Below are positions 1 to 64,000 of a stretch of 64,000 nt of DNA, piece by piece (the first letter of the stretch is position 1; each line of letters begins with the position of its first letter). The stretch comes from Actinomycetes bacterium (GTDB lineage Bacteria > Bacillota > Sulfobacillia > Sulfobacillales > JAIMBI01). The stretch spans positions 6,547-70,546 of the forward strand of contig JAIMBI010000009.1 in NCBI GenBank assembly GCA_023565505.1, written 5' to 3'. Under the pieces are notes generated by a model. The model was given only the letters and a program-made list of their open reading frames with translations. It made no database searches and was not told where the DNA came from. The translations under genes were made by a program, and so were the position numbers.

Positions 1-666
1 GCGGTACTGTGGACGGAGGCGCAGGAGGGCTGGCGGTCGAAGCACGTCCACCCGTCCAATCTCTGGCGTGGGGTGCGTTGGTGGTACTTATATCTCACCG
101 ACACGCCGCGTAGACAAGAGGACGATCCGCAGAGCCTACGGCGGATGCACAACGGGATTAAAGCCCACGAACGACTGGACGAGTACCTGGGGCGCGTTGA
201 ACGGGTAACGGATGGTCGCGTGCGCGTCGATGCCATCGAGCACTATTTCAAGGTGGAGAGCCTCAACTTCAGTGGGCGAATTGACGCCATTATCACTGTC
301 ATGAACCAGCAGTACGCGCTGGAGTTCAAGACCGCTGCGGCCAACGCCTTCCGAGCCGCGCAGAAGAACGGCCCTTCGTCGGATTACTTGTGGCAGGCTG
401 GGGGCTATACGTTCGCGACGGGGCTCCCCGTGCTGTTCTTGTATGAATGCAAGGACAACCAGGAGTGGTTTGGCTGCTTTCCTAAGGCGGAAGCTTACGC
501 GCTCCAGGTCGGGCCGAAGCTGCGGGCGATTCAGGAGGCCGTCACAAGCCGTACCGTCCCGCCCCTTTGTGATGTGGGCTGTAATACCTGTGTGTTTCAG
601 GCGACCTGTGCGGCGCTGCCGGTACAGGGCGGTGCCGACCCGCGCAAGACAGCGGAGACCGGCTAG
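1..666 (+). CDS. PD-(D/E)XK nuclease of the RecB/Cas4 family (5' end outside the window)
   Basis: The frame is open from nt 1. Motifs seen: GRIDAI...ALEFKT (D...ExK), QAGGY (QxxxY), and a C-terminal Cys cluster CDVGCNTCVFQATC as in Cas4/AddB-type Fe-S nucleases. Confidence 0.7.
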   Translation, partial: AVLWTEAQEGWRSKHVHPSNLWRGVRWWYLYLTDTPRRQEDDPQSLRRMHNGIKAHERLDEYLGRVERVTDGRVRVDAIEHYFKVESLNFSGRIDAIITVMNQQYALEFKTAAANAFRAAQKNGPSSDYLWQAGGYTFATGLPVLFLYECKDNQEWFGCFPKAEAYALQVGPKLRAIQEAVTSRTVPPLCDVGCNTCVFQATCAALPVQGGADPRKTAETG

Positions 667-678
667 AGGAGGGTGACG

Positions 679-1077
679 ATGTTTAGGTGGGAAAACGCCG
701 TCCTGCGTGAGCTTCGCAATGCTCATCAAGAGGCCGCCGAGCAGCGCCGACGGGCCGCCGATGCTGAAGCGGAGCTTTCTCGTCTGAAGCGCGACTGGTC
801 GAAAGCACGGAGTCTGTATGGGAGCCTGGAGCGCCTATTACAGTGGTACTGGGACGTGTATCATCAAGATCCCGTCCGGGTGGAGGTCCCTGAGGCGCTG
901 TACCCCTTGCTTTTGATTGATGTACAGAGGGAATGGCTCAAGTGCGCGCCTCTGGAGATTCACCATCACTGGACTTCCGTAGGATATACGTCCCCCTTGA
1001 CCGGCAAGGTCATCCCTTTTGTTGCCGGACACGAGTTCCGTATTTGGACACAAGAAACCGCCTCGGAGACGCCTTAA
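679..1077 (+). CDS. Hypothetical phage protein with a coiled-coil-like N-terminus
   Basis: ORF 673..1077. The ATG at 679 follows the RBS GAGGAGGG. No recognisable domain. Confidence 0.4.
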   Translation: MFRWENAVLRELRNAHQEAAEQRRRAADAEAELSRLKRDWSKARSLYGSLERLLQWYWDVYHQDPVRVEVPEALYPLLLIDVQREWLKCAPLEIHHHWTSVGYTSPLTGKVIPFVAGHEFRIWTQETASETP

Positions 1078-1102
1078 AGAACCCGGCAAGGACTGAACAG
1101 AT

Positions 1103-1729
1103 GTGCGTTGTCTGGCCGTAGATCCCGGCTCACGGGCCTGGGGCTGGGCGGTTTATGATACCGTCGCGCAGACCATAGATTACGCCCGCGAGACCTTCCC
1201 GGTGCATTGGTCGTTCCCGCTCCGCCTTCGGCATCTCGCAGATCGCGTAGCGACTCTCATTGACCAATATAAGCCGGACCTCTTGGTCACGGAAATGCAA
1301 AACCACATGCGGAACATGACGACGTTACGACGGCTCAACGCCGTCGTGGGTGTGGTGCTGTTGACCGCAGAAGAGTACGGGATTCCGGTCGATGAGCTAC
1401 GAATCGTGGAAGTACGCCGTCTCCTGATTCCCAAGTCCCTGAAGCGGAGTAAGGAGACCATGTGCCAGTGTCTCCAAGAGTGCTGTAACGGCGACGTGCA
1501 ATTCCTTCGGCAAGGTACGGCCAAGGCCCCGGCCTTTGACGCCTCAGACGCCGTGGGCTTAGCCATTTTTGGTGCGTCGGTCAAGTCAGTGAACGCGGCG
1601 GAAGGAGCCTTGTATGGACGGCTACCAGACATTACGCTCCGACATCAAGCGCCTTCAGGCAACCAGCGAGGCCGCCGAAAGCGCGGTGCTGAAGGCGCGG
1701 CTCAGCATTCCCGAAAAGCCGCCCGATGA
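1103..1729 (+). CDS. RuvC-like Holliday junction resolvase
   Basis: N-terminal LAVDPGSRAWGWAV (RuvC motif GxDPGxxxxG), LLVTEMQ (Glu), and ASDAVGLAIFG (C-terminal Asp). The 3' tail overlaps the next ORF by about 115 nt. Confidence 0.7.
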   Translation: MRCLAVDPGSRAWGWAVYDTVAQTIDYARETFPVHWSFPLRLRHLADRVATLIDQYKPDLLVTEMQNHMRNMTTLRRLNAVVGVVLLTAEEYGIPVDELRIVEVRRLLIPKSLKRSKETMCQCLQECCNGDVQFLRQGTAKAPAFDASDAVGLAIFGASVKSVNAAEGALYGRLPDITLRHQAPSGNQRGRRKRGAEGAAQHSRKAAR

Positions 1730-2120
1730 CGTGCTGGCATCATGGCGGGATATCGTACAGGCCAAGAATCTGTCTGAACTCCCGGCCCACGTCCTGGGGG
1801 ATTACCTGCAACACTTCCAGGCTGCCGTTGCGTATGCGCTGTGGGCCGAGTCCGTCGCGGATGTCCAATTCCAAACGGCACGCGCCGTCCGGGAACACAT
1901 CGAATCGCGGTTGTTGCTGCTTCAGGAGTCGAATCGGAAGGACCTCCAGCTTGCCGCTGTTCAGTCGGAGCCGGAGTATGTGACGGCTCTGGAAGCCGAA
2001 CTCCGCGCCCAGCACATCGTCAAGCTCACGCGGGCGGTGCGGCAGAGCTATGAAGGATTCCGTGATGTGATCAGTCGTGAAATCACCCGGCGTGATTCTG
2101 AACACCGGAGGCTGTTGTAA
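1614..2120 (+). CDS. Hypothetical phage protein
   Basis: ATG preceded by GGAAGGAG. Amino-acid composition is ordinary. No domain recognised. Confidence 0.45.
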   Translation: MDGYQTLRSDIKRLQATSEAAESAVLKARLSIPEKPPDDVLASWRDIVQAKNLSELPAHVLGDYLQHFQAAVAYALWAESVADVQFQTARAVREHIESRLLLLQESNRKDLQLAAVQSEPEYVTALEAELRAQHIVKLTRAVRQSYEGFRDVISREITRRDSEHRRLL

Positions 2121-3136
2121 TGGACTTGAACGACCTGCGGAAGAGCCTCGCCAAGCAGTTCGGTGACGGAGCCATCCGGCCTTTGGGCGAGATCGCAGCC
2201 CGTGTCCCCACGCTTTCTACCGGCCTGATGTCGTTAGACCTCGCCTTGAACGGCGGCTTGCCGCAGGGTCGGGTGGTCGAAATGTGGGGGAACAAGAGCG
2301 TCGGGAAGTCTACCCTGGCGCAACAGGCCATCGGCCAGTATCTCCGAGACCATCAGGAGGGATGGGCGCTCCTGATCGATGCGGAAGGTACCTATTTGCC
2401 CTCCTGGGGCGCGTTGTTTGGAGTAGACCCCGAGCGCACATTCGTTGCTCGGGGCGGCATGATGGAACAGGAGATGTACGCCGAGAAGCAGCTAGGCATT
2501 GTAGAAAAGGTGCTGCTGGCCGACCATCCTCCTGGGATCATCGTTGTGGACTCCATCCCCGCCCTCGTACCGAAGGCCGAATGGGAAGATGACCTCGAAG
2601 ACCGGACGATGGGCCTCTTGGCCGAATTGCTCGGGCGCTTTTTACGTCGGATCGTGGGCAGCGGGCGGCTTGAAAAAGCCGGGACCACGCTCATCCTCGT
2701 GAACCAAGTGCGGGAGAAAACCGGGGCACGCAGCCCCATTCCCGGTTATACCCCGGAGACCCGACCAGGGGGCCGTGCCATCGGCTTCTACGCTAGCTTG
2801 CAGATCGAAGTCAAGCGGGGCGAGAAGGTCATGGGGGAGGACCCGGTTGAGGGTAAGGTTCAGGTAGGACATGAGGTCTTCGTCCGCGTGGAGAAGTGCA
2901 AGTACAACGGGCCGCCCTTCAAGACCGCGACGTTGATGCTGAACTACCACACCGGCTTTGATGCGATAGATGACCTCGTTAGCACCGCCCTGAAACTCCG
3001 CGTCATCGAACGGCGCGGGCCTTTTTATGCCTACGGCGACTTGCGATGGCAGGGACGCGAAGCCCTGGTGCTGGCTGTCCGCGAGTCACCCGAACTGGCT
3101 CAGGCCATACGGGAGACCCTCCGGGCTGCGCTCTAA
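2120..3136 (+). CDS. RecA-family recombinase (phage RecA-like ATPase)
   Basis: STGLMSLDLALNGGLPQGRVVEMWGNKSVGKSTLA shows the RecA N-terminal core and Walker A. IIVVDSIPALVP shows Walker B. The start overlaps the stop of the preceding ORF (TAATG). Confidence 0.8.
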   Translation: MDLNDLRKSLAKQFGDGAIRPLGEIAARVPTLSTGLMSLDLALNGGLPQGRVVEMWGNKSVGKSTLAQQAIGQYLRDHQEGWALLIDAEGTYLPSWGALFGVDPERTFVARGGMMEQEMYAEKQLGIVEKVLLADHPPGIIVVDSIPALVPKAEWEDDLEDRTMGLLAELLGRFLRRIVGSGRLEKAGTTLILVNQVREKTGARSPIPGYTPETRPGGRAIGFYASLQIEVKRGEKVMGEDPVEGKVQVGHEVFVRVEKCKYNGPPFKTATLMLNYHTGFDAIDDLVSTALKLRVIERRGPFYAYGDLRWQGREALVLAVRESPELAQAIRETLRAAL

Positions 3137-3185
3137 AACTCCTCATGTCATCGACTCAAAGCCTTGTGCATCTCGGTTCTTCTTT

Positions 3186-3551
3186 ATGGAGGCGAAGAAC
3201 ACGACCCCACGAGAGGCGTCCGAGAAACAGGAATCCCGCGTCACAGCGTTCTTTCAGGCATGGCTGTCAAGCCGAACCCGTCGGCAGCCCGGATCAGGAG
3301 CGCCTGTGGCCTACAAGGGAGATGTGAGGATACCGGGATTGGCCCGGATTGAGTGCAAAACGGTCCTCACACCCCACAAGACGTTCCGCGTTCAGCGTCA
3401 GTGGTTTGAGAAGGTGGCCGATGAGTGCGTCGGCGGCGAGGTCCCGCTCCTGGTCTTTAGCTTCGATAACCAGACCGACTTTGTAGCCTGCGCGTTGGAA
3501 GACCTTCCGGCGATAGTACATCAGTTCCACCGAGAGGAGAGCGCGTCATGA
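3186..3551 (+). CDS. Small PD-(D/E)XK-like nuclease, possibly a resolvase-type endonuclease
   Basis: MEAKNTT... with an E(16)...GDVRI...IECK pattern (E/D...ExK). The size and its position after recA fit a structure-specific nuclease. The assignment is tentative. Confidence 0.4.
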   Translation: MEAKNTTPREASEKQESRVTAFFQAWLSSRTRRQPGSGAPVAYKGDVRIPGLARIECKTVLTPHKTFRVQRQWFEKVADECVGGEVPLLVFSFDNQTDFVACALEDLPAIVHQFHREESAS

Positions 3552-3730
3552 GCGACCTCTGCTATCTCTGCGATGGCGATGGCCTCCTGCCCTGCGCGAA
3601 TTGTGGGGGCGAAGGATTGCTAGATGGCGAAGAATGTGATGTCTGCTGGGGTGATGGGTTTGTAGACTGCCTGGATTGCGGCGGGACCGGCATCAGTGAC
3701 GAGGGTGTTGATGAGTCTGGCGATGAGTAA
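3548..3730 (+). CDS. Mini-protein made of four DnaJ-type CXXCXGXG zinc-finger repeats with an acidic tail
   Basis: CYLCDGDG, CANCGGEG, CDVCWGDG, CLDCGGTG. The start overlaps the upstream stop (ATGA). Confidence 0.6.
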   Translation: MSDLCYLCDGDGLLPCANCGGEGLLDGEECDVCWGDGFVDCLDCGGTGISDEGVDESGDE

Positions 3731-3914
3731 TGAGGAGGCGTTCATGCCGTGCCCGAAATGCTCGGGTTTGCCAGTGGACTGCGACCGCTGCACGCGATAT
3801 TTTCCCTTCGAGGTCATCAATCCGCACTGTCCAAAGTGCCACGGGACACGCAAGATGCTCTGCCCAGCCTGTGAAGGTCGAGGGTATGTGCCGCTCACAG
3901 ACTCTCAGCGATAA
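3723..3914 (+). CDS. Second Cys-rich zinc-finger mini-protein (4x CXXC)
   Basis: CPKCSG, CDRC, CPKCHGTR, CPACEGRG. The ATG at 3723 is inside ORF 3696..3914. Confidence 0.5.
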   Translation: MSNEEAFMPCPKCSGLPVDCDRCTRYFPFEVINPHCPKCHGTRKMLCPACEGRGYVPLTDSQR

Positions 3915-3936
3915 CCGCGCTAAGGAGCGTCCCCCC

Positions 3937-4770
3937 ATGCTCAACAGGAAGGTATCCGTCTTAGACAAAGGGTACGTGCGGCTCATCGACGTGATGGGGT
4001 CCGATCTGACCGCCGTGAATGCCGCCCGTGCTTCGTACATGAAAGAAAGCGAGACGCTCCAAGGACGCGATGTGCGGCTACTGGAATACCTAATTCGGGA
4101 AGGCCATACCTCACCGTTTCGACATGCCGTGGTCTCGTTCGAGATTAAGGCCCCCTTAATGGTCGCCCGCCAGTTGTTCAAATACCGGGTGGGGCACAAG
4201 CACGGGCCGGATTCCGCCGAGCTCCTGGGGACGGCCATCCCGGCTGATCTGAAAGACTTCGTGCGGACTTACTTGGAAGAGGTCTTGGGGTTTGTGGGTT
4301 TGGGTGATGACTACGGCGGCGAAGATAGTCTCTACGCTCGGAATGAGGCCAGTCGTCGCTACGTGACGCTGGAGCCCGAGTTCTATATCCCCGCCATCGA
4401 TCAGTGGCGGGGAGCACCCGGACCCGGACAGAGCAAGCAAGGGAGTAACGGCGCTATCCCTGCCTACCAGGGTGGGTGGTTGACCGCACGTCTCGCCGCT
4501 CGGGTAGAAGAAGCCCTTGAAGACTATCACGAAGCTCTCAAGCTGGGCGTTGCCCCGGAACAAGCGCGGCTGTTTCTCCCGATGTACGCGCTCTACACGA
4601 CATGGCGTTGGACGGCGAGTCTCCAAGGCGTCTTGTGGCTTCTGGAACAGCGGCTCGGCCAGGATGCTCAGTCCGAGACCCGTCAGTACGCACAGGCCAT
4701 TCGAGATCTTGTGACCCCATATTTCCCGCACACCTTCACCCTTTGGTCGGGAGGCCGTCTGAATGAGTGA
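3937..4770 (+). CDS. thyX: ThyX-family (flavin-dependent thymidylate synthase-like) protein, divergent
   Basis: The ATG at 3937 follows the RBS AAGGAG. VLDKGYVRLIDVMG, GHTSPFRHAVVSFEIKAPLMVARQL, EASRRY, and the C-terminal PEQARLFLP...LLEQRLGQDAQSETRQYA match the ThyX fold. The canonical RHR is replaced by KYRVG, and there is a long insert before SRRY. Confidence 0.8.
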   Translation: MLNRKVSVLDKGYVRLIDVMGSDLTAVNAARASYMKESETLQGRDVRLLEYLIREGHTSPFRHAVVSFEIKAPLMVARQLFKYRVGHKHGPDSAELLGTAIPADLKDFVRTYLEEVLGFVGLGDDYGGEDSLYARNEASRRYVTLEPEFYIPAIDQWRGAPGPGQSKQGSNGAIPAYQGGWLTARLAARVEEALEDYHEALKLGVAPEQARLFLPMYALYTTWRWTASLQGVLWLLEQRLGQDAQSETRQYAQAIRDLVTPYFPHTFTLWSGGRLNE

Positions 4771-5200
4771 CCACACCGTCTCCGCCCTGTATGCGGAATC
4801 CTCGTCCGAAGACGCTTCGTCCTACCCCGTCACCTCTTGGAACGATGCCGTGCGCGTCATCCTGGAGGAGCAGTACGCCTTGATGGTCAGGAAGCAGACC
4901 GACTACGGGTCGGGAAACATCGCCGCCTTTGGCGAAATGGGCGTCCTCGTGCGCCTGTCTGATAAGCTGGAGCGCCTGAAGCATCTCTTGTTCCATAGGG
5001 ATGCCGTCACCGGCGAGGTAACGTGGCGCGGCACGAATCCCCAAAACGAGACTGTAGATGACACCTATCGTGACATCTTGAACTACGCCCTCATCGCCTT
5101 GATGCTGCGGCGCGGGTATTGGACCAAGGGCTTCATGCCGGAGGATCGCTTCCTGTTCGGCGACGACATCTACGAGGAGTCAGGCGATGCGGACGAGTGA
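4763..5200 (+). CDS. DUF1599-like all-helical protein (a nucleotide-metabolism-associated domain)
   Basis: KQTDYGSGNI...RLSDKLERLKHL...ETVDDTYRDILNYALIALML matches, from my memory, the DUF1599 pattern K..DYG...R..DK..R....E..D...D..NYA. Confidence 0.55.
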   Translation: MSDHTVSALYAESSSEDASSYPVTSWNDAVRVILEEQYALMVRKQTDYGSGNIAAFGEMGVLVRLSDKLERLKHLLFHRDAVTGEVTWRGTNPQNETVDDTYRDILNYALIALMLRRGYWTKGFMPEDRFLFGDDIYEESGDADE

Positions 5201-5702
5201 AGAAGCCCTGCTCAATGCGTTTCCCTACGAGAGCTTCGCGGCGGTCAAACGGGCGGTGCGGATTCTTCCCCAACTGATTTCGCGGGCGCAGGACGGCGAT
5301 CAAGCCGCGTCCGCCTTGGTCATGGATATCGAACGCGCTATGGGGATTCGGGTCGATCCGCGCACCTTCACCTATCGCGCCACGCATAACGATGTCCTAA
5401 CGGAGACCCAGCAACAGGCGGTCTGGTTGCACTTGGTCCTGGGCTACAAACTCCGTGAAGTGGCGGGCCGGACGGGGATCTCGCCGCAAGCCGTGAACCG
5501 GCGCGTCACTATCGCCATCGAGCGAATGATGAAGTTCCTGACCACCGGCCAAACGCGAGTGTGGACCCGTGCCGAGGATGACTTCCTCCGGGACTATCTT
5601 CTTGACTACGGCGCGGTATGGGTCAGCCAAGAACTCCAGGTGCCTGTCGATGAGGTTTATCGGCGGTTCCGGTATCTCCAGCGGAAAAACCGGATCGCCT
5701 GA
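5187..5702 (+). CDS. DNA-binding protein with a sigma-70 region-4/LuxR-type HTH
   Basis: LTETQQQAVWLHLVLGYKLREVAGRTGISPQAVNRRVTIAIERM. Confidence 0.5.
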   Translation: MRTSEEALLNAFPYESFAAVKRAVRILPQLISRAQDGDQAASALVMDIERAMGIRVDPRTFTYRATHNDVLTETQQQAVWLHLVLGYKLREVAGRTGISPQAVNRRVTIAIERMMKFLTTGQTRVWTRAEDDFLRDYLLDYGAVWVSQELQVPVDEVYRRFRYLQRKNRIA

Positions 5703-5732
5703 GCCGTCCCGCCATGGAAAGGAGTCGTCTGC

Positions 5733-6020
5733 ATGGGTTGTCCCGAGGTTGAACTGGAAATCACGGTTGACCGACTCCATTTGACGGATGCCATCGAGAA
5801 GTTAGTTCGCACAGGATTCCGACGCTTTACCCTGGAGCAGCAAGGTCCGTCCTCCGAAACCGACGAGGGGCCATTCGTAGTGTATGTAGAGGTCCCACCC
5901 AAGCTATATGCTGAGGCCGTCGAAATCGCCGTCAAAGGCATCCGGCTCGTCTGGTTTTCTCACAGGCGCAGGCTGCGCGTCGGGCAGACTATTTTGTACC
6001 AAGGCGAGGACCGTTTCTGA
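5733..6020 (+). CDS. Hypothetical phage protein
   Basis: ORF with ordinary composition, abutting the next ORF (TGATG). Confidence 0.35.
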   Translation: MGCPEVELEITVDRLHLTDAIEKLVRTGFRRFTLEQQGPSSETDEGPFVVYVEVPPKLYAEAVEIAVKGIRLVWFSHRRRLRVGQTILYQGEDRF

Positions 6021-6280
6021 TGCCGATCCCGGTCAAGGAACAGGAGACCATCATCACTTGGCTAGGTGAGGACCAAGAGGCCGAGGTCTTCACGATGATG
6101 CCGAGTGTCCAGCGGGCTATCCAACGGGAAGGCATCAAACCGTTTCGGGAAGAAGCCGCCGGGAAATGGTATAAAGTGCCCCTAAAGTTCTTCTGGTTGG
6201 CGGGCGGCCCGAACCCCTCCCGTCGAGGTCACGTCGCTGCCCCGCGCCGCCCAGGTCGCCGCTCAAAGGCGGGGCGGTGA
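6020..6280 (+). CDS. Hypothetical phage protein
   Basis: ORF followed by a strong terminator hairpin. Confidence 0.35.
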   Translation: MPIPVKEQETIITWLGEDQEAEVFTMMPSVQRAIQREGIKPFREEAAGKWYKVPLKFFWLAGGPNPSRRGHVAAPRRPGRRSKAGR

Positions 6281-6299
6281 ACCGAGTCGATCCCTGCAA

Positions 6300-6331
6300 C
6301 CGCCCCGCTACGAGAGCGGGGCGGTTTGCTT
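6300..6331 (+). terminator. Rho-independent terminator
   Basis: Stem CCGCCCCGCT / AGCGGGGCGG (10 bp perfect), loop ACGAG, then TTTGCTT. Confidence 0.6.
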
Positions 6332-6411
6332 GTCCGCCGTGACTGGGGCCGATAGGAGAGTGGTTGTCCCTCCCCGGTCTCGTCATAGAAGACAGCGAGG
6401 AGTGATGAGGA

Positions 6412-6636
6412 GTGGGTAGGCGGCGGCTAAAGCCCGAGGAGGTCCGTGTCGTCGTCAGGGGTTCGGGGGATGGCCGTACCAAAGAAGAGGTCCTGATGCA
6501 GATAAAGGATCTGATTCTGGAGGGAGCCCGTAAAGGGATACAAAAGTATATCGTCGATAATCCCAATGGTATACTTGACGAGGACGACCAATCTGTGTCC
6601 GAGGAGGACGGCCAGGAGTGCAAGTCATTACCGTAG
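6412..6636 (+). CDS. Small acidic hypothetical protein immediately upstream of, and overlapping, the recombinase gene
   Basis: ORF only. Its position makes it a candidate accessory or directionality factor, but there is no sequence support for that role. Confidence 0.3.
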   Translation: MGRRRLKPEEVRVVVRGSGDGRTKEEVLMQIKDLILEGARKGIQKYIVDNPNGILDEDDQSVSEEDGQECKSLP

Positions 6637-8663
6637 ACCGTGATCACCCTCAGCCGACGCGGGTCGAACTCGATGCTTGGGCTGATTCGATTCAAGGTAT
6701 TATCTATGCCCGTGTCTCGACGGCTGACCAAGCCAAGCACGGGTACTCTTTGGAATCTCAGGTCGAGCGGTGCGCTGCGTGGGCCAAGCAACAGTATCGC
6801 ATTCATGACGACGAACTGTTAGCGATTGTTGAGCGCGGGGAGATGGGGGATGACCCGAATCGCCCTGCGCTCAATTTTGCTTTGCGACTGATCGAAGAAG
6901 GCGTCGGACGGCGGTTTATCGTCTTGCATCCTGACCGTTTCTCCCGTGACCTGGGCTTACAGCTTCAGGTCGCGTCGCGCATTTTAGGGGCCGGGTGCGA
7001 GATGGGCTTTGTGGAGGTGGACTTCGACCCCACCAACCCCGAGTCCACGCTGATGTTTAACATCCAGGGAGCTATCGCCCAGTATAACAAGGCGAAAATC
7101 CTCGCGAACTCGAAGCGAGGACGACGGACTAAGGCGCGGAACGGGAAGATTCCTGGCACCCATCGCATTTACGGGTATGCCTTTGACAAGGAGCGGGACA
7201 TCCTCGTCGAAAACCCGGAAGAAAAGGCCGTCTACCTTCAGATCGTTCACTGGCTGCTGAACGGATTGGACGGGAAGCCCATGACCGCGACGGCGATTGC
7301 TCAGGAACTGTCTCGGCGCGGTATCCCTGCGCCTGAAGGACCGCGTTGGCATCAGGCCACCGTGGCGCGGATGCTCAGGAATCCCGCTTACCTGGGCACC
7401 TACTACTACGGCAAGACGGAGACGGTTCAGCGCAACGGAAAGAAACAACTTGTGAAGAAACCGCGCGAAGAATGGATTGCCATCAAGATCCCCGCCTACA
7501 TTGATGAGATCACCTTCCAGCGCATTCAGCAGCGCCTCGATGATCTCGTGACCCGGAATACGACACGAGGACGGAAGCCAAAGGGACAGTATCTCCTGCG
7601 TGGACTGGTGCGCTGTGGTCTCTGTGGAGGAGCGGCTGGGGCGGCTCCCTCTTCGCGCGACCCCAAGACGAAGCAGGTGCGGCATTACTACTATCGCTGT
7701 ATCAACGCTTCGGCCAAAAGCTACGAAGTGGGCACCGGGGAACCTACAAAAAAGTGCCGGGGCCGGTATTGGCGTACCGAAGTGGCGGACAAGCTTGTAT
7801 GGGACGAGATTAAGCGGATTGTCCTAGACCCGGACAGTGCCATTCAAAAAATCCTCGGGATGAAAATCACGGACAAGGATATGGCAGAAATGACCACAAG
7901 GGTCCATGCCATCCAGGAGAGCCTAGCAGCTAAAGAGATGGCGAAGAATCGTGTCATGGACCTGTACATCGCTGGGATGATTCCGACCAAAGAGGAACTC
8001 GCCAAGCGACTGGCTCCTATTGAGAAAGACATCGCTTACCTCCGCGAGTCGCTCACTGTTCAGGAGGGCCTAATGGCCCAAGCGGGCAACGACAATGCGC
8101 TGTGGGACAGCTTGCACCATAAGTTGATCGGCTTCCAAAAGTGGTTCGACCGGGACGTGACCTTTGCCCAAAAGGAAGAAGTGGTCCGAGCCATCGTCAA
8201 GCAGGTCCTGCTTTACCAGGACCACCTCGAAGTCATTATGGCTTGGGACGTGCCCAATCGCACCCCTCCCGACCCTGATGGCTCTACCCGAATTGAGAAC
8301 ACAAGTGAAGGCGATGGAGGACCACAAGAGCGAATTCCTCCTCATCCTGGCCGGTTACCCGCGGGAGATGGCGAGCTTCCTGGCCGCCAACCCCGGTCTC
8401 TATTCGCGCTTCCCCATTCACTTGGACTTCCCGGACTACTCGCCGCAGGAGCTCATGCTCATCACCGAACAGATGGTGCGACAACGGGAGTACCGGCTCA
8501 CCGAGGAGGCGCGCCTGGAGCTGATACGCTACTGGGAGCGCCGGCAGGCGTTCTGGCCCGAGAACGCGGGGAACGCGCGGCTGGTCCGCAACCTGGTCGA
8601 GCGGGCCGTCCGGCGGCAGGCGGTGCGGCTCTTGCATCGGGGCGGACCCATCAGCCGGGATGA
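6618..8663 (+). CDS. Large serine recombinase (phage integrase type). The ORF runs past the element boundary into host DNA.
   Basis: GIIYARVSTADQ carries the catalytic Ser motif of the resolvase domain. IVLHPDRFSRD, a recombinase domain, the zinc-ribbon Cys pairs CGLCGG...YYYRC, and a coiled-coil region are present. Recognisable sequence ends near ...LEVIMAWDVPNR (~8260). The remaining ~130 codons are low-complexity P/G/R-rich sequence read from the host spoVK region in another frame. Confidence 0.85.
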   Translation: MQVITVDRDHPQPTRVELDAWADSIQGIIYARVSTADQAKHGYSLESQVERCAAWAKQQYRIHDDELLAIVERGEMGDDPNRPALNFALRLIEEGVGRRFIVLHPDRFSRDLGLQLQVASRILGAGCEMGFVEVDFDPTNPESTLMFNIQGAIAQYNKAKILANSKRGRRTKARNGKIPGTHRIYGYAFDKERDILVENPEEKAVYLQIVHWLLNGLDGKPMTATAIAQELSRRGIPAPEGPRWHQATVARMLRNPAYLGTYYYGKTETVQRNGKKQLVKKPREEWIAIKIPAYIDEITFQRIQQRLDDLVTRNTTRGRKPKGQYLLRGLVRCGLCGGAAGAAPSSRDPKTKQVRHYYYRCINASAKSYEVGTGEPTKKCRGRYWRTEVADKLVWDEIKRIVLDPDSAIQKILGMKITDKDMAEMTTRVHAIQESLAAKEMAKNRVMDLYIAGMIPTKEELAKRLAPIEKDIAYLRESLTVQEGLMAQAGNDNALWDSLHHKLIGFQKWFDRDVTFAQKEEVVRAIVKQVLLYQDHLEVIMAWDVPNRTPPDPDGSTRIENTSEGDGGPQERIPPHPGRLPAGDGELPGRQPRSLFALPHSLGLPGLLAAGAHAHHRTDGATTGVPAHRGGAPGADTLLGAPAGVLARERGERAAGPQPGRAGRPAAGGAALASGRTHQPG

Positions 8664-8706
8664 TTTGATGACGTTGGTCTGGGGCGACTTCGAGGAGAGC
8701 CGGTGA
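8278..8706 (+). pseudogene. spoVK: 3' fragment of spoVK (sporulation AAA+ ATPase): lid and C-terminal part only, with no Walker A/B
   Basis: ...VKAMEDHKSEFLLILAGYPREMASFLAANPGLYSRFPIHLDFPDYSPQELMLITEQMV.QREYRLTEEA...GNARLVRNLVERAVRRQAVRLL matches the SpoVK/CbbX family C-terminal third. The upstream part of ORF 8164..8706 is an out-of-frame reading of the recombinase gene. Confidence 0.8.
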
Positions 8707-9296
8707 GCGCCGAAGTCCTCGTCGTGGGGCGGCCCAACGCCGGGAAGAGCCTGTTTGTCCTGAACTTCGCGGCCTTCCTGGGGCTCCGGGCCGTCCGCCT
8801 GGCGGCCTCGGCGGACCCGGGGGCGTCGGCCGCCCGGTGGGTCCCCCTCGAGCGGGCCCGCCGTGAATGGGTATCGCCTCTGCCCTACAGCACCCTCGAG
8901 CCGGTGGCGCTCCGGGTGGTGCTGGCGGTCGGCGGGCGGCTTCAGCCGGTGCAGGTGGTGGACTGCCCCGCCATCGACGACGGGAGCTCGCCCAGCGAGG
9001 CGATCCGGCGCGCCTGGGCGGTCACCCTGGAGCGCCTCCTGACGGCACGGGTGGTGTTGCACGTCCTGGACGCGGCGAATCCGCCGCGTGCCGTGGACGC
9101 CGAATTGGCGGCCTTCGTCGGGCCGCGCGCGGCCTATGCGGTGCTGGCCAACAAATGCGACTTACCCGAGGCAGCCGGGGCGGTTCGGCGGCTGCGCCGC
9201 CAGTTCGCTCCACGGCCGGTGCTGGCCGTCTCCGCGGCCACCAACCGGGGCTTCGCCGAAGTGGCCCGCTTCCTGGCGGACAACCTCCCCGGATAG
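8703..9296 (+). CDS. Small GTP-binding protein (G domain only), in the position of hflX/ynbA downstream of spoVK
   Basis: G1 GRPNAGKS, G4 NKCD, G5 SAA. The GTG start overlaps the spoVK stop (GTGA). Confidence 0.7.
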   Translation: MSAEVLVVGRPNAGKSLFVLNFAAFLGLRAVRLAASADPGASAARWVPLERARREWVSPLPYSTLEPVALRVVLAVGGRLQPVQVVDCPAIDDGSSPSEAIRRAWAVTLERLLTARVVLHVLDAANPPRAVDAELAAFVGPRAAYAVLANKCDLPEAAGAVRRLRRQFAPRPVLAVSAATNRGFAEVARFLADNLPG

Positions 9297-9545
9297 TTCG
9301 ACTCGGGCAGGTCGAGCGGGCCGGACATCCATGCCCGAGGATACCTCCGGAACGCCACGCCACCCCACAATGCTTGCAAGCCTTTCCGACCGGTATGGGG
9401 TTCATGTTCACGTTCGGGCGGGCCGAGCGGGGCTGTCGCCTCGTGCTTCCCTGCGGGCGGGGACCCGACCGAAGGGGAACGGTGGGTTCGGCGTTCGCTA
9501 AACGTTCGCTAAAATGGAAGGTATCACACGGCGGGGGGTGTCGTT

Positions 9546-10010
9546 GTGCGTGGCGATCTGACAGTTGGCGACGCGGTCCTTCAGTTGCACAAGATGGACA
9601 GGGAGACCTTTGTGAACCATGTGAAAGAGACCGTGAAAGACACCCTCATCGATGTCCTTGGAATCGAATATGTGGAATTATTCCCGGACCGAGTGGTCCT
9701 GACGATGCCGGTAGAACCTAGGACCATGCAACCTGCCCGCATTCTGCATGGGGGGGCTTCCGTCGTTTTAGCCGAAACCGCGGCTACGTTAGCCACCGCC
9801 ATCAATATCGATCCCGAGAGGTTTTATCCGGTTGGGATGGAGATTAACGCAAACCATCTTCGACGCAAAAGCGACGGTGTGGTCACGGCAACCGCCACGC
9901 CGCTGCACAAAGGTCGTACCACGATGGTCTGGGATATCAAGATCACGGACGAAGATGGGAAGCTGGTCTGTATTTCCCGATGCACGATGGCGATTCTGCC
10001 CAAGAGATGA
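9546..10010 (+). CDS. PaaI-family hotdog-fold thioesterase
   Basis: GIEYVEL...MPVEPRTMQPARILHGGASVVLAETAAT...GRTTMVWDIKITDEDGKLVCISRCT. An alternative start is the ATG at 9594. Local G+C is visibly lower than in the neighbouring genes. Confidence 0.8.
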   Translation: MRGDLTVGDAVLQLHKMDRETFVNHVKETVKDTLIDVLGIEYVELFPDRVVLTMPVEPRTMQPARILHGGASVVLAETAATLATAINIDPERFYPVGMEINANHLRRKSDGVVTATATPLHKGRTTMVWDIKITDEDGKLVCISRCTMAILPKR

Positions 10011-10309
10011 CAGGCGCCAAGCGTAGTGCGGGCGGGCAGGTCCCGTCTGCCCGGGCGTGGCCCGGGGAACCGCCAATGGCCCGATGACGGCGAGCCCGCG
10101 GGAGGAGCTCGGTACCCGGGCTTCCGCTCGCTGCCCGGCCGCCGTATGGACGGGCCCCTGACGGACCTCCCCCGGCGCGGTGGCACGGCGCCTCTTGGTC
10201 GGTGCCCCGGAGGAGGAGGGGCGAGGTCGTCGGCCGCGCCAGGCGTGGCGGGAAGGCGCGCGCAATTCGTTCGGGCCGAATGCGCGGCCTGAGCCCGGGA
10301 GTCGGCGGA

Positions 10310-10576
10310 TCAGGCGAAGGGGTCGTCGAGTTCCCGGTAGAGGACCCATTCGCCGGGGCGTTCGGTGTACAGCTCGAAGTAGCGATCCTCTTCCGTGCGA
10401 ACGACGATGCGCCGGCGGTGTCGCCGGAGCCACCACCGCGGCTGGAAGTCGACGTAGCGGTCCTGGCTCAGCCACTCGACCACGGTGAAGGTGTGGCCGC
10501 GCCAGACGAACGCACGCAGACGGCCGGTGGTCTCGTCGCGGTGCACGGTCACCCGTTCGCTGATGAACTGTTTCAC
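10310..10576 (-). CDS. Small conserved-looking hypothetical protein (FVWRG...WW motif)
   Basis: GTG at 10576 preceded by GGGGGAG. LRAFVWRGHTFTVVEWLSQDRYVDFQPRWW is reminiscent of DUF6504-type small proteins (uncertain recall). Confidence 0.4.
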   Translation of the reverse strand: MKQFISERVTVHRDETTGRLRAFVWRGHTFTVVEWLSQDRYVDFQPRWWLRRHRRRIVVRTEEDRYFELYTERPGEWVLYRELDDPFA

Positions 10577-10721
10577 GTCATGGCTCCCCCGCCTCCGGAA
10601 CACGGATCCGGCACGACAGGATTCGCCGGAGGCCGGCGGGGGGTCCTGCCGCCGCGGGGACCCGGCATGGGGCGGCACGAGGCGGCCCGGCGGGTTAGGT
10701 TTGGAAGGAAGGGATCCCGGC

Positions 10722-11419
10722 GTGGATTCATACGACGTCTCGGGCGTGCGGGTGCTTTTGACCGGTGGATCCCGCGGATTGGGCGCGTCGCCGAGGCCGT
10801 GGCGTGGCTGGGGGGTCTCGGCGTGCCGGTGAACAACGCCGGCCTCGGCATGCGTACCGTCCATCCTCGGTTTCTGGAGACGCCTTTCCCGTTCTGGCAG
10901 GTCGTGCCCGGGGACTTTCGCTGGGTGATGGACGTCAACGTCACGGGCTGTCTCTTCGTGGCGCGCGCCGTCGTCCCTCATTTTCTGGCCGCCGGACGGG
11001 GGAAGATCGTCAACGTCGGGATCAACCGAGAGACCATGGTGCGCCCCGGCTTCGTCCCCTACGGCCCGTCGCGGGCCGCCTCCGAGGCCCTGTCCCGGAT
11101 CGTGGCGGACGATCTCCGGCCCTACGGGATCACGGTCAATGTGCTGCTCCCCGGCGGCGCCACCCGGACCGGGATGATCCCGGTCGACCTTCCGGAGGCC
11201 CTCAGGGCCCGGCTGTTGGACCCCGCAGTGATGGGCCCCCCCATCCGGTTCCTGTGTTCGCCCGTTTCGGACGGCGTGACCGGAGCGCGCATCGTGGCGA
11301 CTCCGTTCGCGCATTGGCCTGCGGGCCCCGGATGGCCCGGACCCGGCTGGCTCGTGATAGGCTGGGGCGGAGGCTCGTACGGGCCTATCACCGGGATGAA
11401 GATGAAGCGGGGGCCGTGA
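10722..11419 (+). pseudogene. Degenerate short-chain dehydrogenase/reductase (frameshift, internal deletion, lost catalytic residues)
   Basis: GTG at 10722 after GGAAGGAAGGG gives VDSYDVSGVRVLLTGGSRGLG. The frame changes around 10775. NNAG follows after only ~15 residues (normally ~65). YGPSR replaces YxxxK. Confidence 0.55.
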
Positions 11420-12651
11420 TGGGCGAAGGTGGCCGGAAGGCGACAGGCAGCGGGATGTGGGAGACGGCGGAAGTTCGGGCGGCGGTGCAGGCGGCGGAGA
11501 CCTTGGCCTTGGAGAACCTGGAGCGGGTGCTCGACGCGTTCCGCGCCGAACGGCTGGCTCAGAGCGATCTGGCCGGTTCCGAGGGCTACGGATACGGCGA
11601 CGCCGGTCGGGCGAAGCTCGAGCGCGTGTATGCCCGGCTGATGGGCACGGACGCGGCCCTGGTCCGGCCGCAGTTCGTGTCCGGCACCCATGCCCTAGCC
11701 GCCATGGTCCGGGCCGTGGTGCGGCCGGGGCAGCACCTAGTACTGGCAGGGCCGGTGTACGACACGCTGGTGCCCCTGCTGGACCCGGACAGCCGTCACC
11801 CGCTCTCCCTGCGGGCGGCCGGTGTGCGGATCACCGCCGTCCCAGCCGACGACGCGGGTCTCGACGCCGCCGCCTGGCAGCAGGCGCTGGCGGACGCCCC
11901 GGACTGGGTCTACCTGCAACGCTCGCGGGGCTACCAGCGACGGCCGTCGTGGGACCCGGCCTACCTCCGCCGGCTCATCCGCGAGGCCCACCGAGCGGGG
12001 GCCCTGGTGCTGGTCGACAACTGCTACGGAGAGTTCACGGACACCACCGAGCCGGGGCATTGGGGGGCGGACCTGTTGGCGGGTAGCCTCCTCAAGAACC
12101 CGGGCGGCGGGCTGGCACCGACAGGGGGGTATGTGGCGGGGCGGGCCCGTTGGGTGGAGCAGGTCGCGGACAGCTTCTACGCCCCGGGGTTGGGGGGTGA
12201 AGTCGGTCCTACCGGCCCGTACCTCAAGACGTTTTGGCAGGGGCTGTTCTACGGTCCCCACGCGGTTGCCGAGGCGCTGGCGGGGGCCATCCTGGCCGGA
12301 GCCGTGCTCCTGGACGCGGGACTGGAGGTCGACCCCGAACCGACCGCGTGGCCCCGGGCGGACATCGTGTGGCGCGTCACCCTGGACAGTCGCGAGGCGC
12401 TTCTGGAAGCGGCCCGGGCGGTCCAGGAGGTCTCGCCCGTGGACAGCCATGTGCGCCCCGAGCCGTGGGCCATGCCGGGGTATCGCGACCCCGTGGTGAT
12501 GGCGGCAGGGGGATTCGTGCCCGGGGGGTCGCTCGAGTTGAGTGCCGATGCACCCCTGGCGCCGCCCTGGCGGCTTTACCTGCAAGGCGGCGTGATGCGG
12601 CAGCACGTGCTGTTGGCGGCTTGGCGGATCCGGGCGCGCCTGGGCCGTTAG
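11419..12651 (+). CDS. ynbB: YnbB-type PLP enzyme (aluminium-resistance/Met-gamma-lyase family)
   Basis: LDAFRAERLAQSDLAGSEGYGYGDAGRAKLERVYARLMGTDAALVRPQFVSGTHAL... and synteny with spoVK-hflX-ynbB of Bacillus. Confidence 0.8.
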   Translation: MGEGGRKATGSGMWETAEVRAAVQAAETLALENLERVLDAFRAERLAQSDLAGSEGYGYGDAGRAKLERVYARLMGTDAALVRPQFVSGTHALAAMVRAVVRPGQHLVLAGPVYDTLVPLLDPDSRHPLSLRAAGVRITAVPADDAGLDAAAWQQALADAPDWVYLQRSRGYQRRPSWDPAYLRRLIREAHRAGALVLVDNCYGEFTDTTEPGHWGADLLAGSLLKNPGGGLAPTGGYVAGRARWVEQVADSFYAPGLGGEVGPTGPYLKTFWQGLFYGPHAVAEALAGAILAGAVLLDAGLEVDPEPTAWPRADIVWRVTLDSREALLEAARAVQEVSPVDSHVRPEPWAMPGYRDPVVMAAGGFVPGGSLELSADAPLAPPWRLYLQGGVMRQHVLLAAWRIRARLGR

Positions 12652-12653
12652 GG

Positions 12654-13238
12654 TCAGGGGAGCGTGCGCAGGAGGCCCACGACCCGCCCGAGGATGCGCA
12701 CCTCGTCGGCCCTGAGCGGGGGATAGGCTGGGTTGGCGGCGACCAGGCGGACGACGCCGGCCGACCGGCTCAGGCGCTTGAGGGTGGCTTCGCCGTCCAA
12801 CAGAGCCACCACGATGTCTCCGTCGTCCGCGGTCGGCTGGGCGCGCACCAGCGCCACGTCGCCGTCGAGGATGCCGGCGCCGACCATGCTGTCCCCCCGC
12901 ACCCGCAGGGCGAAGTCGACCCGGCCAGGCGGCCAGTGCGCCGGCAAGGCGATCGGTTCCTCTTCGACGGCGTCGGCCCACCGCGGCAGTCCGGCGGCGA
13001 TCCGGCCCAAGACGGGAACGGTGCGGATGGAAGGATCCGCGGGGGCCATGCCGATTCCCCGCGAGACGTCGGGCACCCGGCGGAGCTGACCGCGCTTTTC
13101 CAGATCCCGGAGGTAATAGGCCACCGACGACGTCGACTTCAGGCCGACGGCCTCCCCGATCTCCCGCACCGTGGGCGGATAGCCGTGTTGCTCCCGGTAC
13201 CGGGCGATATACTGGAGGATAGCGTCGCGCCGCGACAT
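12654..13238 (-). CDS. lexA: LexA repressor
   Basis: The winged-helix N-terminus (GYPPTVREIGEAVGLKSTSSV), the cleavage-site region, and the S24 peptidase motifs VRGDSM and ATLKRL are all present. Confidence 0.9.
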   Translation of the reverse strand: MSRRDAILQYIARYREQHGYPPTVREIGEAVGLKSTSSVAYYLRDLEKRGQLRRVPDVSRGIGMAPADPSIRTVPVLGRIAAGLPRWADAVEEEPIALPAHWPPGRVDFALRVRGDSMVGAGILDGDVALVRAQPTADDGDIVVALLDGEATLKRLSRSAGVVRLVAANPAYPPLRADEVRILGRVVGLLRTLP

Positions 13239-13332
13239 CGTCGCACCTCCCCGCGCCGTCCGCCTCTATGGTAGCACGGCCGTCGGGGAGCGAGGACCGA
13301 CGGCGCACGGCGGGGGGAAGGAGGCGGCGGGA

Positions 13333-14361
13333 GTGGGGGTCCGGACTGGCCTGGCACGGGGTTCCCGCCCGCGGTGGGGGTCCGCCGTCCGCCGCTTCGG
13401 AGGGACCCTCTTGCTCGCCGGATCCGCGGCTGCGGCGGGCCACCTGGTCCTGCCGCCGCTGGCGCCGTTGCTGCTGGGCGCGTTGGGACTCTTGGCGGCG
13501 ATGGGCGTGGGGGCCTATTGGTTGGGGTCGGCACCCTTCGCCTTCCTGGTGGCGGGCGTGGCGCACGGACTGGGCGGCGGCCGGCTGGCCCCGCTGCCGG
13601 TTTGGGGAGCGGCGGCGCTGCTCGGCCTGTACGCGGCGGCGGTGGCGCTCTTGGCCCGCAGGCGCCCGCGGCGGGCCCTCGGGCCGACCGACGGGTTTTT
13701 GGCCGTCGGCCTCATGGTGCTGCTGTCCGCGTGCTTCTCGCTCCTCGCGCCCGTCCCCCCGCCGGGGCCCACAGAACGTCACGTCTCCGTCCTCCTGGTG
13801 CTGTACCTGGCGACGCCGCCCATCGAGATGCTCACCGTGATCCTGGTTCTGAGCCGCGACCGCCTCTTGGGTCGGTTCTGGCGGGAGAACTACCGGGGGC
13901 GGGCGGGACTCGCCGGGGCCATCGGGCACGGGCTCGTGGTGGGGATCGGCATCGTGTTGCTCACGGCCGCCGTGGTCCAGATCGAAGCCCGCGGGTTCCG
14001 TTGGCCGATCCAGCCCAACAACCCCTTCGTGTACAACCCGCGCCTGGCCACGGCGCCGCCGGGCGCGCTCGCCGCCCTGGTCCTCGCGGTGGTCGTGATG
14101 GCGCCGCTCGCGGAGGAGGCTCTGTTCCGGGGACTCCTCTACGGCGGCCTGCGGAGCCGGGTGGGCCCGGTGCTGGCCGCCTTGGTCTCGGCTGCGGTGT
14201 TCGGGGCCGCCCACATGAACGGCAGCCTCTTCCTGCCGCTCGCGGTCGCCGGGTTTTTGTTGGCCCTTGTCTACGAGCGCAGTCGTTCCCTCTGGCCGTC
14301 CACCGTCGCCCATGCGACCTTGAACGGTCTGGCGGTCCTCATGGCTCTCCTGGTCCGCTGA
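13333..14361 (+). CDS. CPBP (CAAX/Abi) family intramembrane metalloprotease
   Basis: The protein is multi-TM with motifs EEALFRG, FGAAH and HATLNG. The start is uncertain. Confidence 0.75.
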   Translation: MGVRTGLARGSRPRWGSAVRRFGGTLLLAGSAAAAGHLVLPPLAPLLLGALGLLAAMGVGAYWLGSAPFAFLVAGVAHGLGGGRLAPLPVWGAAALLGLYAAAVALLARRRPRRALGPTDGFLAVGLMVLLSACFSLLAPVPPPGPTERHVSVLLVLYLATPPIEMLTVILVLSRDRLLGRFWRENYRGRAGLAGAIGHGLVVGIGIVLLTAAVVQIEARGFRWPIQPNNPFVYNPRLATAPPGALAALVLAVVVMAPLAEEALFRGLLYGGLRSRVGPVLAALVSAAVFGAAHMNGSLFLPLAVAGFLLALVYERSRSLWPSTVAHATLNGLAVLMALLVR

Positions 14362-14553
14362 GCGCCGCCACCGGCCGACGTGCGGGGCCGCACGACCGGA
14401 GACGGGTCGCCGCGGCGGCATGGCCGTCGCCTGCCGCCGGGTCCAGGATTTTCTCCTGGCTACGGCGAATGCGCGTTGGCGACGACCGGCAGAAGGCAAG
14501 GGTCCGGCCGCGGGCATACTGCCGGCAGGAGGCACGCGGCAAAGGAGAGCAGG

Positions 14554-15801
14554 ATGGAGAGCACGAACCTGTTGCGCAACACCCAGGAGGAACTCCGGCA
14601 GGCGGTCGCGGCGTTGGGCCTGCCGGACGAGGTATACGACATCCTGGCCGAGCCCCGACGGATGCTGGAGGCCCATCTGCTGGTGCGGCGGGACGACGGC
14701 CGCACGGTCCGCTACCCCGCATGGCGCGCGCACCACAACAACGCCCGCGGACCCTACAAGGGGGGCATCCGGTTCCATCCGGGGGTCAACGCGGACGAGG
14801 TCAAGGCGTTGGCGGTCTGGATGACGCTCAAGAACGCGGTCATCGACATTCCCATGGGCGGAGCCAAGGCGGGCGTCGCGGTGGATCCGAGCGACCTGTC
14901 GCCGCGCGAACTTGAGACCCTGGCGCGGGAGTTCATCCGGGAGTTTGCGAGCTTCATCGGCGTGGATCGCGACGTGCCCGCCCCGGATGTCAACACCAAC
15001 GAGCAGATCATGGCCTGGATGATGGACGAATACGCCCGCATGCACGACGACGCCGACATTTTTGCCATCTTCACCGGCAAACCGCTGGCCCTGGGCGGAT
15101 CCCAGGACCGGCTGGAGGCGACCGGCCAGGGCGTCGCCATCGTGGCGGAGGCGGCGATGCGCCGGCGCGGGCTTGCGCCGCGGGCCGCCCGGGTGGCCAT
15201 CCAGGGCTTCGGCAACGTGGGCACCCACACGGCGCGGTACCTGGCCGGTCGGGGCATCGCCGTGGTGGCGGTGAGCGACGTCCGGGGCGGCATCCTGCAT
15301 CCTCGCGGCCTGGACGTGGAAGCCCTGGTGGCCCATGTCCGCCGAACCGGCAGCGTGGTGGACTTCCCCGGCACCACCCCCCTGACGAACGAGGAACTGC
15401 TGACCCTGGACGTCGACGTGGTGATCCCGGCGGCCCTCGAGAACCAGGTGACGGAATCGGTCGCCGGGGCTATGCGGGCGACGGTGGTGGTGGAGGCGGC
15501 CAACGGGCCTACGACCCCGGAAGGCCAAGCCGAACTCGACCGGCGGGGCGTCCTGGTGGTGCCGGATATCGTGGCCAATCCCGGAGGTGTCTACGTCTCC
15601 TACCTGGAGTGGGTGCAAAACCGGCACGGGTACTACTGGCCGCGGGAGGACGTGGCCGGGCGGCTGGCCGCCGCGATGGAGCGGGCCTTCGACACCGTCT
15701 ACGAGCTGGCGCAGGAGCATGGCACCAATCTGCGGCAGGCCGCCTACCGCCTGGCCGTGGGGAAGGTGGCCGAGGCGATGCGGTTGCGCGGCTGGTACTG
15801 A
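14554..15801 (+). CDS. gdhA: Glutamate dehydrogenase
   Basis: The ATG at 14554 follows AAAGGAGAG. GPYKGGIRFHP, MGGAKAG, and the Rossmann motif IQGFGNVG are present. Confidence 0.9.
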   Translation: MESTNLLRNTQEELRQAVAALGLPDEVYDILAEPRRMLEAHLLVRRDDGRTVRYPAWRAHHNNARGPYKGGIRFHPGVNADEVKALAVWMTLKNAVIDIPMGGAKAGVAVDPSDLSPRELETLAREFIREFASFIGVDRDVPAPDVNTNEQIMAWMMDEYARMHDDADIFAIFTGKPLALGGSQDRLEATGQGVAIVAEAAMRRRGLAPRAARVAIQGFGNVGTHTARYLAGRGIAVVAVSDVRGGILHPRGLDVEALVAHVRRTGSVVDFPGTTPLTNEELLTLDVDVVIPAALENQVTESVAGAMRATVVVEAANGPTTPEGQAELDRRGVLVVPDIVANPGGVYVSYLEWVQNRHGYYWPREDVAGRLAAAMERAFDTVYELAQEHGTNLRQAAYRLAVGKVAEAMRLRGWY

Positions 15802-16079
15802 GACCGCTCGGGCCCGGGGCGTTTCAGCCCATCTGGGTCTTGCCGGCGCGACCGTCTTGCGGCACGATGCCGGAAGACGCCTCGTGACCCGAGGTGCTGG
15901 GCCGGCCGACCGGTCTGGCCCCGGGTAGCGGGGTGCGGGCCGATGCCCCTGGTCCCCGCGGGGGGGCCGGGCGTGTCGTCGACGGGGCGGGTTTTCGCCG
16001 TCGCGCCGGGCGGTGGCGGGACGGAGCGGTCGGGCGCGGGTCGGGGCGCCCGGCGGGGATGACGGGAGGAATCATCAGG

Positions 16080-16409
16080 ATGTCGAGTCCGCGGGAGGCG
16101 TTGGCGGCGGCGCTCACGGGACGTATCGCCCAGAAGAGCGAGGCGGACCGCCGGGCGGCCATGGGGGTGTACCAGTTTCACGTGACGGGACCGGACGGCG
16201 GCGACTTCGTCCTGCGCGTCGACGCCGGGGGCGCGACGTTGGAGGCAGGGGCGGATGCCGGCGCGGCGGTGACGGTGAGTGCCGACTGGGGCGTGCTGGA
16301 GGACTTGGCCGCGGGGCGCGCCAACGCGTTTGGGGCGTTCATGGCCGGGCGCATTTCCGTGACCGGTTCGCTGGAGCGGGCGATGAAGCTGGCGAGCCTA
16401 CTGGGCTAG
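16080..16409 (+). CDS. SCP2 sterol-binding-domain protein
   Basis: VTVSADWGVLEDLAAGRANAFGAFMAGRISVTGSLERAMKL. The ATG follows GGGAGGA. Confidence 0.7.
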   Translation: MSSPREALAAALTGRIAQKSEADRRAAMGVYQFHVTGPDGGDFVLRVDAGGATLEAGADAGAAVTVSADWGVLEDLAAGRANAFGAFMAGRISVTGSLERAMKLASLLG

Positions 16410-17848
16410 GGCGCCGGCGGGTCGGGGACGAAGATGTACCACCCGTGGGGGTAGGCGGCGAGGACCTGCGTACTGCCGATGCCCATGAGCAGTGTGGGCG
16501 GTGTCCGCTCGGGGACGCCGGGCGGCGAGGGGATGGGCAGCCACGCCCCCTGGGCGGAAAGCCAGCGGTACAGGTGGCCGACGGCGTCGCTGTAGAGGAG
16601 GTCGCCGTCCGTGTAGGCCGCCAGCGTCCCGATCCCCGTCTGGTTGGGGACGGGGAGCGGGATGAGGGACCACCGGCCGGTGTCCGGGGACCAGTGCTCC
16701 AGGAGCAGGGGCGGACCGGGCAGGAGGGCGAGTACGTCTCCGTGCGGTCCCACGGCCAGGGCGCTGGCCCCGGAACCGTTGGGCCAGGGCGGCGGCAGTT
16801 CGTGCCACGACGCGCCGCCGTCGGCCGAGACCAAAATCGGCCCGATGCCCGTCTGACCCGTAGGGGCGAGACTGACGGCGAGATGTCCGTCGCCCGCCGG
16901 GGAGACGGCGAACGTCTGGACGTCGAATCCGGAGGGCGGGGCGTACACCCGGCTCCAGGCCACCCCGTCGGCGGACACGTACAACTTGCCGCCGGCAAGC
17001 ATCCAGTAGTGGCTGCCGGATCCGACCAGTTCGCGGACGGGGCGGTCGGGCAAGGGAGCCGGCGTCCAGGCGCCCTGTGCCACCGAGCGCGCGAACAGGT
17101 CCTGACGCCCCGACGCTTCGAAGTTGAGCAGGAGAGCGGCCCCCGGCCGGGCGGGCAGGGCCGTCACCTGGGTTTCGACGGTGTTGGGCGTCGGCGGCGG
17201 GGCCCAGTGGTCGTCGGCGCGTCCGTCCAGCACGGTCCATTCGGGGCCGCGGCTGACGTAAATGTATGCGCCGGCGGCGCTGAACGAGGTGACGTCGGTC
17301 GGGCCGCCCTGGATCCAGCGCCCCCGAGCTGCCGGGAGGACCGGTGCCGGGGTGACGACGCCGAAGCCGTCCTCGGGGGCCTCGTACCAGACCGGCCGCC
17401 CGTTCCGGTACCCCACCGCTGCCTCAAGGTGCCGGCCGGCGGCCAGGGCGACGACCGCGTTGGTGGGGACGCCGTACAGGGTGCTCGACCCGACCAGGGT
17501 GGTTTCCCGGAGCGGCGTGCGCCGCGGGTCGGACCAGACGGGGACGGACGCCAGGGTGGAGAAGGCCGCGCGGCTGGAGCTAGGCAGCCACGCGAGCGCG
17601 ACGTCGGCGGTCCCCCGGCGGAGGGCCGTCGCGTACGGGGCCGGGTGTGCCGGCGCACGCCGGTGGGTGAGCCATCCCCCCAGGGTGATCGCCACGGCTG
17701 CCGCCACGGCCCCACCTGACAGGCCCGCGCGCCGCCACCGCCGGTACCGATATCGCCGCGGGTCGTAGCCGGGCGCGAACACGATCCCCATCTCCTGGAA
17801 GACGCGGTCAACGAGTCGACCCGCGTCGCCCCAATCCTTGGGATCCAC
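16406..17848 (-). CDS. Putative anti-sigma factor: cytoplasmic N-terminus, one TM, and an extracytoplasmic BNR/Ycf48-like beta-propeller
   Basis: The gene lies 4 nt downstream of the ECF sigma gene. It has a TM segment (GGAVAAAVAITLGGWL) and SxDxGxxW-like repeats (SADGGASW, SADGVAW). Confidence 0.55.
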   Translation of the reverse strand: MDPKDWGDAGRLVDRVFQEMGIVFAPGYDPRRYRYRRWRRAGLSGGAVAAAVAITLGGWLTHRRAPAHPAPYATALRRGTADVALAWLPSSSRAAFSTLASVPVWSDPRRTPLRETTLVGSSTLYGVPTNAVVALAAGRHLEAAVGYRNGRPVWYEAPEDGFGVVTPAPVLPAARGRWIQGGPTDVTSFSAAGAYIYVSRGPEWTVLDGRADDHWAPPPTPNTVETQVTALPARPGAALLLNFEASGRQDLFARSVAQGAWTPAPLPDRPVRELVGSGSHYWMLAGGKLYVSADGVAWSRVYAPPSGFDVQTFAVSPAGDGHLAVSLAPTGQTGIGPILVSADGGASWHELPPPWPNGSGASALAVGPHGDVLALLPGPPLLLEHWSPDTGRWSLIPLPVPNQTGIGTLAAYTDGDLLYSDAVGHLYRWLSAQGAWLPIPSPPGVPERTPPTLLMGIGSTQVLAAYPHGWYIFVPDPPAP

Positions 17849-17852
17849 CCCG

Positions 17853-18371
17853 CTACCTTGCCTCCTCGCGCAACATGGACTCGAGCAGCGGCCTGAGATG
17901 CTGGCGGGCCCGATAGAGGCGCGTCTTGACCATCTGCTCGGTCAGCCCCAGGATCTCCGCGGTGTCTTTGAGCGATTGATCCAGGTAATAGTAGAGCAGT
18001 ACCACCTGCTGCTCGATGGGCTTCAGCGCGTGGACCGCTTCGGCGACCACGAGGGCCTGTTCGCGGTCACCCAGGGCCGGCACGCTGCCGCGGAGTTCGG
18101 CGGGATCGACGGCGTCCTCCGGATGGCGGCGACGGTAGCGGGCCCGGTCCCGGCATAGGTTGACGACCGTCTGGTACAGGAGGGGTGCGGACAGACACTC
18201 CGCCCCCCGGCGGAGTGCGTGGCGCCAGAGGCGGTAGAACGCTTCCTGGGCCACGTCCTCGGCCTCGGTCCGGTCGTGCAGGGTTGCATAGGCCAGACGG
18301 AGCGCCCGGTCTCCGTGACGTTCGACGAACGTGCTATAGACCCGTTCCAACTGGTCCGCCAGCGTGGCCAC
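17853..18371 (-). CDS. ECF-type sigma-70 family sigma factor
   Basis: Region 2 is AEDVAQEAFYRLW. Region 4 is LKPIEQQVVLLYYYLDQSLKDTAEILGLTEQMVKTRLYRARQHL. Confidence 0.85.
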   Translation of the reverse strand: MATLADQLERVYSTFVERHGDRALRLAYATLHDRTEAEDVAQEAFYRLWRHALRRGAECLSAPLLYQTVVNLCRDRARYRRRHPEDAVDPAELRGSVPALGDREQALVVAEAVHALKPIEQQVVLLYYYLDQSLKDTAEILGLTEQMVKTRLYRARQHLRPLLESMLREEAR

Positions 18372-18389
18372 CTGCTCTCTCTGGACGAT

Positions 18390-18418
18390 ATAACGGCAAT
18401 CCGGCGGGGTCGGTTCTC
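18390..18418 (-). promoter_or_regulatory. Candidate autoregulated ECF-type promoter (GAAC-N17-CGTT)
   Basis: On the minus strand, TGAGAACC (18419..18412), a 17-nt spacer, then CGTTAT (18395..18390), about 20 nt upstream of the sigma start codon. Confidence 0.3.
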
Positions 18419-18859
18419 ATCCCAGCTATTCCCATAATATACAGTCAGAGCCAGAATGAGATCGGCCTCGCCGGTGTTCCGTTCCGCGGGCGTCGCCCTC
18501 ACTATAGCCCAAGTCCGGCTGCCGGCCAACGCCGACGGTACGGCACGCCGGTTCCGGCAGTACGATAGGGCTGGCGAGGGCGGCGAGACGGTGGCCGGGC
18601 TTTGGCGGGGCGGGCGCGCGGATGGAGCCCGCCGCAGGACCCGGCCGCCTGGGCCGCGTCGCTCCCGGTGCGGCTCGCGACCGTCACCGTCCCGCTCCAC
18701 CGCCTCGCCGACGCCCGTCGGATTCGGCGCGAAGCCGCCGTCGGGCGCCGGGACGGGTCCGGGCGGCGCAGATCGGTCGGGCGATGGGAGGCGGCGCACC
18801 GTGGGGAGGCGGGAGCCGTTGGGGCTCCGCGACGTCGACGCGGTCGCGGCGCCGGGGAG

Positions 18860-20125
18860 GTGGGCACGACGACCACGGCGACGGCGACCTCCCCCAACCT
18901 GCCGTGGCTCTATGCCGGGCGGGCCTTGCGCGGCGTGTCCACGGCGTTCCTCACGGTCGTCTTTCCGCTCTATCTGGCCGCGAGCGGTTACGGGGCGACG
19001 CGCCTCGGATTGGCCTTGAGCCTGTCCGGGGTGGTGACCGTAGGATTGGTGGCCGTGGTGGGGTGGTTGGCCGACCGTTACGGCCGGCGGACCATGATCC
19101 TGGCCCTGGCGGCCCTGTCGGCACTGGGGGGATTCGCTCTGGCGGTCTTCCCGCCGGCCCTCCCGTTGGTGGTCCTGGCGAGCGGGCTGGGTGGCGTCGG
19201 GCGGGGCGGCGGCGCGGGGAGCGGGGGGGCCTGGGGCCCGATGTTCCCGGCCGAGCAGCCGTTGGTGGCCGCTTCGGCCCCGCCGGACCGTCGCGTGGAA
19301 GCGTTTGGACGGCTGTCCTTCGTCGGCGTGTTGGCGGCGGCCGTGGGTTCGCTCCTCGCCGGCTTGCCGGCACTGCTCGCCACCCACGGGGTGCCGACGG
19401 TGACCGGCTACCGGCTCCTATTCGCGTTGGCGGGGGTGCTCGGGCTCGGCACGCTGGCGGTCACCCTGCCGATCCGGGAACCCTTGCCGCACCCCTCCCA
19501 GGATGCGGCGAGCGACCGGGGCGTCATGCCCTTCGGGCAGCTGGTGGGGCGGCTGGGGTTGACCAATGCGCTCAACGGCTTCGGCTTCGGGTTCCTCGGC
19601 CCGCTCTTGAGCTATTGGTTCTATCGCCGCTTCGGGGTCGGGGCGGACGCCATCGGGGGCCTTTACACCGTCGTGAACCTGGCCGCCGCCTTGCCGTATC
19701 TGACCGCCGCCCGTCTGGCGCGCCGGCTGGGCGAGGTGCGGACGGTGGTCTGGACGCGCGGCGTGTCCGTCCTCGTGCTGGGGCTCCTGCCGCTGCTCCC
19801 CTCGTTCTGGTGGGCCGGGCTGGCGTACACGGTGCGGATGGGCCTCAATTCCTTGGGCATGCCGGCGCGTCAGTCGTTCACCATGCGCGTGGCGGACGAA
19901 CGGTATCGCAGCCGGGTCGCGGCCTTCGGTTCGTTACCGTCCCAGGCCACGTCCATGCTCAGCCCCGGTATCGGCGGGGCGTTGATGGAGATCTCGGTGA
20001 ACCTGCCCCTGTTTGCCGCCGCGTTCTTCATGTTGGCCAATGTCGTGGCGTATGCCTGGGCCTTCGGCCGGGTGGCGCCGGATGTGTCCGGGGCCACGCG
20101 ACCGGGGGCCGCCCCGCCGGCGTGA
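18860..20125 (+). CDS. MFS transporter
   Basis: Hydrophobic 12-TM-like sequence with the MFS loop motif LADRYGRR. The start is uncertain (GTG 18860 inside ORF 18602..20125). Confidence 0.7.
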   Translation: MGTTTTATATSPNLPWLYAGRALRGVSTAFLTVVFPLYLAASGYGATRLGLALSLSGVVTVGLVAVVGWLADRYGRRTMILALAALSALGGFALAVFPPALPLVVLASGLGGVGRGGGAGSGGAWGPMFPAEQPLVAASAPPDRRVEAFGRLSFVGVLAAAVGSLLAGLPALLATHGVPTVTGYRLLFALAGVLGLGTLAVTLPIREPLPHPSQDAASDRGVMPFGQLVGRLGLTNALNGFGFGFLGPLLSYWFYRRFGVGADAIGGLYTVVNLAAALPYLTAARLARRLGEVRTVVWTRGVSVLVLGLLPLLPSFWWAGLAYTVRMGLNSLGMPARQSFTMRVADERYRSRVAAFGSLPSQATSMLSPGIGGALMEISVNLPLFAAAFFMLANVVAYAWAFGRVAPDVSGATRPGAAPPA

Positions 20126-20260
20126 GCCGTCGGCAGGGGACGACCAATGCGCCCTTCTGGTACCATGGGTGGCGGCGTCGCTGGAGCCCGACAGGCCGGC
20201 CGGGCCCCTCGGCGGGATCCGCGCGCGGCGCCTGGGGAGGGGAGTCGTGTGGATTGGGCG

Positions 20261-20923
20261 ATGCGGGATCTGCCGCCCGAGAAGCGTTATGCGTTGCTCA
20301 TCAGCGTGATGGTGCCCCGGCCCATCGCGTGGGTCAGTAGCCGCGACACCGCGGGGCGCCCCAACGTGGCGCCGTTCAGCTTCTTCACCTGTGTGGCCAG
20401 TCACCCCCTGTTGGTCGGCTTCACGGTCATGAGCCGGGAAGGCCGGGCCAAGGACACCCTGGCGAACGCCGAGAGCACGGGCGAGTGGGTCATCAACGTG
20501 GTGACCGAAGATCTGTTGCCCCAGGCGGTCCAGACCTCCATCGAGGCCCCGGCCGACTTCGACGAAGCGCGGTACGCCGGCCTGGAGCTGGAGCCGGCCG
20601 TGCATGTGCGTGCGCCCCGGATCCGGCGCTCTCCCGCGCACCTGGAGTGCCGGCTGCACCGGATCGTCCCCTTCGGCGAAGCCGACGGCCGGTCGAATCC
20701 CAGCTACTTCGTCGTCGGGGAGGTCGTCCATCTGCACGTCGCAGACGAGGTGCTGACGGACGGCCGGGTGGATCCGCTCGCGCTTCGGGCCGCCGGACGG
20801 ATGGGCGGGCCGCTTTATACTCGGACGCGGGACATCCTGCGGTTCGAGCGACCGCGGTGGCCGGAGGATGCGGTCCGACCGGCCGAGGCGGGGCCGCCGG
20901 GGAGGGTGGGCGACGGTGGCTAA
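20261..20923 (+). CDS. Flavin reductase-like FMN-binding protein
   Basis: PRPIAWVSSRDTAGRPNVAPFSFFT...SPAHLECRL...VGEVVHLHV. Confidence 0.8.
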   Translation: MRDLPPEKRYALLISVMVPRPIAWVSSRDTAGRPNVAPFSFFTCVASHPLLVGFTVMSREGRAKDTLANAESTGEWVINVVTEDLLPQAVQTSIEAPADFDEARYAGLELEPAVHVRAPRIRRSPAHLECRLHRIVPFGEADGRSNPSYFVVGEVVHLHVADEVLTDGRVDPLALRAAGRMGGPLYTRTRDILRFERPRWPEDAVRPAEAGPPGRVGDGG

Positions 20924-21413
20924 GGACAGCTCGTTTGACATCGTGTCCGAACCGGATTGGGGGGAGATCGCGAACGCGGTCCACCAAGCCCAGCAGGAAG
21001 CGGGCCAACGGTTCGACTTCCGCGGACACGACGTGGAGATCCGGTGGGATCGGAAGGCGGCTCTGATCACCGTGGAGGCCCCGGCCGGCCTGGTGCTCGA
21101 GGCCGCCGTCGCCCTGGTGGAACAGCGGCTGGCCCGGCGCGGCGTCCCGCTCCGGTTCCTGGCGCCGGGGGACCCCGAACCTCGCGGGGGTGACCGCGCC
21201 CAGGTCGTCCTCACGGTGCGCCACGGCATCCCGCCCGACGTGGCCAAGCGGATCCAGCAGGCCGTCCGCGCCCTGAAGCTCAAGGTCGATGTCGCCATCC
21301 AGGGGGATGCCCTCCGCGTGAGCGGCAAGCAGAAGGACGACCTCCAGGCGGTCATCCGGCATCTGAAGAGCCAGGATTTCGGGGTGGAACTCGCCTTCAC
21401 CAATTATCGCTGA
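20916..21413 (+). CDS. yajQ: YajQ-family nucleotide-binding protein (UPF0234)
   Basis: AKDSSFDIVSEPDWGEIANAV...QRFDFRG...VSGKQKDDLQAVI. Confidence 0.85.
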   Translation: MAKDSSFDIVSEPDWGEIANAVHQAQQEAGQRFDFRGHDVEIRWDRKAALITVEAPAGLVLEAAVALVEQRLARRGVPLRFLAPGDPEPRGGDRAQVVLTVRHGIPPDVAKRIQQAVRALKLKVDVAIQGDALRVSGKQKDDLQAVIRHLKSQDFGVELAFTNYR

Positions 21414-21431
21414 GCCGGATTCTGAGGCCGG

Positions 21432-22361
21432 TCATGGCCACACCATCAGCAGGCTTCCGACGACCACGGCGCCGGTGCTGAGGCAGATCCGCAACGACGG
21501 CCGTTCGCCCAGGAACCACCACCCCCAGAGGGGCGCGAGGCTCGGCGCCAGCTGGCGGAGCGCCAAGAGCGGGGCGACCGGTCCGAGGCGATAGGCGAAC
21601 AGCATCAGCCCGTAGGAGGCGGTGCTCCCGACGCCTGCCAGGATCGCGGCGCGCACGGGGACGGGGTCCCGGTCGGCGAGCGCGCCTGGCGCCAACAGGG
21701 CCGCACTGCCGAGGAACATGACGGCCGCGTAGGGCAGGGGACTGACCAGGCGGACGGCCGCGCCGTCGACCAGGGTATACAGGGCGATGGCCCCGCCGAC
21801 GACCAGGGTCCAGACCAAGACCGGGGGGCCGGTCGTGCCGCGGCGCCACGAGAGTAGGCCGACGCCGCCGGCGATGAGCGCCAAGCCGGCCCAGGCGACG
21901 GGCCGGAGGGCCTGATGCAGGACGAGCCATCCGAGCAGGCCGGTGGCCAGGATGCCGACGCCGCGCGCGGTGTTGTACGTCGGGGCGAGCGGGGTCTCCC
22001 GGTACGCCCGGCCCAGGGCGTAGAAGTAGAGCGCATGCAGCACGCTGGTGGCGGCCAGGTAGGGCCACGCCCGCCAGAAGGCGGCGGAGAACAAGGTTCC
22101 CGACGGGACGCTGGCCAGGAGCAGGACCAATCCCCCCGACGTCTGCAAGCCTCCGAGGAAGCGTAACCGGCCCGATTGGCGGCGGACCGCCGCGTTCCAC
22201 GACAGGTGCAGGAGCGCGGAGCCAACCACCAGGACGACCGCCGCCGTCACGGCCGGGGTGACCCGGCCGCCGGGGCGACCCCGGTTGCCGGCAGCGGGGT
22301 CGGAAGCGCCGCCGGGACGATCCGACGACCCGACCGGCGCGGAGTCCCCGGCGACGGGCAC
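21432..22361 (-). CDS. EamA/DMT-family transporter
   Basis: A ten-TM-like hydrophobic protein with typical EamA repeat character. The true start is probably downstream of 22361. Confidence 0.65.
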   Translation of the reverse strand: MPVAGDSAPVGSSDRPGGASDPAAGNRGRPGGRVTPAVTAAVVLVVGSALLHLSWNAAVRRQSGRLRFLGGLQTSGGLVLLLASVPSGTLFSAAFWRAWPYLAATSVLHALYFYALGRAYRETPLAPTYNTARGVGILATGLLGWLVLHQALRPVAWAGLALIAGGVGLLSWRRGTTGPPVLVWTLVVGGAIALYTLVDGAAVRLVSPLPYAAVMFLGSAALLAPGALADRDPVPVRAAILAGVGSTASYGLMLFAYRLGPVAPLLALRQLAPSLAPLWGWWFLGERPSLRICLSTGAVVVGSLLMVWP

Positions 22362-22427
22362 AGCGGCGCGGGGTGGGGCCGAGACGCGCCGCCGCTTGGG
22401 CCCATCATCCGCGACGCGGTCACGGAC

Positions 22428-22961
22428 CTAACGGGCGGCGGAGGGGAGGGCGCCCGCCTCGAGGCCGGCTTCCTGGGCCAGCAGCCAGGTCTTGAGCGCG
22501 AGGCCGTCGCTGTAGCCGCCGAGGCCGGACCGGGCGACGACCCGATGGCAAGGGATGACCAGCGGGAGCGGATTCTGGCCGGTCGCGCGTCCCACCGCCC
22601 GGGACGCCCGGGGACGACCCAGGGCGAGGGCCAGCTGGCCGTAGGTTCGGCGCTCGCCGTAGGGGATGGCGCGGATGGCCTCCCAGACCGCCAGCTGGAA
22701 GGGGGTGCCGCGCGGGTCGAGCGGTTGGTGGAACGTTTTCCGGCGCCCGTCGAGATAGGCCGTCACCTCGTCCACCCAGGGAGCAAGGGCCGCGGCGTCC
22801 TCCACCAGCCGCACCCCGGGAGCCGTGCGGCGGGCGAAGGCTGTGACCTCGTCGAAAGGCTCGCCGGGCAACGTGAGCTGGACCAGTCCGGCCGCCGAGC
22901 GGACGGCGAAGAGGGAGTGACCACCCCATTCGAACCGGGCCCACCGCCAAGCCGTTTCCAT
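22428..22961 (-). CDS. ogt: Methylated-DNA-protein-cysteine methyltransferase
   Basis: TPFQLAVWEAIRAIPYGERRTYGQLA and the active site PCHRVV. The ATG at 22961 follows AAAGGAGA. Confidence 0.85.
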   Translation of the reverse strand: METAWRWARFEWGGHSLFAVRSAAGLVQLTLPGEPFDEVTAFARRTAPGVRLVEDAAALAPWVDEVTAYLDGRRKTFHQPLDPRGTPFQLAVWEAIRAIPYGERRTYGQLALALGRPRASRAVGRATGQNPLPLVIPCHRVVARSGLGGYSDGLALKTWLLAQEAGLEAGALPSAAR

Positions 22962-23054
22962 CTCCGGAGCGTCTCCTTTCGATGGGTCGGACTTGATCTC
23001 GCGTAGCCTCGGGCCGCCGCCACCGGGCCAATCGAGGCGGGGGGACACGTCCGG

Positions 23055-23510
23055 TCAGGTGACCGGTGCCGGCCGGAGCTTCTGGCCCAGACGGAGGAGC
23101 TCGACCATGAAGTAGATCCGGCGGAAGAAAGCGTGGATGTCCCCGTGCCAGAGATACAGGTCGCGATACATGACGGCCTTGGCGACGTCTTCGTCGCCGG
23201 CCAGTACGCGGCGCCAAGCGGCCGGTGATCCGGCCAGCACGAGCGGCACGTCAGCCAACGCCTCCGGCGCGACGCGCCGGGCCCGGACCGGGCGCCCGCC
23301 GTCGAGGTCGATCTGCACGGCCTCGGTGTCGGGGTCGACCCGGTAGCGGTTCGTCGTACTGACCAAGCCGAGGGTGGGGCCGAAGTCCGCCGCCATACGG
23401 TCGACCGCTTCGAAGTATTCGGCCAGTTTGACCTCCCGTCCCTCCCAGGGGGCCGTTCGGGCGTGGGCCACGAAGGCGTCGAGCCATTCGGGCGAGAACA
23501 CGGGATCCAT
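23055..23510 (-). CDS. Hypothetical protein with an SCP2-like C-terminal region
   Basis: ORF with ordinary composition, directly downstream of the R2-like gene. The ...LAGDEDVAKAVMYRDLYLWHGDI pattern resembles the SCP2 C-terminus. Confidence 0.45.
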   Translation of the reverse strand: MDPVFSPEWLDAFVAHARTAPWEGREVKLAEYFEAVDRMAADFGPTLGLVSTTNRYRVDPDTEAVQIDLDGGRPVRARRVAPEALADVPLVLAGSPAAWRRVLAGDEDVAKAVMYRDLYLWHGDIHAFFRRIYFMVELLRLGQKLRPAPVT

Positions 23511-23555
23511 TCTGTCGCGCTCCCTTCGGCGTGGAGTCGAGGCGGGGCGTCGCGC

Positions 23556-24533
23556 CTAACCGCCGGCCAAGGCTTCGGGCTGGACGGTCTTCATCTTCGC
23601 AGCGATGTGGTCCGGCAGCGAGACCCCGATGGCCTCGAGCTTCTTGGCCAGCTGGCCGTTCAAGATCTGCGTGACCTCCGGCGCCGTGAAGCCGAGGGGC
23701 TCGTAGCGCACCCGTTGGCTTGCGATGCTGCTCACCGACAAGAGCGTGTCGAGGGTGCGGTGGACGTCCTCCACCCGGCGCGGATCCTCGTGGATGAGGC
23801 GGTGCAGCAGCGACAGGCCGAACTGGACGTGCCGGGCCTCGTCCCGCGCCGTGGCGTTGAACCCGGTGTAGAAGGCGGGGAGCACGTTCCGCCGCTTGCA
23901 GAAGTTCAACGTGATCTTCATCACGCTGAGCGCCAGGACGCCTTCGATCCATAGGAAGTAGTTGACCGCGGCCTGAACCAGCAGGGAGACGTTCTCGGGG
24001 TCCCGCCGGAGTGCGTCCACGAGATACGCCAGGAGGCCGAAGGAACCGACGAAGGTCTCCGACATGTGCGTGAAGGAGGCGTCCAGTACGCCCTGGATGT
24101 CCGGCGCGTCGTATCCCACCACTTCCCGGTAGAAGCGGTCGAAAAAGATGGTGTGCCGCGCCTCGTCCTCCAGCTGGCTGGTGAGGTACACCTTGGCTTC
24201 TTCCGTGGGCATCGCCAGGAGAAGGGGCACCAGGTCGACCTCGACCTGCCGTTCGCCGTGGTGGAAGCCGGTTGCCACGCGCAGGAAGCTCTGCTGGGTG
24301 GCCGGGTCCAGGGTCGCCCAGCCCCGCCGGTCCTCCGTGAAGTCGAGTTCGTACACGTCCCACCGCTGCCGGAGGTAGCGCCGGTACAGCTCCAGGTCGG
24401 ACGGAAAGCGCTCCAGGCCTTTGTGGACGTATTGGATCACGTCGTCGACGGGGATGGTGCCCATGTCCCGGAGGCTGGCGCGGTCCACGGCTTCGGCCGC
24501 GCTGGTGTCACGGAGCACGGAGGAGTCGCTCAC
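23556..24533 (-). CDS. Ribonucleotide-reductase-R2-like ferritin-fold di-metal protein (R2lox-like); no R1 partner nearby
   Basis: The ExxH ligand motifs are QLEDEARH and ARDEARH. Additional Glu ligands are in HHGERQVE and WIEGV. Confidence 0.7.
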   Translation of the reverse strand: MSDSSVLRDTSAAEAVDRASLRDMGTIPVDDVIQYVHKGLERFPSDLELYRRYLRQRWDVYELDFTEDRRGWATLDPATQQSFLRVATGFHHGERQVEVDLVPLLLAMPTEEAKVYLTSQLEDEARHTIFFDRFYREVVGYDAPDIQGVLDASFTHMSETFVGSFGLLAYLVDALRRDPENVSLLVQAAVNYFLWIEGVLALSVMKITLNFCKRRNVLPAFYTGFNATARDEARHVQFGLSLLHRLIHEDPRRVEDVHRTLDTLLSVSSIASQRVRYEPLGFTAPEVTQILNGQLAKKLEAIGVSLPDHIAAKMKTVQPEALAGG

Positions 24534-24609
24534 GAGGTCACCTTCCTTTCCAGTCGGTCCAGTCGCAGACGCCGAGGGTACCCGGGAAAGCGAGCCGGAC
24601 GGGAGCGGT

Positions 24610-25662
24610 TCACCACTGCGACACGACTTGGATGCCGAGCGTGCGGAAGTCGGTCATGGCCGCGAGCACGTCCGGCGCTTCGTCGATAGTTACGGTACGG
24701 CTGACGAGGGACTGGGGACGGAGCTTGCCCGCCGCCACCATCCCCAACAGGTCGGGGTACCGCCAGGCGGGCATCCCTAGGGACCCGACGAACTGGATTT
24801 CTTTCTGGACGATGAGGTCGACGGGCAGCGGGACCCGCCCCGATTCGGCCTGGGTGGTCATGCCGATTTGGAGATGCCGCCCGCGCTTCTTGAGGCTGGC
24901 CAAGGCGTTCAGACAGGTCTCGGCGACGCCCAGCGCGTCCACCGCCACGTGAGCGCCGCCGCCGGTGAGCGCGCGCACGGCCTCCACCGGGTCGGTGGTC
25001 CGGGCGTCGACGGTCGCCTCGGCCCCCGCCTCGCGGGCGGCCGCGAGCTTGTCGGGATGGATGTCCACTGCGATGGGCCGGGCGCCGATGGCCGCCGCGA
25101 TGTGCACGGCCGACAGGCCCACGCCGCCGGCGCCGTAGACGGCCACCCATTCGCCCGGGGCGACCCGCGCCTGGTCCACCACGCCGTGGAAGGCGGTCAT
25201 GAAGCGGCAACCTAGACTGGCGGCGGCGACGAAATCCACCGTATCGGGGAGGGCGACCAAGCTGGTGTCGGCGCGGGGCACCGCGACGAGCCGGCCGTAA
25301 CCGCCCCAGTAGCTGAACCCGGGCATCAGGATATGGGCGCACACGTTGGAGTGCCCGGCAAGACAATACTCGCAGGTTCCGTCGCCCTGGGTGAACGGCA
25401 CCACCACCCGGTCGCCCGGCTTGAAGCGCTGGACGTTCGCCCCGACCGCTTCGACCACGCCGGCAAACTCGTGGCCGAGCACGTGGGGCAGGCGAAGCCG
25501 CATCCCGATCCAGCTCCAGTCGCCCTGCCAGGCGTGCCAGTCGCTGCGGCAAATGCCGTTGGCTTCGACGCGGATGATGACGCCGTCGGGGGGCGTCGTC
25601 GGGTCGGGGACCTCACGGACGACAAGGGGGGACCGGAACGCTTCGAGCACCATGGCCTTCAC
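24610..25662 (-). CDS. Zinc-dependent alcohol dehydrogenase family oxidoreductase
   Basis: GICRSDWH, GHEFAGVVEAVG and GAGGVG. The GTG at 25662 follows AAGGAGG. Confidence 0.85.
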   Translation of the reverse strand: MKAMVLEAFRSPLVVREVPDPTTPPDGVIIRVEANGICRSDWHAWQGDWSWIGMRLRLPHVLGHEFAGVVEAVGANVQRFKPGDRVVVPFTQGDGTCEYCLAGHSNVCAHILMPGFSYWGGYGRLVAVPRADTSLVALPDTVDFVAAASLGCRFMTAFHGVVDQARVAPGEWVAVYGAGGVGLSAVHIAAAIGARPIAVDIHPDKLAAAREAGAEATVDARTTDPVEAVRALTGGGAHVAVDALGVAETCLNALASLKKRGRHLQIGMTTQAESGRVPLPVDLIVQKEIQFVGSLGMPAWRYPDLLGMVAAGKLRPQSLVSRTVTIDEAPDVLAAMTDFRTLGIQVVSQW

Positions 25663-25879
25663 CAAGGCCGCCTCCTTACTCCCGCCAAAAGTTGCACAGG
25701 ACAATCAAGTCTATTATAGAGCCGCGGATCTTTCGGTCAATTAGTAGGATTGCTATCGGGGGACGATGACGCCCGGGACGAGCGTGGCCTCCCGAAGGCC
25801 CGGGCGCTCTGGACCCCGCCGGCCGGGGGAGGGCGGGCCGGTCGGTTTGGCCGCCGGGGCGGCCCGAGAGCTGCGGGGG

Positions 25880-27097
25880 CTACGGCGCCGCGGGCCGTTT
25901 GGCGGTCACAGGGCGCGACGGCAGCCGGGCGAGCCCGAGAAGATCCGCCGCCACCTCCAGGGCCGCCAGCGGACGCCCCAAGGCGCGGGCGCGGTCGGCC
26001 ACAGCCTCCCGGACCCGCGAGGCGGTCAACAACATCCGCACGGCCGCGGCCAAGGCGGCGTCGTCCCGCGCGATCCGGCCGGCCCCGTGGTCGGCTACCC
26101 ACTGCGCGTTGCCGGCCTCCTGGCCCGGCACGGGCCGGTAAATCACCACGGGGCGGCCTACGGCAAACGCTTCGGACAGCGTGATGGCACCGCCCTTGGT
26201 GACGACGACGTCGGCGGCCGCCATGAGCAGGGCGACGCGCTCTTCGAACCCCAGCACCGTGAGACGGGCGGGATCCACGGGCCAGCGGGCGAGCTGGCGT
26301 TGCAGGCGGTCGTCGCGGCCGGTCACCACCACCAAGCGGAAGCGCAGGGGGATGGCCAGAAGCGCCCGCACGGCGGCGGGGACCCGGCCGAGGGTCCCCA
26401 GCGCGCTGGTCAGGAAGAGCACTACGGGGAGGGTCGGGTCGAAGCCCAGCACGCCACGGGCGGAGCGCCCGTCGGGCGGCGTCCAGAAGGTCCGGCGGAC
26501 CGGGATGCCGGTCACCCGGAGACGTGACCCCGGCACGCCACCCGCGCCCAGATAGGCCGCCATGGCGTCCGTAGGGGCGTAGTACCGGTCTACGAAGGGC
26601 TTGAGCCACTCGTCGTGGCCGACGAAGTCGGTCATCAGGCCGGCCACCGGGACGTCCAGGCCGGTGCGCCGCCGGATCTCGCCCAACACCCCCAGCGGCA
26701 GGGGGTGCGTGCCCAAGACGGCCGCCGGGGTGACCTCGCGCAACCACGCCTCCAGGCTGAGGCGTCCGACCCGGTATTCGACGCTCTGCCAGAGGCGCAG
26801 ATGGGCCATGCGGGACGTGAGGCGGTAAAGCATCCCGTACGCGGTGGGCGCCCGCTTGGTCAAGAGCCGGTAGATCCCCACGGTGGCCGGCGCCAAGCCG
26901 GCGGGGAAGAAATCGAGATAGTCGACGACCTGGACGACGGTCCCGGGCCGCAAGAGCTGAACCGCCTCGGCTACCGCCGCGGCCGCGTGGTTGTGGCCCG
27001 CTCCGTAGCCGGCGGAGAGGATAAGGACGTCGACGCGGCGGCGCTCCAATCCGTCGCCGCCGCCCCCGTGCGGCGACGCCCGTGGTTTGCTGGCCAT
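25880..27097 (-). CDS. MGDG-synthase/UgtP-like (GT28) glycolipid glycosyltransferase
   Basis: ILSAGYGAGHNHAAAAV... N-terminal domain and the C-terminal TKGGAITLSEA. Confidence 0.7.
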   Translation of the reverse strand: MASKPRASPHGGGGDGLERRRVDVLILSAGYGAGHNHAAAAVAEAVQLLRPGTVVQVVDYLDFFPAGLAPATVGIYRLLTKRAPTAYGMLYRLTSRMAHLRLWQSVEYRVGRLSLEAWLREVTPAAVLGTHPLPLGVLGEIRRRTGLDVPVAGLMTDFVGHDEWLKPFVDRYYAPTDAMAAYLGAGGVPGSRLRVTGIPVRRTFWTPPDGRSARGVLGFDPTLPVVLFLTSALGTLGRVPAAVRALLAIPLRFRLVVVTGRDDRLQRQLARWPVDPARLTVLGFEERVALLMAAADVVVTKGGAITLSEAFAVGRPVVIYRPVPGQEAGNAQWVADHGAGRIARDDAALAAAVRMLLTASRVREAVADRARALGRPLAALEVAADLLGLARLPSRPVTAKRPAAP

Positions 27098-27707
27098 CTC
27101 CTACCTCCTGTAGGTTCGGGCCCCAGAAGGGCCAGGAGGTCTGCCGAGCAGGCGACGACGCCTGCCGCCCTTCGGATGTTGGGCCGCAGCCGCGGGTCCT
27201 CCAGCCTGTAAGGCCCTACGACCCCTGCGGGCCAGCACCCGGCGATGGTCTGGAGCCACCGGGTCCGGTAGGGCGTCACGACGCGTCGCCGTCCGCCGCA
27301 GCGGGAGCGGTGGGCCACGCGCACCTTCCGAGGCCATGCGGTCGACCCATGCCCCCGCGGTGGCCCCCGGGGGAATGCCCCCGGCGGTCCACGGGAGCCT
27401 CAGCCGTCATGTCGCGACATCGGACCGGGCCGCCCTGCCCGCGGCGGGCCGGGAGCACGCTTGCGGCCCGGCGCGCGGGCACTGCCTCTGCCGAGGTCGG
27501 CCACGCCGTGGCCGGCGCCCGGGCGGCCGCCGGTCAGCACCCTACCGGCGGGACGCCGGGTCGTGCCCACCGGCCTCGGGGCGGCACCGGCCAGGTGAAG
27601 CGGGATTCGCCGTCGGAAGGGCCGTCCCTTCCGGAAGGCGAGGGGCCGGAGACCCGTTCCCCAGCCTTTTCAGGTGTGCCGAGGAGCTGGGAGGCCGTCG
27701 CCTGGCC

Positions 27708-27890
27708 TCACTCCCCGCCCCGGGACCCCTTCGGCGGCGCAGACATCTCCTCAAGCGTGAAGCGGTCGCGGCGGTCACGCTCGCGGTCCAGCCGGTGGCC
27801 CCAGCTGAACGCGACGTAGTTGACCAAGAAGAACAGCACGCTTACGGCCAGGGCGACGGCGATCATCACCGGCGGCGCGGACATGCACAC
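27708..27890 (-). CDS. Possible small single-TM protein
   Basis: PPVMIAVALAVSVLFFLVNYVAF followed by a charged tail. This is the only non-Arg/Pro-rich ORF in a gene-poor kilobase. Confidence 0.3.
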   Translation of the reverse strand: MCMSAPPVMIAVALAVSVLFFLVNYVAFSWGHRLDRERDRRDRFTLEEMSAPPKGSRGGE

Positions 27891-28108
27891 GCACCTCGCT
27901 TCCCCACGGGCGACTCATTCGGGACCGGATATCGCCGCTTCGCCGGTCTCGGGGTCGCTGTACCGCCAGGATAAGGCTTTGCCCGGACACCGGCAACCGG
28001 CTCGGCCGCGTGGTGCCCCCCAGTCCAGCTTGCCGGCGGGGCCCGCCATATGGTTTCAAGGCCGATGCGTAAGTCTCGACCCGGGGATTGTGTGGAGCGC
28101 GAGACGAC

Positions 28109-28984
28109 CTAGCTGATGCTTTCCGCCGGGGTGCGAAGGCGGTAGAACCGGCGCGCGTTGTCCCCGAAAATGGCGGACCGCTCGGCGGGACCGAGTGTCC
28201 CGGGGAGGGTCGCGGTCGCCAACTCGACCACTTGGTCGTATGTGGCCGCTTGGAGGCAGACCGGCCAGTCGCTCCCGAACATCACGCGGTCGGCCCCGAA
28301 CACGGTGACGACGTGGTGGACGTAGGGCATCATGTCCTCCGGCTTCCAGTGCGCCCAGTCGGCTTCGGTCACCATCCCCGACAGCTTGCACCACACGTCC
28401 GGGAAGGCGGCCAGGCGCGCGACCCACTGGCTCCAGGGCTCGAGCACGCCGGACGCAATAGGGGGCTTGCCGAGATGGTCGAGTACGGCGTGGAGGTGGG
28501 GCACCTCCTCCAACGCCGCCACCACGTGGGGCAGATGTCGGGGGTAAACCAGGATGTCGAAGGGGACGCCTTCGTCGGCGACCCAGCGGAGGTTGCGCAG
28601 GACTTCGGGCCGTCGAATCCACGCGTCGTCCTGGAGTTCCTGGAGCATGGGACGCAGCCCGACGAACTTGGGTCGCTGCTGCAGGCGGCGGAGGGCGCGG
28701 CGGAACGTCTCCGGCGGGGCCGCGAAGTCGAGCCAGCCCACGACGCCCCATACGAACGGGACACCCGCCACGAGGTCCAGGAGCCAGTCCGTCTCGGCTT
28801 CGGTCTGCGCGGCCTGGACCACCACGGACGCGTCGAAGCCGTGACGGACGAGATGTGGCTCGAGGTCGGTCGGTAGGTAGTCCCGCCACAGGGTGGGGCG
28901 ATCCGGGGTCAGAAAGTCGTAGTCCTGCCGCCGGGTGGTCCAGAAGTGCTGGTGACTGTCGATCCGGAAACGGGATTCGGTCAT
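28109..28984 (-). CDS. Amidohydrolase-2 family protein (lactonase/decarboxylase type)
   Basis: RIDSHQHFW N-terminal metal motif, ...DHLGKP..., and FGSDWP. Confidence 0.8.
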   Translation of the reverse strand: MTESRFRIDSHQHFWTTRRQDYDFLTPDRPTLWRDYLPTDLEPHLVRHGFDASVVVQAAQTEAETDWLLDLVAGVPFVWGVVGWLDFAAPPETFRRALRRLQQRPKFVGLRPMLQELQDDAWIRRPEVLRNLRWVADEGVPFDILVYPRHLPHVVAALEEVPHLHAVLDHLGKPPIASGVLEPWSQWVARLAAFPDVWCKLSGMVTEADWAHWKPEDMMPYVHHVVTVFGADRVMFGSDWPVCLQAATYDQVVELATATLPGTLGPAERSAIFGDNARRFYRLRTPAESIS

Positions 28985-29082
28985 GGGCGCGCCTCCTCGA
29001 GCGGTGGTGAAAAACTGGCGATGCGGGCCAAAATCCCCGCGGATCCCACTTTACAGCAGAATGTTGGGGCGATATCTTCAGT

Positions 29083-29108
29083 TTAACGTTAACGGCCGTT
29101 AACGTTAA
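29083..29108. promoter_or_regulatory. Perfect 26-bp palindrome, a candidate LacI-family operator
   Basis: TTAACGTTAACGGCCGTTAACGTTAA consists of two 10-bp palindromic boxes TTAACGTTAA separated by CGGCCG. It lies in the divergent intergenic region 28985-29131. Confidence 0.55.
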
Positions 29109-29131
29109 CATGTCCGTCGGAGGGCGCTCTG

Positions 29132-30619
29132 ATGCTGATCCTCTCCGAGATTTCGAAGCGCTTCGAGAACACGGTCGCGTTGGACCGGGTGAGTCTCGAG
29201 GCGCGACCGGGCGAGGTCCATGCGTTAGTGGGCCAGAACGGGTCGGGGAAAAGCACGCTGATGAAGATTTTGGCCGGCGTGTTTCCGCCGGACCACGGGG
29301 AGATCCAGTTGGACGGGCGGGTCGTCCGGATGACCGACGTGGCCCGGGCCGAGCAATTCGGGGTCGGCATTGTCTATCAAGAACTGAGTCTCTTCCCGCA
29401 CCTGTCCGTCGCGGCGAACGTGATGATGGGCCACGAGGTGGTGCGTGGCCGGATCATCGACCGCGCGGCGACACGCCGGGCAGCCGAAGAGGTGCTGCGG
29501 CGCCTAGGGGTTCGGGGCCTCCCCATCGATTCACCGGTAAGGGCGCTAACAGCTGCACAACAGCAGTTGGTCGAAATCGCCAAGTGCTTGGCCAAACGGC
29601 CGCGCATCGTGATCTTCGACGAGCCGACCGCGTCACTGACGGCCGCCGAGTCGCGACTTCTGTTCGACGTCATCCGGCAGTTGCGCCGCGACGACCTCAT
29701 CGTCCTCTACATCTCCCATCACCTCGAGGAGATCTACGAGCTGGCCGACAGGGTCACCGTCTTGCGTGACGGCACGGTCGCCTATTCCGGTCCCGTGACG
29801 GACGTCGACCATGTTACGTTGGTCCAACACATGGTGGGACGCCGGATCGAGCAATTCTACCCTCGGCGCGCAGGCGCCCCTCAAGCAGCCGTCCTTCTGG
29901 AAGCGGATGCGATCCGGGCACCGGGATTGGATGCCGTTTCGCTTACGGTCCACGCCGGAGAGATCCTGGGCATCGGGGGGCCCGTGGGAAGCGGGCAGAC
30001 GGCGCTCGCAGAGGTTTTGACCGGTGTGCGCCCGGCAACCCAGGGAGAGATCCGCCTCAAAGGTCGCACGGTCCGCCTCCGGGATGTCGCTGACGCCATC
30101 GCTGCCGGCATCGCTTATGTACCCGAGGACCGCCGGACCGAGGGTTTGGCGCTTAACTTGTCCATGCGCACCAATTTGGCCTTGCCGTTGCTTATCCATC
30201 GCCACGCGATGGCCAATGGGGTGGGATTCGTGCGCCGTCGCGAGGAGCAGGGGCACGCCGCGTTGCTCCGGACCCGGCTCAAGATCAAGGGCGACGTGGA
30301 TCGTCCGGTCGCGACCTTGTCGGGCGGAAACCAGCAGAAGGTTGCCGTGGCACGTTGGGTCGGCCTCGACGCTGACGTATACGTGCTGAACGATCCGACC
30401 AAAGGGATCGACGTCTCGTCCAAAGTCGACATCTATGAGGCCATCAACCAGTTGGCGGACGCGGGCAAGGGAGTGGTTTTGGTTTCGTCCTATAACCCGG
30501 AGCTGTTGAATCTTTGTGACCGCATCCTGGTCATGTACCGGGGGCGGGTCGTCCGTGAGTTCATGGCACGCGACACGACGGAAGAGCAGCTGTTGCTGGC
30601 GACCGCGTCGGCACAGTAG
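29132..30619 (+). CDS. Sugar ABC transporter ATP-binding protein (two ABC domains, RbsA/MglA type)
   Basis: GQNGSGKST, GPVGSGQT, and the signatures LTAAQQQ and LSGGNQQK. Confidence 0.9.
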   Translation: MLILSEISKRFENTVALDRVSLEARPGEVHALVGQNGSGKSTLMKILAGVFPPDHGEIQLDGRVVRMTDVARAEQFGVGIVYQELSLFPHLSVAANVMMGHEVVRGRIIDRAATRRAAEEVLRRLGVRGLPIDSPVRALTAAQQQLVEIAKCLAKRPRIVIFDEPTASLTAAESRLLFDVIRQLRRDDLIVLYISHHLEEIYELADRVTVLRDGTVAYSGPVTDVDHVTLVQHMVGRRIEQFYPRRAGAPQAAVLLEADAIRAPGLDAVSLTVHAGEILGIGGPVGSGQTALAEVLTGVRPATQGEIRLKGRTVRLRDVADAIAAGIAYVPEDRRTEGLALNLSMRTNLALPLLIHRHAMANGVGFVRRREEQGHAALLRTRLKIKGDVDRPVATLSGGNQQKVAVARWVGLDADVYVLNDPTKGIDVSSKVDIYEAINQLADAGKGVVLVSSYNPELLNLCDRILVMYRGRVVREFMARDTTEEQLLLATASAQ

Positions 30620-30633
30620 GTAGGAGGCACGTT

Positions 30634-31638
30634 ATGTCGCTTGAGATACGCCGTTCGGAACCGACCGGCCCGGTAGAGGCAGAAGCCGCCGTCGGTCGCC
30701 GTCTACGCCTAAAGAGCCTCGTGAACTCGTCGCTGGTCGGCGTGGCGTTATTGGCGTTGGTGCTCTTCTTCACCATCGCAACGCCCTACTTCATGACGGC
30801 GGTGAACTGGTACCACATTCTGCAGGATGTGGCCGTGGTGGCGGTATTGACTGTGGGTCAGGCGTTCGTCATCATCACCGCCGGCATTGACCTTTCACAA
30901 GGGTCTGTGTTGGGCCTTACGGGTGTCGTCGCGGCGCTGGCCATGACGGGGCACCAGCCGATCTGGTTGGCGGTGGTGCTGGGCCTCGCGGTAGGCCTGG
31001 TGGTGGGACTGGTCAACGGTGGTCTCATCACCCTGGCGAAGCTGCCACCGTTTATCGCTACGTTGGCCACCATGAGTATGGGCGTGGGGGCCGCCCTCAT
31101 CATCACCCACGGCGAGCCGGTGTTCGGGATACCGCCGGCTTTCAGCAACTTCGGCCAAGGCGGCGTGAGCATCTTCCCGTACATCGCCCTGGTAGCCATC
31201 CTGCTGGCCGCTGTGTTTCACGTGGTTCTCGCGTACACCCGTTTCGGCCGCTTCACCTATGCCATCGGCAGCAATGCGCTGTCTGCCCGGCTGTCGGGGC
31301 TCAACGTGCGCCGCCACCTCCTTTGGGTGTACGTGCTGAGCGGCTTGATGTCTGCTGTGGCGGGTCTTCTTATGACAGCATGGGTCAACTCGGCGCTTCC
31401 CACGGCCGGGTCCAACTATGAGCTCAACTCGATTGCGGCAGTGGTCATCGGCGGGGGGAGCTTGTTCGGCGGCGAAGGCACCATGTGGGGCAGCATGATC
31501 GGCGCGCTTCTGATGGCGACTTTGAGCAATGGCACCCAGCTGTTGGGTGTCTCCACGTACTGGCAGGATGTCCTCCTTGGCCTCGTCGTGGTGCTCGCAG
31601 TATACGTGGACAATTTCCGGCGGCGGACCACCGTTTAG
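30634..31638 (+). CDS. Sugar ABC transporter permease (RbsC type)
   Basis: The protein is multi-TM, with ...ITAGIDLSQGSV... and ...AAVVIGGGSLFGGEGTMWG. Confidence 0.85.
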   Translation: MSLEIRRSEPTGPVEAEAAVGRRLRLKSLVNSSLVGVALLALVLFFTIATPYFMTAVNWYHILQDVAVVAVLTVGQAFVIITAGIDLSQGSVLGLTGVVAALAMTGHQPIWLAVVLGLAVGLVVGLVNGGLITLAKLPPFIATLATMSMGVGAALIITHGEPVFGIPPAFSNFGQGGVSIFPYIALVAILLAAVFHVVLAYTRFGRFTYAIGSNALSARLSGLNVRRHLLWVYVLSGLMSAVAGLLMTAWVNSALPTAGSNYELNSIAAVVIGGGSLFGGEGTMWGSMIGALLMATLSNGTQLLGVSTYWQDVLLGLVVVLAVYVDNFRRRTTV

Positions 31639-31782
31639 GAGTCCGCGCCGAAGCGCCCGAATGGCGCAACTTGATCCGCTCGACTCCCCGCCGGCGACCC
31701 GGCCGGCGGGGAGCCGGCGAAGTCCGGAACGTCCGGGCACTGGGCTCGGGGTTCCGGCAGCGATGGGAGGGAAGGGATAGAG

Positions 31783-32784
31783 ATGATACGGGCGACACGC
31801 CTTACGAGCTTCGGGACCGCTCTCGGTCTGGTCGCCGCCCTCGCGGGGTGCGGTGGCGGGGCTGCCCCGGGGTCTGCGAAAACCGCGTCTTCACCGCACT
31901 ACGTGTTCGAACTCATCACGAAGTCGAATGCCAGTCCATATTGGCTTGCGGTCAAAGACGGTGCCGATGCGGCAGCCAAGAAGGTGGGGGCGACGGTGCA
32001 TTTCGAAGCGCCCGCCTCGGGGACCGACCTGGCGACGCAGATCTCAATGGTCAACAATGCGGCGGCATCACACGTCGACGGGATCATCCTTGCGGCGCAG
32101 AACCCTTCCGCGTTGGTGGCGCCTGTCCAGGCGGCGGAGAAAGACGGGATCCCCGTCGTGACGGTTGATTCCGGCATTTCCCCGAACATCGCAGACAGTT
32201 TCCTGGCCACCTCCAACGTGGCATCGTCTGCGGCGCTCGCCAAGTACGTGGCCAAGCTGGCCGGCAACCACGGGGCCTATGCGATCATCGACTTTAACGA
32301 GGAGTCGAGTACCGGCATCGCGCGACCGAAGGGCTTCCGCCAGGGGATGTCGGCTATCCCCGGGATGAGCTATGTCGGGATGCAAATCGGCAACAACAGC
32401 ATCCCGCTGTCAACCCAAGAAGCCTTGACGTTGTTGGAGAGTCATCCTGAAATCAACGTTATGTTCGGCGCCAACGACCGCTCTGCGCTGGGCGTGGCGG
32501 CGGCGGTGCAGCAGCTGCACAAGGTCGGCAAAGTCGTGGTCGCCGGCTTTGACGCCGACCTCGGTGAGGTCGACCTCATCAAGAGCGGCGTCATCGCGGC
32601 GTCCGTGCTCCAAAGCCCTTACGATATGGGATACCAGGCCGTGATGGAGCTAGTTAAGATCAAGCATCACGAGGCCGTACCGAAGCGCGTCGACACGCCG
32701 TACATGATCGTCACGCCCCAGAACGTGAACACACCGGCGGCCGTGCGCTTCATCAAACAGTATATCCCGAACTACCAAGGTTAG
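31783..32784 (+). CDS. Periplasmic-binding-protein type I sugar-binding lipoprotein (RbsB type)
   Basis: Lipobox LAGCGG, plus ...NPYWLAVKDGA... and VVTVDSG. Confidence 0.85.
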   Translation: MIRATRLTSFGTALGLVAALAGCGGGAAPGSAKTASSPHYVFELITKSNASPYWLAVKDGADAAAKKVGATVHFEAPASGTDLATQISMVNNAAASHVDGIILAAQNPSALVAPVQAAEKDGIPVVTVDSGISPNIADSFLATSNVASSAALAKYVAKLAGNHGAYAIIDFNEESSTGIARPKGFRQGMSAIPGMSYVGMQIGNNSIPLSTQEALTLLESHPEINVMFGANDRSALGVAAAVQQLHKVGKVVVAGFDADLGEVDLIKSGVIAASVLQSPYDMGYQAVMELVKIKHHEAVPKRVDTPYMIVTPQNVNTPAAVRFIKQYIPNYQG

Positions 32785-33839
32785 ACCGACCCTGGGCTCG
32801 GCCGCGGGACTTGCCGCACGGCCCTCCGGCTTCTCAGGCTATGCCTTCCGATCACAATATCCGCCGGCACGACGAGCCGGGCCGGCTCCGGAGGGGCGGA
32901 GCCTTCGAGACGGGCGAAGAGGCGCAAGGCGGCTTCGCGGCCGAGCTCATAAGGGTGCTGTTGCGCGACGACGAAGTAACCTGGCGTAATGCCGAATGGA
33001 TCAGGATCCTCGAACGATGCGATGACCACGTCATCCGGCACTTGGAGGCCCAGCCGCCGTACGATGGTGTACGTTTCGGCCGCGGCCAGGTTGTTCCAGG
33101 CAAAAACGGCGCTTGCCGGCGGGTTATTGAGGAGCACGCGGCGGAGAAACGGGTCGAGGGTGGCTTCGTCTCGTGGGGCGACACCGGTGAGGACATCGTC
33201 GGGTCGCCAGTCCAGACCGGCGTCCCTGATGGCCTTGCGTGCGCCGGTGTACCGGTCTCGGACCACGGAGACGGCCAGGGAGCCTAGGACCAGGGCGATG
33301 CGAGTGTGGCCGTCGGCAATGACCTGGCGGAGGAGACGGTAAGCCGCCTCCTGGTCATCCCCGGTGACCATATCCAGCCCGAGGTCTTCAGGGAGGGTGC
33401 GGTCGACGAGGACTACCCGGGAGCCCAAGGAACCGAGATCCCTCAGAGCTGTGGCGCTGGTGTCGCCGCAGACCGAGATGATAAGACCATCGACCTGGGC
33501 TGTCCGGAGCATCTGCAAATATTGGCGTTCCACCTCTGGGTTCTCGTCGGTGTTGCACAGGATGAGCCGGTAACCGCGGGCCCGGGCGGCATCCTCGGCA
33601 CCGCGCGACAGCCGTGTGAAGAACGGATTGGTGACGTCGGGAATGAGCAGGGCGATGGTTTCCGTGCGTGCGGAGACGAGACTCTTGGCAATCCGATTGG
33701 GGACATAGCCGAGATCCTCGATGGCCTGCCGTATCTTGCGCAGCGTGGCGGGGTGGACCGTCTCGGGGTGGTTGATCGCCCGCGACACGGTCATGACCGA
33801 GACCCCGACACGCCGAGCAACGTCGCGCAAAGTGGGCAC
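32781..33839 (-). CDS. LacI-family transcriptional regulator
   Basis: PTLRDVARRVGVSVMTVSRAINHP and a PBP-type sugar-binding core. The GTG at 33839 follows AAAGGAG. Confidence 0.85.
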   Translation of the reverse strand: MPTLRDVARRVGVSVMTVSRAINHPETVHPATLRKIRQAIEDLGYVPNRIAKSLVSARTETIALLIPDVTNPFFTRLSRGAEDAARARGYRLILCNTDENPEVERQYLQMLRTAQVDGLIISVCGDTSATALRDLGSLGSRVVLVDRTLPEDLGLDMVTGDDQEAAYRLLRQVIADGHTRIALVLGSLAVSVVRDRYTGARKAIRDAGLDWRPDDVLTGVAPRDEATLDPFLRRVLLNNPPASAVFAWNNLAAAETYTIVRRLGLQVPDDVVIASFEDPDPFGITPGYFVVAQQHPYELGREAALRLFARLEGSAPPEPARLVVPADIVIGRHSLRSRRAVRQVPRPSPGSV

Positions 33840-33970
33840 CGAGCGGACTCCTTTCGGAAGGGGCGGAGCCCGGTCCGGCCGGGTCTCCACCGATTGTCAA
33901 CATTATAGGCGCCGTACCGCTCGGTTCGCAGCGGACGGGACGGTTCTACAGGAGAGGAACAGAAACGACC

Positions 33971-34774
33971 ATGCGAGTGTTGGAGAATCGGGTCGCTCTG
34001 GTCACGGGAGCGAGTCGGGGAATCGGACGCGCGATAGCCGAACGGCTTGCGGCCGAGGGGGCGCACGTGGCCATCAACTACTTGGACGAGACCCAGCGCC
34101 CAGCCGCGGAGGCCGTATGTGCCGACCTGCGCTGTCAAGGTGTGCGTGCTGTTCCGGTGATGGCCGACATCCGTGAGGTCCGGGCCATCCAGAAAATGGT
34201 CGACACGGTCGAAGCTGAATTGGGACCGGTCGATATTCTTGTCAACAATGCCGGAGTAGCACCCTTCGCTCCCTTCTTTGAAGTGACCGAGACGGTCTGG
34301 GACGATACCTACGCCACCAACGTGCGGGGCCTCTTTTTCCTGACCCAGCGCGTGGCCCGCGGCATGGTTGGCCGGCGGTTCGGGAAGATCGTCAACATTG
34401 CATCGACCGCGAGTGTGGTCGTGACCAGCCCCGTGATCCCGCACTATATATCCTCTAAGGGAGCCGTGCTGCAGCTTACCCGAGCCCTCGCCATCGAACT
34501 GGGGCGGTACGGGGTGAATGTCAACGCGGTGGGACCCAGCACGGTGCCAACGGATTTGGTACGCGAGTACCTGGCGCAACCGGGTATGCTTGAGCGGGAG
34601 ATCGCGGCCAATCCCATGGGGAGGCTGGGGACTCCCGAGCAGATCGCCGCGGCGGTGGCTTTCTTGGTGTCTCCGGACGCGGAGCAGATCAACGGGCATC
34701 TGCTCCTTGTGGACGGCGGACTGACGGTCAAGGCACCCCAACCCCCGGACCATCTTCGCCGCGAGACGCCCTAG
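33971..34774 (+). CDS. Short-chain dehydrogenase/reductase (intact)
   Basis: TGASRGIGRA, NNAG and YISSKGA. Confidence 0.85.
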   Translation: MRVLENRVALVTGASRGIGRAIAERLAAEGAHVAINYLDETQRPAAEAVCADLRCQGVRAVPVMADIREVRAIQKMVDTVEAELGPVDILVNNAGVAPFAPFFEVTETVWDDTYATNVRGLFFLTQRVARGMVGRRFGKIVNIASTASVVVTSPVIPHYISSKGAVLQLTRALAIELGRYGVNVNAVGPSTVPTDLVREYLAQPGMLEREIAANPMGRLGTPEQIAAAVAFLVSPDAEQINGHLLLVDGGLTVKAPQPPDHLRRETP

Positions 34775-34805
34775 GGTAGGGCAGGGTGGAGGAGGGAAGA
34801 CAGAC

Positions 34806-35783
34806 GTGGCAGGCGCGGCGGACGGTGCCTCCCCTCCCTCCTCCCCCATCGTGTTGACCGTGGGCGAGGTGTTGGCCGACGTGGCCCTGAGCCGCGCGGG
34901 ATCCGACCCGATGGGAGGCGGGTTCAGTCCCGGCGGTGCGCCGGCGAACGTCGCCGTAGGTGTGGCCCGGCTGGGGCTGGGGTCGCGTTTCGTAGGCCGG
35001 GTGGGCGACGACCAGATCGGCCGATGGCTGCGCGACCGGCTGGCCGCCCAAGGGGTCGACACCACGCATGTCGTGGCGGATGCGACCCGTCCGACCACCC
35101 TGAGCGTGGTGGAACGGGCCGCAGGGGGGCCCGGGGGCTTCCGCCTTTATTGGGACGGTACGGCGAGTGCCGCTGTGGGCCAGGATGCCCTGGCTCCGGC
35201 CGTGTGGGACGGCGTCGTCATGGCTCACGGCGGTGGCGTGGTCCTGTGCCGACCCCGGGGTGTCCGGCTCATGCAGGCGTTCTATGCGACGGCTCGGGCC
35301 CGGGGGCTCATCACCTCTTTCGATCCCAACGTCCGGCTGCCGCTGTGGCCCGACCGCGACCGCCTTACGGCGGTGCTGCGGCAGACGGTCCGCGACGTTG
35401 CGCTGCTCAAGGTCAGCCAGGAGGAGTCGGACTACTTCGGCGTGGCGCGGCACAAGCCGGGGGCGCTGTTGGATCTCGGGCCGGTGCTGGTGGTGGTCAC
35501 GCGGGGAGGCGCCGGAGCCACCCTGATGACCCGCCGGGTCACGGTGTCGGTGGCGGCTCCGGCCGTGCCCGTCGTCTCGACGATCGGGGCCGGCGACGCG
35601 TTTGTGGCGGCGCTCCTGGTGGCGCTGTGGCGCCTCGGCCTGCAGGATCGCGCGGCTTTGGCCCGCATAGACGCGGTCCGTCTGGCCCGGGCGGGCCGTT
35701 ATGCTGCGGCGGCAGGGGCCATGGCCTGCACGGCCCCGGGGGCATGGGCGGCCTGGGACCGGACCGTGGCGCTCGAGCTGTAA
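34806..35783 (+). CDS. PfkB-family sugar kinase
   Basis: GEVLADV...GGAPANVA and the C-terminal GAGDAF motif. Confidence 0.8.
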   Translation: MAGAADGASPPSSPIVLTVGEVLADVALSRAGSDPMGGGFSPGGAPANVAVGVARLGLGSRFVGRVGDDQIGRWLRDRLAAQGVDTTHVVADATRPTTLSVVERAAGGPGGFRLYWDGTASAAVGQDALAPAVWDGVVMAHGGGVVLCRPRGVRLMQAFYATARARGLITSFDPNVRLPLWPDRDRLTAVLRQTVRDVALLKVSQEESDYFGVARHKPGALLDLGPVLVVVTRGGAGATLMTRRVTVSVAAPAVPVVSTIGAGDAFVAALLVALWRLGLQDRAALARIDAVRLARAGRYAAAAGAMACTAPGAWAAWDRTVALEL

Positions 35784-35961
35784 GGCGCCGCCCTAATAAG
35801 GTTACATAATCTCCCTTATCGGACATAGATGCGCCCCCCAGGAGACCCTTGTCGTTGCCGCCTCATGGTACCCGGTTCGCCACCGGCGTACAATGGCAGG
35901 CGGAGGGATGGTTCCCTGATCCGTGTGCGCGCCGTAGGCACCGTCGCCGTGGCCGCACCCG

Positions 35962-36408
35962 GTGCCCTCGGTCTCCACCGCGAGCGCCGTCTGGCCGCCG
36001 GTGCCCGCCCCGCCGCCGACGGATGCGTGGCGTGTCCGGTGGGGGACGACACCGAACCTCGTCCGCGTCACCGCGCCCGCGAGCACCACGCTCGGACGCG
36101 AAGAGCGCATCATGGCCTGCGCCATCCCCGCCGTGCAACGCATCTGGCTCGCGAGTGGCCGCCCGCCGCTTCATCTGGCGGCCGGCTACACCGGGACAGA
36201 ACGTTGGGTCCAGGGGTACGACTTCTATCCTTCGGCCCCTACGCCGCCGAACATGACCATCGATCCGGGCACAGGGCTTGCAGAGTGGGGCCCAGTTGTT
36301 CACGGGTCCGGCGGCGACATCGTGCTCACCGCTGCCATGCTCGAGACCGGATGCCCCTACGAGAAGGCTCCCTGGTGGAACCAGCCCGTCCCGAACCCGG
36401 ACCGCTAA
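35962..36408 (+). CDS. Hypothetical protein, copy 1 of a local paralogue pair
   Basis: ORF with ordinary composition from ~36060 onward. It shares TTLGREERIMA...W.A.GRPP with the downstream copy. The start is uncertain. Confidence 0.35.
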   Translation: MPSVSTASAVWPPVPAPPPTDAWRVRWGTTPNLVRVTAPASTTLGREERIMACAIPAVQRIWLASGRPPLHLAAGYTGTERWVQGYDFYPSAPTPPNMTIDPGTGLAEWGPVVHGSGGDIVLTAAMLETGCPYEKAPWWNQPVPNPDR

Positions 36409-36450
36409 GGGGTTAGCACGGCCTACAATGGTACCAGGAGTAACGCTCCC

Positions 36451-36910
36451 ATGCATGCCGGCCGGCTTACGCGGTTCTTAATCGGCCTCGGCATTACCGG
36501 AGGCGCCTTGGCGTACGCGGCGTCACTGCCCCCGCCAGCGTCGGCATCAAGGACTCAGGCACCGCCGCTGCCCGCGTTACCCGCGTTGCCGCGCGTTCAT
36601 ATCGACCAGCCGCCAACGACGTTGCTCGGTCGGGAGGAACGGCTCATGGCGTGGTAAGACGCGCAGACGCAAGCCGACTGGATGCTCGCCGGCCGTCCTC
36701 CCATCTATTTATTTCACGTCAACCGTCGGGTACTACTTCTGCAACTACGGGTTTTCCGGCCCGTATTGCACAGTCGATCATCCCGGTTCTGCTACGCCTG
36801 CTTGGTTAGAGGTGACGTCACGGCCCGATTTGGTTCCGCTCCGCTTCTCGTCGTTCGCACGGCGCTGGTTGTCCGGCTATCCGTGGTTCGGCAAGCCGTT
36901 GGCGCCCTAG
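36451..36910 (+). pseudogene. Copy 2 of the paralogue pair, inactivated by an in-frame TAA and a probable frameshift
   Basis: It has a signal-peptide-like N-terminus (LIGLGITGGALAYAAS) and TTLLGREERLMAW, followed by a stop at 36655-36657. The same frame continues DAQTQADWMLAGRPP and aligns without gaps to copy 1. Similarity then appears to continue in the +1 frame to the TAG at 36908. Confidence 0.35.
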
Positions 36911-37092
36911 CAGCACCCGTGATCCGTCCCACAAGGGCACCCGGAGACTCTCGGCGTTATCTTGAACGGCGTCAGGCATGGCGAGTGACTGCCGGGCGCA
37001 GGCGGGTAATCAAACTAAGTCGGCACCGCTGCCCGGCCCGGCGACAGCGGCGGCGGCATCCCCATCGATCCGTTCTGCCCGACGGTGCGGTC

Positions 37093-37121
37093 TCGACGAA
37101 ATCGAACACGTGTTCTACTAT
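37093..37121 (+). promoter_or_regulatory. Candidate promoter (TCGACG-17-TACTAT) with an embedded SOS (Cheo) box CGAACACGTGTTCT at 37103-37116
   Basis: The GAAC-N4-GTTC palindrome matches CGAACRNRYGTTYC at 13 of 14 positions. It sits in the spacer of a sigma-A-like promoter, 27 nt upstream of the GTG at 37143. Confidence 0.5.
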
Positions 37122-37142
37122 GAGCCGCAAGGAGGCGGTCCG

Positions 37143-38024
37143 GTGGACTATCGACCGACCGAGTCGCGCAGTGCGCTGCAACGGGTCGACGGCATGCCGT
37201 TCCGGTGGAGCCTCAACCCCTATCGAGGTTGCCGTCACGCGTGCGTGTACTGCTACGCGCGCGTGTACCACAGCTACATCGGCTTCGACGACCCAGGCGA
37301 CTTCGACCGCGTCGTGCTGTACAAGGGTTCGCTGCCGGACGTACTGCGGCGCGAGCTCAGGCGGCGCCGCGGGCCGCTCGACGGTGTGGTGGCCATCGGC
37401 ACGGCCACCGACCCCTACCAGCCTCTCGAGGCGCGGGAACGTCTTACGCGGCGTCTGTTGGGGGTCCTGCTCGAACACGGGGCCGCCGTCACCGTCACCA
37501 CGAAGTCGCCGCTGGTCCTGCGCGACCTCGACCTCCTCCGGCAGTTCGCCGCGTACGGAGGCGTCCGCGTCCATGTGACGGTCACGGTGCTCAACGAGTC
37601 CCTCTGGCACCTCCTGGAACCTCGCACCCCGCATCCGCGGGGCCGCCTGAATGCCGTCCGCCGACTGCGGGACGCCGGCATCCCCGCCAGTGTGTTCCTC
37701 GCCCCGGTGGTACCCGCCCTCGGGGAGGACGAGGCCCTGGCCGTCCTGGACGCGGCCCGGGACGCGGGGGCGGAGACGGTCTGGGCGGACGTGCTCCGCC
37801 TCACCCCGGTGGTTCGGGAATGGTTGCTGCCGCGGCTCGACGCCCAGGTCCCCGCCGCGGCGAGCGTCCTCCGTCGTCTTTACGGCCACCGAGACACGCT
37901 CGCGGGCCCGGTCCGGGCTCGGATTCTGGAACCCATCCGGCGGCGTGTGGATGCCCTGGGTCTCGGCGGCCCCGTCGCTCCTCCCGTCCCCCGCCAACCA
38001 CTTGAGTTGGCCCTGTTTTCGTGA
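37143..38024 (+). CDS. Radical SAM protein of the SplB/COG1533 'DNA repair photolyase' family
   Basis: FRWSLNPYRGCRHACVYCYAR contains CxxxCxxC. ...TDPYQPLE... is also present. The GTG at 37143 follows AAGGAGG (ORF 36978..38024). Confidence 0.8.
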   Translation: MDYRPTESRSALQRVDGMPFRWSLNPYRGCRHACVYCYARVYHSYIGFDDPGDFDRVVLYKGSLPDVLRRELRRRRGPLDGVVAIGTATDPYQPLEARERLTRRLLGVLLEHGAAVTVTTKSPLVLRDLDLLRQFAAYGGVRVHVTVTVLNESLWHLLEPRTPHPRGRLNAVRRLRDAGIPASVFLAPVVPALGEDEALAVLDAARDAGAETVWADVLRLTPVVREWLLPRLDAQVPAAASVLRRLYGHRDTLAGPVRARILEPIRRRVDALGLGGPVAPPVPRQPLELALFS

Positions 38025-38063
38025 GCCGAGGGCGGCGGCCCTCCCCTGCCCTTTCGGACCACG

Positions 38064-38726
38064 TCAGGCGGACTGACTCGGGGCCCCGCGCTCCCCGGCC
38101 GCATCCGGACGCTTGCCGGGCGCCCGACCGATGCCCCAGAGCCGCGTCCACCAAGGCTCCGGGCGCACGGACAGCATCTGCCGCATGGCGCTGACGATGT
38201 ACTGATCCCGTTCCTCCAGGGCCCGCCGTTGCTCTTCGCCGAGGCGCACGACCTGCTGCTGCCAGGCGCCGAGATGGTCCGCCAGCCGACGGAAATCCGC
38301 CCGGACGGAGTCGAGTTCCTCCAGACGATCCCTCAGCGCCACCAAGGAGCGGTAGATGGTGGCGAGCTCGTTCCGCTCCGCCTCCTGTCGTTCCGCCACG
38401 GCGGCCAACATCTGACCCAATTGCTGCCTCAGGGTCTCGAATCCCTCGGGCACGACCGCAGTGGTCGTCGCCTCGGGTCCGATCGTAATCGTCACCGGAT
38501 ACTGCTGCCGCAACGTCTCGTCGATGGCCTCGGCGCTCATCCCGGTGGCATACCAGTCCCGGATCCGCTGCACCAGCGGGACGGCCGACTGCGCCAGCTC
38601 GTACGTCCTCCCCCGCCGGCGGGCCGGCAGGAACTCTCCGTGCCGGTCCACATAGCGCCTGAGCGTCCGTTCCGGGATGTCCGTCGTCCGGCTGACCTCC
38701 GCGATGCCCACCCACATCTCGCCCAT
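38064..38726 (-). CDS. MerR-like HTH protein with a long coiled-coil C-terminus
   Basis: The ATG at 38726 follows GGAGGAGG. IAEVSRTTDIPERTLRRYV is present. Confidence 0.6.
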   Translation of the reverse strand: MGEMWVGIAEVSRTTDIPERTLRRYVDRHGEFLPARRRGRTYELAQSAVPLVQRIRDWYATGMSAEAIDETLRQQYPVTITIGPEATTTAVVPEGFETLRQQLGQMLAAVAERQEAERNELATIYRSLVALRDRLEELDSVRADFRRLADHLGAWQQQVVRLGEEQRRALEERDQYIVSAMRQMLSVRPEPWWTRLWGIGRAPGKRPDAAGERGAPSQSA

Positions 38727-38949
38727 GCTTGTCCTCCTCCGACCCAGCGCGTCCGGCGTGGCGGCCGTCGTCCGGCCGCATGGGATCCGGCCGCGACGCG
38801 ACGCGGACCGGCCGCCGCTCCCGGTCGTCCGACGACGCTCCGGCCGCCATGCCGTCCTCATCGTAAAGCATGTCTGGTAGTATTTGGCATCTGATTTTGT
38901 CGTCGCGCAAAATGGGGCCGGCGTTCCGCAATTCCTGCAGGATGCTACG

Positions 38950-40410
38950 ATGTATCCGATATTGGAGCGCCGAGGCGTCATGTTTTTCCATCCATCGACC
39001 CGGGAGGCCCTGGAGGAGTTCCTGGCCCGCGACCTCGTCGTCGATCCGTGGTTGACGACGCTGGTCCCGGCTGCGTCCGAGGCGCCCGTGCCCCCCGGAT
39101 GGGCTGAGGCCATCGCCGCCCGCGTCGCTGCTATGCCGCTGGATCCGGCGGCGCTGGGCCGGCTCCCCATCAGCCGGCCGTATCTCGAGGCCGCCGCGCG
39201 GGAGATGCTGCGGTCCTCGGTCGTCTTCCACGCGTTGGTGCAGACGGGCCGGGCGGAGGCGTCTGCCGGCGCGCTCAAGGACGTGGAGCGCCGGTTCACG
39301 GCGTTCGTCCGGGCCGTCGGTGCCGCCGGCCTGGCCTGGGCGTACGCCGCCTCAGCGGGCACGGAGAATCTCCTCGCGCTCCGCTACTACCGGCGCATGG
39401 CGGAGACGGATTTCGTCGCCGGCACCCTGCACCGCCCGTGGATCGCCCGGTCCCTTGAAACCGATCTGCTCCTCGGCCTGGCTTCCGGCGTGTACCGGCT
39501 GCGGGGGGGCGAGGCGGGTCGGGTCGTGGAACTCACGCCGTTGGGCCGGCGCGCCTTGGACGAGGCGCTCGCCATCTGGCAGGTGACCGGATACGACCGG
39601 GTCCGCCATCACTTCCTGGCCTTGGCCCAGTTCAACACGCTGGCCGATTGGGACGAAGTCGCGGAGAGCCTCATGCCGGGTCTTCAGGAAGCCCGCCGGG
39701 CCTTCGTGCGCTTCGCGGCCCCGCGCCTCGGCCAACGGGTGCTCGAGCTGCGGGCCGGCACGGGCTTGCTCACGTTCGAGGCCGGGTTGGCGGACGTGGT
39801 GCGCACCGGCACGGTCACGGCCCTGAATCCGTCCATCGTCATGCAGCGCCGCGCCGAAGCCAAGCGCCAGCGCTACGGGGCCGACCACGTGCGGCTGGTC
39901 CACGGCTTGGGGCGCCGCATGCCGTTCCCGGACGGCGCGTTCGACACCGTCGTCGGCTTCTCCGTGCTCGAGGGGGGCGACCCGGGGCCGACCCTGGCCG
40001 AGGTGCGCCGGGTGCTGGCACCGGGCGGCCATTTCGCCTTGGGCTGGGCCGACCATGCGCCCCTCCTGGCGTCACCGCTCATCCAGCGCTGGTTCTCGCC
40101 CCTGCTCCGCCGCCGGTCCGGCGACGGCGTCGACCCGCCCACCGCGCTGGCCCGGCTGATCCAGGCCGGCCTCCGGCCCGAGGAGACGGTGCGGACCGCG
40201 GTGACCTTGGATGTGGGGCGGGTGGAGTGCATGGTGCGTACGTTGCTGCAATACGAGTCGGTGCGGCGCGAGCTGTTTTACCTGCCCTACGCGGCGCGCC
40301 AGGCGCTCATCCAGGATCTGCCCGCCCGCGGCCGGTTCCTGCTGAGGCGCTGGCGCGGCCCCGCGACGTTGAGCTTGCCGCTCTTCTGGGTGGCCGGCCG
40401 GCGCGACTAG
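38950..40410 (+). CDS. Two-domain protein with a C-terminal class I SAM-dependent methyltransferase
   Basis: VLELRAGTGLLT (motif I), FDTVVGFSVLE, and LAPGGHFAL. The N-terminal ~250 aa are unrecognised. The start is uncertain. Confidence 0.65.
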   Translation: MYPILERRGVMFFHPSTREALEEFLARDLVVDPWLTTLVPAASEAPVPPGWAEAIAARVAAMPLDPAALGRLPISRPYLEAAAREMLRSSVVFHALVQTGRAEASAGALKDVERRFTAFVRAVGAAGLAWAYAASAGTENLLALRYYRRMAETDFVAGTLHRPWIARSLETDLLLGLASGVYRLRGGEAGRVVELTPLGRRALDEALAIWQVTGYDRVRHHFLALAQFNTLADWDEVAESLMPGLQEARRAFVRFAAPRLGQRVLELRAGTGLLTFEAGLADVVRTGTVTALNPSIVMQRRAEAKRQRYGADHVRLVHGLGRRMPFPDGAFDTVVGFSVLEGGDPGPTLAEVRRVLAPGGHFALGWADHAPLLASPLIQRWFSPLLRRRSGDGVDPPTALARLIQAGLRPEETVRTAVTLDVGRVECMVRTLLQYESVRRELFYLPYAARQALIQDLPARGRFLLRRWRGPATLSLPLFWVAGRRD

Positions 40411-41619
40411 GCGCGCCCGGCCAGCGTCACCGCCGTCCGCCCGTCCCACCAGCGGACGGCCAGCGTGGCCGCGAGGCCCACGAGCGTAAATCCGAGGCCG
40501 GGTAGGAGCGCGACCGTCCACCCGTCGGCGATGAGGCGGCCGACGACCAGGGGGAATACGGCCGCGGCTACGAACCCGCCGGTGTTGGCCAAGCCCGTGG
40601 CCGAGCCGACCTCGGTGGGTGGAAACCAGGCTTTGACCACGGCGAAGGTCAGCATGCTGCCGCCCGCGGCCACCGCCGTCAAGGACAGCGCCCCGGCGGT
40701 CAGGACGAGGGGCGCCTCGGGCCAGAGGGCCAGCACCAGCCAGCCTGCCAGAGCCACCAGGGCCACGAGGAAGGCGGGGCGCGCCGGCCCGAAGCGGTCG
40801 GCCACCCACCCGGCCAGGGGACCGCCCAGCACGCTGCCCAACATGGCGATGCTCTCCACGCCGCCGGCCGCCACGCGGGACAGGTGGTGCGTGGCCATCA
40901 GGTACGGCACGGCGTAGATGGCCACGAAGCCGGTGTAGGCGCCGATGAGGCCGAAGTGCATGGCGAAGGGGATCCAGCCGGGCAGACGGCCGGTCACGTG
41001 CCGCAGCACCAAGCGCGTGTCGACCGGACGGATGACGCGCACCACATGCCCGGGCCCCTCCCGTTCCCATCGGGGCAGCAGGACCGCCACCAGGACCGCG
41101 AGCCCGACGAGGATCCCCCCCCATGAGCAGGAAGGTCGGCCGCCAACCCCAGACCCCCAGGAGCCAGGCCAAGGGTACGGTGGTCACCGTGGCGGCCGCG
41201 CCCCCCGAGGTGCCCACCACCGAGAGCAGACGTCCGAAGACCGTGGGGGGGAACCACCGGCCCAGCAGGAGGACGATGTTGACGAACAGCATTGCGTCGC
41301 CCAGGCCGATGATGCCTCGCGCCACCACCAGCCAGACGAAGCTGTGGACCTGGCTGAACCACAGCGTGCCGCCGCCGTCGAGAAACGCCCCCAAGGCGAG
41401 CCAGCGGGCCGGGCCGAAGCGGTCGCCCATCAGTCCGACGGGAAGTTGCAGCGCCGCGTAGGCGATGAACTGACCGACGGCCAACTCCCCCATGGCCGCC
41501 GTCGAGACGCGGAAGGTCGCCGCTAGGTGGTCCGTGACCAGCCCGGGTGCGCTCCGCTGGATGAAGGCCATCATGTAGGTGCCGGTCGCCAGCAGAAAAA
41601 CCCACCAGGATTTCGACAT
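40407..41619 (-). pseudogene. MFS transporter gene split by a +1 frameshift in a G8 (plus-strand C8) run at 41115-41122
   Basis: ORF 40072..41619 carries the N-terminal six-TM half up to ...TFLLMGG. ORF 40407..41090 carries the C-terminal half. Removing one G gives the continuous reading LMGGILVGLAVLVAVLLPRW. Confidence 0.75.
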
Positions 41620-41630
41620 TGCGCGTCACC

Positions 41631-42518
41631 ATGCTGCAGGAGATTCGGTTTTCGGTCGGGAATGCACCAACAGGCGGCCCGACGGCCGCGCGTTCGGACC
41701 CACTATACCAGACCGGGGGATCGGGATTGATCGGGGAACGGATCCGCGCCTGGCGCCGAAGGCAGGGCCTGACCCAGGCGGACTTGGCGGAGCGGATTCC
41801 CTTGTCCCAGAAACAGGTGTCCCGCCTGGAGCGCGGCACCTTCGTCCACCCGCCGCGGCCGACGCTCATCCGCGTGGCCGAGGTGTTGGGCGAGCCGCTC
41901 GTCACGGGCGAAGTCAACCGGTGGCTGGCACGGTACGGGTACGCCCCGGTGGTCCGCCCGCGGCTGCCTCTTCCCCCGGCGCTGCCGCAACTGTTCCCCG
42001 AATCCCTGCCGGCCTTCTGCTTCGACGCGGCCTGGAACCTGCGGGCTCTCTCGCCCCTGGCGCGGGTGCTGACGGGCGACGCTTGGGAGGACTTCAACCT
42101 GGCCCGTTACCTGGCCGGACCGGATCCGGGGCTGGCCGAGGCGGACCGGGAGCGGTTGTTGGCCTGGGTGGTGTCGTCCGTGGCTTGGCTCCCGGCCGAC
42201 GACTGGGTGGAGGATTTCGCCCGCATGGTCGGGCAGGCCGCTCACCTCTCGTGGACGGAGCTGGTGAGCCGGGCGGACCGCCTCACGTGGCCCGTGGGCT
42301 ACTGGCCGGGAACGCTCACCGTGCGGCTCCCCGGGGAGGACCTCTGTTTCTATCCCCTCTTCGTCCGCGTGCCGGACCGTCCGGATCTCCACCTGGTGGC
42401 GCTCCGCCCCGACGACGTCCGCACCCGCCGTTGGTGCGACGAGGCCCTGGCCGCGGCCCGGTCGGACGCTCCGTCCGCGCGCACCGCGACGGACGGAAAT
42501 GTTCGCGGCATAGGTTGA
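41631..42518 (+). CDS. XRE-family HTH regulator with an uncharacterised C-terminal domain
   Basis: IGERIRAWRRRQGLTQADLAERIPLSQKQVSRLERG. An alternative start is the TTG at 41727. Confidence 0.65.
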   Translation: MLQEIRFSVGNAPTGGPTAARSDPLYQTGGSGLIGERIRAWRRRQGLTQADLAERIPLSQKQVSRLERGTFVHPPRPTLIRVAEVLGEPLVTGEVNRWLARYGYAPVVRPRLPLPPALPQLFPESLPAFCFDAAWNLRALSPLARVLTGDAWEDFNLARYLAGPDPGLAEADRERLLAWVVSSVAWLPADDWVEDFARMVGQAAHLSWTELVSRADRLTWPVGYWPGTLTVRLPGEDLCFYPLFVRVPDRPDLHLVALRPDDVRTRRWCDEALAAARSDAPSARTATDGNVRGIG

Positions 42519-42656
42519 GCCGGCAACAAAGCGTTACAATCGTGTCGGCATAGTTATGGGACCCTGTCGGAGTGTGCGTCGGCGCGCGGCCCGGGTCGTC
42601 CGCCGGCCTGAGCCGGGTGCAGACAGGAGCCGTCCAACTCTGATCCAACGGAGAGG

Positions 42657-44339
42657 ATGTCGATGATCTACAAACACGATGTGCTGGTGGTCGGCGCCGG
42701 CCTGGCGGGGATGCGCGCGGCCATCGAGGCCAACCAGCACGGCGTGGACGTGGCGATCATTTCCAAGGTGTACCCCGTCCGCAGCCACTCCAATGCGGCC
42801 CAAGGCGGCATCAACGCGGCGTTGGGCGAGGGCGACTCGTGGGAGTCCCATGCCTTCGACACGGTCAAGGGCAGCGACTACCTCGGGGACCAGGACGCCA
42901 TCGAGATCCTGGCCCGGGAAGCGCCGGCGGCCGTCCTGGAACTGGAACACTGGGGGGTCAACTTCAGCCGCGACGAGCGGGGCTATCTGGGCACGCGGAA
43001 TTTTGGTGGCGCCTCCCAGGCGCGCACTTTTTTCGTCGCCGACATCACCGGCCAGGCCATCCTGCAGGTGATGTTCGAGCAGCTGGTCCGCTCCCGGATC
43101 AAGATGTACAACGAGTGGTTCGTGACCAAACTCGTGGTCGACAACGGACGGGTGAAGGGCCTGACGGCCATTGAGCTGCGGACCGGGCAGCTCCACCTCA
43201 TCCAGGCGAAGGCCATCATCATCGCGACCGGCGGGATGGGTCGGGTCTACGAACCGTCCACCAACGCCCTCATCAACACGGGCGACGGGATGGCCATCGC
43301 GTACCGGGCCGGCGCCAAGCTCATGGACATGGAGATGATGCAGTACCACCCCACGACGCTGAAGGGCTCGGGGGCGCTCATCACGGAGGGGGCGCGCGGC
43401 GAAGGCGCCTACCTGCTCAACTCCGAGGGCGAGCGCTTCATGAAGAAGTACGCGCCGAACAAGCTGGAGCTGGCGAGCCGGGACGTGGTCTCGCGGGCCG
43501 AGCAGACGGAGATCAACGAGGGCCGCGGGGTCAACGGGTGCGTGCTCCTCGACTGTCGCCACCTCGGCAAGGAACTCATCATGACCAAGCTGTCGCAGAT
43601 CCATGAGCTGGCGCTCGACCTCGCGGGCGTGGACATCACCCAGGAGCCGGTCCCCGTACGCCCGGGCTTCCACTATCCCATGGGCGGCATCAAGACCGAC
43701 GTGGACGGCCGGGCGACGCTCGAGGGCCTGTACGCGGCGGGCGAGGCCGCCTGCATCAGCGTCCACGGCGGCAACCGTCTCGGAGCCAACTCCCTCCTGG
43801 ACACCGTCATCTTCGGACGACGGGCCGGTCGCGCCGCCGCGCTCGCGGCCAAGGAGACACCCGAACCCAACCTGTCGGACGCGCCGCTGGCCGACGAGGA
43901 GGCCCGCATCCGGGCCCTCGTGAACCGGCCGTACAAGGGGGAACTCGCCGCCAAGGTCCGCTGGGACATGGGCGTGGCGATGGACAAGTACGCGGGCGTG
44001 TTCCGCGACCAGCAGGGTCTCGACACGCTCGGCGACCTCCTCCACGAGCTGCGCGACCGCTACAAGAATGTCCACGTGGGCGACAAGAGCCGCACGTTCA
44101 ACACCAACCTGCAGTCCGTGCTCGAACTGGACTACATGCTCGACTTGGCGCTGGCGGTGCAGGTCACGGCGTCGCACCGCACGGAGAGTCGGGGTGCCCA
44201 CACGCGGCTGGACTACCCGCAGCGTGACGACGAGCACTGGCTCAAGCACATCCTGCTGGAGTACCACCCCGACGGCCCGAAGATCTCGTATCTGCCGGTG
44301 ACGATCACGCGGTGGCAGCCGCAGGTCCGCACGTACTAG
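42657..44339 (+). CDS. sdhA: Succinate dehydrogenase/fumarate reductase flavoprotein subunit
   Basis: DVLVVGAGLAGMRAA, SHSNAAQGGI (FAD His site), and HYPMGGI. Confidence 0.9.
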   Translation: MSMIYKHDVLVVGAGLAGMRAAIEANQHGVDVAIISKVYPVRSHSNAAQGGINAALGEGDSWESHAFDTVKGSDYLGDQDAIEILAREAPAAVLELEHWGVNFSRDERGYLGTRNFGGASQARTFFVADITGQAILQVMFEQLVRSRIKMYNEWFVTKLVVDNGRVKGLTAIELRTGQLHLIQAKAIIIATGGMGRVYEPSTNALINTGDGMAIAYRAGAKLMDMEMMQYHPTTLKGSGALITEGARGEGAYLLNSEGERFMKKYAPNKLELASRDVVSRAEQTEINEGRGVNGCVLLDCRHLGKELIMTKLSQIHELALDLAGVDITQEPVPVRPGFHYPMGGIKTDVDGRATLEGLYAAGEAACISVHGGNRLGANSLLDTVIFGRRAGRAAALAAKETPEPNLSDAPLADEEARIRALVNRPYKGELAAKVRWDMGVAMDKYAGVFRDQQGLDTLGDLLHELRDRYKNVHVGDKSRTFNTNLQSVLELDYMLDLALAVQVTASHRTESRGAHTRLDYPQRDDEHWLKHILLEYHPDGPKISYLPVTITRWQPQVRTY

Positions 44340-44359
44340 GCCCGGGAGGTGCTGAGAGA

Positions 44360-45343
44360 GTGGACATTCAGCTCAAGGTCAGGCGGCAGAATCCCGAGGG
44401 CGGGCAGACGCCCCATTGGTCCGAGTACACCCTGGACGTGCCGGACCACTACACCCTCCTCGACGCCCTCATCCAGGTGCGGGAGGAGGTGGACGAGACC
44501 CTCTCCCTCCGCTGCTCCTGCCGTAGCCACATCTGCGGCTCGTGCGGGATGCGCATCAACGGGCACGCGGGATTGGCCTGCAAGACGAAGATCCGGGAAC
44601 TGCCGCGCCAGATCACGGTGGAGCCGATGGGCAACCTGCCCGTCATCAAGGACCTCATCGTCGACCTGGAGCCGTTCTGGAACAAGCTCTACAGCATCGA
44701 TCCCTTCCTCAAGCCTGCCGGGGACCCGCCGGAGCGCGAGTACGTGGTGCCCCCGGAGACGATGCTCCACCTCGACGGCGTCATCAACTGCATCATGTGT
44801 GGGGCCTGCGTCTCCGACTGCGAGTCGCTCTCGGTCAATCCGCTGTTCATCGGGCCGACGGCCCTGGCCAAGGAATACCGGTTCGTCATGGACCCCCGGG
44901 ACGCGGCGGACCGCGAGCGCCTGCAGCAGATGAACGGCCCCGGCGGTGTGTGGGACTGCACCCACTGCTACCAATGCGTCGAGGTCTGCCCGAAGGACGT
45001 GGCGCCCATGGAGCGCATCATGGCCATGCGGCGGATCATGATGGACCTCGGGATGCAGAACCACAACGGCGCGCGGCGCGCCAACGCCTTCGTGGACCTG
45101 GTCGGCGAATACGGCCGCCTCGACGAGACCCGGCTGCTGATGCGGAGCCTCTCCGGCTTCGGCGAACTCCTCACCTACTCCAAGGTCGGCTGGCGGTCGT
45201 TGTGGAAGGGCAAGCTGCCCCCCATCCGCCCGCACCGGCTCGCCTCGGCGGCTACCATCCGCCGGATCTTCGAGCGTACCCGGCGCCAGCGGCCGCGTCG
45301 GTTCAAGCTCTATGAAGCCCAACAGGAAGGAGTCAAGGCATGA
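44360..45343 (+). CDS. sdhB: Succinate dehydrogenase/fumarate reductase iron-sulfur subunit with a ~80-aa C-terminal extension
   Basis: The 2Fe-2S motif is CSCRSHICGSCGMRING..ACK. The 4Fe/3Fe motifs are CIMCGACVSDC and CTHCYQCVEVCP. The GTG at 44360 follows GGGAGGTG. Confidence 0.85.
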   Translation: MDIQLKVRRQNPEGGQTPHWSEYTLDVPDHYTLLDALIQVREEVDETLSLRCSCRSHICGSCGMRINGHAGLACKTKIRELPRQITVEPMGNLPVIKDLIVDLEPFWNKLYSIDPFLKPAGDPPEREYVVPPETMLHLDGVINCIMCGACVSDCESLSVNPLFIGPTALAKEYRFVMDPRDAADRERLQQMNGPGGVWDCTHCYQCVEVCPKDVAPMERIMAMRRIMMDLGMQNHNGARRANAFVDLVGEYGRLDETRLLMRSLSGFGELLTYSKVGWRSLWKGKLPPIRPHRLASAATIRRIFERTRRQRPRRFKLYEAQQEGVKA

Positions 45344-46221
45344 AGTACGCGTTCTATCCGGGGTGCGTCGCCCAGGGCGGCGCGCCGGAACTGTACCAGT
45401 CCATGCGCGCAGTCGGGGAACGTCTGGGCTTTGAGCTGGAGGAACTGACGGAAGCGGCCTGCACCGGTGCCGGCGTCATCTCCGAACGCGATCCCCTGGC
45501 TGCGGACGTGGTGAACACGCGTACCTTCGCCATGGCCGAACGGCTGGGCCTGCCCATCCTCACGATCTGCAGCACGTGTACGGGCGTGATGTCGCAGGTC
45601 AACCGCCGTGTGACCCAGGACAGCGCCTACCTGGCGCGGGTCAATGAGTTCCTGGCGGAGGAGAACCTGTCCTACCGGGGGACGACGCAGATCAAGCACC
45701 TGTTGTGGATCCTCGTCGAAGACCTGGGGCTCGACCGCCTCAAGGAGATGATCGTGCGTCCGCTCACGGGTCTTCGGCTGGCGCCCTTCTACGGCTGCTA
45801 CATCGTGCGGCCGAGCGCCGCCGTCGACCCGCTGCGTCAGGGCCGGATGGGATACCTGGAACAGGTCATCCGCGTCCTCGGGGCCGAGCCGGCGGAGGAG
45901 TACCACGGCAAGGACAAGTGCTGCGGCTTCCCGTTGCTCGAGACCAACCGGACCAGTTCGCTGGCGCTGACGGGCAAGCGGCTGGACGAGGCGCGGGCGG
46001 TCGGCGCGGATGCGCTGGTGACGCCCTGCCCGCTGTGTCACCTCAACCTGGACGGTCAGCAGCCGGAGACCCCGCGGGCCGCGACCGAACGGCCCCTGCC
46101 GGTCCTCCATCTGCCCCAGGCGGTCGGTCTGGCGCTTGGCATCGCCCCGGAGCGGCTCGGGCTCCAGAAGCACATCGTGGACACCCGGCAATTGGTCGGC
46201 AAGCTGGCCGTGGCCGGCTAG
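45340..46221 (+). CDS. HdrB-like CCG-domain subunit (SdhE/SdhC of non-classical type E succinate:quinone oxidoreductases)
   Basis: There are two CCG-type Cys motifs: YPGC...CTGAG...CSTC, and YGCY...KCCGFP...PCPLCH. The start overlaps the sdhB stop. Confidence 0.8.
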   Translation: MKYAFYPGCVAQGGAPELYQSMRAVGERLGFELEELTEAACTGAGVISERDPLAADVVNTRTFAMAERLGLPILTICSTCTGVMSQVNRRVTQDSAYLARVNEFLAEENLSYRGTTQIKHLLWILVEDLGLDRLKEMIVRPLTGLRLAPFYGCYIVRPSAAVDPLRQGRMGYLEQVIRVLGAEPAEEYHGKDKCCGFPLLETNRTSSLALTGKRLDEARAVGADALVTPCPLCHLNLDGQQPETPRAATERPLPVLHLPQAVGLALGIAPERLGLQKHIVDTRQLVGKLAVAG

Positions 46222-46236
46222 CGCCGTCGCCGACCG

Positions 46237-46266
46237 GAAGGGCGGGGGCACGCGCCCCCGCCCTTC
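46237..46266. terminator. GC-rich hairpin between convergent operons
   Basis: GAAGGGCGGGGG / CCCCCGCCCTTC forms a 12-bp stem with loop CACGCG. There is no clear U tract. Confidence 0.45.
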
Positions 46267-46290
46267 GCGTTGCCGTCGGGCCGTGGCTGT

Positions 46291-47547
46291 CTATCGAGCG
46301 GCTTCGGTGACCTCCCCCGTCCAGCGGTCGTACAGGTACTCGGCCAGGTGCCAGACCCGGGTGGGCAGCTGGGCTTGCCGCACCCCGGCCTCGCACTGCA
46401 GCCCGCAGCCGGGGTTGTTGACGATCCAGACGTCGACCCGCTCCGTGCGGACCTCATCGACGTGCCGCTCCAAGATGCGCTGGGCCATCCCCGGCTCGTT
46501 GAGGTTGTAGACCCCGGCCGACCCGCAGCACCGGTCCTGGCCCGGCACGGGCACGAAGGTGTCGCCCGGCACGTTTTGCAGGATCTCGACGGGGGCTCCC
46601 CCCTGCCTGAGTCCGTTCACCAAGTGGCAGGAGTTCTGCAGGGCCACCCGCTCCCCCTTGCCGGCGTAGACCGGACGGCGCGGCAGATCCGCGAGAGCCG
46701 TCGCGAAGTCCTTCACCCGGCCCGCCCAGCGCGCGGCCACGGGGCCCCATTCGGGATCGTCGCGGAGGAGGTAGTCGTACTCCGCCAGCATGGCGCCGCA
46801 TCCGCCGGCATGCAGGACGATCCACGTGTCGTCCGGGAGATGCCGCCAGCGGGCGAGATTGGCCCGGGCCATGGCGCGGGCCTCCTCCTCCCGCCCGCTG
46901 TGGGCATGGAGCGCCCCGCAGCATCCTTGATCCGGTTCCACGATGACCTCCGCCCCCGCCGCCCGGAGGAGGGCGACGGCGGCGTCGTTCGCCTCGCGGT
47001 ATGCCGTGTCCATGACGCAGGTGGTGAAGAACCAGATGCGCGGGCGCGGGGCGGACGGGGCCGGGGGCATCGGCTTGGGCGCGAGCCGCGGCCGCGGTCC
47101 CGGCAGCAGGGCCGCCGCCGCCTTGAATCGGCGCGGCATGGGGAGGGACCGACCCCACTGCCCGAGCCGCACCAGACGCCGGAACCGGCGGCGCTGCCGC
47201 ACCAGGTCCAGCAGCATCGGGACGGTCTCGTGCCGCACGGTGAAGGCGGGACGGCGGTGGTAGAGGGCGGCGCGCGCCTCCTCCAGGACGCGGCCGTACC
47301 GGACGCCGGAGGGGCAGGCCGACTCGCAGGCCCGGCAGCCGAGACACAGCGACAGGGCGTCGGCCAAGCCCTGGCCGGCCTCGATCTCCCCCCGCCAAGC
47401 CGCCTCGACCAGGGACAGGCGCCCGCGGGGCGACGCGACCTCGGACCCGGTCTCCTGGTACGTGGGACAGGCGGGCAGGCAGAAGCCGCACTTGTTGCAG
47501 TGCTCGAGTTCGAAGACGGCTCCGTCGCTCAGGCTCAGCCGTTCCAT
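46291..47547 (-). CDS. glcF: Glycolate oxidase iron-sulfur subunit GlcF-like (2x 4Fe-4S plus CCG domains)
   Basis: CNKCGFCLPACP, CLGCRACESACP, and C-terminal CCG motifs (CCGALH, CCGSAG). The ATG at 47547 overlaps the end of glcDE. Confidence 0.8.
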   Translation of the reverse strand: MERLSLSDGAVFELEHCNKCGFCLPACPTYQETGSEVASPRGRLSLVEAAWRGEIEAGQGLADALSLCLGCRACESACPSGVRYGRVLEEARAALYHRRPAFTVRHETVPMLLDLVRQRRRFRRLVRLGQWGRSLPMPRRFKAAAALLPGPRPRLAPKPMPPAPSAPRPRIWFFTTCVMDTAYREANDAAVALLRAAGAEVIVEPDQGCCGALHAHSGREEEARAMARANLARWRHLPDDTWIVLHAGGCGAMLAEYDYLLRDDPEWGPVAARWAGRVKDFATALADLPRRPVYAGKGERVALQNSCHLVNGLRQGGAPVEILQNVPGDTFVPVPGQDRCCGSAGVYNLNEPGMAQRILERHVDEVRTERVDVWIVNNPGCGLQCEAGVRQAQLPTRVWHLAEYLYDRWTGEVTEAAR

Positions 47548-50024
47548 GCGCCATCGCCTCCGAAGATGCCGTGCGGATCCCACTCGCGCTGGATGGCCTG
47601 GGACAGGCGCCGGACCACGGGGTCCTCGGCCGGCGCGAAACCGGTCGTCGGCCGGCTGGCGACGGCCACGCGGTCCACCCACTCCGCCGGGCCCCAGACG
47701 GTCCCGTACCCGAACCACACCAGCCAGGGACCCCGCGGTGGTTCGGGGCCCTCCCATGGACCGGGACGGCGGGCCCCGAACCGGCCCTCGGGGGTGTGCA
47801 GGAGGGCCTGTCCCCACTCCGGCCGGGGATCGTCGCACGGCTCGCCGGCGTCGTCGGGCACCCGTCCCGTCCAGGCCGTGACCAGGCCGCGGTCGGTCCC
47901 GAGCAGGACCTGCGGCCAGTCCGGCTGCTTGAGCCAGGACCACGCCCACGCGGACTGCTCGGCGAGCGTGCCCGGCCGGATCCGCCACACGAGCGGTCGG
48001 AGCGGTCGGAGTTTCAGGATGACCGCCGTGGCGACCCCGAGCCGACCCCAGCTGCCCACGACGAGCTTGGTCATGTCGTAGCCGGCCACGTTCTTGATGG
48101 TGGGCCGGCCGAACCTGAGCGCACGCCCCTCGCCGGTTACGATGCGCACGCCCAGCACGTTGTCGCGGACGGGGCCCGCGCCCTGGCGGCGGAACGTCGG
48201 CAGCGCCGCCGCCACCACCCCGCCGACGGTCTCGGCCGGATCCCACGCGTCGACCGGCCATTCCAGGCCGTGTCGCGCCAGTTCCGCGGCCAGCGCCCCC
48301 ACGGGGGTCCCCGCCCGCACCACGGCCGTCAGGTTCTCGACGTCGAGATCCTCGATGCCGGCGAGCCGTCCCGTCTCCAGGGCCTGGCGGCCCGGAAGCC
48401 GCGGCACGCGGTGGGCCGCTCCGACGATCTGGAGCCGGGTGCCGGTGGCGATGGCCTCCCGGACCGCCTCCGCGACCTCGGCGTCGTCCGCCGGGGCCCA
48501 GTGGGGGGCGCGCGGCCCCTCGGCGGGCGGCACGGACGTCGGCGTCAACACGGCTTTGAACGGATTAAGGCGCCCTTCGGGATCGAAGACCCGCTTCATC
48601 CGCACCATCATGTCGAGCTCCTCGGGCCCGTACATGAGCGCCAGATTCTCGAGCTTGTCGATGCCGATCCCGTGCTCCCCGGTGATCGAACCGTTCCGGG
48701 CCACGCAGGCCTGGAGGATCTCGCGGTCGGCGGCCCGCATCCGCCCGACCTCCTCGGGGTCGGCCGGGTTGAAACTGATGTTGGGATGGAGGTTCCCGTC
48801 GCCGGCGTGGGCCACGGTGATGATGTTGACATGGTGCCGCTCGCCGATCCGGATGACCTCGGCGAGCATGTCGGCCAGCTTCGGCCGCGGGACGGTGACG
48901 TCCTGCACCCAGACGTGCTTCGAGTGCCGGGCCAGGGCCCCGTAGGCCGAGCGGCGGCCCAGCCACAGCCGGTCCGCCTCCGCCTGATTGCGGGCCGCTC
49001 GCAGCGTGAGGGCCCCGTCCTTCTGGGCCAGCTCGGCGATGCGCTGCTCGGCCTGGCGCCGCGTCTCGGCGTCGCCCTCCACTTCGATGAGCAGCACTGC
49101 GCCGGCGTCGGTGGGGTAGCCGGCGTGGACGAAAGCCTCCACCAGCCGGATGGACGCTTGGTCCAACAGTTCGAGGCAGGACGGCTCCACGTGCTCCGCG
49201 ATGAGCCGGCTCACCGTGCGCAGGGCCGACTCCGGATCCGGATAGGTCACGAGCAGTGTCGCTGTGCCCTGCGGCAGGGGACGCACGGCCAGGTCCGTCT
49301 CCGTGAGGAGCATCAGCGTGCCCTCCGACCCGCACACGAGGCCGGTGAGGTCGAGCTCGCCCGGCAGATCGCGGCGCTCCAGGCGGACCGGGGTGCCGTC
49401 GACCAGATAGCCGGCCACGCCGATGAGGTGGTTCGTGGTGACGCCGTACTTCACGCAGTGAGGGCCGCCCGAATTCTCGGAGACGTTGCCGCCCAGCGTC
49501 GAGATTCGGTGGCTGGCCGGGTCGGGCGGATAGAACAGGCCGAAGCGCGCCAGCGCCGCCTGGGCTTCGGCGTTGACCACGCCAGGTTCGGCTATCATCC
49601 GCAGGGCATCCGTCTCGATGCGGACGATCCGCTTCAGACGCGCCATGGAGACCACGACGCCGCCCACGAGCGGGATGGTGCCCCCGCTCAGGTTGGTCGC
49701 AGCCCCGCGTCCGATGACGGGCAGCCCGTATCGCGCGATGACGGCGAGGACCGGCCCCACCTGCTCCGGCTTCTCCGGGATGACCACGGCGTCGGGCCAG
49801 TAGCGTTCGCCGGTGGCGTCATAACTGTATGCGATGAGTTCGCTCGGTTCGTGGAGCACGTTGGACGGCCCCACAATCGCCGCCAGCTCCGCGACCAACC
49901 GGCGCCGCTGCTCGGGATCCGGCCCGGGCGGGCGGGGCGCCACGTAGGGGCGCTGTTGCTGACCCCACAACTGTATGACCGACATAGACCCTGGTGCCCG
50001 GGGCTTGACGCGGACCCTGATCAA
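47535..50024 (-). CDS. glcD: Fused FAD-linked oxidase GlcD-GlcE (glycolate oxidase subunits in one 829-codon ORF)
   Basis: The N-terminal half has GRGAATNLSGG and the GlcD C-terminus ...RLNPFKAV. The ORF continues without a stop into a second FAD-binding-4 domain (...LQIVGAAHRV..., ...IKNVAGYDMTKL...). Confidence 0.8.
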   Translation of the reverse strand: MIRVRVKPRAPGSMSVIQLWGQQQRPYVAPRPPGPDPEQRRRLVAELAAIVGPSNVLHEPSELIAYSYDATGERYWPDAVVIPEKPEQVGPVLAVIARYGLPVIGRGAATNLSGGTIPLVGGVVVSMARLKRIVRIETDALRMIAEPGVVNAEAQAALARFGLFYPPDPASHRISTLGGNVSENSGGPHCVKYGVTTNHLIGVAGYLVDGTPVRLERRDLPGELDLTGLVCGSEGTLMLLTETDLAVRPLPQGTATLLVTYPDPESALRTVSRLIAEHVEPSCLELLDQASIRLVEAFVHAGYPTDAGAVLLIEVEGDAETRRQAEQRIAELAQKDGALTLRAARNQAEADRLWLGRRSAYGALARHSKHVWVQDVTVPRPKLADMLAEVIRIGERHHVNIITVAHAGDGNLHPNISFNPADPEEVGRMRAADREILQACVARNGSITGEHGIGIDKLENLALMYGPEELDMMVRMKRVFDPEGRLNPFKAVLTPTSVPPAEGPRAPHWAPADDAEVAEAVREAIATGTRLQIVGAAHRVPRLPGRQALETGRLAGIEDLDVENLTAVVRAGTPVGALAAELARHGLEWPVDAWDPAETVGGVVAAALPTFRRQGAGPVRDNVLGVRIVTGEGRALRFGRPTIKNVAGYDMTKLVVGSWGRLGVATAVILKLRPLRPLVWRIRPGTLAEQSAWAWSWLKQPDWPQVLLGTDRGLVTAWTGRVPDDAGEPCDDPRPEWGQALLHTPEGRFGARRPGPWEGPEPPRGPWLVWFGYGTVWGPAEWVDRVAVASRPTTGFAPAEDPVVRRLSQAIQREWDPHGIFGGDGAWNG

Positions 50025-50845
50025 GGGTCCTCCCCGACCAGGTTCTCGCCCCTTTCCGAAGAGAATTTCCCCGAGGCAGGATGACCGTCGGGGAAGACCG
50101 AAGCCTGTCGGCCCCGCCGGGGTTTCCGGTCGGGACGCCTCGCTTCACCCACGGTCCATCTTAACATTCCGGGGTTCGGAAAACCGCGACGGCCCCTCGG
50201 TTGTCCCATGGAGACGCGCGGAGGATCTGGATCCGGGCGCCACGACCGCAGGGCCGGCGGTCCGAGGGGACCGGGACGCGGCGCCGCCGGGCCGTGGCGG
50301 GACGAGACGGCGCCGCGGCGGCCAGCTGACGGGGCCGGAGGCGCCGGGCAGCCCGTGGGCCTCCTCGGGAAAGGGTGAGGTCCCGGTCGTGGCGCCCCCG
50401 TAAACGTGGCGGCTTTGCCGTCGGCGGATTAAACTGGGGGGAGGCGGCCCTGGGCGGAGATCCAGGGAGGTTTACGCCGGCCCCCGCACGGCGGCGCGAA
50501 GGGCGGCCGGATCGGTCGGTCCGGAACCCGGGCGAGGGTTTCGGGTGGCATGGCCCGGCGCGGGCGGCGGGGATGGCCGTGCCGGCGGTGGGCGACCCAC
50601 GGTCCCCGCCGCGCCGTGGGTGGGGTGCCGCCGACGCCCGGTGTCGGACTCGTGTGCGTGTCCGGTCACGCGGCCTCCTGGCGTTTGCCGTCTGCGTCTG
50701 TCCGGGACGTCGGCGGTCTGGCTCCGGCGGGCCGGCACCGGTCGGCCCGGTCGCCGGGGAACGGAGGCCGGCGCGTGTTATCATGGTAACACCCAATCCT
50801 GTCCATCTGGGGTCCAGCCGGCAACGGCTAGAGGGAGGCGTACCG

Positions 50846-51169
50846 ATGGCTCTGGAACTGACGATCACCGACAAGGCGACCCAAGCGTTCAACCACTTGG
50901 CGGACGAGCGGGGGGCCACTTACGTCCGCGTCTGGGCGGGCCAGGCCTGCGGCTGCGGGCGCATCGGCTACCGGATGGCTTTGGAGGACGCGCCGGCGCC
51001 GGAGGACCTGCTCATCCCCGCGGGGGTGGTCCAACTCGTCGTGGCGCCGGAGTCCGCCCCCTTGCTCGACGGCGGCGTCATTGACTACGTGGACGAGCCG
51101 ATGCAGTCCGGGTTCACGATTCATAACCCGAACAACCAGACCAGCTGCGGGTGCGGCGGACACCACTGA
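50846..51169 (+). CDS. HesB/IscA-family iron-sulfur cluster insertion protein
   Basis: LTITDKATQAF...C-terminal SCGCGGHH. The ATG follows GAGGGAGG. Confidence 0.85.
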   Translation: MALELTITDKATQAFNHLADERGATYVRVWAGQACGCGRIGYRMALEDAPAPEDLLIPAGVVQLVVAPESAPLLDGGVIDYVDEPMQSGFTIHNPNNQTSCGCGGHH

Positions 51170-51172
51170 GAC

Positions 51173-51192
51173 GGCGCGGGACGGCCCGCGCC
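51173..51192 (+). terminator. Hairpin after the iscA-like gene
   Basis: GGCGCGGG ACGG CCCGCGCC followed by GCTTCGTCTT. Confidence 0.4.
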
Positions 51193-51201
51193 GCTTCGTC
51201 T

Positions 51202-51663
51202 TCACGCGAAGAGGTCGGGATCCCAGTCCAGGACCAGCCGGTGGCGGCCGTCCGGGTCCGGGCGGACGAGATAGTCCCGGTACCGGGCCGCCACGGTCGG
51301 GTCCGGCACGATCCAGTGCAGCACGTAGCACCCTTTCTGATCCAAGAGACGGTACAGGTCCGACCAGGCGGCCTCCTCCGAGGGACTGCCCGCGCTCCAC
51401 AGCACCAGGTCCTGGGCCTCGGCGCGTCCGGCGAGGTAGGCGGCGTCCGCGCCGGCGTAGCGGGCGGCCGCGCGCAGGCGGGCGCAGGCGGGGTCCGACC
51501 CGTCCAACGTGCCGGGAGGCACAGGGCCGACCACCTGGGTTGCATGCCCGGCGAAGAGCCCCAGGCGCGCCACCTGTTCCCACAGGCGGTTTCGTTCCGG
51601 GAACACCAGCCACAGGGTTCCAAAGTCCGCGGGAAGCCACGCCGGCCACCCCTCCCGGTTCAT
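51202..51663 (-). CDS. Hypothetical protein
   Basis: MNREGWPAWLPADFGTLWLVF... has ordinary composition. The start overlaps the upstream stop (ATGA). It is the C-terminal part of track ORF 51202..53397, the rest of which is out of frame with the flippase gene. Confidence 0.45.
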   Translation of the reverse strand: MNREGWPAWLPADFGTLWLVFPERNRLWEQVARLGLFAGHATQVVGPVPPGTLDGSDPACARLRAAARYAGADAAYLAGRAEAQDLVLWSAGSPSEEAAWSDLYRLLDQKGCYVLHWIVPDPTVAARYRDYLVRPDPDGRHRLVLDWDPDLFA

Positions 51664-52982
51664 CTGCCCACCCTCTCTTGCGGTTTTGCCCCGGGGAGTC
51701 GGGTACCCGGACCGCCCGGGAGCGGCGGCTTCCGGTGCCGGACGGCGCCGAGACCCATGGCCAAGACGGTTAGGCCCCAAATCCCCACCGAACGGTGCAC
51801 CAGGGCCGAAAGGCTGCCCACGGTCCACAGCGCGGCAAGCCAGGCGACGGTGCCGGCGGTGGCGAGCCCGACCAGCAGGCGGCCGCCGGCGGCAGCTTCG
51901 TAGTATAGCAGGACGACGACGAGCCCCTGAACCCCCATGGCGGCCGTGAAGCCCACGACGTACGGCAGGAGCGGAAAAAAGGCCGTGCCGAGCGTCAGCC
52001 GCACGATGGGCGGGCCGGCGGCCGCATACACCGCCAGCCCAGCCAGTCCGAGGGCGGCGGTGAGGGCCAGCGCGCGTGCCAGGTAGGCGGGTCCGCGGGC
52101 AGGATCCCTCTGCGCGGTGCTGAGCAGCACCGCCCCGATGGCCCCGCTGAAATAGGCCGGGGCCCGGCCCAACGTGGCCAGGCCGCTGTACAGACCCGCC
52201 GCCACGGGCGGTAGGGCGTGCTTCACCACGAGGACGTCGGCCGTGGTCATGACCGTGATCATCAGCCCGACCCAGCCGGCCCGGCCAAGCCCCCCGTGGC
52301 GGATCCGACCTTCCCCGGCCGCCCGGCCCAGGGCGCGCCGGGCCAGGACGACCGCGAATCCGGTGACGGCGGCGGTCAGGACCGGCATCAGGGCCACGAG
52401 ACCGGTCAGGCCCCAGCCCGCCAGCGCCGTGATGCCCGCCCCGCCGGCGCGGCTGACGGCGTCCAACGCCAGCAGCACCCCGACCGGCACGAACCGTCCG
52501 GCCCATTGCAGCACGCCGACGGCGACACCGTAAAGGAAGGCCGGGACCACCGCCAAGCCGGCGAGGCGGAGGAGTCCCACGGGCAGGCGGAATACGGCGG
52601 CGAGGCGGCCCGCCGCCGCGGCGGCGGCCAACCCCAAGAGCGCGCCCAGGGCCAGGGCGAGCGCCGCCGTGCGGCCGAAGGTTCGCGGGCTCTCCCCCGC
52701 GCGCGTGAACACGACGGCCACCGCGGCGACCGGCAACTCGAGCAGCGTCACGACCGTGCCGAGACCGGCCAGGACCCCGTAGGCGGCCGGCCCGAGCAGC
52801 CGCGCGACCACCACGTGGTACAGGACGTTCCCGAGTCCCGCGGCCAGGGCTCCGGCATTGAGCCAGAGCGTGTCCCGCCAGAACCGCGCCGGCCCCTCCC
52901 CCGTCCCCTGACCCGTCGGCATCGGTACAGGCACGCCTCCGCGCGTTGCGCCGGGGCCGGCGGCGGGCCGGCGGTCGGGCAA
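51660..52982 (-). CDS. Polysaccharide/oligosaccharide flippase-family (MOP/Wzx-like) membrane protein
   Basis: The protein has about 12 TMs, with N-terminal ...LGNVLYHVVVARLLGPAAYG... typical of polysaccharide-biosynthesis (PST) proteins. Confidence 0.6.
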   Translation of the reverse strand: MPDRRPAAGPGATRGGVPVPMPTGQGTGEGPARFWRDTLWLNAGALAAGLGNVLYHVVVARLLGPAAYGVLAGLGTVVTLLELPVAAVAVVFTRAGESPRTFGRTAALALALGALLGLAAAAAAGRLAAVFRLPVGLLRLAGLAVVPAFLYGVAVGVLQWAGRFVPVGVLLALDAVSRAGGAGITALAGWGLTGLVALMPVLTAAVTGFAVVLARRALGRAAGEGRIRHGGLGRAGWVGLMITVMTTADVLVVKHALPPVAAGLYSGLATLGRAPAYFSGAIGAVLLSTAQRDPARGPAYLARALALTAALGLAGLAVYAAAGPPIVRLTLGTAFFPLLPYVVGFTAAMGVQGLVVVLLYYEAAAGGRLLVGLATAGTVAWLAALWTVGSLSALVHRSVGIWGLTVLAMGLGAVRHRKPPLPGGPGTRLPGAKPQERVGR

Positions 52983-53090
52983 CGTTCTTTGGTAGTGCGG
53001 GAACGGCCGTCCGCCCCGGGCGGTCGGCCCCGGTCCGCTTCCGTTCGGAGGAAGTTTCGCCCGTCCGGGGCCGATCCCCTGCGCCGCCGG

Positions 53091-54092
53091 TCAGCGCTTG
53101 GCGACGGGGTGGATCTGCTGGATGAGCTGCTGCAGCAGGGAGGCGTTCTGGTAGCCCAGTCGCCAGACGGCGAACCCCCGCAGGTGGTGGGCCTTGCCCC
53201 ACTGGATCTTGCTCGCCAGGCCTTGCGGCGTCTCCCACCAAGCCGTGTGCAGGAGACCCCGGTCGTCGGTGTACGAGGCGGTCATCTCCTGGCTGGACGG
53301 GTCGTAGTGTGCCCGGGTCGCCAGAGCCGACGGGATGGCCGAGATCGGGAGGGTCTCGGCGTGGGTGGTGCCGCCGAGCCAGTCGTAGCCGTACCATGCC
53401 AGCCCCATGTCCAGCCGGTCGGCCGGGATGAACCGTAGGAGCCGCGTGATCTTGGCCTCGGCCCAGTCGGTGGCCGCCACCGGGCCCGGCGTGGAGCCGC
53501 TGTCGTGCTGGTCGTAGCTCATGACGACATAGGCGGTGACTTCTCGGTTGAGGCGGGCGAAGTCGTAGGCCCCGCCCGAGGCGGGCACGATGTCGAGATA
53601 AATGGCCGTGTTATGCGGCAGGAAGTCCTTCAGGTCGATGATGAAGGCCGTGAGATCGCGGGCGTACTGCGTCTGGGGCGGCTCAAAGTCGATGTCCACG
53701 CCCGCGTAGTGATGCTGGCGCACCAGCGAGGAGATCTGGCGCACGATCATCAGCCGGTCCCACAGGGACGCGAGGAACGTCTGCGGGCCCGGCGTGTTGA
53801 ACAGCGGCGCCACCGGAATCCCAAGCGAGGCGACCTGGGCGGCGATGGCCGGATCCACGCGGTCGACGATCCGGCCGTCCGGCTCGATGGAGTACCAGAA
53901 CGGCGCGAACACCGAGATGGCGTTGCGGTACCGCGGCAGGGGGTCCAGCGCGGTGTCCGTCCCCGCGGCCCAGAACCCGATGACCTCCGGAGCCGGGGCC
54001 GGCCGGGGCGACGCCCGGCCCGCCGTGCCGCACCCGCCCAGGACCACGGCCCATAGGACGGCCAGCGCCGCCGCACGTCCCCGTCTCGCCAC
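53091..54092 (-). CDS. Glycoside hydrolase family 18 (chitinase-like) lipoprotein
   Basis: Lipobox LGGCG. The GH18 catalytic motif is YAGVDIDFE. Confidence 0.75.
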   Translation of the reverse strand: MARRGRAAALAVLWAVVLGGCGTAGRASPRPAPAPEVIGFWAAGTDTALDPLPRYRNAISVFAPFWYSIEPDGRIVDRVDPAIAAQVASLGIPVAPLFNTPGPQTFLASLWDRLMIVRQISSLVRQHHYAGVDIDFEPPQTQYARDLTAFIIDLKDFLPHNTAIYLDIVPASGGAYDFARLNREVTAYVVMSYDQHDSGSTPGPVAATDWAEAKITRLLRFIPADRLDMGLAWYGYDWLGGTTHAETLPISAIPSALATRAHYDPSSQEMTASYTDDRGLLHTAWWETPQGLASKIQWGKAHHLRGFAVWRLGYQNASLLQQLIQQIHPVAKR

Positions 54093-54143
54093 ACGACTTC
54101 ACCTCGGCCACAGTATCGGCCCGAGGCGGTCCCGTTAGTCGGC

Positions 54144-54926
54144 CTACTGCCGGAGCTTGCGCAACTCCGGGATGAGGCGGTCGTTGAGGACCCGGATGTG
54201 CGTGCCCTTCATCCCGAGGGAGCGCGACTCGATGACCCCTGCGCTCTCGAACTTGCGGAGCGCGTTGACGATGACCGAGCGGGTAATGCCGACCCGGTCG
54301 GCGATCTTGGACGCCACCAGCAGTCCTTCCGGCCCGTCCAGCTCGTCGAAGATGTGCTGGACGGCCTCGAGCTCCGAATACGAGAGGGTCCCGATAGCCA
54401 CCTGGACGGCGGCCTTGCGCCGCGCCTCCTCCTCCATCTCCTCCGCCTTGGCGCGGAGCATCTCCATCGCCACCACGGTGGCGCCGTACTCGGCCAGCAG
54501 GAGGTCCTCCTCGCCGAACTGGCGACCAAACCGCGAGACCACGAGGGTCCCGAGGCGTTCGCCGGCTCCGTTGATGGGGATGAGCGTGGTGATCTTGTTC
54601 TCGTAGATGCACGCCCGGTCGTGGAAGAACACGCACCGGCGGGCCTCCTGGGAGATGTTGGGCGACGTCTCCTCGACCTTCAGCAGCCCGTTGTTGTAGG
54701 ACGCGGGAAACGCCTTGTGCGCCAGCACCTCCTGCAGCATGATGCTGCACTCGAACGAGTCCAGGAGCGCGTACCCGACGACCTCGCCGGTGCGGGTGAC
54801 GACGTAGATGTTGGCCTCGATGAGGTCCGACAGCATCCGCGCCATCTGCTCGAAATCCACCGACTGCCCCGCCGTCTTCTGCAGCAACCGGTTCAGGCGA
54901 CGCGTCTTCTCGAGCAGTTCCTGCAT
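54144..54926 (-). CDS. codY: GTP-sensing pleiotropic repressor CodY
   Basis: [17 protein letters not shown]..., and the C-terminal w[29 protein letters not shown]. Confidence 0.9.
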
Positions 54927-55002
54927 GCCGTTTCCCCTTCCCGTCGCTGACTGGCCCCCACGGCGGAATTATATCACAATATGCCCCGGACCTCGTAACA
55001 AT

Positions 55003-56400
55003 TCAGAGAATATATCGATTGACGTCAACCGCCTCGGCGACCGACTTCAGGCGTTCGTCGACATACCCCGCGGTGATGGTCACGGTCTGCCCCTTCAGGC
55101 TCGGCGCGTGGAAGCTCAGTTCCTCCAGCACGCGCTCGAGGATCGTGTGCAGGCGCCGTGCGCCGATGTTCTCCACCTCCTGGTTGACCCGCGCCGCGTA
55201 CTGCGCCATCCGCTCGATGGCTTCGGGGGTGAACTCCAGAGTCACGCCCTCGGTGGCCAGCAGCGCTTGGTACTGGGTGATGAGGGAATGATGGGGCTCG
55301 ACGAGGATGCGGACGAAATCGGCCTCCGTCAGGGGTTCGAGCTCCACCCGGATGGGAAACCGGCCCTGCAGCTCCGGGATGAGGTCCGATGGCTTCGAGA
55401 CGTGGAAGGCGCCGGCGGCGATGAACAGGATGTGGTCGGTGCGCACCGGGCCGTACTTGGTCATCACCGTGGACCCTTCCACGATGGGCAGGATGTCCCG
55501 CTGCACGCCCTCCCGGGACACGTCGGGTCCGATGGCGTTTCGGCTCGAGGCGATCTTGTCGAACTCGTCGATGAAGATGATGCCCTGCTGTTCGGCCCGG
55601 AAGATGGCCTCGGCCTGGGCGGCGTCGTTGTCGATGAGCTTCTGCGCCTCTTCCTGGGTCAGGACCTTGCGTGCCTCGGCGACCGTCATCCGCCGGCGCT
55701 TCGTGCGCCGCGGCAGCAGCCCCTGGAGCATCTCCCCGAGATGGCTCTGCATGTCGTCGGGCGTCCCGATGCCGACCACCGGGAGCGGCGGGGCCTGGTC
55801 CTCCACCTCCACCTCGACGATCTCGCGCTCCAGTTCGCCGCGTCTGAGCCGCTCCCGCATCGCCTGGCGGCGGGCTTCCGCCTGGGCCACGGCCTGGCGA
55901 TCGGGAGGCGGCTCCGGGGTCCGGCTGGGACCGCCGAACAACTGCTCGAACGGGTTGCGGAAGCCGGCGGCGGGCTTGGGCACGGGGGCCAGGGCGTCCA
56001 GGATCCGCTCCTCGGCCTGCCGCTCCGCCTGTTCCCGGACGTCCTGGACGCGTTCCTCCTTCACCATGCGCAGGCTGACTTCCACCAGATCCCGCACCAT
56101 GGTGTCGACGTCCCGGCCGACGTACCCGACCTCGGTGAACTTGGTCGCCTCGACCTTGACGAACGGCGCGCGCACCAGCCGGGCCAGGCGCCGCGCGATC
56201 TCCGTCTTGCCGACGCCGGTCGGCCCAATCATCAGAATGTTCTTAGGATAGACGTCCTCCTGTAGCGCCGGGTCCAGCTGGGCCCGACGCCAGCGGTGCC
56301 GGAGCGCGTTGGCCACGGCCCGCTTGGCGGCCGCCTGGCCAACGATGTAGCGGTCCAGTTCCGCGACGATCGCGGCCGGGGTGAGTTCTGCCTCGTCCAT
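55003..56400 (-). CDS. hslU: ATP-dependent protease ATPase subunit HslU
   Basis: [43 protein letters not shown], and [11 protein letters not shown]. Confidence 0.95.
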
Positions 56401-56418
56401 CGGTCTGTCCCTCCCGGG

Positions 56419-56991
56419 CTACGCCTCCAGCGTCTCGATGGTCAGATGGTGATTGGTGAACACGCAGATGTCGGCGGCGATGTCGAGCGACCGGCGCACC
56501 AGTTCCTCCGGGTCGCCGTCGGGCCAGGCCTGAGCGAAAGCCCGACACGCCGCCAGCGCGTAGGCCCCGCCCGATCCGACGGCGGCGATGCCGTCGTCCG
56601 GTTCGATGACGTCGCCGGCGCCGGACAGAACCAGGAGCGTACTGCGGTCGGCGACCACCAGGAGCGCCTCGAGGCGGCCCAGGGTGCGGTCAGTGCGCCA
56701 GTCGCGGGAGAGCAGGACCGCGGCACGGGCGAGCTGACCCCGGGTTTCCTCGAGCTTGGCCTCGAAGCGCTCGAAGAGCGTCAGGGCGTCGGCTACCGCC
56801 CCGGCGAAGCCGGCCAGCACGGTGCCGTGGTACAGCCGCCGCACTTTACGGGCCGTGCTCTTCAGGATGGTCGCCTGGCTCAGGGTGACTTGTCCGTCGC
56901 CGCCGATGACCGCCTTGCCGCGCCGGATCATCCCCAGAATGGTCGTCCCGTGGATGCGGGTCGGCGACGGCGCGGGGGTGTGCATGGGCAT
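56419..56991 (-). CDS. hslV: ATP-dependent protease subunit HslV, with an N-terminal extension before the Thr-Thr active-site end
   Basis: ...[25 protein letters not shown]..., and [10 protein letters not shown]. The start is uncertain (57012, 56991 or 56985). Confidence 0.9.
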
Positions 56992-57838
56992 AGATGGCCT
57001 CCAATCGTTCACGGGACACGTGGGTGTATACCTGGGTGGTGGCCAGGCGCCGGTGCCCCAGGAGCTCCTGGACGACGCGCAGATCCGCGCCGCCGTCGAG
57101 CAGGTCGGTGGCGAAGGCGTGCCGGAGCTTGTGGGGGCTGAAGGCCGGCGTGATGCCGGTCCGGCGCTCGGCCGCGGCGAGGATACGCCCCACGGCGCGG
57201 ACCGACAGGCGGGTGCCGCGCCGGTTGACGAACAGCGCCGCGGTGTCGGACCCGGCGAGGTGCGGGCGGCCTTCGGCCAGATAGCGGGCCAGGGCCGCCC
57301 GGGCCTTCTGCCCGAAGGGGACCACGCGTTCGCGGCCCCCTTTGCCTCGGACGCGGACGAGGCGCGCGTCCAGGTCGAGATCCGCCACGTCGATCCCCAC
57401 CGCCTCGGCGGCCCGCAGGCCGGCCCCGTACAGCAGCTCCAAGAGCGCCTGCTCGCGGAGGCGGAGGGGATCCGCGGGAGCCGGGCCGAACAGGCGCTCC
57501 ACCGCCGCCCGGGGCGGGACCCGGGGAAGCGGCGGACGGAAACGCGGCGCGACCAGAGCCTCCGCGGGATTGTCGGCCCGGCGGCCTTCCCGCTCGAGCC
57601 ATCGGTAGAACGAGCGGACCGCGGCCAGGCTGCGGGCCGCCGACCGGCGCGAGAGGCCGCGCGCCGCCAGCCCGGCGGCCCAGCGGCGGAGATCCGCGAC
57701 CCCGGCGGCCACGGGATCGCCCACCCCGGCCACCAACGCCTCCAGGTCGTGCCGATAGGCGCGGAGGGTGTGCGGCGAGGCGCCGCGCCCCACCCGCAGG
57801 TATTCCAGGAAGGCCTCCACCGGATCCGCTTCAGCCAT
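56846..57838 (-). CDS. xerC: Tyrosine recombinase XerC/CodV. The ORF extends ~45 codons past the usual C-terminus into hslV.
   Basis: The N-terminal SAM-like domain ([23 protein letters not shown]) is present, along with the catalytic residues R...HKLRHAFAT...[16 protein letters not shown]. Confidence 0.85.
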
Positions 57839-57862
57839 GTCGTCGCGACCTTCCCGTCGGGT

Positions 57863-59926
57863 CTACTGGGCCCGTTGCTCCTCGTAGCCGCAACCCTCGC
57901 GGACGCATGTCAGCGCCTCCTGACCCCCCCGGCGGCGGACCGCCAGGAACGCCCCACAGCGGGGACAGGTCTTGTCGCTCGGCCGGTACCAGGTGACGAA
58001 GCGGCAGGCAGGATATCCGCTGCAGCCGTAGAAGATCCGGCCCTTCCGGCTCCGCCGGACAACGACCGGCTTGCCGCACACCGGGCAGGCGGCGCCCGTC
58101 TTCTCCAGATAGGGGCGGGTGTGCTGGCACTCGGGGTACCCCGAGCAGGCCAGGAACCGTCCGAACCGCCCGTGTTTGACCACCATCGGCCGGCCGCACA
58201 CCTCGCAGACCTCGTCCGTGACCTCCGTCGGCAGTTCCACCGGGCCGGCGGCGGCCTCGGCCTGGTGGAGGTCCCGCGCGAAGTCGCGGTAGAAACGGGC
58301 CAGCACCTCGCGCCAGGGCTGCTCGCCGGCCTCGATGCGGTCGAGCTGCTCCTCCATCTCCGCCGTGAACTTCACGTCCACGATATGCGGGAAGAACTCC
58401 TTCAAGAGGGCCACCACCACGTGGCCCAGCTCGGTGGGCACCAGCCGCCGCTCCTCGCGCCGCACGTAGTCGCGCGCCAACAGCGTATCGATGATGGGCG
58501 CGTACGTGCTCGGCCGCCCGATGCCCAGCTCCTCGAGCGTCTTGACCAGGGAGGCCTCGGTGTACCGCGGCGGCGGCTCGGTGAAGTGCTGCGTGGCCCG
58601 GAGATCCACCAGGGACACGGCGTCCCCGGTCGGCCAGAGCGGGAGCGGAGCCTCCGGGGCGTCGTCGTCGGTGTCGGCGTACAGCGTGGTATACCCGGGG
58701 AACTTGAGCTGCTGGCCGTGGGCCCGGAACAGGTGGGCACCGGCGTGGATCTCCACCGTCACCGTGTCATAGACTGCCGGGGCCATCAGACTCGCCACAA
58801 ACCGCTCCCAGATGAGCCGGTACAGGCGGTACTGGTCCCGGGTCAGGGCATTTTTGAGCTTGTCGGGATGGCGGGCCACGGAGGTCGGCCGGATGGCCTC
58901 GTGCGCCCCCTGGACCCCCGGCCGCTCCTTGACCCGCCGCGGCGCGCCCACATAGTCCGCGCCGTACACCTCGCGGATGTACCCCCGTCCTTCCTCCTCG
59001 GCCGTGGCCGCTACCCGGGCGGAGTCGGTGCGGATGTAGGTCACCAGCCCCACCGTGCCCTCCCCCGGCACTTCGAGGCCCTCGTACAGCTGCTGGGCGA
59101 TCTGCATCGTCCGCTTGACCGTGAGCCCCAAGCGGCGGGAGGCCTCCTGCTGCAGCGTGGAGGTCGTGAAGGCCGGCGGGGCGTGGCGGCGCCGCTCGCG
59201 CTGCCGCACGCTGCCCACCGTCCACGGCCCCGGGCGCACGTCCGCCTCCAGGGCTTCCCGCCGGTCGGGCGGGATGCGGCCCTTGTCGCCCCAGGGTCCG
59301 ACGTACTGCGCGACGAGCCGCTCCCCGCCGCGCTCCACCTCGGCCTCGAGCGTGTAGTACTCTTCCCGGACGAAGCGGCGGATCTCCTCTTCGCGTTCGA
59401 CCAGGAGCCGGAGCGCGGTGGACTGCACCCGGCCGGCCGACAGGCCCGGGCGCACCTTGCGCCAGAGGAGCGGGCTCAGTTGGTAGCCGACCACGCGGTC
59501 GAGGATGCGCCGCGCCTGCTGGGCGTCGATGAGGCCCTGGGCCAGCGGACGCCACTGCTTCATCGCCCGCTGGACGGCTTCCTTCGTGATCTCGTGGATC
59601 TCGACGCGCCGGACCCGGTCGCGGTCGAGGCCGAGCACTTCCGCCAGATGCCAGGAGATGGCCTCGCCTTCGCGATCGGGGTCGGTGGCCAGGTACACCT
59701 GGTCCGCCTTGCGGGCGGCGTCCCGGAGTCCCTTCACGATCTGACCCTTACCCCGGATGGTGATGTACTTGGGTTCGAAGCCGTGCTCCACGTCGACCCC
59801 GAACTGGCTCTTTGGCAGGTCCCGGACGTGGCCCATGGACGGCATCACCTGGTAGCGCTTGCCGAGAAACCGGCTGATGGTACGGGCCTTGGCAGGCGAT
59901 TCCACGATGATGAGCGGCTTCGACAA
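57863..59926 (-). CDS. topA: DNA topoisomerase I
   Basis: The Toprim motif is [10 protein letters not shown]. There is an active-site Tyr region and three C-terminal CxxC...CxxC zinc ribbons. Confidence 0.95.
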
Positions 59927-60149
59927 CCCTCGTTCCCCCTTGCTGGTCGCCTTATTATAGCAAAGCCCCTTTTGCCAGATTCTTCTTCCCCCGGCAGCGG
60001 TCCCCTCAGCGCGCGTGCCACGGTCCGACTCCGAGCGTTCCGACCCTTGTCTTCGGAGATGTCGCCGAACGGGTCCTGTCGAGCGGTGACAACCGGTGGC
60101 GCGCCTCGTAAGATGGACGCGTTAGTCCAAGCTTGGTTGGCCACTAAAA

Positions 60150-60285
60150 ATCCACGACGCTCGGCCGAATCGCGCCCGTCGCGTACGGGGGAGTCCAGCT
60201 CGGCTGCGGTGAATCCGGACGCTGTCCGGTAGGGCCTTATTCCTTCGCCCGAACCATCATGCTAACCCCGGAGGCCTCAGGAAGG
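60150..60285 (+). ncRNA. c-di-AMP riboswitch (ydaO/yuaA motif) in the 5' leader of the LysM/NlpC-P60 gene
   Basis: Conserved blocks appear in the expected order: CCGAAUC-hairpin-ACGGGGGAGUCCA (60164-60197), GCGGUGAAUCC (60206-60216), GGUAGGGC (60228-60235), and CCCGAACCAUCAUGCUAACCCCGGAGGC (60248-60275). It ends right at the RBS GGAAGGAAGGG. Confidence 0.7.
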
Positions 60286-60302
60286 AAGGGAACCTCTCGC
60301 GC

Positions 60303-61346
60303 ATGTCGACACGTCCATGGGCGGCCGCCGTCGGATTGGCCGGCGGGGCGCTGCTCTGGGGGCCGGCGGCCCATGCCCAGACGCCGATGTACCAGATTCG
60401 CCCCCGCGACACCCTCGACGCCATCGCGAACCGCTTTCACGTCTCCGTCGCCGACTTGGTCGCTTGGAACCATCTCGCCGACCCGAACCGCATCGAGACC
60501 GGGGCCTGGCTGGTGGTCGGCCCGCCCGATCCCGCGCCGGCGGCGCCGACCGGACCCTCCCGCTACGTCGTCCAGCCGGGCGACACGCTAAGCGCCATCG
60601 CCGCCCGCTTCGGGACGACGGTGGCCGCCCTGGCCGCCGCGAACCACCTCGCCGACCCGAATCTCATCCTTGCGGGCCAAGTGCTGACCGTTCCCGGGCC
60701 CGCGGCGGTGTCGGCGGCGGCCGCCGCGCCCGCGGCGACCACCACGTCCGCCACGTACGTCGTGCAGCCGGGCGACACGCTAAGCGCCATCGCCGCCCGC
60801 TTCGGGACGACGGTGGCCGCCCTGGCCGCCGCGAACGGGCTGGCGAATCCCAACCGGATCCTGGTCGGACAGACGCTCCGCGTGCCCGCCGCGCCCGCGC
60901 CTGGGGCGCTGGCCACGGCGTCGGCGTCCGCCGCGCCGGCTCCGGCCGCGCCGGACGTCTCCCTCGGGCAGGCCGTGACGCGGCTCGCGCTGGAGGAGAT
61001 CGGGGCGCCTTACGCGTGGGGCGGGTCCACCCCGTCCGGCTTCGACTGCTCGGGCCTGGTCCAGTGGGTGTTCGCCCAATACGGGGTGGACCTGCCGCGG
61101 ACGAGCTGGGCCCAGTTCGATGTCGGAACGCCGGTGTCCTGGAACAATCTGGAACCGGGAGACCTGGTGTTCTTCTCCACCTATGCCCCGGGGGCGTCGC
61201 ACGTCGGCATCTACGTGGGCGCGGACGGGCCCTACGCCCGGGCCTTCGTCGCCGCCGACAATCCCGCCACGGGCGTGATTCTCAACAACCTCGACGGGGC
61301 CTATTGGCGCGCCCGGTTCGTGGGCGCCCGCCGCGTCGCGCCCTGA
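60303..61346 (+). CDS. Secreted peptidoglycan hydrolase: signal peptide, three LysM domains, C-terminal NlpC/P60 domain
   Basis: There are 3x Y.V.PGDTL..IA.RF...V..L...N.L. The P60 catalytic motif is GFDCSGLV, followed by ...SHVGIYVG. Confidence 0.9.
   Translation: MSTRPWAAAVGLAGGALLWGPAAHAQTPMYQIRPRDTLDAIANRFHVSVADLVAWNHLADPNRIETGAWLVVGPPDPAPAAPTGPSRYVVQPGDTLSAIAARFGTTVAALAAANHLADPNLILAGQVLTVPGPAAVSAAAAAPAATTTSATYVVQPGDTLSAIAARFGTTVAALAAANGLANPNRILVGQTLRVPAAPAPGALATASASAAPAPAAPDVSLGQAVTRLALEEIGAPYAWGGSTPSGFDCSGLVQWVFAQYGVDLPRTSWAQFDVGTPVSWNNLEPGDLVFFSTYAPGASHVGIYVGADGPYARAFVAADNPATGVILNNLDGAYWRARFVGARRVAP
60564..60836 (+). repeat. Intragenic direct repeat: 81 nt at 60564-60644 repeated at 60756-60836 with one mismatch
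   Basis: The 72-nt core CAGCCGGGCGACACGCTAAGCGCCATCGCC...GCCGCCGCGAAC is identical in both copies. The offset is 192 nt (64 codons) and each copy encodes one LysM module (modules 2 and 3). Confidence 0.85.
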
Positions 61347-61999
61347 ACCTCCGGCGGGGAGTCGGCGGCGGCCGGCTCCCCGTCCCGGCCCCGGGCGAGG
61401 AACGTCCGCCGGTGCGCCGGCGTGGGCCCGTGACGCGCCAGCGCCGCCCAATGGGCGGCCGTGGCGTACCCCTTGTGGCGGTCGAAGCCGTAGGCCGGAT
61501 AAACGGCGTGCAGCGCCTCCATGTACCGGTCCCGCAGCACCTTGGCCACCACCGACGCGGCCGCGACCGACGCCGAGCGGGCGTCGCCCTCCACCAGGGC
61601 CTCGACGGGCACCGACAGCCGCAAGGACACCGCATCGGTCAGCACCCAGTCCGGGGCGACGGGCAACGCCGCGACGGCCCGCTCCATCGCCAGGGCGGAC
61701 GCGCGCAGGATGTTCAGCCGCTCGATGGTCCGCGGCCCGGCGGCGCCCACGCCGATGAGCGCCCCTCCGTCCAGCAGCCGGCGGTAGAGGGCGAGACGTT
61801 GGCGGGGCGTCAGGGTCTTGGAGTCGTCCAGACCGCAGAACGTCCCCCCCGGCGGCAGGATTACCGCCGCCGCCACCACCGGGCCGGCGAGCGGCCCGCG
61901 CCCGACCTCGTCCACCCCGGCCACCCGGACGCCCTGCGCCCAGAAGTACCGTTCCCGGGCCGTGAGAGCTTCCCACCGAGCGCGATCCCGTTCATTCAC
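61301..61999 (-). CDS. rnhB: Ribonuclease HII
   Basis: AGVDEVGRGPLAGPVVAAAV, DDSKTLT, and ASVVAK. The 3' end overlaps the convergent P60 gene by 46 nt. Confidence 0.9.
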   Translation of the reverse strand: MNERDRARWEALTARERYFWAQGVRVAGVDEVGRGPLAGPVVAAAVILPPGGTFCGLDDSKTLTPRQRLALYRRLLDGGALIGVGAAGPRTIERLNILRASALAMERAVAALPVAPDWVLTDAVSLRLSVPVEALVEGDARSASVAAASVVAKVLRDRYMEALHAVYPAYGFDRHKGYATAAHWAALARHGPTPAHRRTFLARGRDGEPAAADSPPEVQGATRRAPTNRARQ

Positions 62000-62804
62000 C
62001 GGGCGGCCACTCCAGGGTGAGGCGCCCGAGTCGGCCTTGCTGGAACGCCGCGATGACCGCCTCGGCGGCGCGTTGCCGGTCCACGCCGCCGCCTCGCCCG
62101 ATGATGCCCCGCATATGGCCGAACCGGTCCAGCGGGTCGTCGCCTCCCGAGGCGGCCTCGCCGCCGGTGACCGGAGAGGATTGGGTCGGATCCGGCGGTG
62201 TCCCGCCGAGGGCCTGAAGGAGCCGCAGGGCGAGGTCTTCAGCCTCGGACGGGTCGAAGCCGACGGCCCCGAGGACCTTGAGCCGCCAGTCCCGTTCCTG
62301 CGCCCGGGCCAGGACCCCGGGCAAGTCGAGCCACTCCCACCGGCCGCGACGGACCCATTGGGGTCCCCGCGTCACGCCCGGCCGGTTGGCCGTCCGCAGG
62401 TGGGCTCGGCCCAAGAGGTGGTTCAGGAGGGTGGACTTGCCCAGGTTGGGCAGGCCCACCACGGCGGCGCGGCGGACGGTCGTCGGCCGCGCCGCGGTCT
62501 CGAGCCGCCGCAACAGCCGCGCGGCCTCCTCCGGGCGCGTGGCGGTGAGGGGCACGGCCACCTCTCCCCGGGCGTCGAAATAGCGCGTCCAGGCGTGGGT
62601 GGCCGCCGGGTCGGCGAGGTCGGCCTTGTTGAGCACCAGCACCACCGGACATGTCCCCATCCACGTCCGCATGCGCTCGTAACGGGTCAGAAGCGGCGCT
62701 CGCGCGTCGACCACCTCGATGATGACGGACAGGTACCGGACCACCCGGCGGATGGTCTCCGCCGTGTGGGCCATGTGCCCCGCCCGCCAGTCGGAGCGGC
62801 TCAT
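61992..62804 (-). CDS. rbgA: Ribosome biogenesis GTPase A (YlqF/RbgA), circularly permuted G motifs
   Basis: VVDARAP, LNKADL, and then GLPNLGKSTLLN. Confidence 0.9.
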   Translation of the reverse strand: MSRSDWRAGHMAHTAETIRRVVRYLSVIIEVVDARAPLLTRYERMRTWMGTCPVVLVLNKADLADPAATHAWTRYFDARGEVAVPLTATRPEEAARLLRRLETAARPTTVRRAAVVGLPNLGKSTLLNHLLGRAHLRTANRPGVTRGPQWVRRGRWEWLDLPGVLARAQERDWRLKVLGAVGFDPSEAEDLALRLLQALGGTPPDPTQSSPVTGGEAASGGDDPLDRFGHMRGIIGRGGGVDRQRAAEAVIAAFQQGRLGRLTLEWPPGE

Positions 62805-62805
62805 G

Positions 62806-63333
62806 CTAGAGCGGGTGGAAGTCGCCGAACGGCCACCACACGACGAAGGCCTCGCCGCGGACGGCCGATTCCTTCAGGAACCCGAAGTAACGGCTATCGT
62901 AGCTGTCGGGGCGGTTGTCGCCCAGCACGAAGAGGGAACCCGCCGGTACGCGCCGCGGGCCGTAGTTGTAGGCGTAGTTGCGACGGAGGTAGGGCTCGTC
63001 CAGCTTCCGGCCGTCGAGGTAGACCTGGCCCTGCCGGATGCTGACGACCTCCCCGGGCGTGGCGATGACCCGCTTGATCCAGTCCTCGCCGGGGATGACG
63101 GGCGAGCGGAACACCACGATCTGCCCCGTCCGGGGAGGCTCGAACAGGTACGCCAGCTTGAAGACCAGCACTCGTTGGCCGTTCAGCAGGGTCGGGTACA
63201 TCGACGATCCGGACACCTGGAACGACTCCACGACGAACGTCCGGAGCAAGAATGCCAGCACGAGCGCGAGCAGGATGGTCTCCGCCGCCTCGAGCCAGGC
63301 GGGCCGCGTCTTGCGGCGCGCCGGTGTCGTCAA
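62806..63333 (-). CDS. lepB: Signal peptidase I
   Basis: SGSSMYPTL, and GDNRPDSYDSRYFG. Confidence 0.9.
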   Translation of the reverse strand: MTTPARRKTRPAWLEAAETILLALVLAFLLRTFVVESFQVSGSSMYPTLLNGQRVLVFKLAYLFEPPRTGQIVVFRSPVIPGEDWIKRVIATPGEVVSIRQGQVYLDGRKLDEPYLRRNYAYNYGPRRVPAGSLFVLGDNRPDSYDSRYFGFLKESAVRGEAFVVWWPFGDFHPL

Positions 63334-63380
63334 CGGCCCACCTCCCCGGCCAAGCCTCCCCGTTGCTGGGCGGCCGGGGA

Positions 63381-63722
63381 TCAGCGGCGCTCCTTGATCC
63401 GGGCGGCCTTGCCCCGCAGGTTGCGGAGGTAGTACAGCTTCGCGCGCCGCACCTTCCCCCGCCGAAGCACCTCGATCTTCTCGATCCGGGGCGAGTGGAT
63501 GAAGAACGTGCGCTCCACGCCCACGCCGTACGACACGCGCCGGACGGTCATGGTCTCGTTGACGCCACCCGACTTGCGGGCGATGACGACGCCTTCGAAG
63601 GGTTGCACGCGCTCCCGGTTGCCCTCGCGGATGCGGACGTGCACGCGGACCGTGTCGCCCGGGCGGAAATCCGGCAGATCCGACCGGAGCTGCTCCTGTT
63701 CCAAGAGACGAATCAAATCCAC
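63381..63722 (-). CDS. rplS: 50S ribosomal protein L19
   Basis: Full-length match to the L19 pattern ([30 protein letters not shown]...). Confidence 0.95.
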
Positions 63723-63774
63723 CGCGCTCTGCCTCCTAAGTCCCGGTCAGTATAGCATGCGGGCGCGTTGCCAG

Positions 63775-64000
63775 TCAATCGCCGCGGTCCTCCTCCGCCC
63801 CCGGGGCCGTCACGGCGGGAGCCGCCGCACCGGCCGCGGGCGTGCCGAACCACTCCGGCCGCAGGCGCCGCGCCTTGGCCTCGGCCTGCTCCCGGCGCCA
63901 CGCGGCGATGCGGGCGTGGTGCCCGGACCGCAGCACGTCGGGCACCGCCAGACCGCGGTACACCAACGGGCGGGTGTACTGCGGCCCTTCGAGCCAGCGG
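63775..64000 (-). CDS. trmD: tRNA (guanine37-N1)-methyltransferase TrmD, 3' end only (continues beyond the window)
   Basis: [36 protein letters not shown]. The frame is open to the window edge. Confidence 0.9.

Follow-up and report, generated by a model that had tools for sequence, protein, structure and literature searches.

Spore cortex assembly requires SpoVK. In B. subtilis, sigma-E and sigma-K promoters drive expression of the gene in the mother cell, and its inactivation results in impaired sporulation (PMC517825). Its product, a mother-cell AAA+ ATPase, promotes the function of MurG (PMC11513918). Genes of this kind can be interrupted by mobile elements, and excision during sporulation has been demonstrated for SPbeta in spsM and for phi3T in kamA (PMC4191935, PMC6957869), while gin, in the gerE gene of B. 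cereus ATCC 10987, is a non-prophage mini intervening element (PMC5595907). The gene spoVK is itself a published integration locus of phages with a large serine recombinase (LSR). Two SPbeta-like cases from B. subtilis are the BS155 prophage and Bacillus phage vB_BsuS-Goe14 (Goe14). Goe14 enters spoVK at an AAG lysine codon, its attP (AAG) lies inside the phage's own integrase gene, and a published host-phage chimeric read terminates in ...GCGATCGACACACTTGT-AAG-AAC (Kohm et al., bioRxiv 10.1101/2021.11.22.469490). An earlier note on the DNA treated here did not place spoVK among the textbook examples, which these two phages correct.

The DNA analysed is a stretch of 64 kb (hereafter the window) from an uncultured high-GC member of the Bacillota, distant from the B. 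subtilis group, whose ability to sporulate is predicted from its gene content. As judged from its sequence, the window holds the attR end of a temperate phage lying inside the coding sequence of spoVK. The split spoVK is real, and adds a further case to a phenomenon already published. The features of the junction and of the adjoining phage arm are collected in Table 1.

Table 1. Features of the phage arm, the crossover and the adjoining host DNA, in window coordinates.
Feature	Position	Strand	Remarks
Prophage right-hand arm (P arm)	1-8307	+	all genes on + strand; about 59% GC; runs on leftward past the window
RuvC-like Holliday junction resolvase	1103-1729	+	PF02075, E 1.1e-9
Phage RecA-like recombinase	2120-3136	+	PF00154, E 2.4e-50
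ThyX thymidylate synthase	3937-4770	+	PF02511, E 3.9e-35
Sigma-70 region 4-like HTH protein (Sigma70_r4_2)	5187-5702	+	PF08281, E 6.5e-8
GC-rich hairpin then TTTGCTTG, terminator-like	6296-6329	+	between replication genes and integrase cassette
Acidic 74-aa ORF	6412-6636	+	overlaps integrase start by 19 nt; sole candidate RDF/regulator
Large serine recombinase, phage-encoded core, Goe14-type	6618-8307	+	563 codons; Resolvase, Recombinase, Zn_ribbon_recom
Crossover dinucleotide AA, attR core	8308-8309		codon positions 1 and 2 of the Lys after AIDTLV
spoVK 3' part	8308-8706	+	codons 193-324 and stop; ILAGY segment, AAA lid domain (TIGR02881, PF17866)
Integrase read-through tail	8310-8663	+	118 codons, spoVK +2 frame; integrated-state ORF 681 aa
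Small GTPase	8703-9296	+	197 aa, MMR_HSR1 (PF01926); host DNA, coupled to spoVK

On the host side of the junction, the ORF at 8164-8706 (+) covers only profile positions 132-260/261 of TIGR02881, the SpoVK model (E 4.5e-44), with AAA_lid_6 (PF17866) as its second domain; this SpoVK TIGRFAM/AAA profile search, a check proposed in the earlier note, agrees with its assignment of the gene. By tblastn, B. subtilis SpoVK aligns through residues 180-295 only, at 8293-8637, and the same query finds no Walker A/B part in the whole 64 kb, in keeping with what had been noted for the upstream DNA. The fragment is C-terminal, as had been claimed, but is larger than the "third" first given, comprising 132 of 324 codons (41%), and host sequence begins at 8308 instead of within 8278-8300. 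Translational coupling to the GTPase gene that follows was read correctly: the spoVK stop TGA (8704-8706) overlaps the GTG start at 8703, forming GTGA at 8703-8706. The same GTPase gene is also found downstream of intact spoVK on other contigs (L009, L028, L002-L004). The G+C fraction is 0.54-0.63 until about 8250 and 0.66-0.77 thereafter (phage about 59% vs host about 72%), and the last phage gene before the junction carries the Pfam domains of a serine integrase, which bears out the description of lower-GC phage DNA with such a gene reading toward the junction. A CodY-HslU-XerC-TopA cluster is also present in the window.

The phage arm extends beyond the window. An independent Logan assembly (L001) adds 6.5 kb of phage DNA leftward, with a class II RNR, a Toprim primase, an ECF-like sigma factor, PolA and HNH; the RNR fragment of the element (P0164) is NCBI K6V97_06640. 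Within the window, ThyX is 277 aa long by the gene caller on L001 (longest ORF 3730-4770), and Pfam places a DUF1599 gene in the arm as well. The nearest PolA is that of Clostridium phage phiCTP1 (37% identity), and a 59-kb contig (L029) has a collinear replication module; by analogy with both, we estimate the element at about 55-60 kb. Scans of IMG/VR with the integrase or PolA recovered no close phage. The terminator-like hairpin upstream of the integrase cassette has a fold energy of -27.7 kcal/mol (z-score -4.5) and is kept in a mini-element described below (L024), and was missed by a simple terminator scan.

The recombinase exceeds the cut-offs of its three domains by a wide margin (PF00239, 92.6 bits against 23.3; PF07508, 72.3 against 21.1; PF13408, 41.2 against 25.3). 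Its best phage match by far is the Goe14 integrase, 39.5% identical across 92% of the length (E 8e-105), compared with about 26% for the phage integrases ranked next; the catalytic motif IYARVSTxDQ, here IYARVSTADQ, aligns with that of Goe14. The 118 codons that follow the core in the integrated state are a high-GC by-product, not phage-encoded, and in a back-translation control of this frame-shifted tail 42/42 positions matched. Such tails recur among relatives. The closest LSR clade was delimited as 17 representatives scoring 386-550 bits, after which scores drop to 270 bits or less; a frame-shifted SpoVK signature terminates 8 of these 17 and five further relatives, and chance internal hits to it occur in only 3 of 133 sequences. 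One integrated Goe14-type integrase (P0298) terminates in QAYGRQTA, the +2 frame of which reads K-H-M-E-D-K-Q. A "681-aa integrase" and "137-243-aa AAA ATPases" annotated in MAGs of this kind are junction artefacts.

The 5' half of spoVK was searched for inside the 64-kb window and is absent there. It lies on contig L019, assembled from a sibling run, where mutS-mutL-miaA-sleB-like-spoVK (codons 1-192) is followed by 437 bp of phage DNA, a host-phage junction in the same orientation. The spoVK part carries Walker A and Walker B, and SpoVK homology of the encoded protein (P0044) stops after AIDTLV. The earlier note had proposed a check of the flanking host DNA for such an N-terminal part, and it is present with the expected synteny. 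The Bacillus-type neighbourhood (mutS-mutL-miaA ... spoVK-GTPase-ynbB-like) is seen across L019, L009, L022 and L028, with a SleB-like neighbour gene that scores below its family cut-off. Joining the flanks in silico, the other check that had been suggested, restores a single ORF of exactly 972 nt (324 codons) with no stop or frameshift. Its product is 98% identical over the full 324 aa to intact alleles from other samples (P0043 on L022 and P0161 on L028). All the checks from the note that were run thus came out in its favour. With both halves found and the ORF restored by their union, the proposed split of a mother-cell gene by an LSR element, in the manner of the skin, SPbeta, vfbin, vrin and gin class, is supported as an architecture, excision during sporulation being its predicted part. 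Over the full-length TIGR02881 model the joined protein scores 399.8 bits and the intact P0161 401, both under the equivalog cut-off of 422.95; for the joined protein this model still leads the next family by about 128 bits (CbbX 272, EccA 248), though 22 bits short of the cut-off.

The intact alleles serve as a reference for both sides. L022 agrees with L019 at its positions 1-2945 (96.8%) and with window 8305-8801 at its positions 2941-3437 (97.6% nucleotide identity), and the second intact allele, on L028, is followed by GTPase and thioesterase genes as in the window. Against these alleles both spoVK halves show dN/dS of 0.03-0.15. The alleles differ from the lysogen flanks by about 3% or more, and are therefore other strains and not excision products. 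The two att sites, attL and attR, sit on separate contigs of sibling runs, and the middle of the element is absent from the recovered contigs; we link them because the same intact allele is matched on both sides, the integrase frame is continuous over the join, and the NCBI counterparts carry the label of the same kind of MAG. Among the genome contigs, the best match to the SpoVK C-terminal half is L009 (59%). Two further candidates were set aside: P0077, considered as a second LSR site in spoVK, is an ordinary IS insertion with a DDE transposase, and P0051 is merely cut by a contig end.

A three-way comparison of attL (L019), attB (L022) and attR (window) pins the crossover to AA at 8308-8309, just outside the 8285-8305 predicted at first. 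The left neighbour base agrees with attL and the right neighbour base with attR, leaving AA as the sole core common to the three sites, in the SpoVK context ...AIDTLV-K-AMED. With the lysogen's own SNPs, the predicted attB reads ...CTGGTC-AA-GGCGATGG, and the reconstructed attP reads ...CACAAGTG-AA-CACCTATG. This attP has no exact match in viral or metagenome contig collections, nor was a same-strain attB junction or excised form found in them, and no inverted repeats of at least 8 bp were found around attR.

Read from these junction sequences, a Goe14-type LSR recombined, at AA, an attB in spoVK with an attP that its own gene carries in the 3' part. As attP lies in the integrase gene and attB in spoVK, integration splits two genes, into spoVK codons 1-192 (attL) and 193-324 (attR), and into an integrase core of 563 codons (attR) and a C-terminal domain (CTD) of 131 codons (attL). 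If the element were excised precisely at AA, a spoVK of 324 codons and an integrase of 695 codons would be re-formed. The attP-form integrase, reconstructed by joining two contigs, runs in frame into the P' arm on L019 and is collinear over its 695 aa with the 694-aa Goe14 integrase, post-junction domain included; in that domain 31/127 residues are identical, and BLASTP of CTD to CTD gives E 9e-5. The detached 131-aa domain at attL is HTH-like, with two HTH-like repeats.

The same arrangement occurs in much reduced form. In a second lineage (L020 + L003), both spoVK halves were recovered in one sample around a 2,721-bp element with an intact integrase, and this arrangement recurs in six samples. 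The L024 mini-element, about 3.2 kb, combines the integrase and the 74-aa ORF with a HicA-like gene, and is one of only two N-terminal fragments returned by a metagenome integrase scan. These two independent mini-elements occupy the same codon and have lost the phage genes, yet their integrase (about 563 aa) is uninterrupted and their spoVK halves are intact, a pattern difficult to account for if selection did not maintain the ability to excise. The junction architecture, at the identical dinucleotide, is found in at least four lineages and in the isolated phage Goe14.

The 74-aa ORF is a real gene, as indicated by a low in-frame dN/dS relative to L024 (0.17, vs 1.05 and 2.2 in the other frames) and by its retention in that mini-element. 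It has no Pfam or NCBIfam match, and tblastn found no homologue in lineage 2, in the region upstream of the Goe14 integrase or in L029; nor does it resemble the small ORF that precedes the integrase of lineage 2. No RDF was recognised in the element. A scan of 5600-9400 for sigma-70-like promoters returned none, and no sporulation-type promoter was recognised upstream of the integrase. A CATAGAAGA stretch near 6390, similar by eye to a sigma-K -10 box, was rejected, being devoid of a proper -35 and of the final TA.

We favour, with moderate confidence, a joint explanation in which a Goe14-type prophage splits spoVK and excision in the mother cell rebuilds it. By analogy with skin, SPbeta and phi3T, excision would occur during sporulation: the mother cell, being terminally differentiated, would excise the element, so that spoVK is rebuilt when needed, and the forespore genome would keep the prophage. 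The same reaction could serve phage induction. Excision would probably be catalysed by the truncated prophage-form integrase, perhaps aided by the upstream 74-aa ORF. It is possible, if rather unlikely, that the element is instead in ordinary lysogeny, the highly conserved stretch coding for DTLVK being merely a dependable attB, with excision on phage induction only and lysogens that are sporulation-impaired or sporulate only after induction or curing. The window element does resemble a complete, replication-competent phage module and not a domesticated remnant, and neither a sporulation promoter or RDF in the element nor an attP or same-strain attB junction in the collections came to light; for Goe14 lysogens, sporulation-specific restoration of spoVK was left open (bioRxiv 10.1101/2021.11.22.469490). 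Ordinary lysogeny, however, does not readily account for two mini-elements that lost their phage genes yet keep the integrase and intact spoVK halves, for an arrangement shared by six samples of lineage 2, or for the low dN/dS of the spoVK halves, and SPbeta and phi3T are known to leave spsM and kamA during sporulation (PMC4191935, PMC6957869).

That the element is a dead remnant, with spoVK a permanently inactivated pseudogene and the integrase non-working, appears very improbable. The nonsense tail of 118 codons on the integrated integrase ORF could be taken as a sign of decay, in an uncultured MAG with a predicted sporulation capacity. Against it stand the intact spoVK halves (972 nt together, 98% identity to intact alleles, dN/dS 0.15 or less), the three integrase domains well over their Pfam cut-offs with the catalytic motif intact, and the phage ORFs in the window, none of which is visibly disrupted. 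An assembly or binning chimera, in which the phage-spoVK junction exists in no cell, could be suspected of any MAG, the more so with an element spread over at least two contigs; it is scarcely credible here. Over window positions 1-10150, a span of 10,150 bp across attR, the independent Logan assembly agrees at 100%, so the junction is no artefact; moreover, it is codon-precise, restores the ORF, and uses the dinucleotide seen in at least four lineages and in isolated Goe14.

Beyond the mother-cell explanation, we offer a tentative and somewhat doubtful proposal: that Goe14-type integrases are an old clade always using the same spoVK lysine codon, and that their CTD of about 131 aa is a built-in directionality switch. 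The full-length integrase, made from circular phage DNA only, would integrate, and the truncated prophage form could excise with no need of a classical RDF. Having lost the CTD and the phage genes while keeping the 563-aa core, the mini-elements would be excision-only spoVK switches and, were the proposal true, developmental ones in several classes of spore-formers. The conservation of target codon and self-splitting layout across such distance argues for a split integrase that has a function and is no accident. In that case it would provide a testable route to a serine integrase directed by its own C-terminus, a property of interest to genome engineering. The interruption of sporulation genes by prophages, at spoVK especially, is now extended beyond the B. 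subtilis group and to a non-SPbeta backbone.

Among the known systems, Goe14 is the closest. Both elements share the target gene and the lysine codon after AIDTLV, with the core AA(G), and have homologous integrases whose attP lies in the 3' part of the gene, such that integration removes a CTD of about 131 aa bearing two HTH-like repeats; in neither is an SprB-like RDF evident. They differ in that the window phage has a backbone unrelated to Spbetavirus, with a module of the 59-kb type vs phages of about 120-135 kb; among the element genes examined, none but the integrase matched SPbeta-like phages (the search of phage collections used the integrase and PolA only). The host is a distant Bacillota of about 72% GC vs the B. 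subtilis group, and the integrated integrase ORF in the window is not shortened, but gains 118 codons through spoVK. The mini-elements recall gin, as the 2.7-kb (L020 + L003) and about 3.2-kb (L024) spoVK elements are essentially recombinase only; unlike gin, they lie in spoVK and belong to another recombinase clade. Their excision is a prediction, and the window itself has a full phage arm. In skin (sigK; SpoIVCA), SPbeta (spsM; SprA/SprB) and phi3T (kamA), developmental excision and a sigma-E/sigma-K-controlled RDF have been demonstrated, whereas for the window element both are at most predicted; their target genes and LSR clade are different, and their attP leaves the recombinase gene whole. 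What the window element has in common with them is the central arrangement: a prophage or prophage remnant with an LSR interrupts a mother-cell sporulation gene, the recombinase gene is terminal, beside the att site, and precise excision restores the ORF (PMC4191935, PMC6957869).

Within the window, spoVK is represented by its 3' part, and the description of this junction in the earlier note was borne out. Only the C-terminal part of SpoVK is encoded with no Walker A/B part upstream, the gene is coupled to that of a GTPase through a GTGA overlap, and the upstream DNA is lower-GC phage DNA whose last gene is a serine integrase reading toward the junction. In a tblastn search, residues 180-295 of B. 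subtilis SpoVK alone matched the window, at 8293-8637, and nothing resembling the Walker A/B half was found in the whole 64 kb. GC content changes from 0.54-0.63 before about 8250 to 0.66-0.77 beyond it. L001, a contig from an independent Logan assembly (SRR15214119), agrees at 100% identity with window 1-10150 across the junction, which is therefore not an artefact of a single assembly. Full-length SpoVK reaches 400-401 bits on TIGR02881, below the cut-off of 422.95, with the next family at 272; we call the window gene a SpoVK orthologue by best family and synteny, the strict cut-off being missed.

Features of the spoVK junction, the element and its surroundings
Feature	Sequence	Position	Strand	Details
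ORF with spoVK 3' part	window	8164-8706	+	TIGR02881 profile positions 132-260/261 only, E 4.5e-44; AAA lid domain present
GTPase gene, 197 aa	window	GTG start 8703		overlapped by spoVK TGA stop, 8704-8706
Large serine recombinase (LSR) gene	window	start 6618		reads into junction; Resolvase, Recombinase and Zn_ribbon_recom domains
Genes left of junction	window			RuvC-like, RecA-like, ThyX, DUF1599, sigma-region-4-like; LSR last
Small ORF, 74 aa	window	6412-6636
Protein with sigma region 4 only	window	5187-5702
ECF-like sigma factor	L001	2709-3254
attL	L019			...CTGGTC AA CACCTATG...
attB				...CTGGTC AA GGCGATGG...
attR	window			...CAAGTG AA GGCGATGG...
Mini-element	L024 (JGI Ga0079046_1002543)	2057-3976
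DDE-transposase insertion sequence	L032 (ENA ERZ27233557)	3190-4685
4HBT thioesterase gene	window	9546-10010		in ~55% GC island between GTPase and Met-gamma-lyase-like genes
CodY, HslU, XerC-like, TopA genes	window	54144-59926	-	classic Bacillus order
c-di-AMP (ydaO-type) riboswitch	window	60153-60291	+	56 bits; directly upstream of next gene
LysM protein gene	window	60303-61346		three LysM domains and NlpC/P60 domain

Searching with the N-terminal SpoVK half from an intact relative gave several short proteins in which similarity to SpoVK breaks off at ...KDFGKEAIDTLV(K). One of them, P0044 (243 aa; NCBI MCL8208069.1), is encoded on L019, a Logan contig of the sibling run SRR15214121, where the order is mutS-mutL-miaA-sleB-like(-)-spoVK' and the next 437 bp are foreign. 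The spoVK 5' part lies at a host-phage junction, as the split-gene reading had anticipated. In the intact relative L009, the order miaA-sleB-like(-)-spoVK-GTPase-Met-gamma-lyase-like-lexA(-) equals the left flank of L019 plus the right flank of the window. Joining the flanks in silico restores one ORF of 324 codons, exactly 972 nt without stop or frameshift, whose product, P0044 residues 1-192 plus window codons 193-324, shares 98% identity along its entire length with P0043, an intact 324-aa SpoVK. An intact contig, L022, bridges both halves, matching L019 up to 10578 with its positions 1-2945 (96.8% DNA identity) and window 8305-8801 with 2941-3437 (97.6%). A second intact allele, L028, carries GTPase and thioesterase genes downstream, as in the window. 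The two refutations raised in the earlier note, an old deletion of the 5' part and an intact spoVK copy elsewhere, do not apply, given the 5' half on L019, the 972-nt join and a dN/dS of 0.03-0.15 for each spoVK half against the intact alleles.

Serine integrases use a 2-bp non-palindromic core. In the three-way comparison of attL, attB and attR, the base left of AA is as in attL and the base right of it as in attR, so that strand exchange is placed by alignment within AA, at window 8308-8309, rather than at about 8285-8305 as previously proposed. The LSR-mediated insertion at this AA falls inside a conserved AAA+ motif, leaving Walker A/B on one side and the ILAGY segment with the lid domain on the other. 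A further interrupted spoVK, on L032 and from another lineage, is unrelated to the LSR site, its break about 11 codons downstream being an insertion sequence; the intact allele P0163 belongs to the same 90% cluster.

Integration splits the integrase gene as well. When window 6618-8307, the AA core and the L019 P' arm (the phage DNA next to attL) are put together, the attP form results as an uninterrupted 695-codon ORF, the last 131 codons of which encode a pair of HTH-like repeats (weak match to HTH_38, E 8.6e-6). In full-length alignment it is collinear with the 694-aa integrase of Bacillus phage Goe14 through the C-terminal extension, where 31/127 residues are identical (BLASTP E 9e-5 between extensions). 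The open frame and this collinearity are independent evidence that the foreign DNA on L019 and the window integrase belong to elements of one kind, and the collinearity shows that the split-integrase layout is conserved across very different phages and hosts. The integrated ORF reads 118 more codons through spoVK in another frame (8310-8663), which lacks a stop because of the high GC content. Gene callers consequently report a 681-aa 'integrase' overlapping the spoVK fragment, an annotation trap.

The phage backbone is, judged by gene content and similarity, not SPbeta-like. L001 extends the phage 6.5 kb left of the window with genes for class II RNR, Toprim primase, an ECF-like sigma factor, PolA and HNH. 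A related phage contig, L029 (NCBI GCA_016276955.3, JAEHJW030014632.1, 59,289 bp), carries a collinear replication module (SNF2-DnaB-RNR-dUTPase-primase-sigma-PolA-RuvC-RecA-ThyX) with an RNR 70% identical to that of L001, and the element's PolA is closest to that of Clostridium phage phiCTP1 (59 kb), at 37% identity. The element has a minimum size of 15 kb, with 55-60 kb being probable. Neither of its two tabulated sigma proteins is like sporulation sigma factors.

The nearest SpoVK proteins belong to Sulfobacillus, Hydrogenisulfobacillus, Thermaerobacter and unclassified Bacillota. The host is a high-GC member of the Bacillota, and the NCBI label 'Actinomycetia bacterium' (P0044, P0164; proteins apparently from the window's MAG) looks wrong, given the Bacillus order of CodY-HslU-XerC-TopA. 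The thioesterase island beyond the GTPase gene is probably a small older insertion; the gene is absent at that position in L009 and L002/L004, and present in L028, from the same species. A riboswitch upstream of a LysM protein gene was also seen (table).

Much smaller elements occupy the same site in related genomes. In a metagenome lineage (lineage 2) whose SpoVK is ~70% identical, the integrase is followed by spoVK codons 193-324 on six contigs from six samples, and the N-terminal half (P0151) was found in mutL-miaA-sleB-like synteny in one of these samples. L020 and L003, contigs from two samples of one study, share 118 bp at 99% (end of the first, start of the second), and the merged element (L020 4466-4720 plus L003 119-2600) spans only 2,721 bp between GTCAAG cores, with a YetF/DUF421-like gene on the reverse strand and an intact ~563-aa integrase, resembling a gin-type mini-element. 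Another element, on L024 with L025 listed alongside, interrupts the same codon in the order spoVK N-terminal half, ~120 bp P' arm, HicA-like toxin gene with partner ORF, 73-aa small ORF, integrase; L033 is an attR of the matching kind, and L021 a third attL. The whole L024 element is ~3.2 kb, and the region of it that aligns to window 6231-7081 has 88.8% nucleotide identity. Its integrase is 96% identical to the window's over the first 154 residues, whereas the host spoVK differs from that of the window lineage at a dS of ~1, a contrast that points to recent horizontal spread. The C-terminal extension of the integrase has been lost from both mini-elements.

A full HMMER scan resolved a sharp integrase clade of 17 representatives at 386-550 bits, below which scores fall to 270 bits or less. 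Eight of the 17 end, near residue 550, with [KEQ]x[NDHY]G[GR], the peptide obtained when AAR-xxx-ATG-GAR-GAY, coding for K-x-M-E-D, is translated in the +2 frame; a chance internal match occurred in only 3/133 sequences. Longer tails back-translate to KAMED...LILAGY at 17/17 and 20/20 positions (control, the window's own tail, 42/42), and four clade members are attP forms with the HTH extension (P0287, P0294, P0296, P0300). Five further relatives share the signature ending, including the distant ~530-aa library proteins P0303, P0312 and P0335, 33-39% identical to the window integrase; from protein sequence alone, spoVK targeting may thus extend beyond the Goe14-type clade.

Excision at AA would yield a scarless spoVK and, by analogy, would take place in the mother cell during sporulation. 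In B. subtilis, sigma-E and sigma-K promoters drive spoVK transcription in the mother cell, and sporulation requires the gene (PMC517825; PMC11513918). The best comparative argument for mother-cell excision is that the mini-elements, like skin and gin, keep the integrase and the target halves intact after losing everything else. The 74-aa ORF upstream of the integrase is a real gene, with a dN/dS of 0.17 in its own frame but 1.05 and 2.2 in the two others, and L024 has it alongside the integrase; no family was recognised for it, and lineage 2 and Goe14 have no counterpart. No promoter was recognised in a scan around the integrase cassette, and neither the rebuilt attP (exact search) nor a same-strain attB was found in the viral and metagenome collections.

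In B. subtilis, spoVK is an integration site of the SPbeta-like phage Goe14 and of the BS155 prophage, with AAG, a Lys codon, as the duplicated core; attP lies in the integrase 3' coding region, integration shortens the integrase by 131 aa, a sprB-like recombination directionality factor is absent, and spoVK restoration during sporulation is 'to be investigated' (Kohm et al., bioRxiv 10.1101/2021.11.22.469490). A host-phage chimeric read in the supplement of that work ends ...GCGATCGACACACTTGT|AAG|AACAA..., and in the Goe14 record the annotated attachment site, nt 1742-1744, falls within the integrase gene. The Goe14 target is the codon following A-I-D-T-L-V of spoVK, identical to that of the window element. 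Independent support for this targeting comes from P0298, an integrated Goe14-type integrase in the protein library, whose C-terminus, ...IQAYGRQTA, gives K-H-M-E-D-K-Q in the +2 frame. Compared with the phage collection, the window integrase is 39.5% identical, over 92% of its length (E 8e-105), to the integrases of Goe14 and of four sibling phages, all other matches being ~26% or lower. The papers checked on skin, SPbeta, gin and yin were not found to mention spoVK, nor was a large LSR survey. The observation is confirmed, and its reading as an LSR phage element splitting spoVK is supported: the window holds a serine-integrase element of the Goe14 type that targets spoVK, here with a new phage backbone and in a distant host. 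Beyond the literature found, the analysis adds deep conservation of the target codon and of the self-splitting integrase, as well as the existence of mini-elements at the spoVK site.
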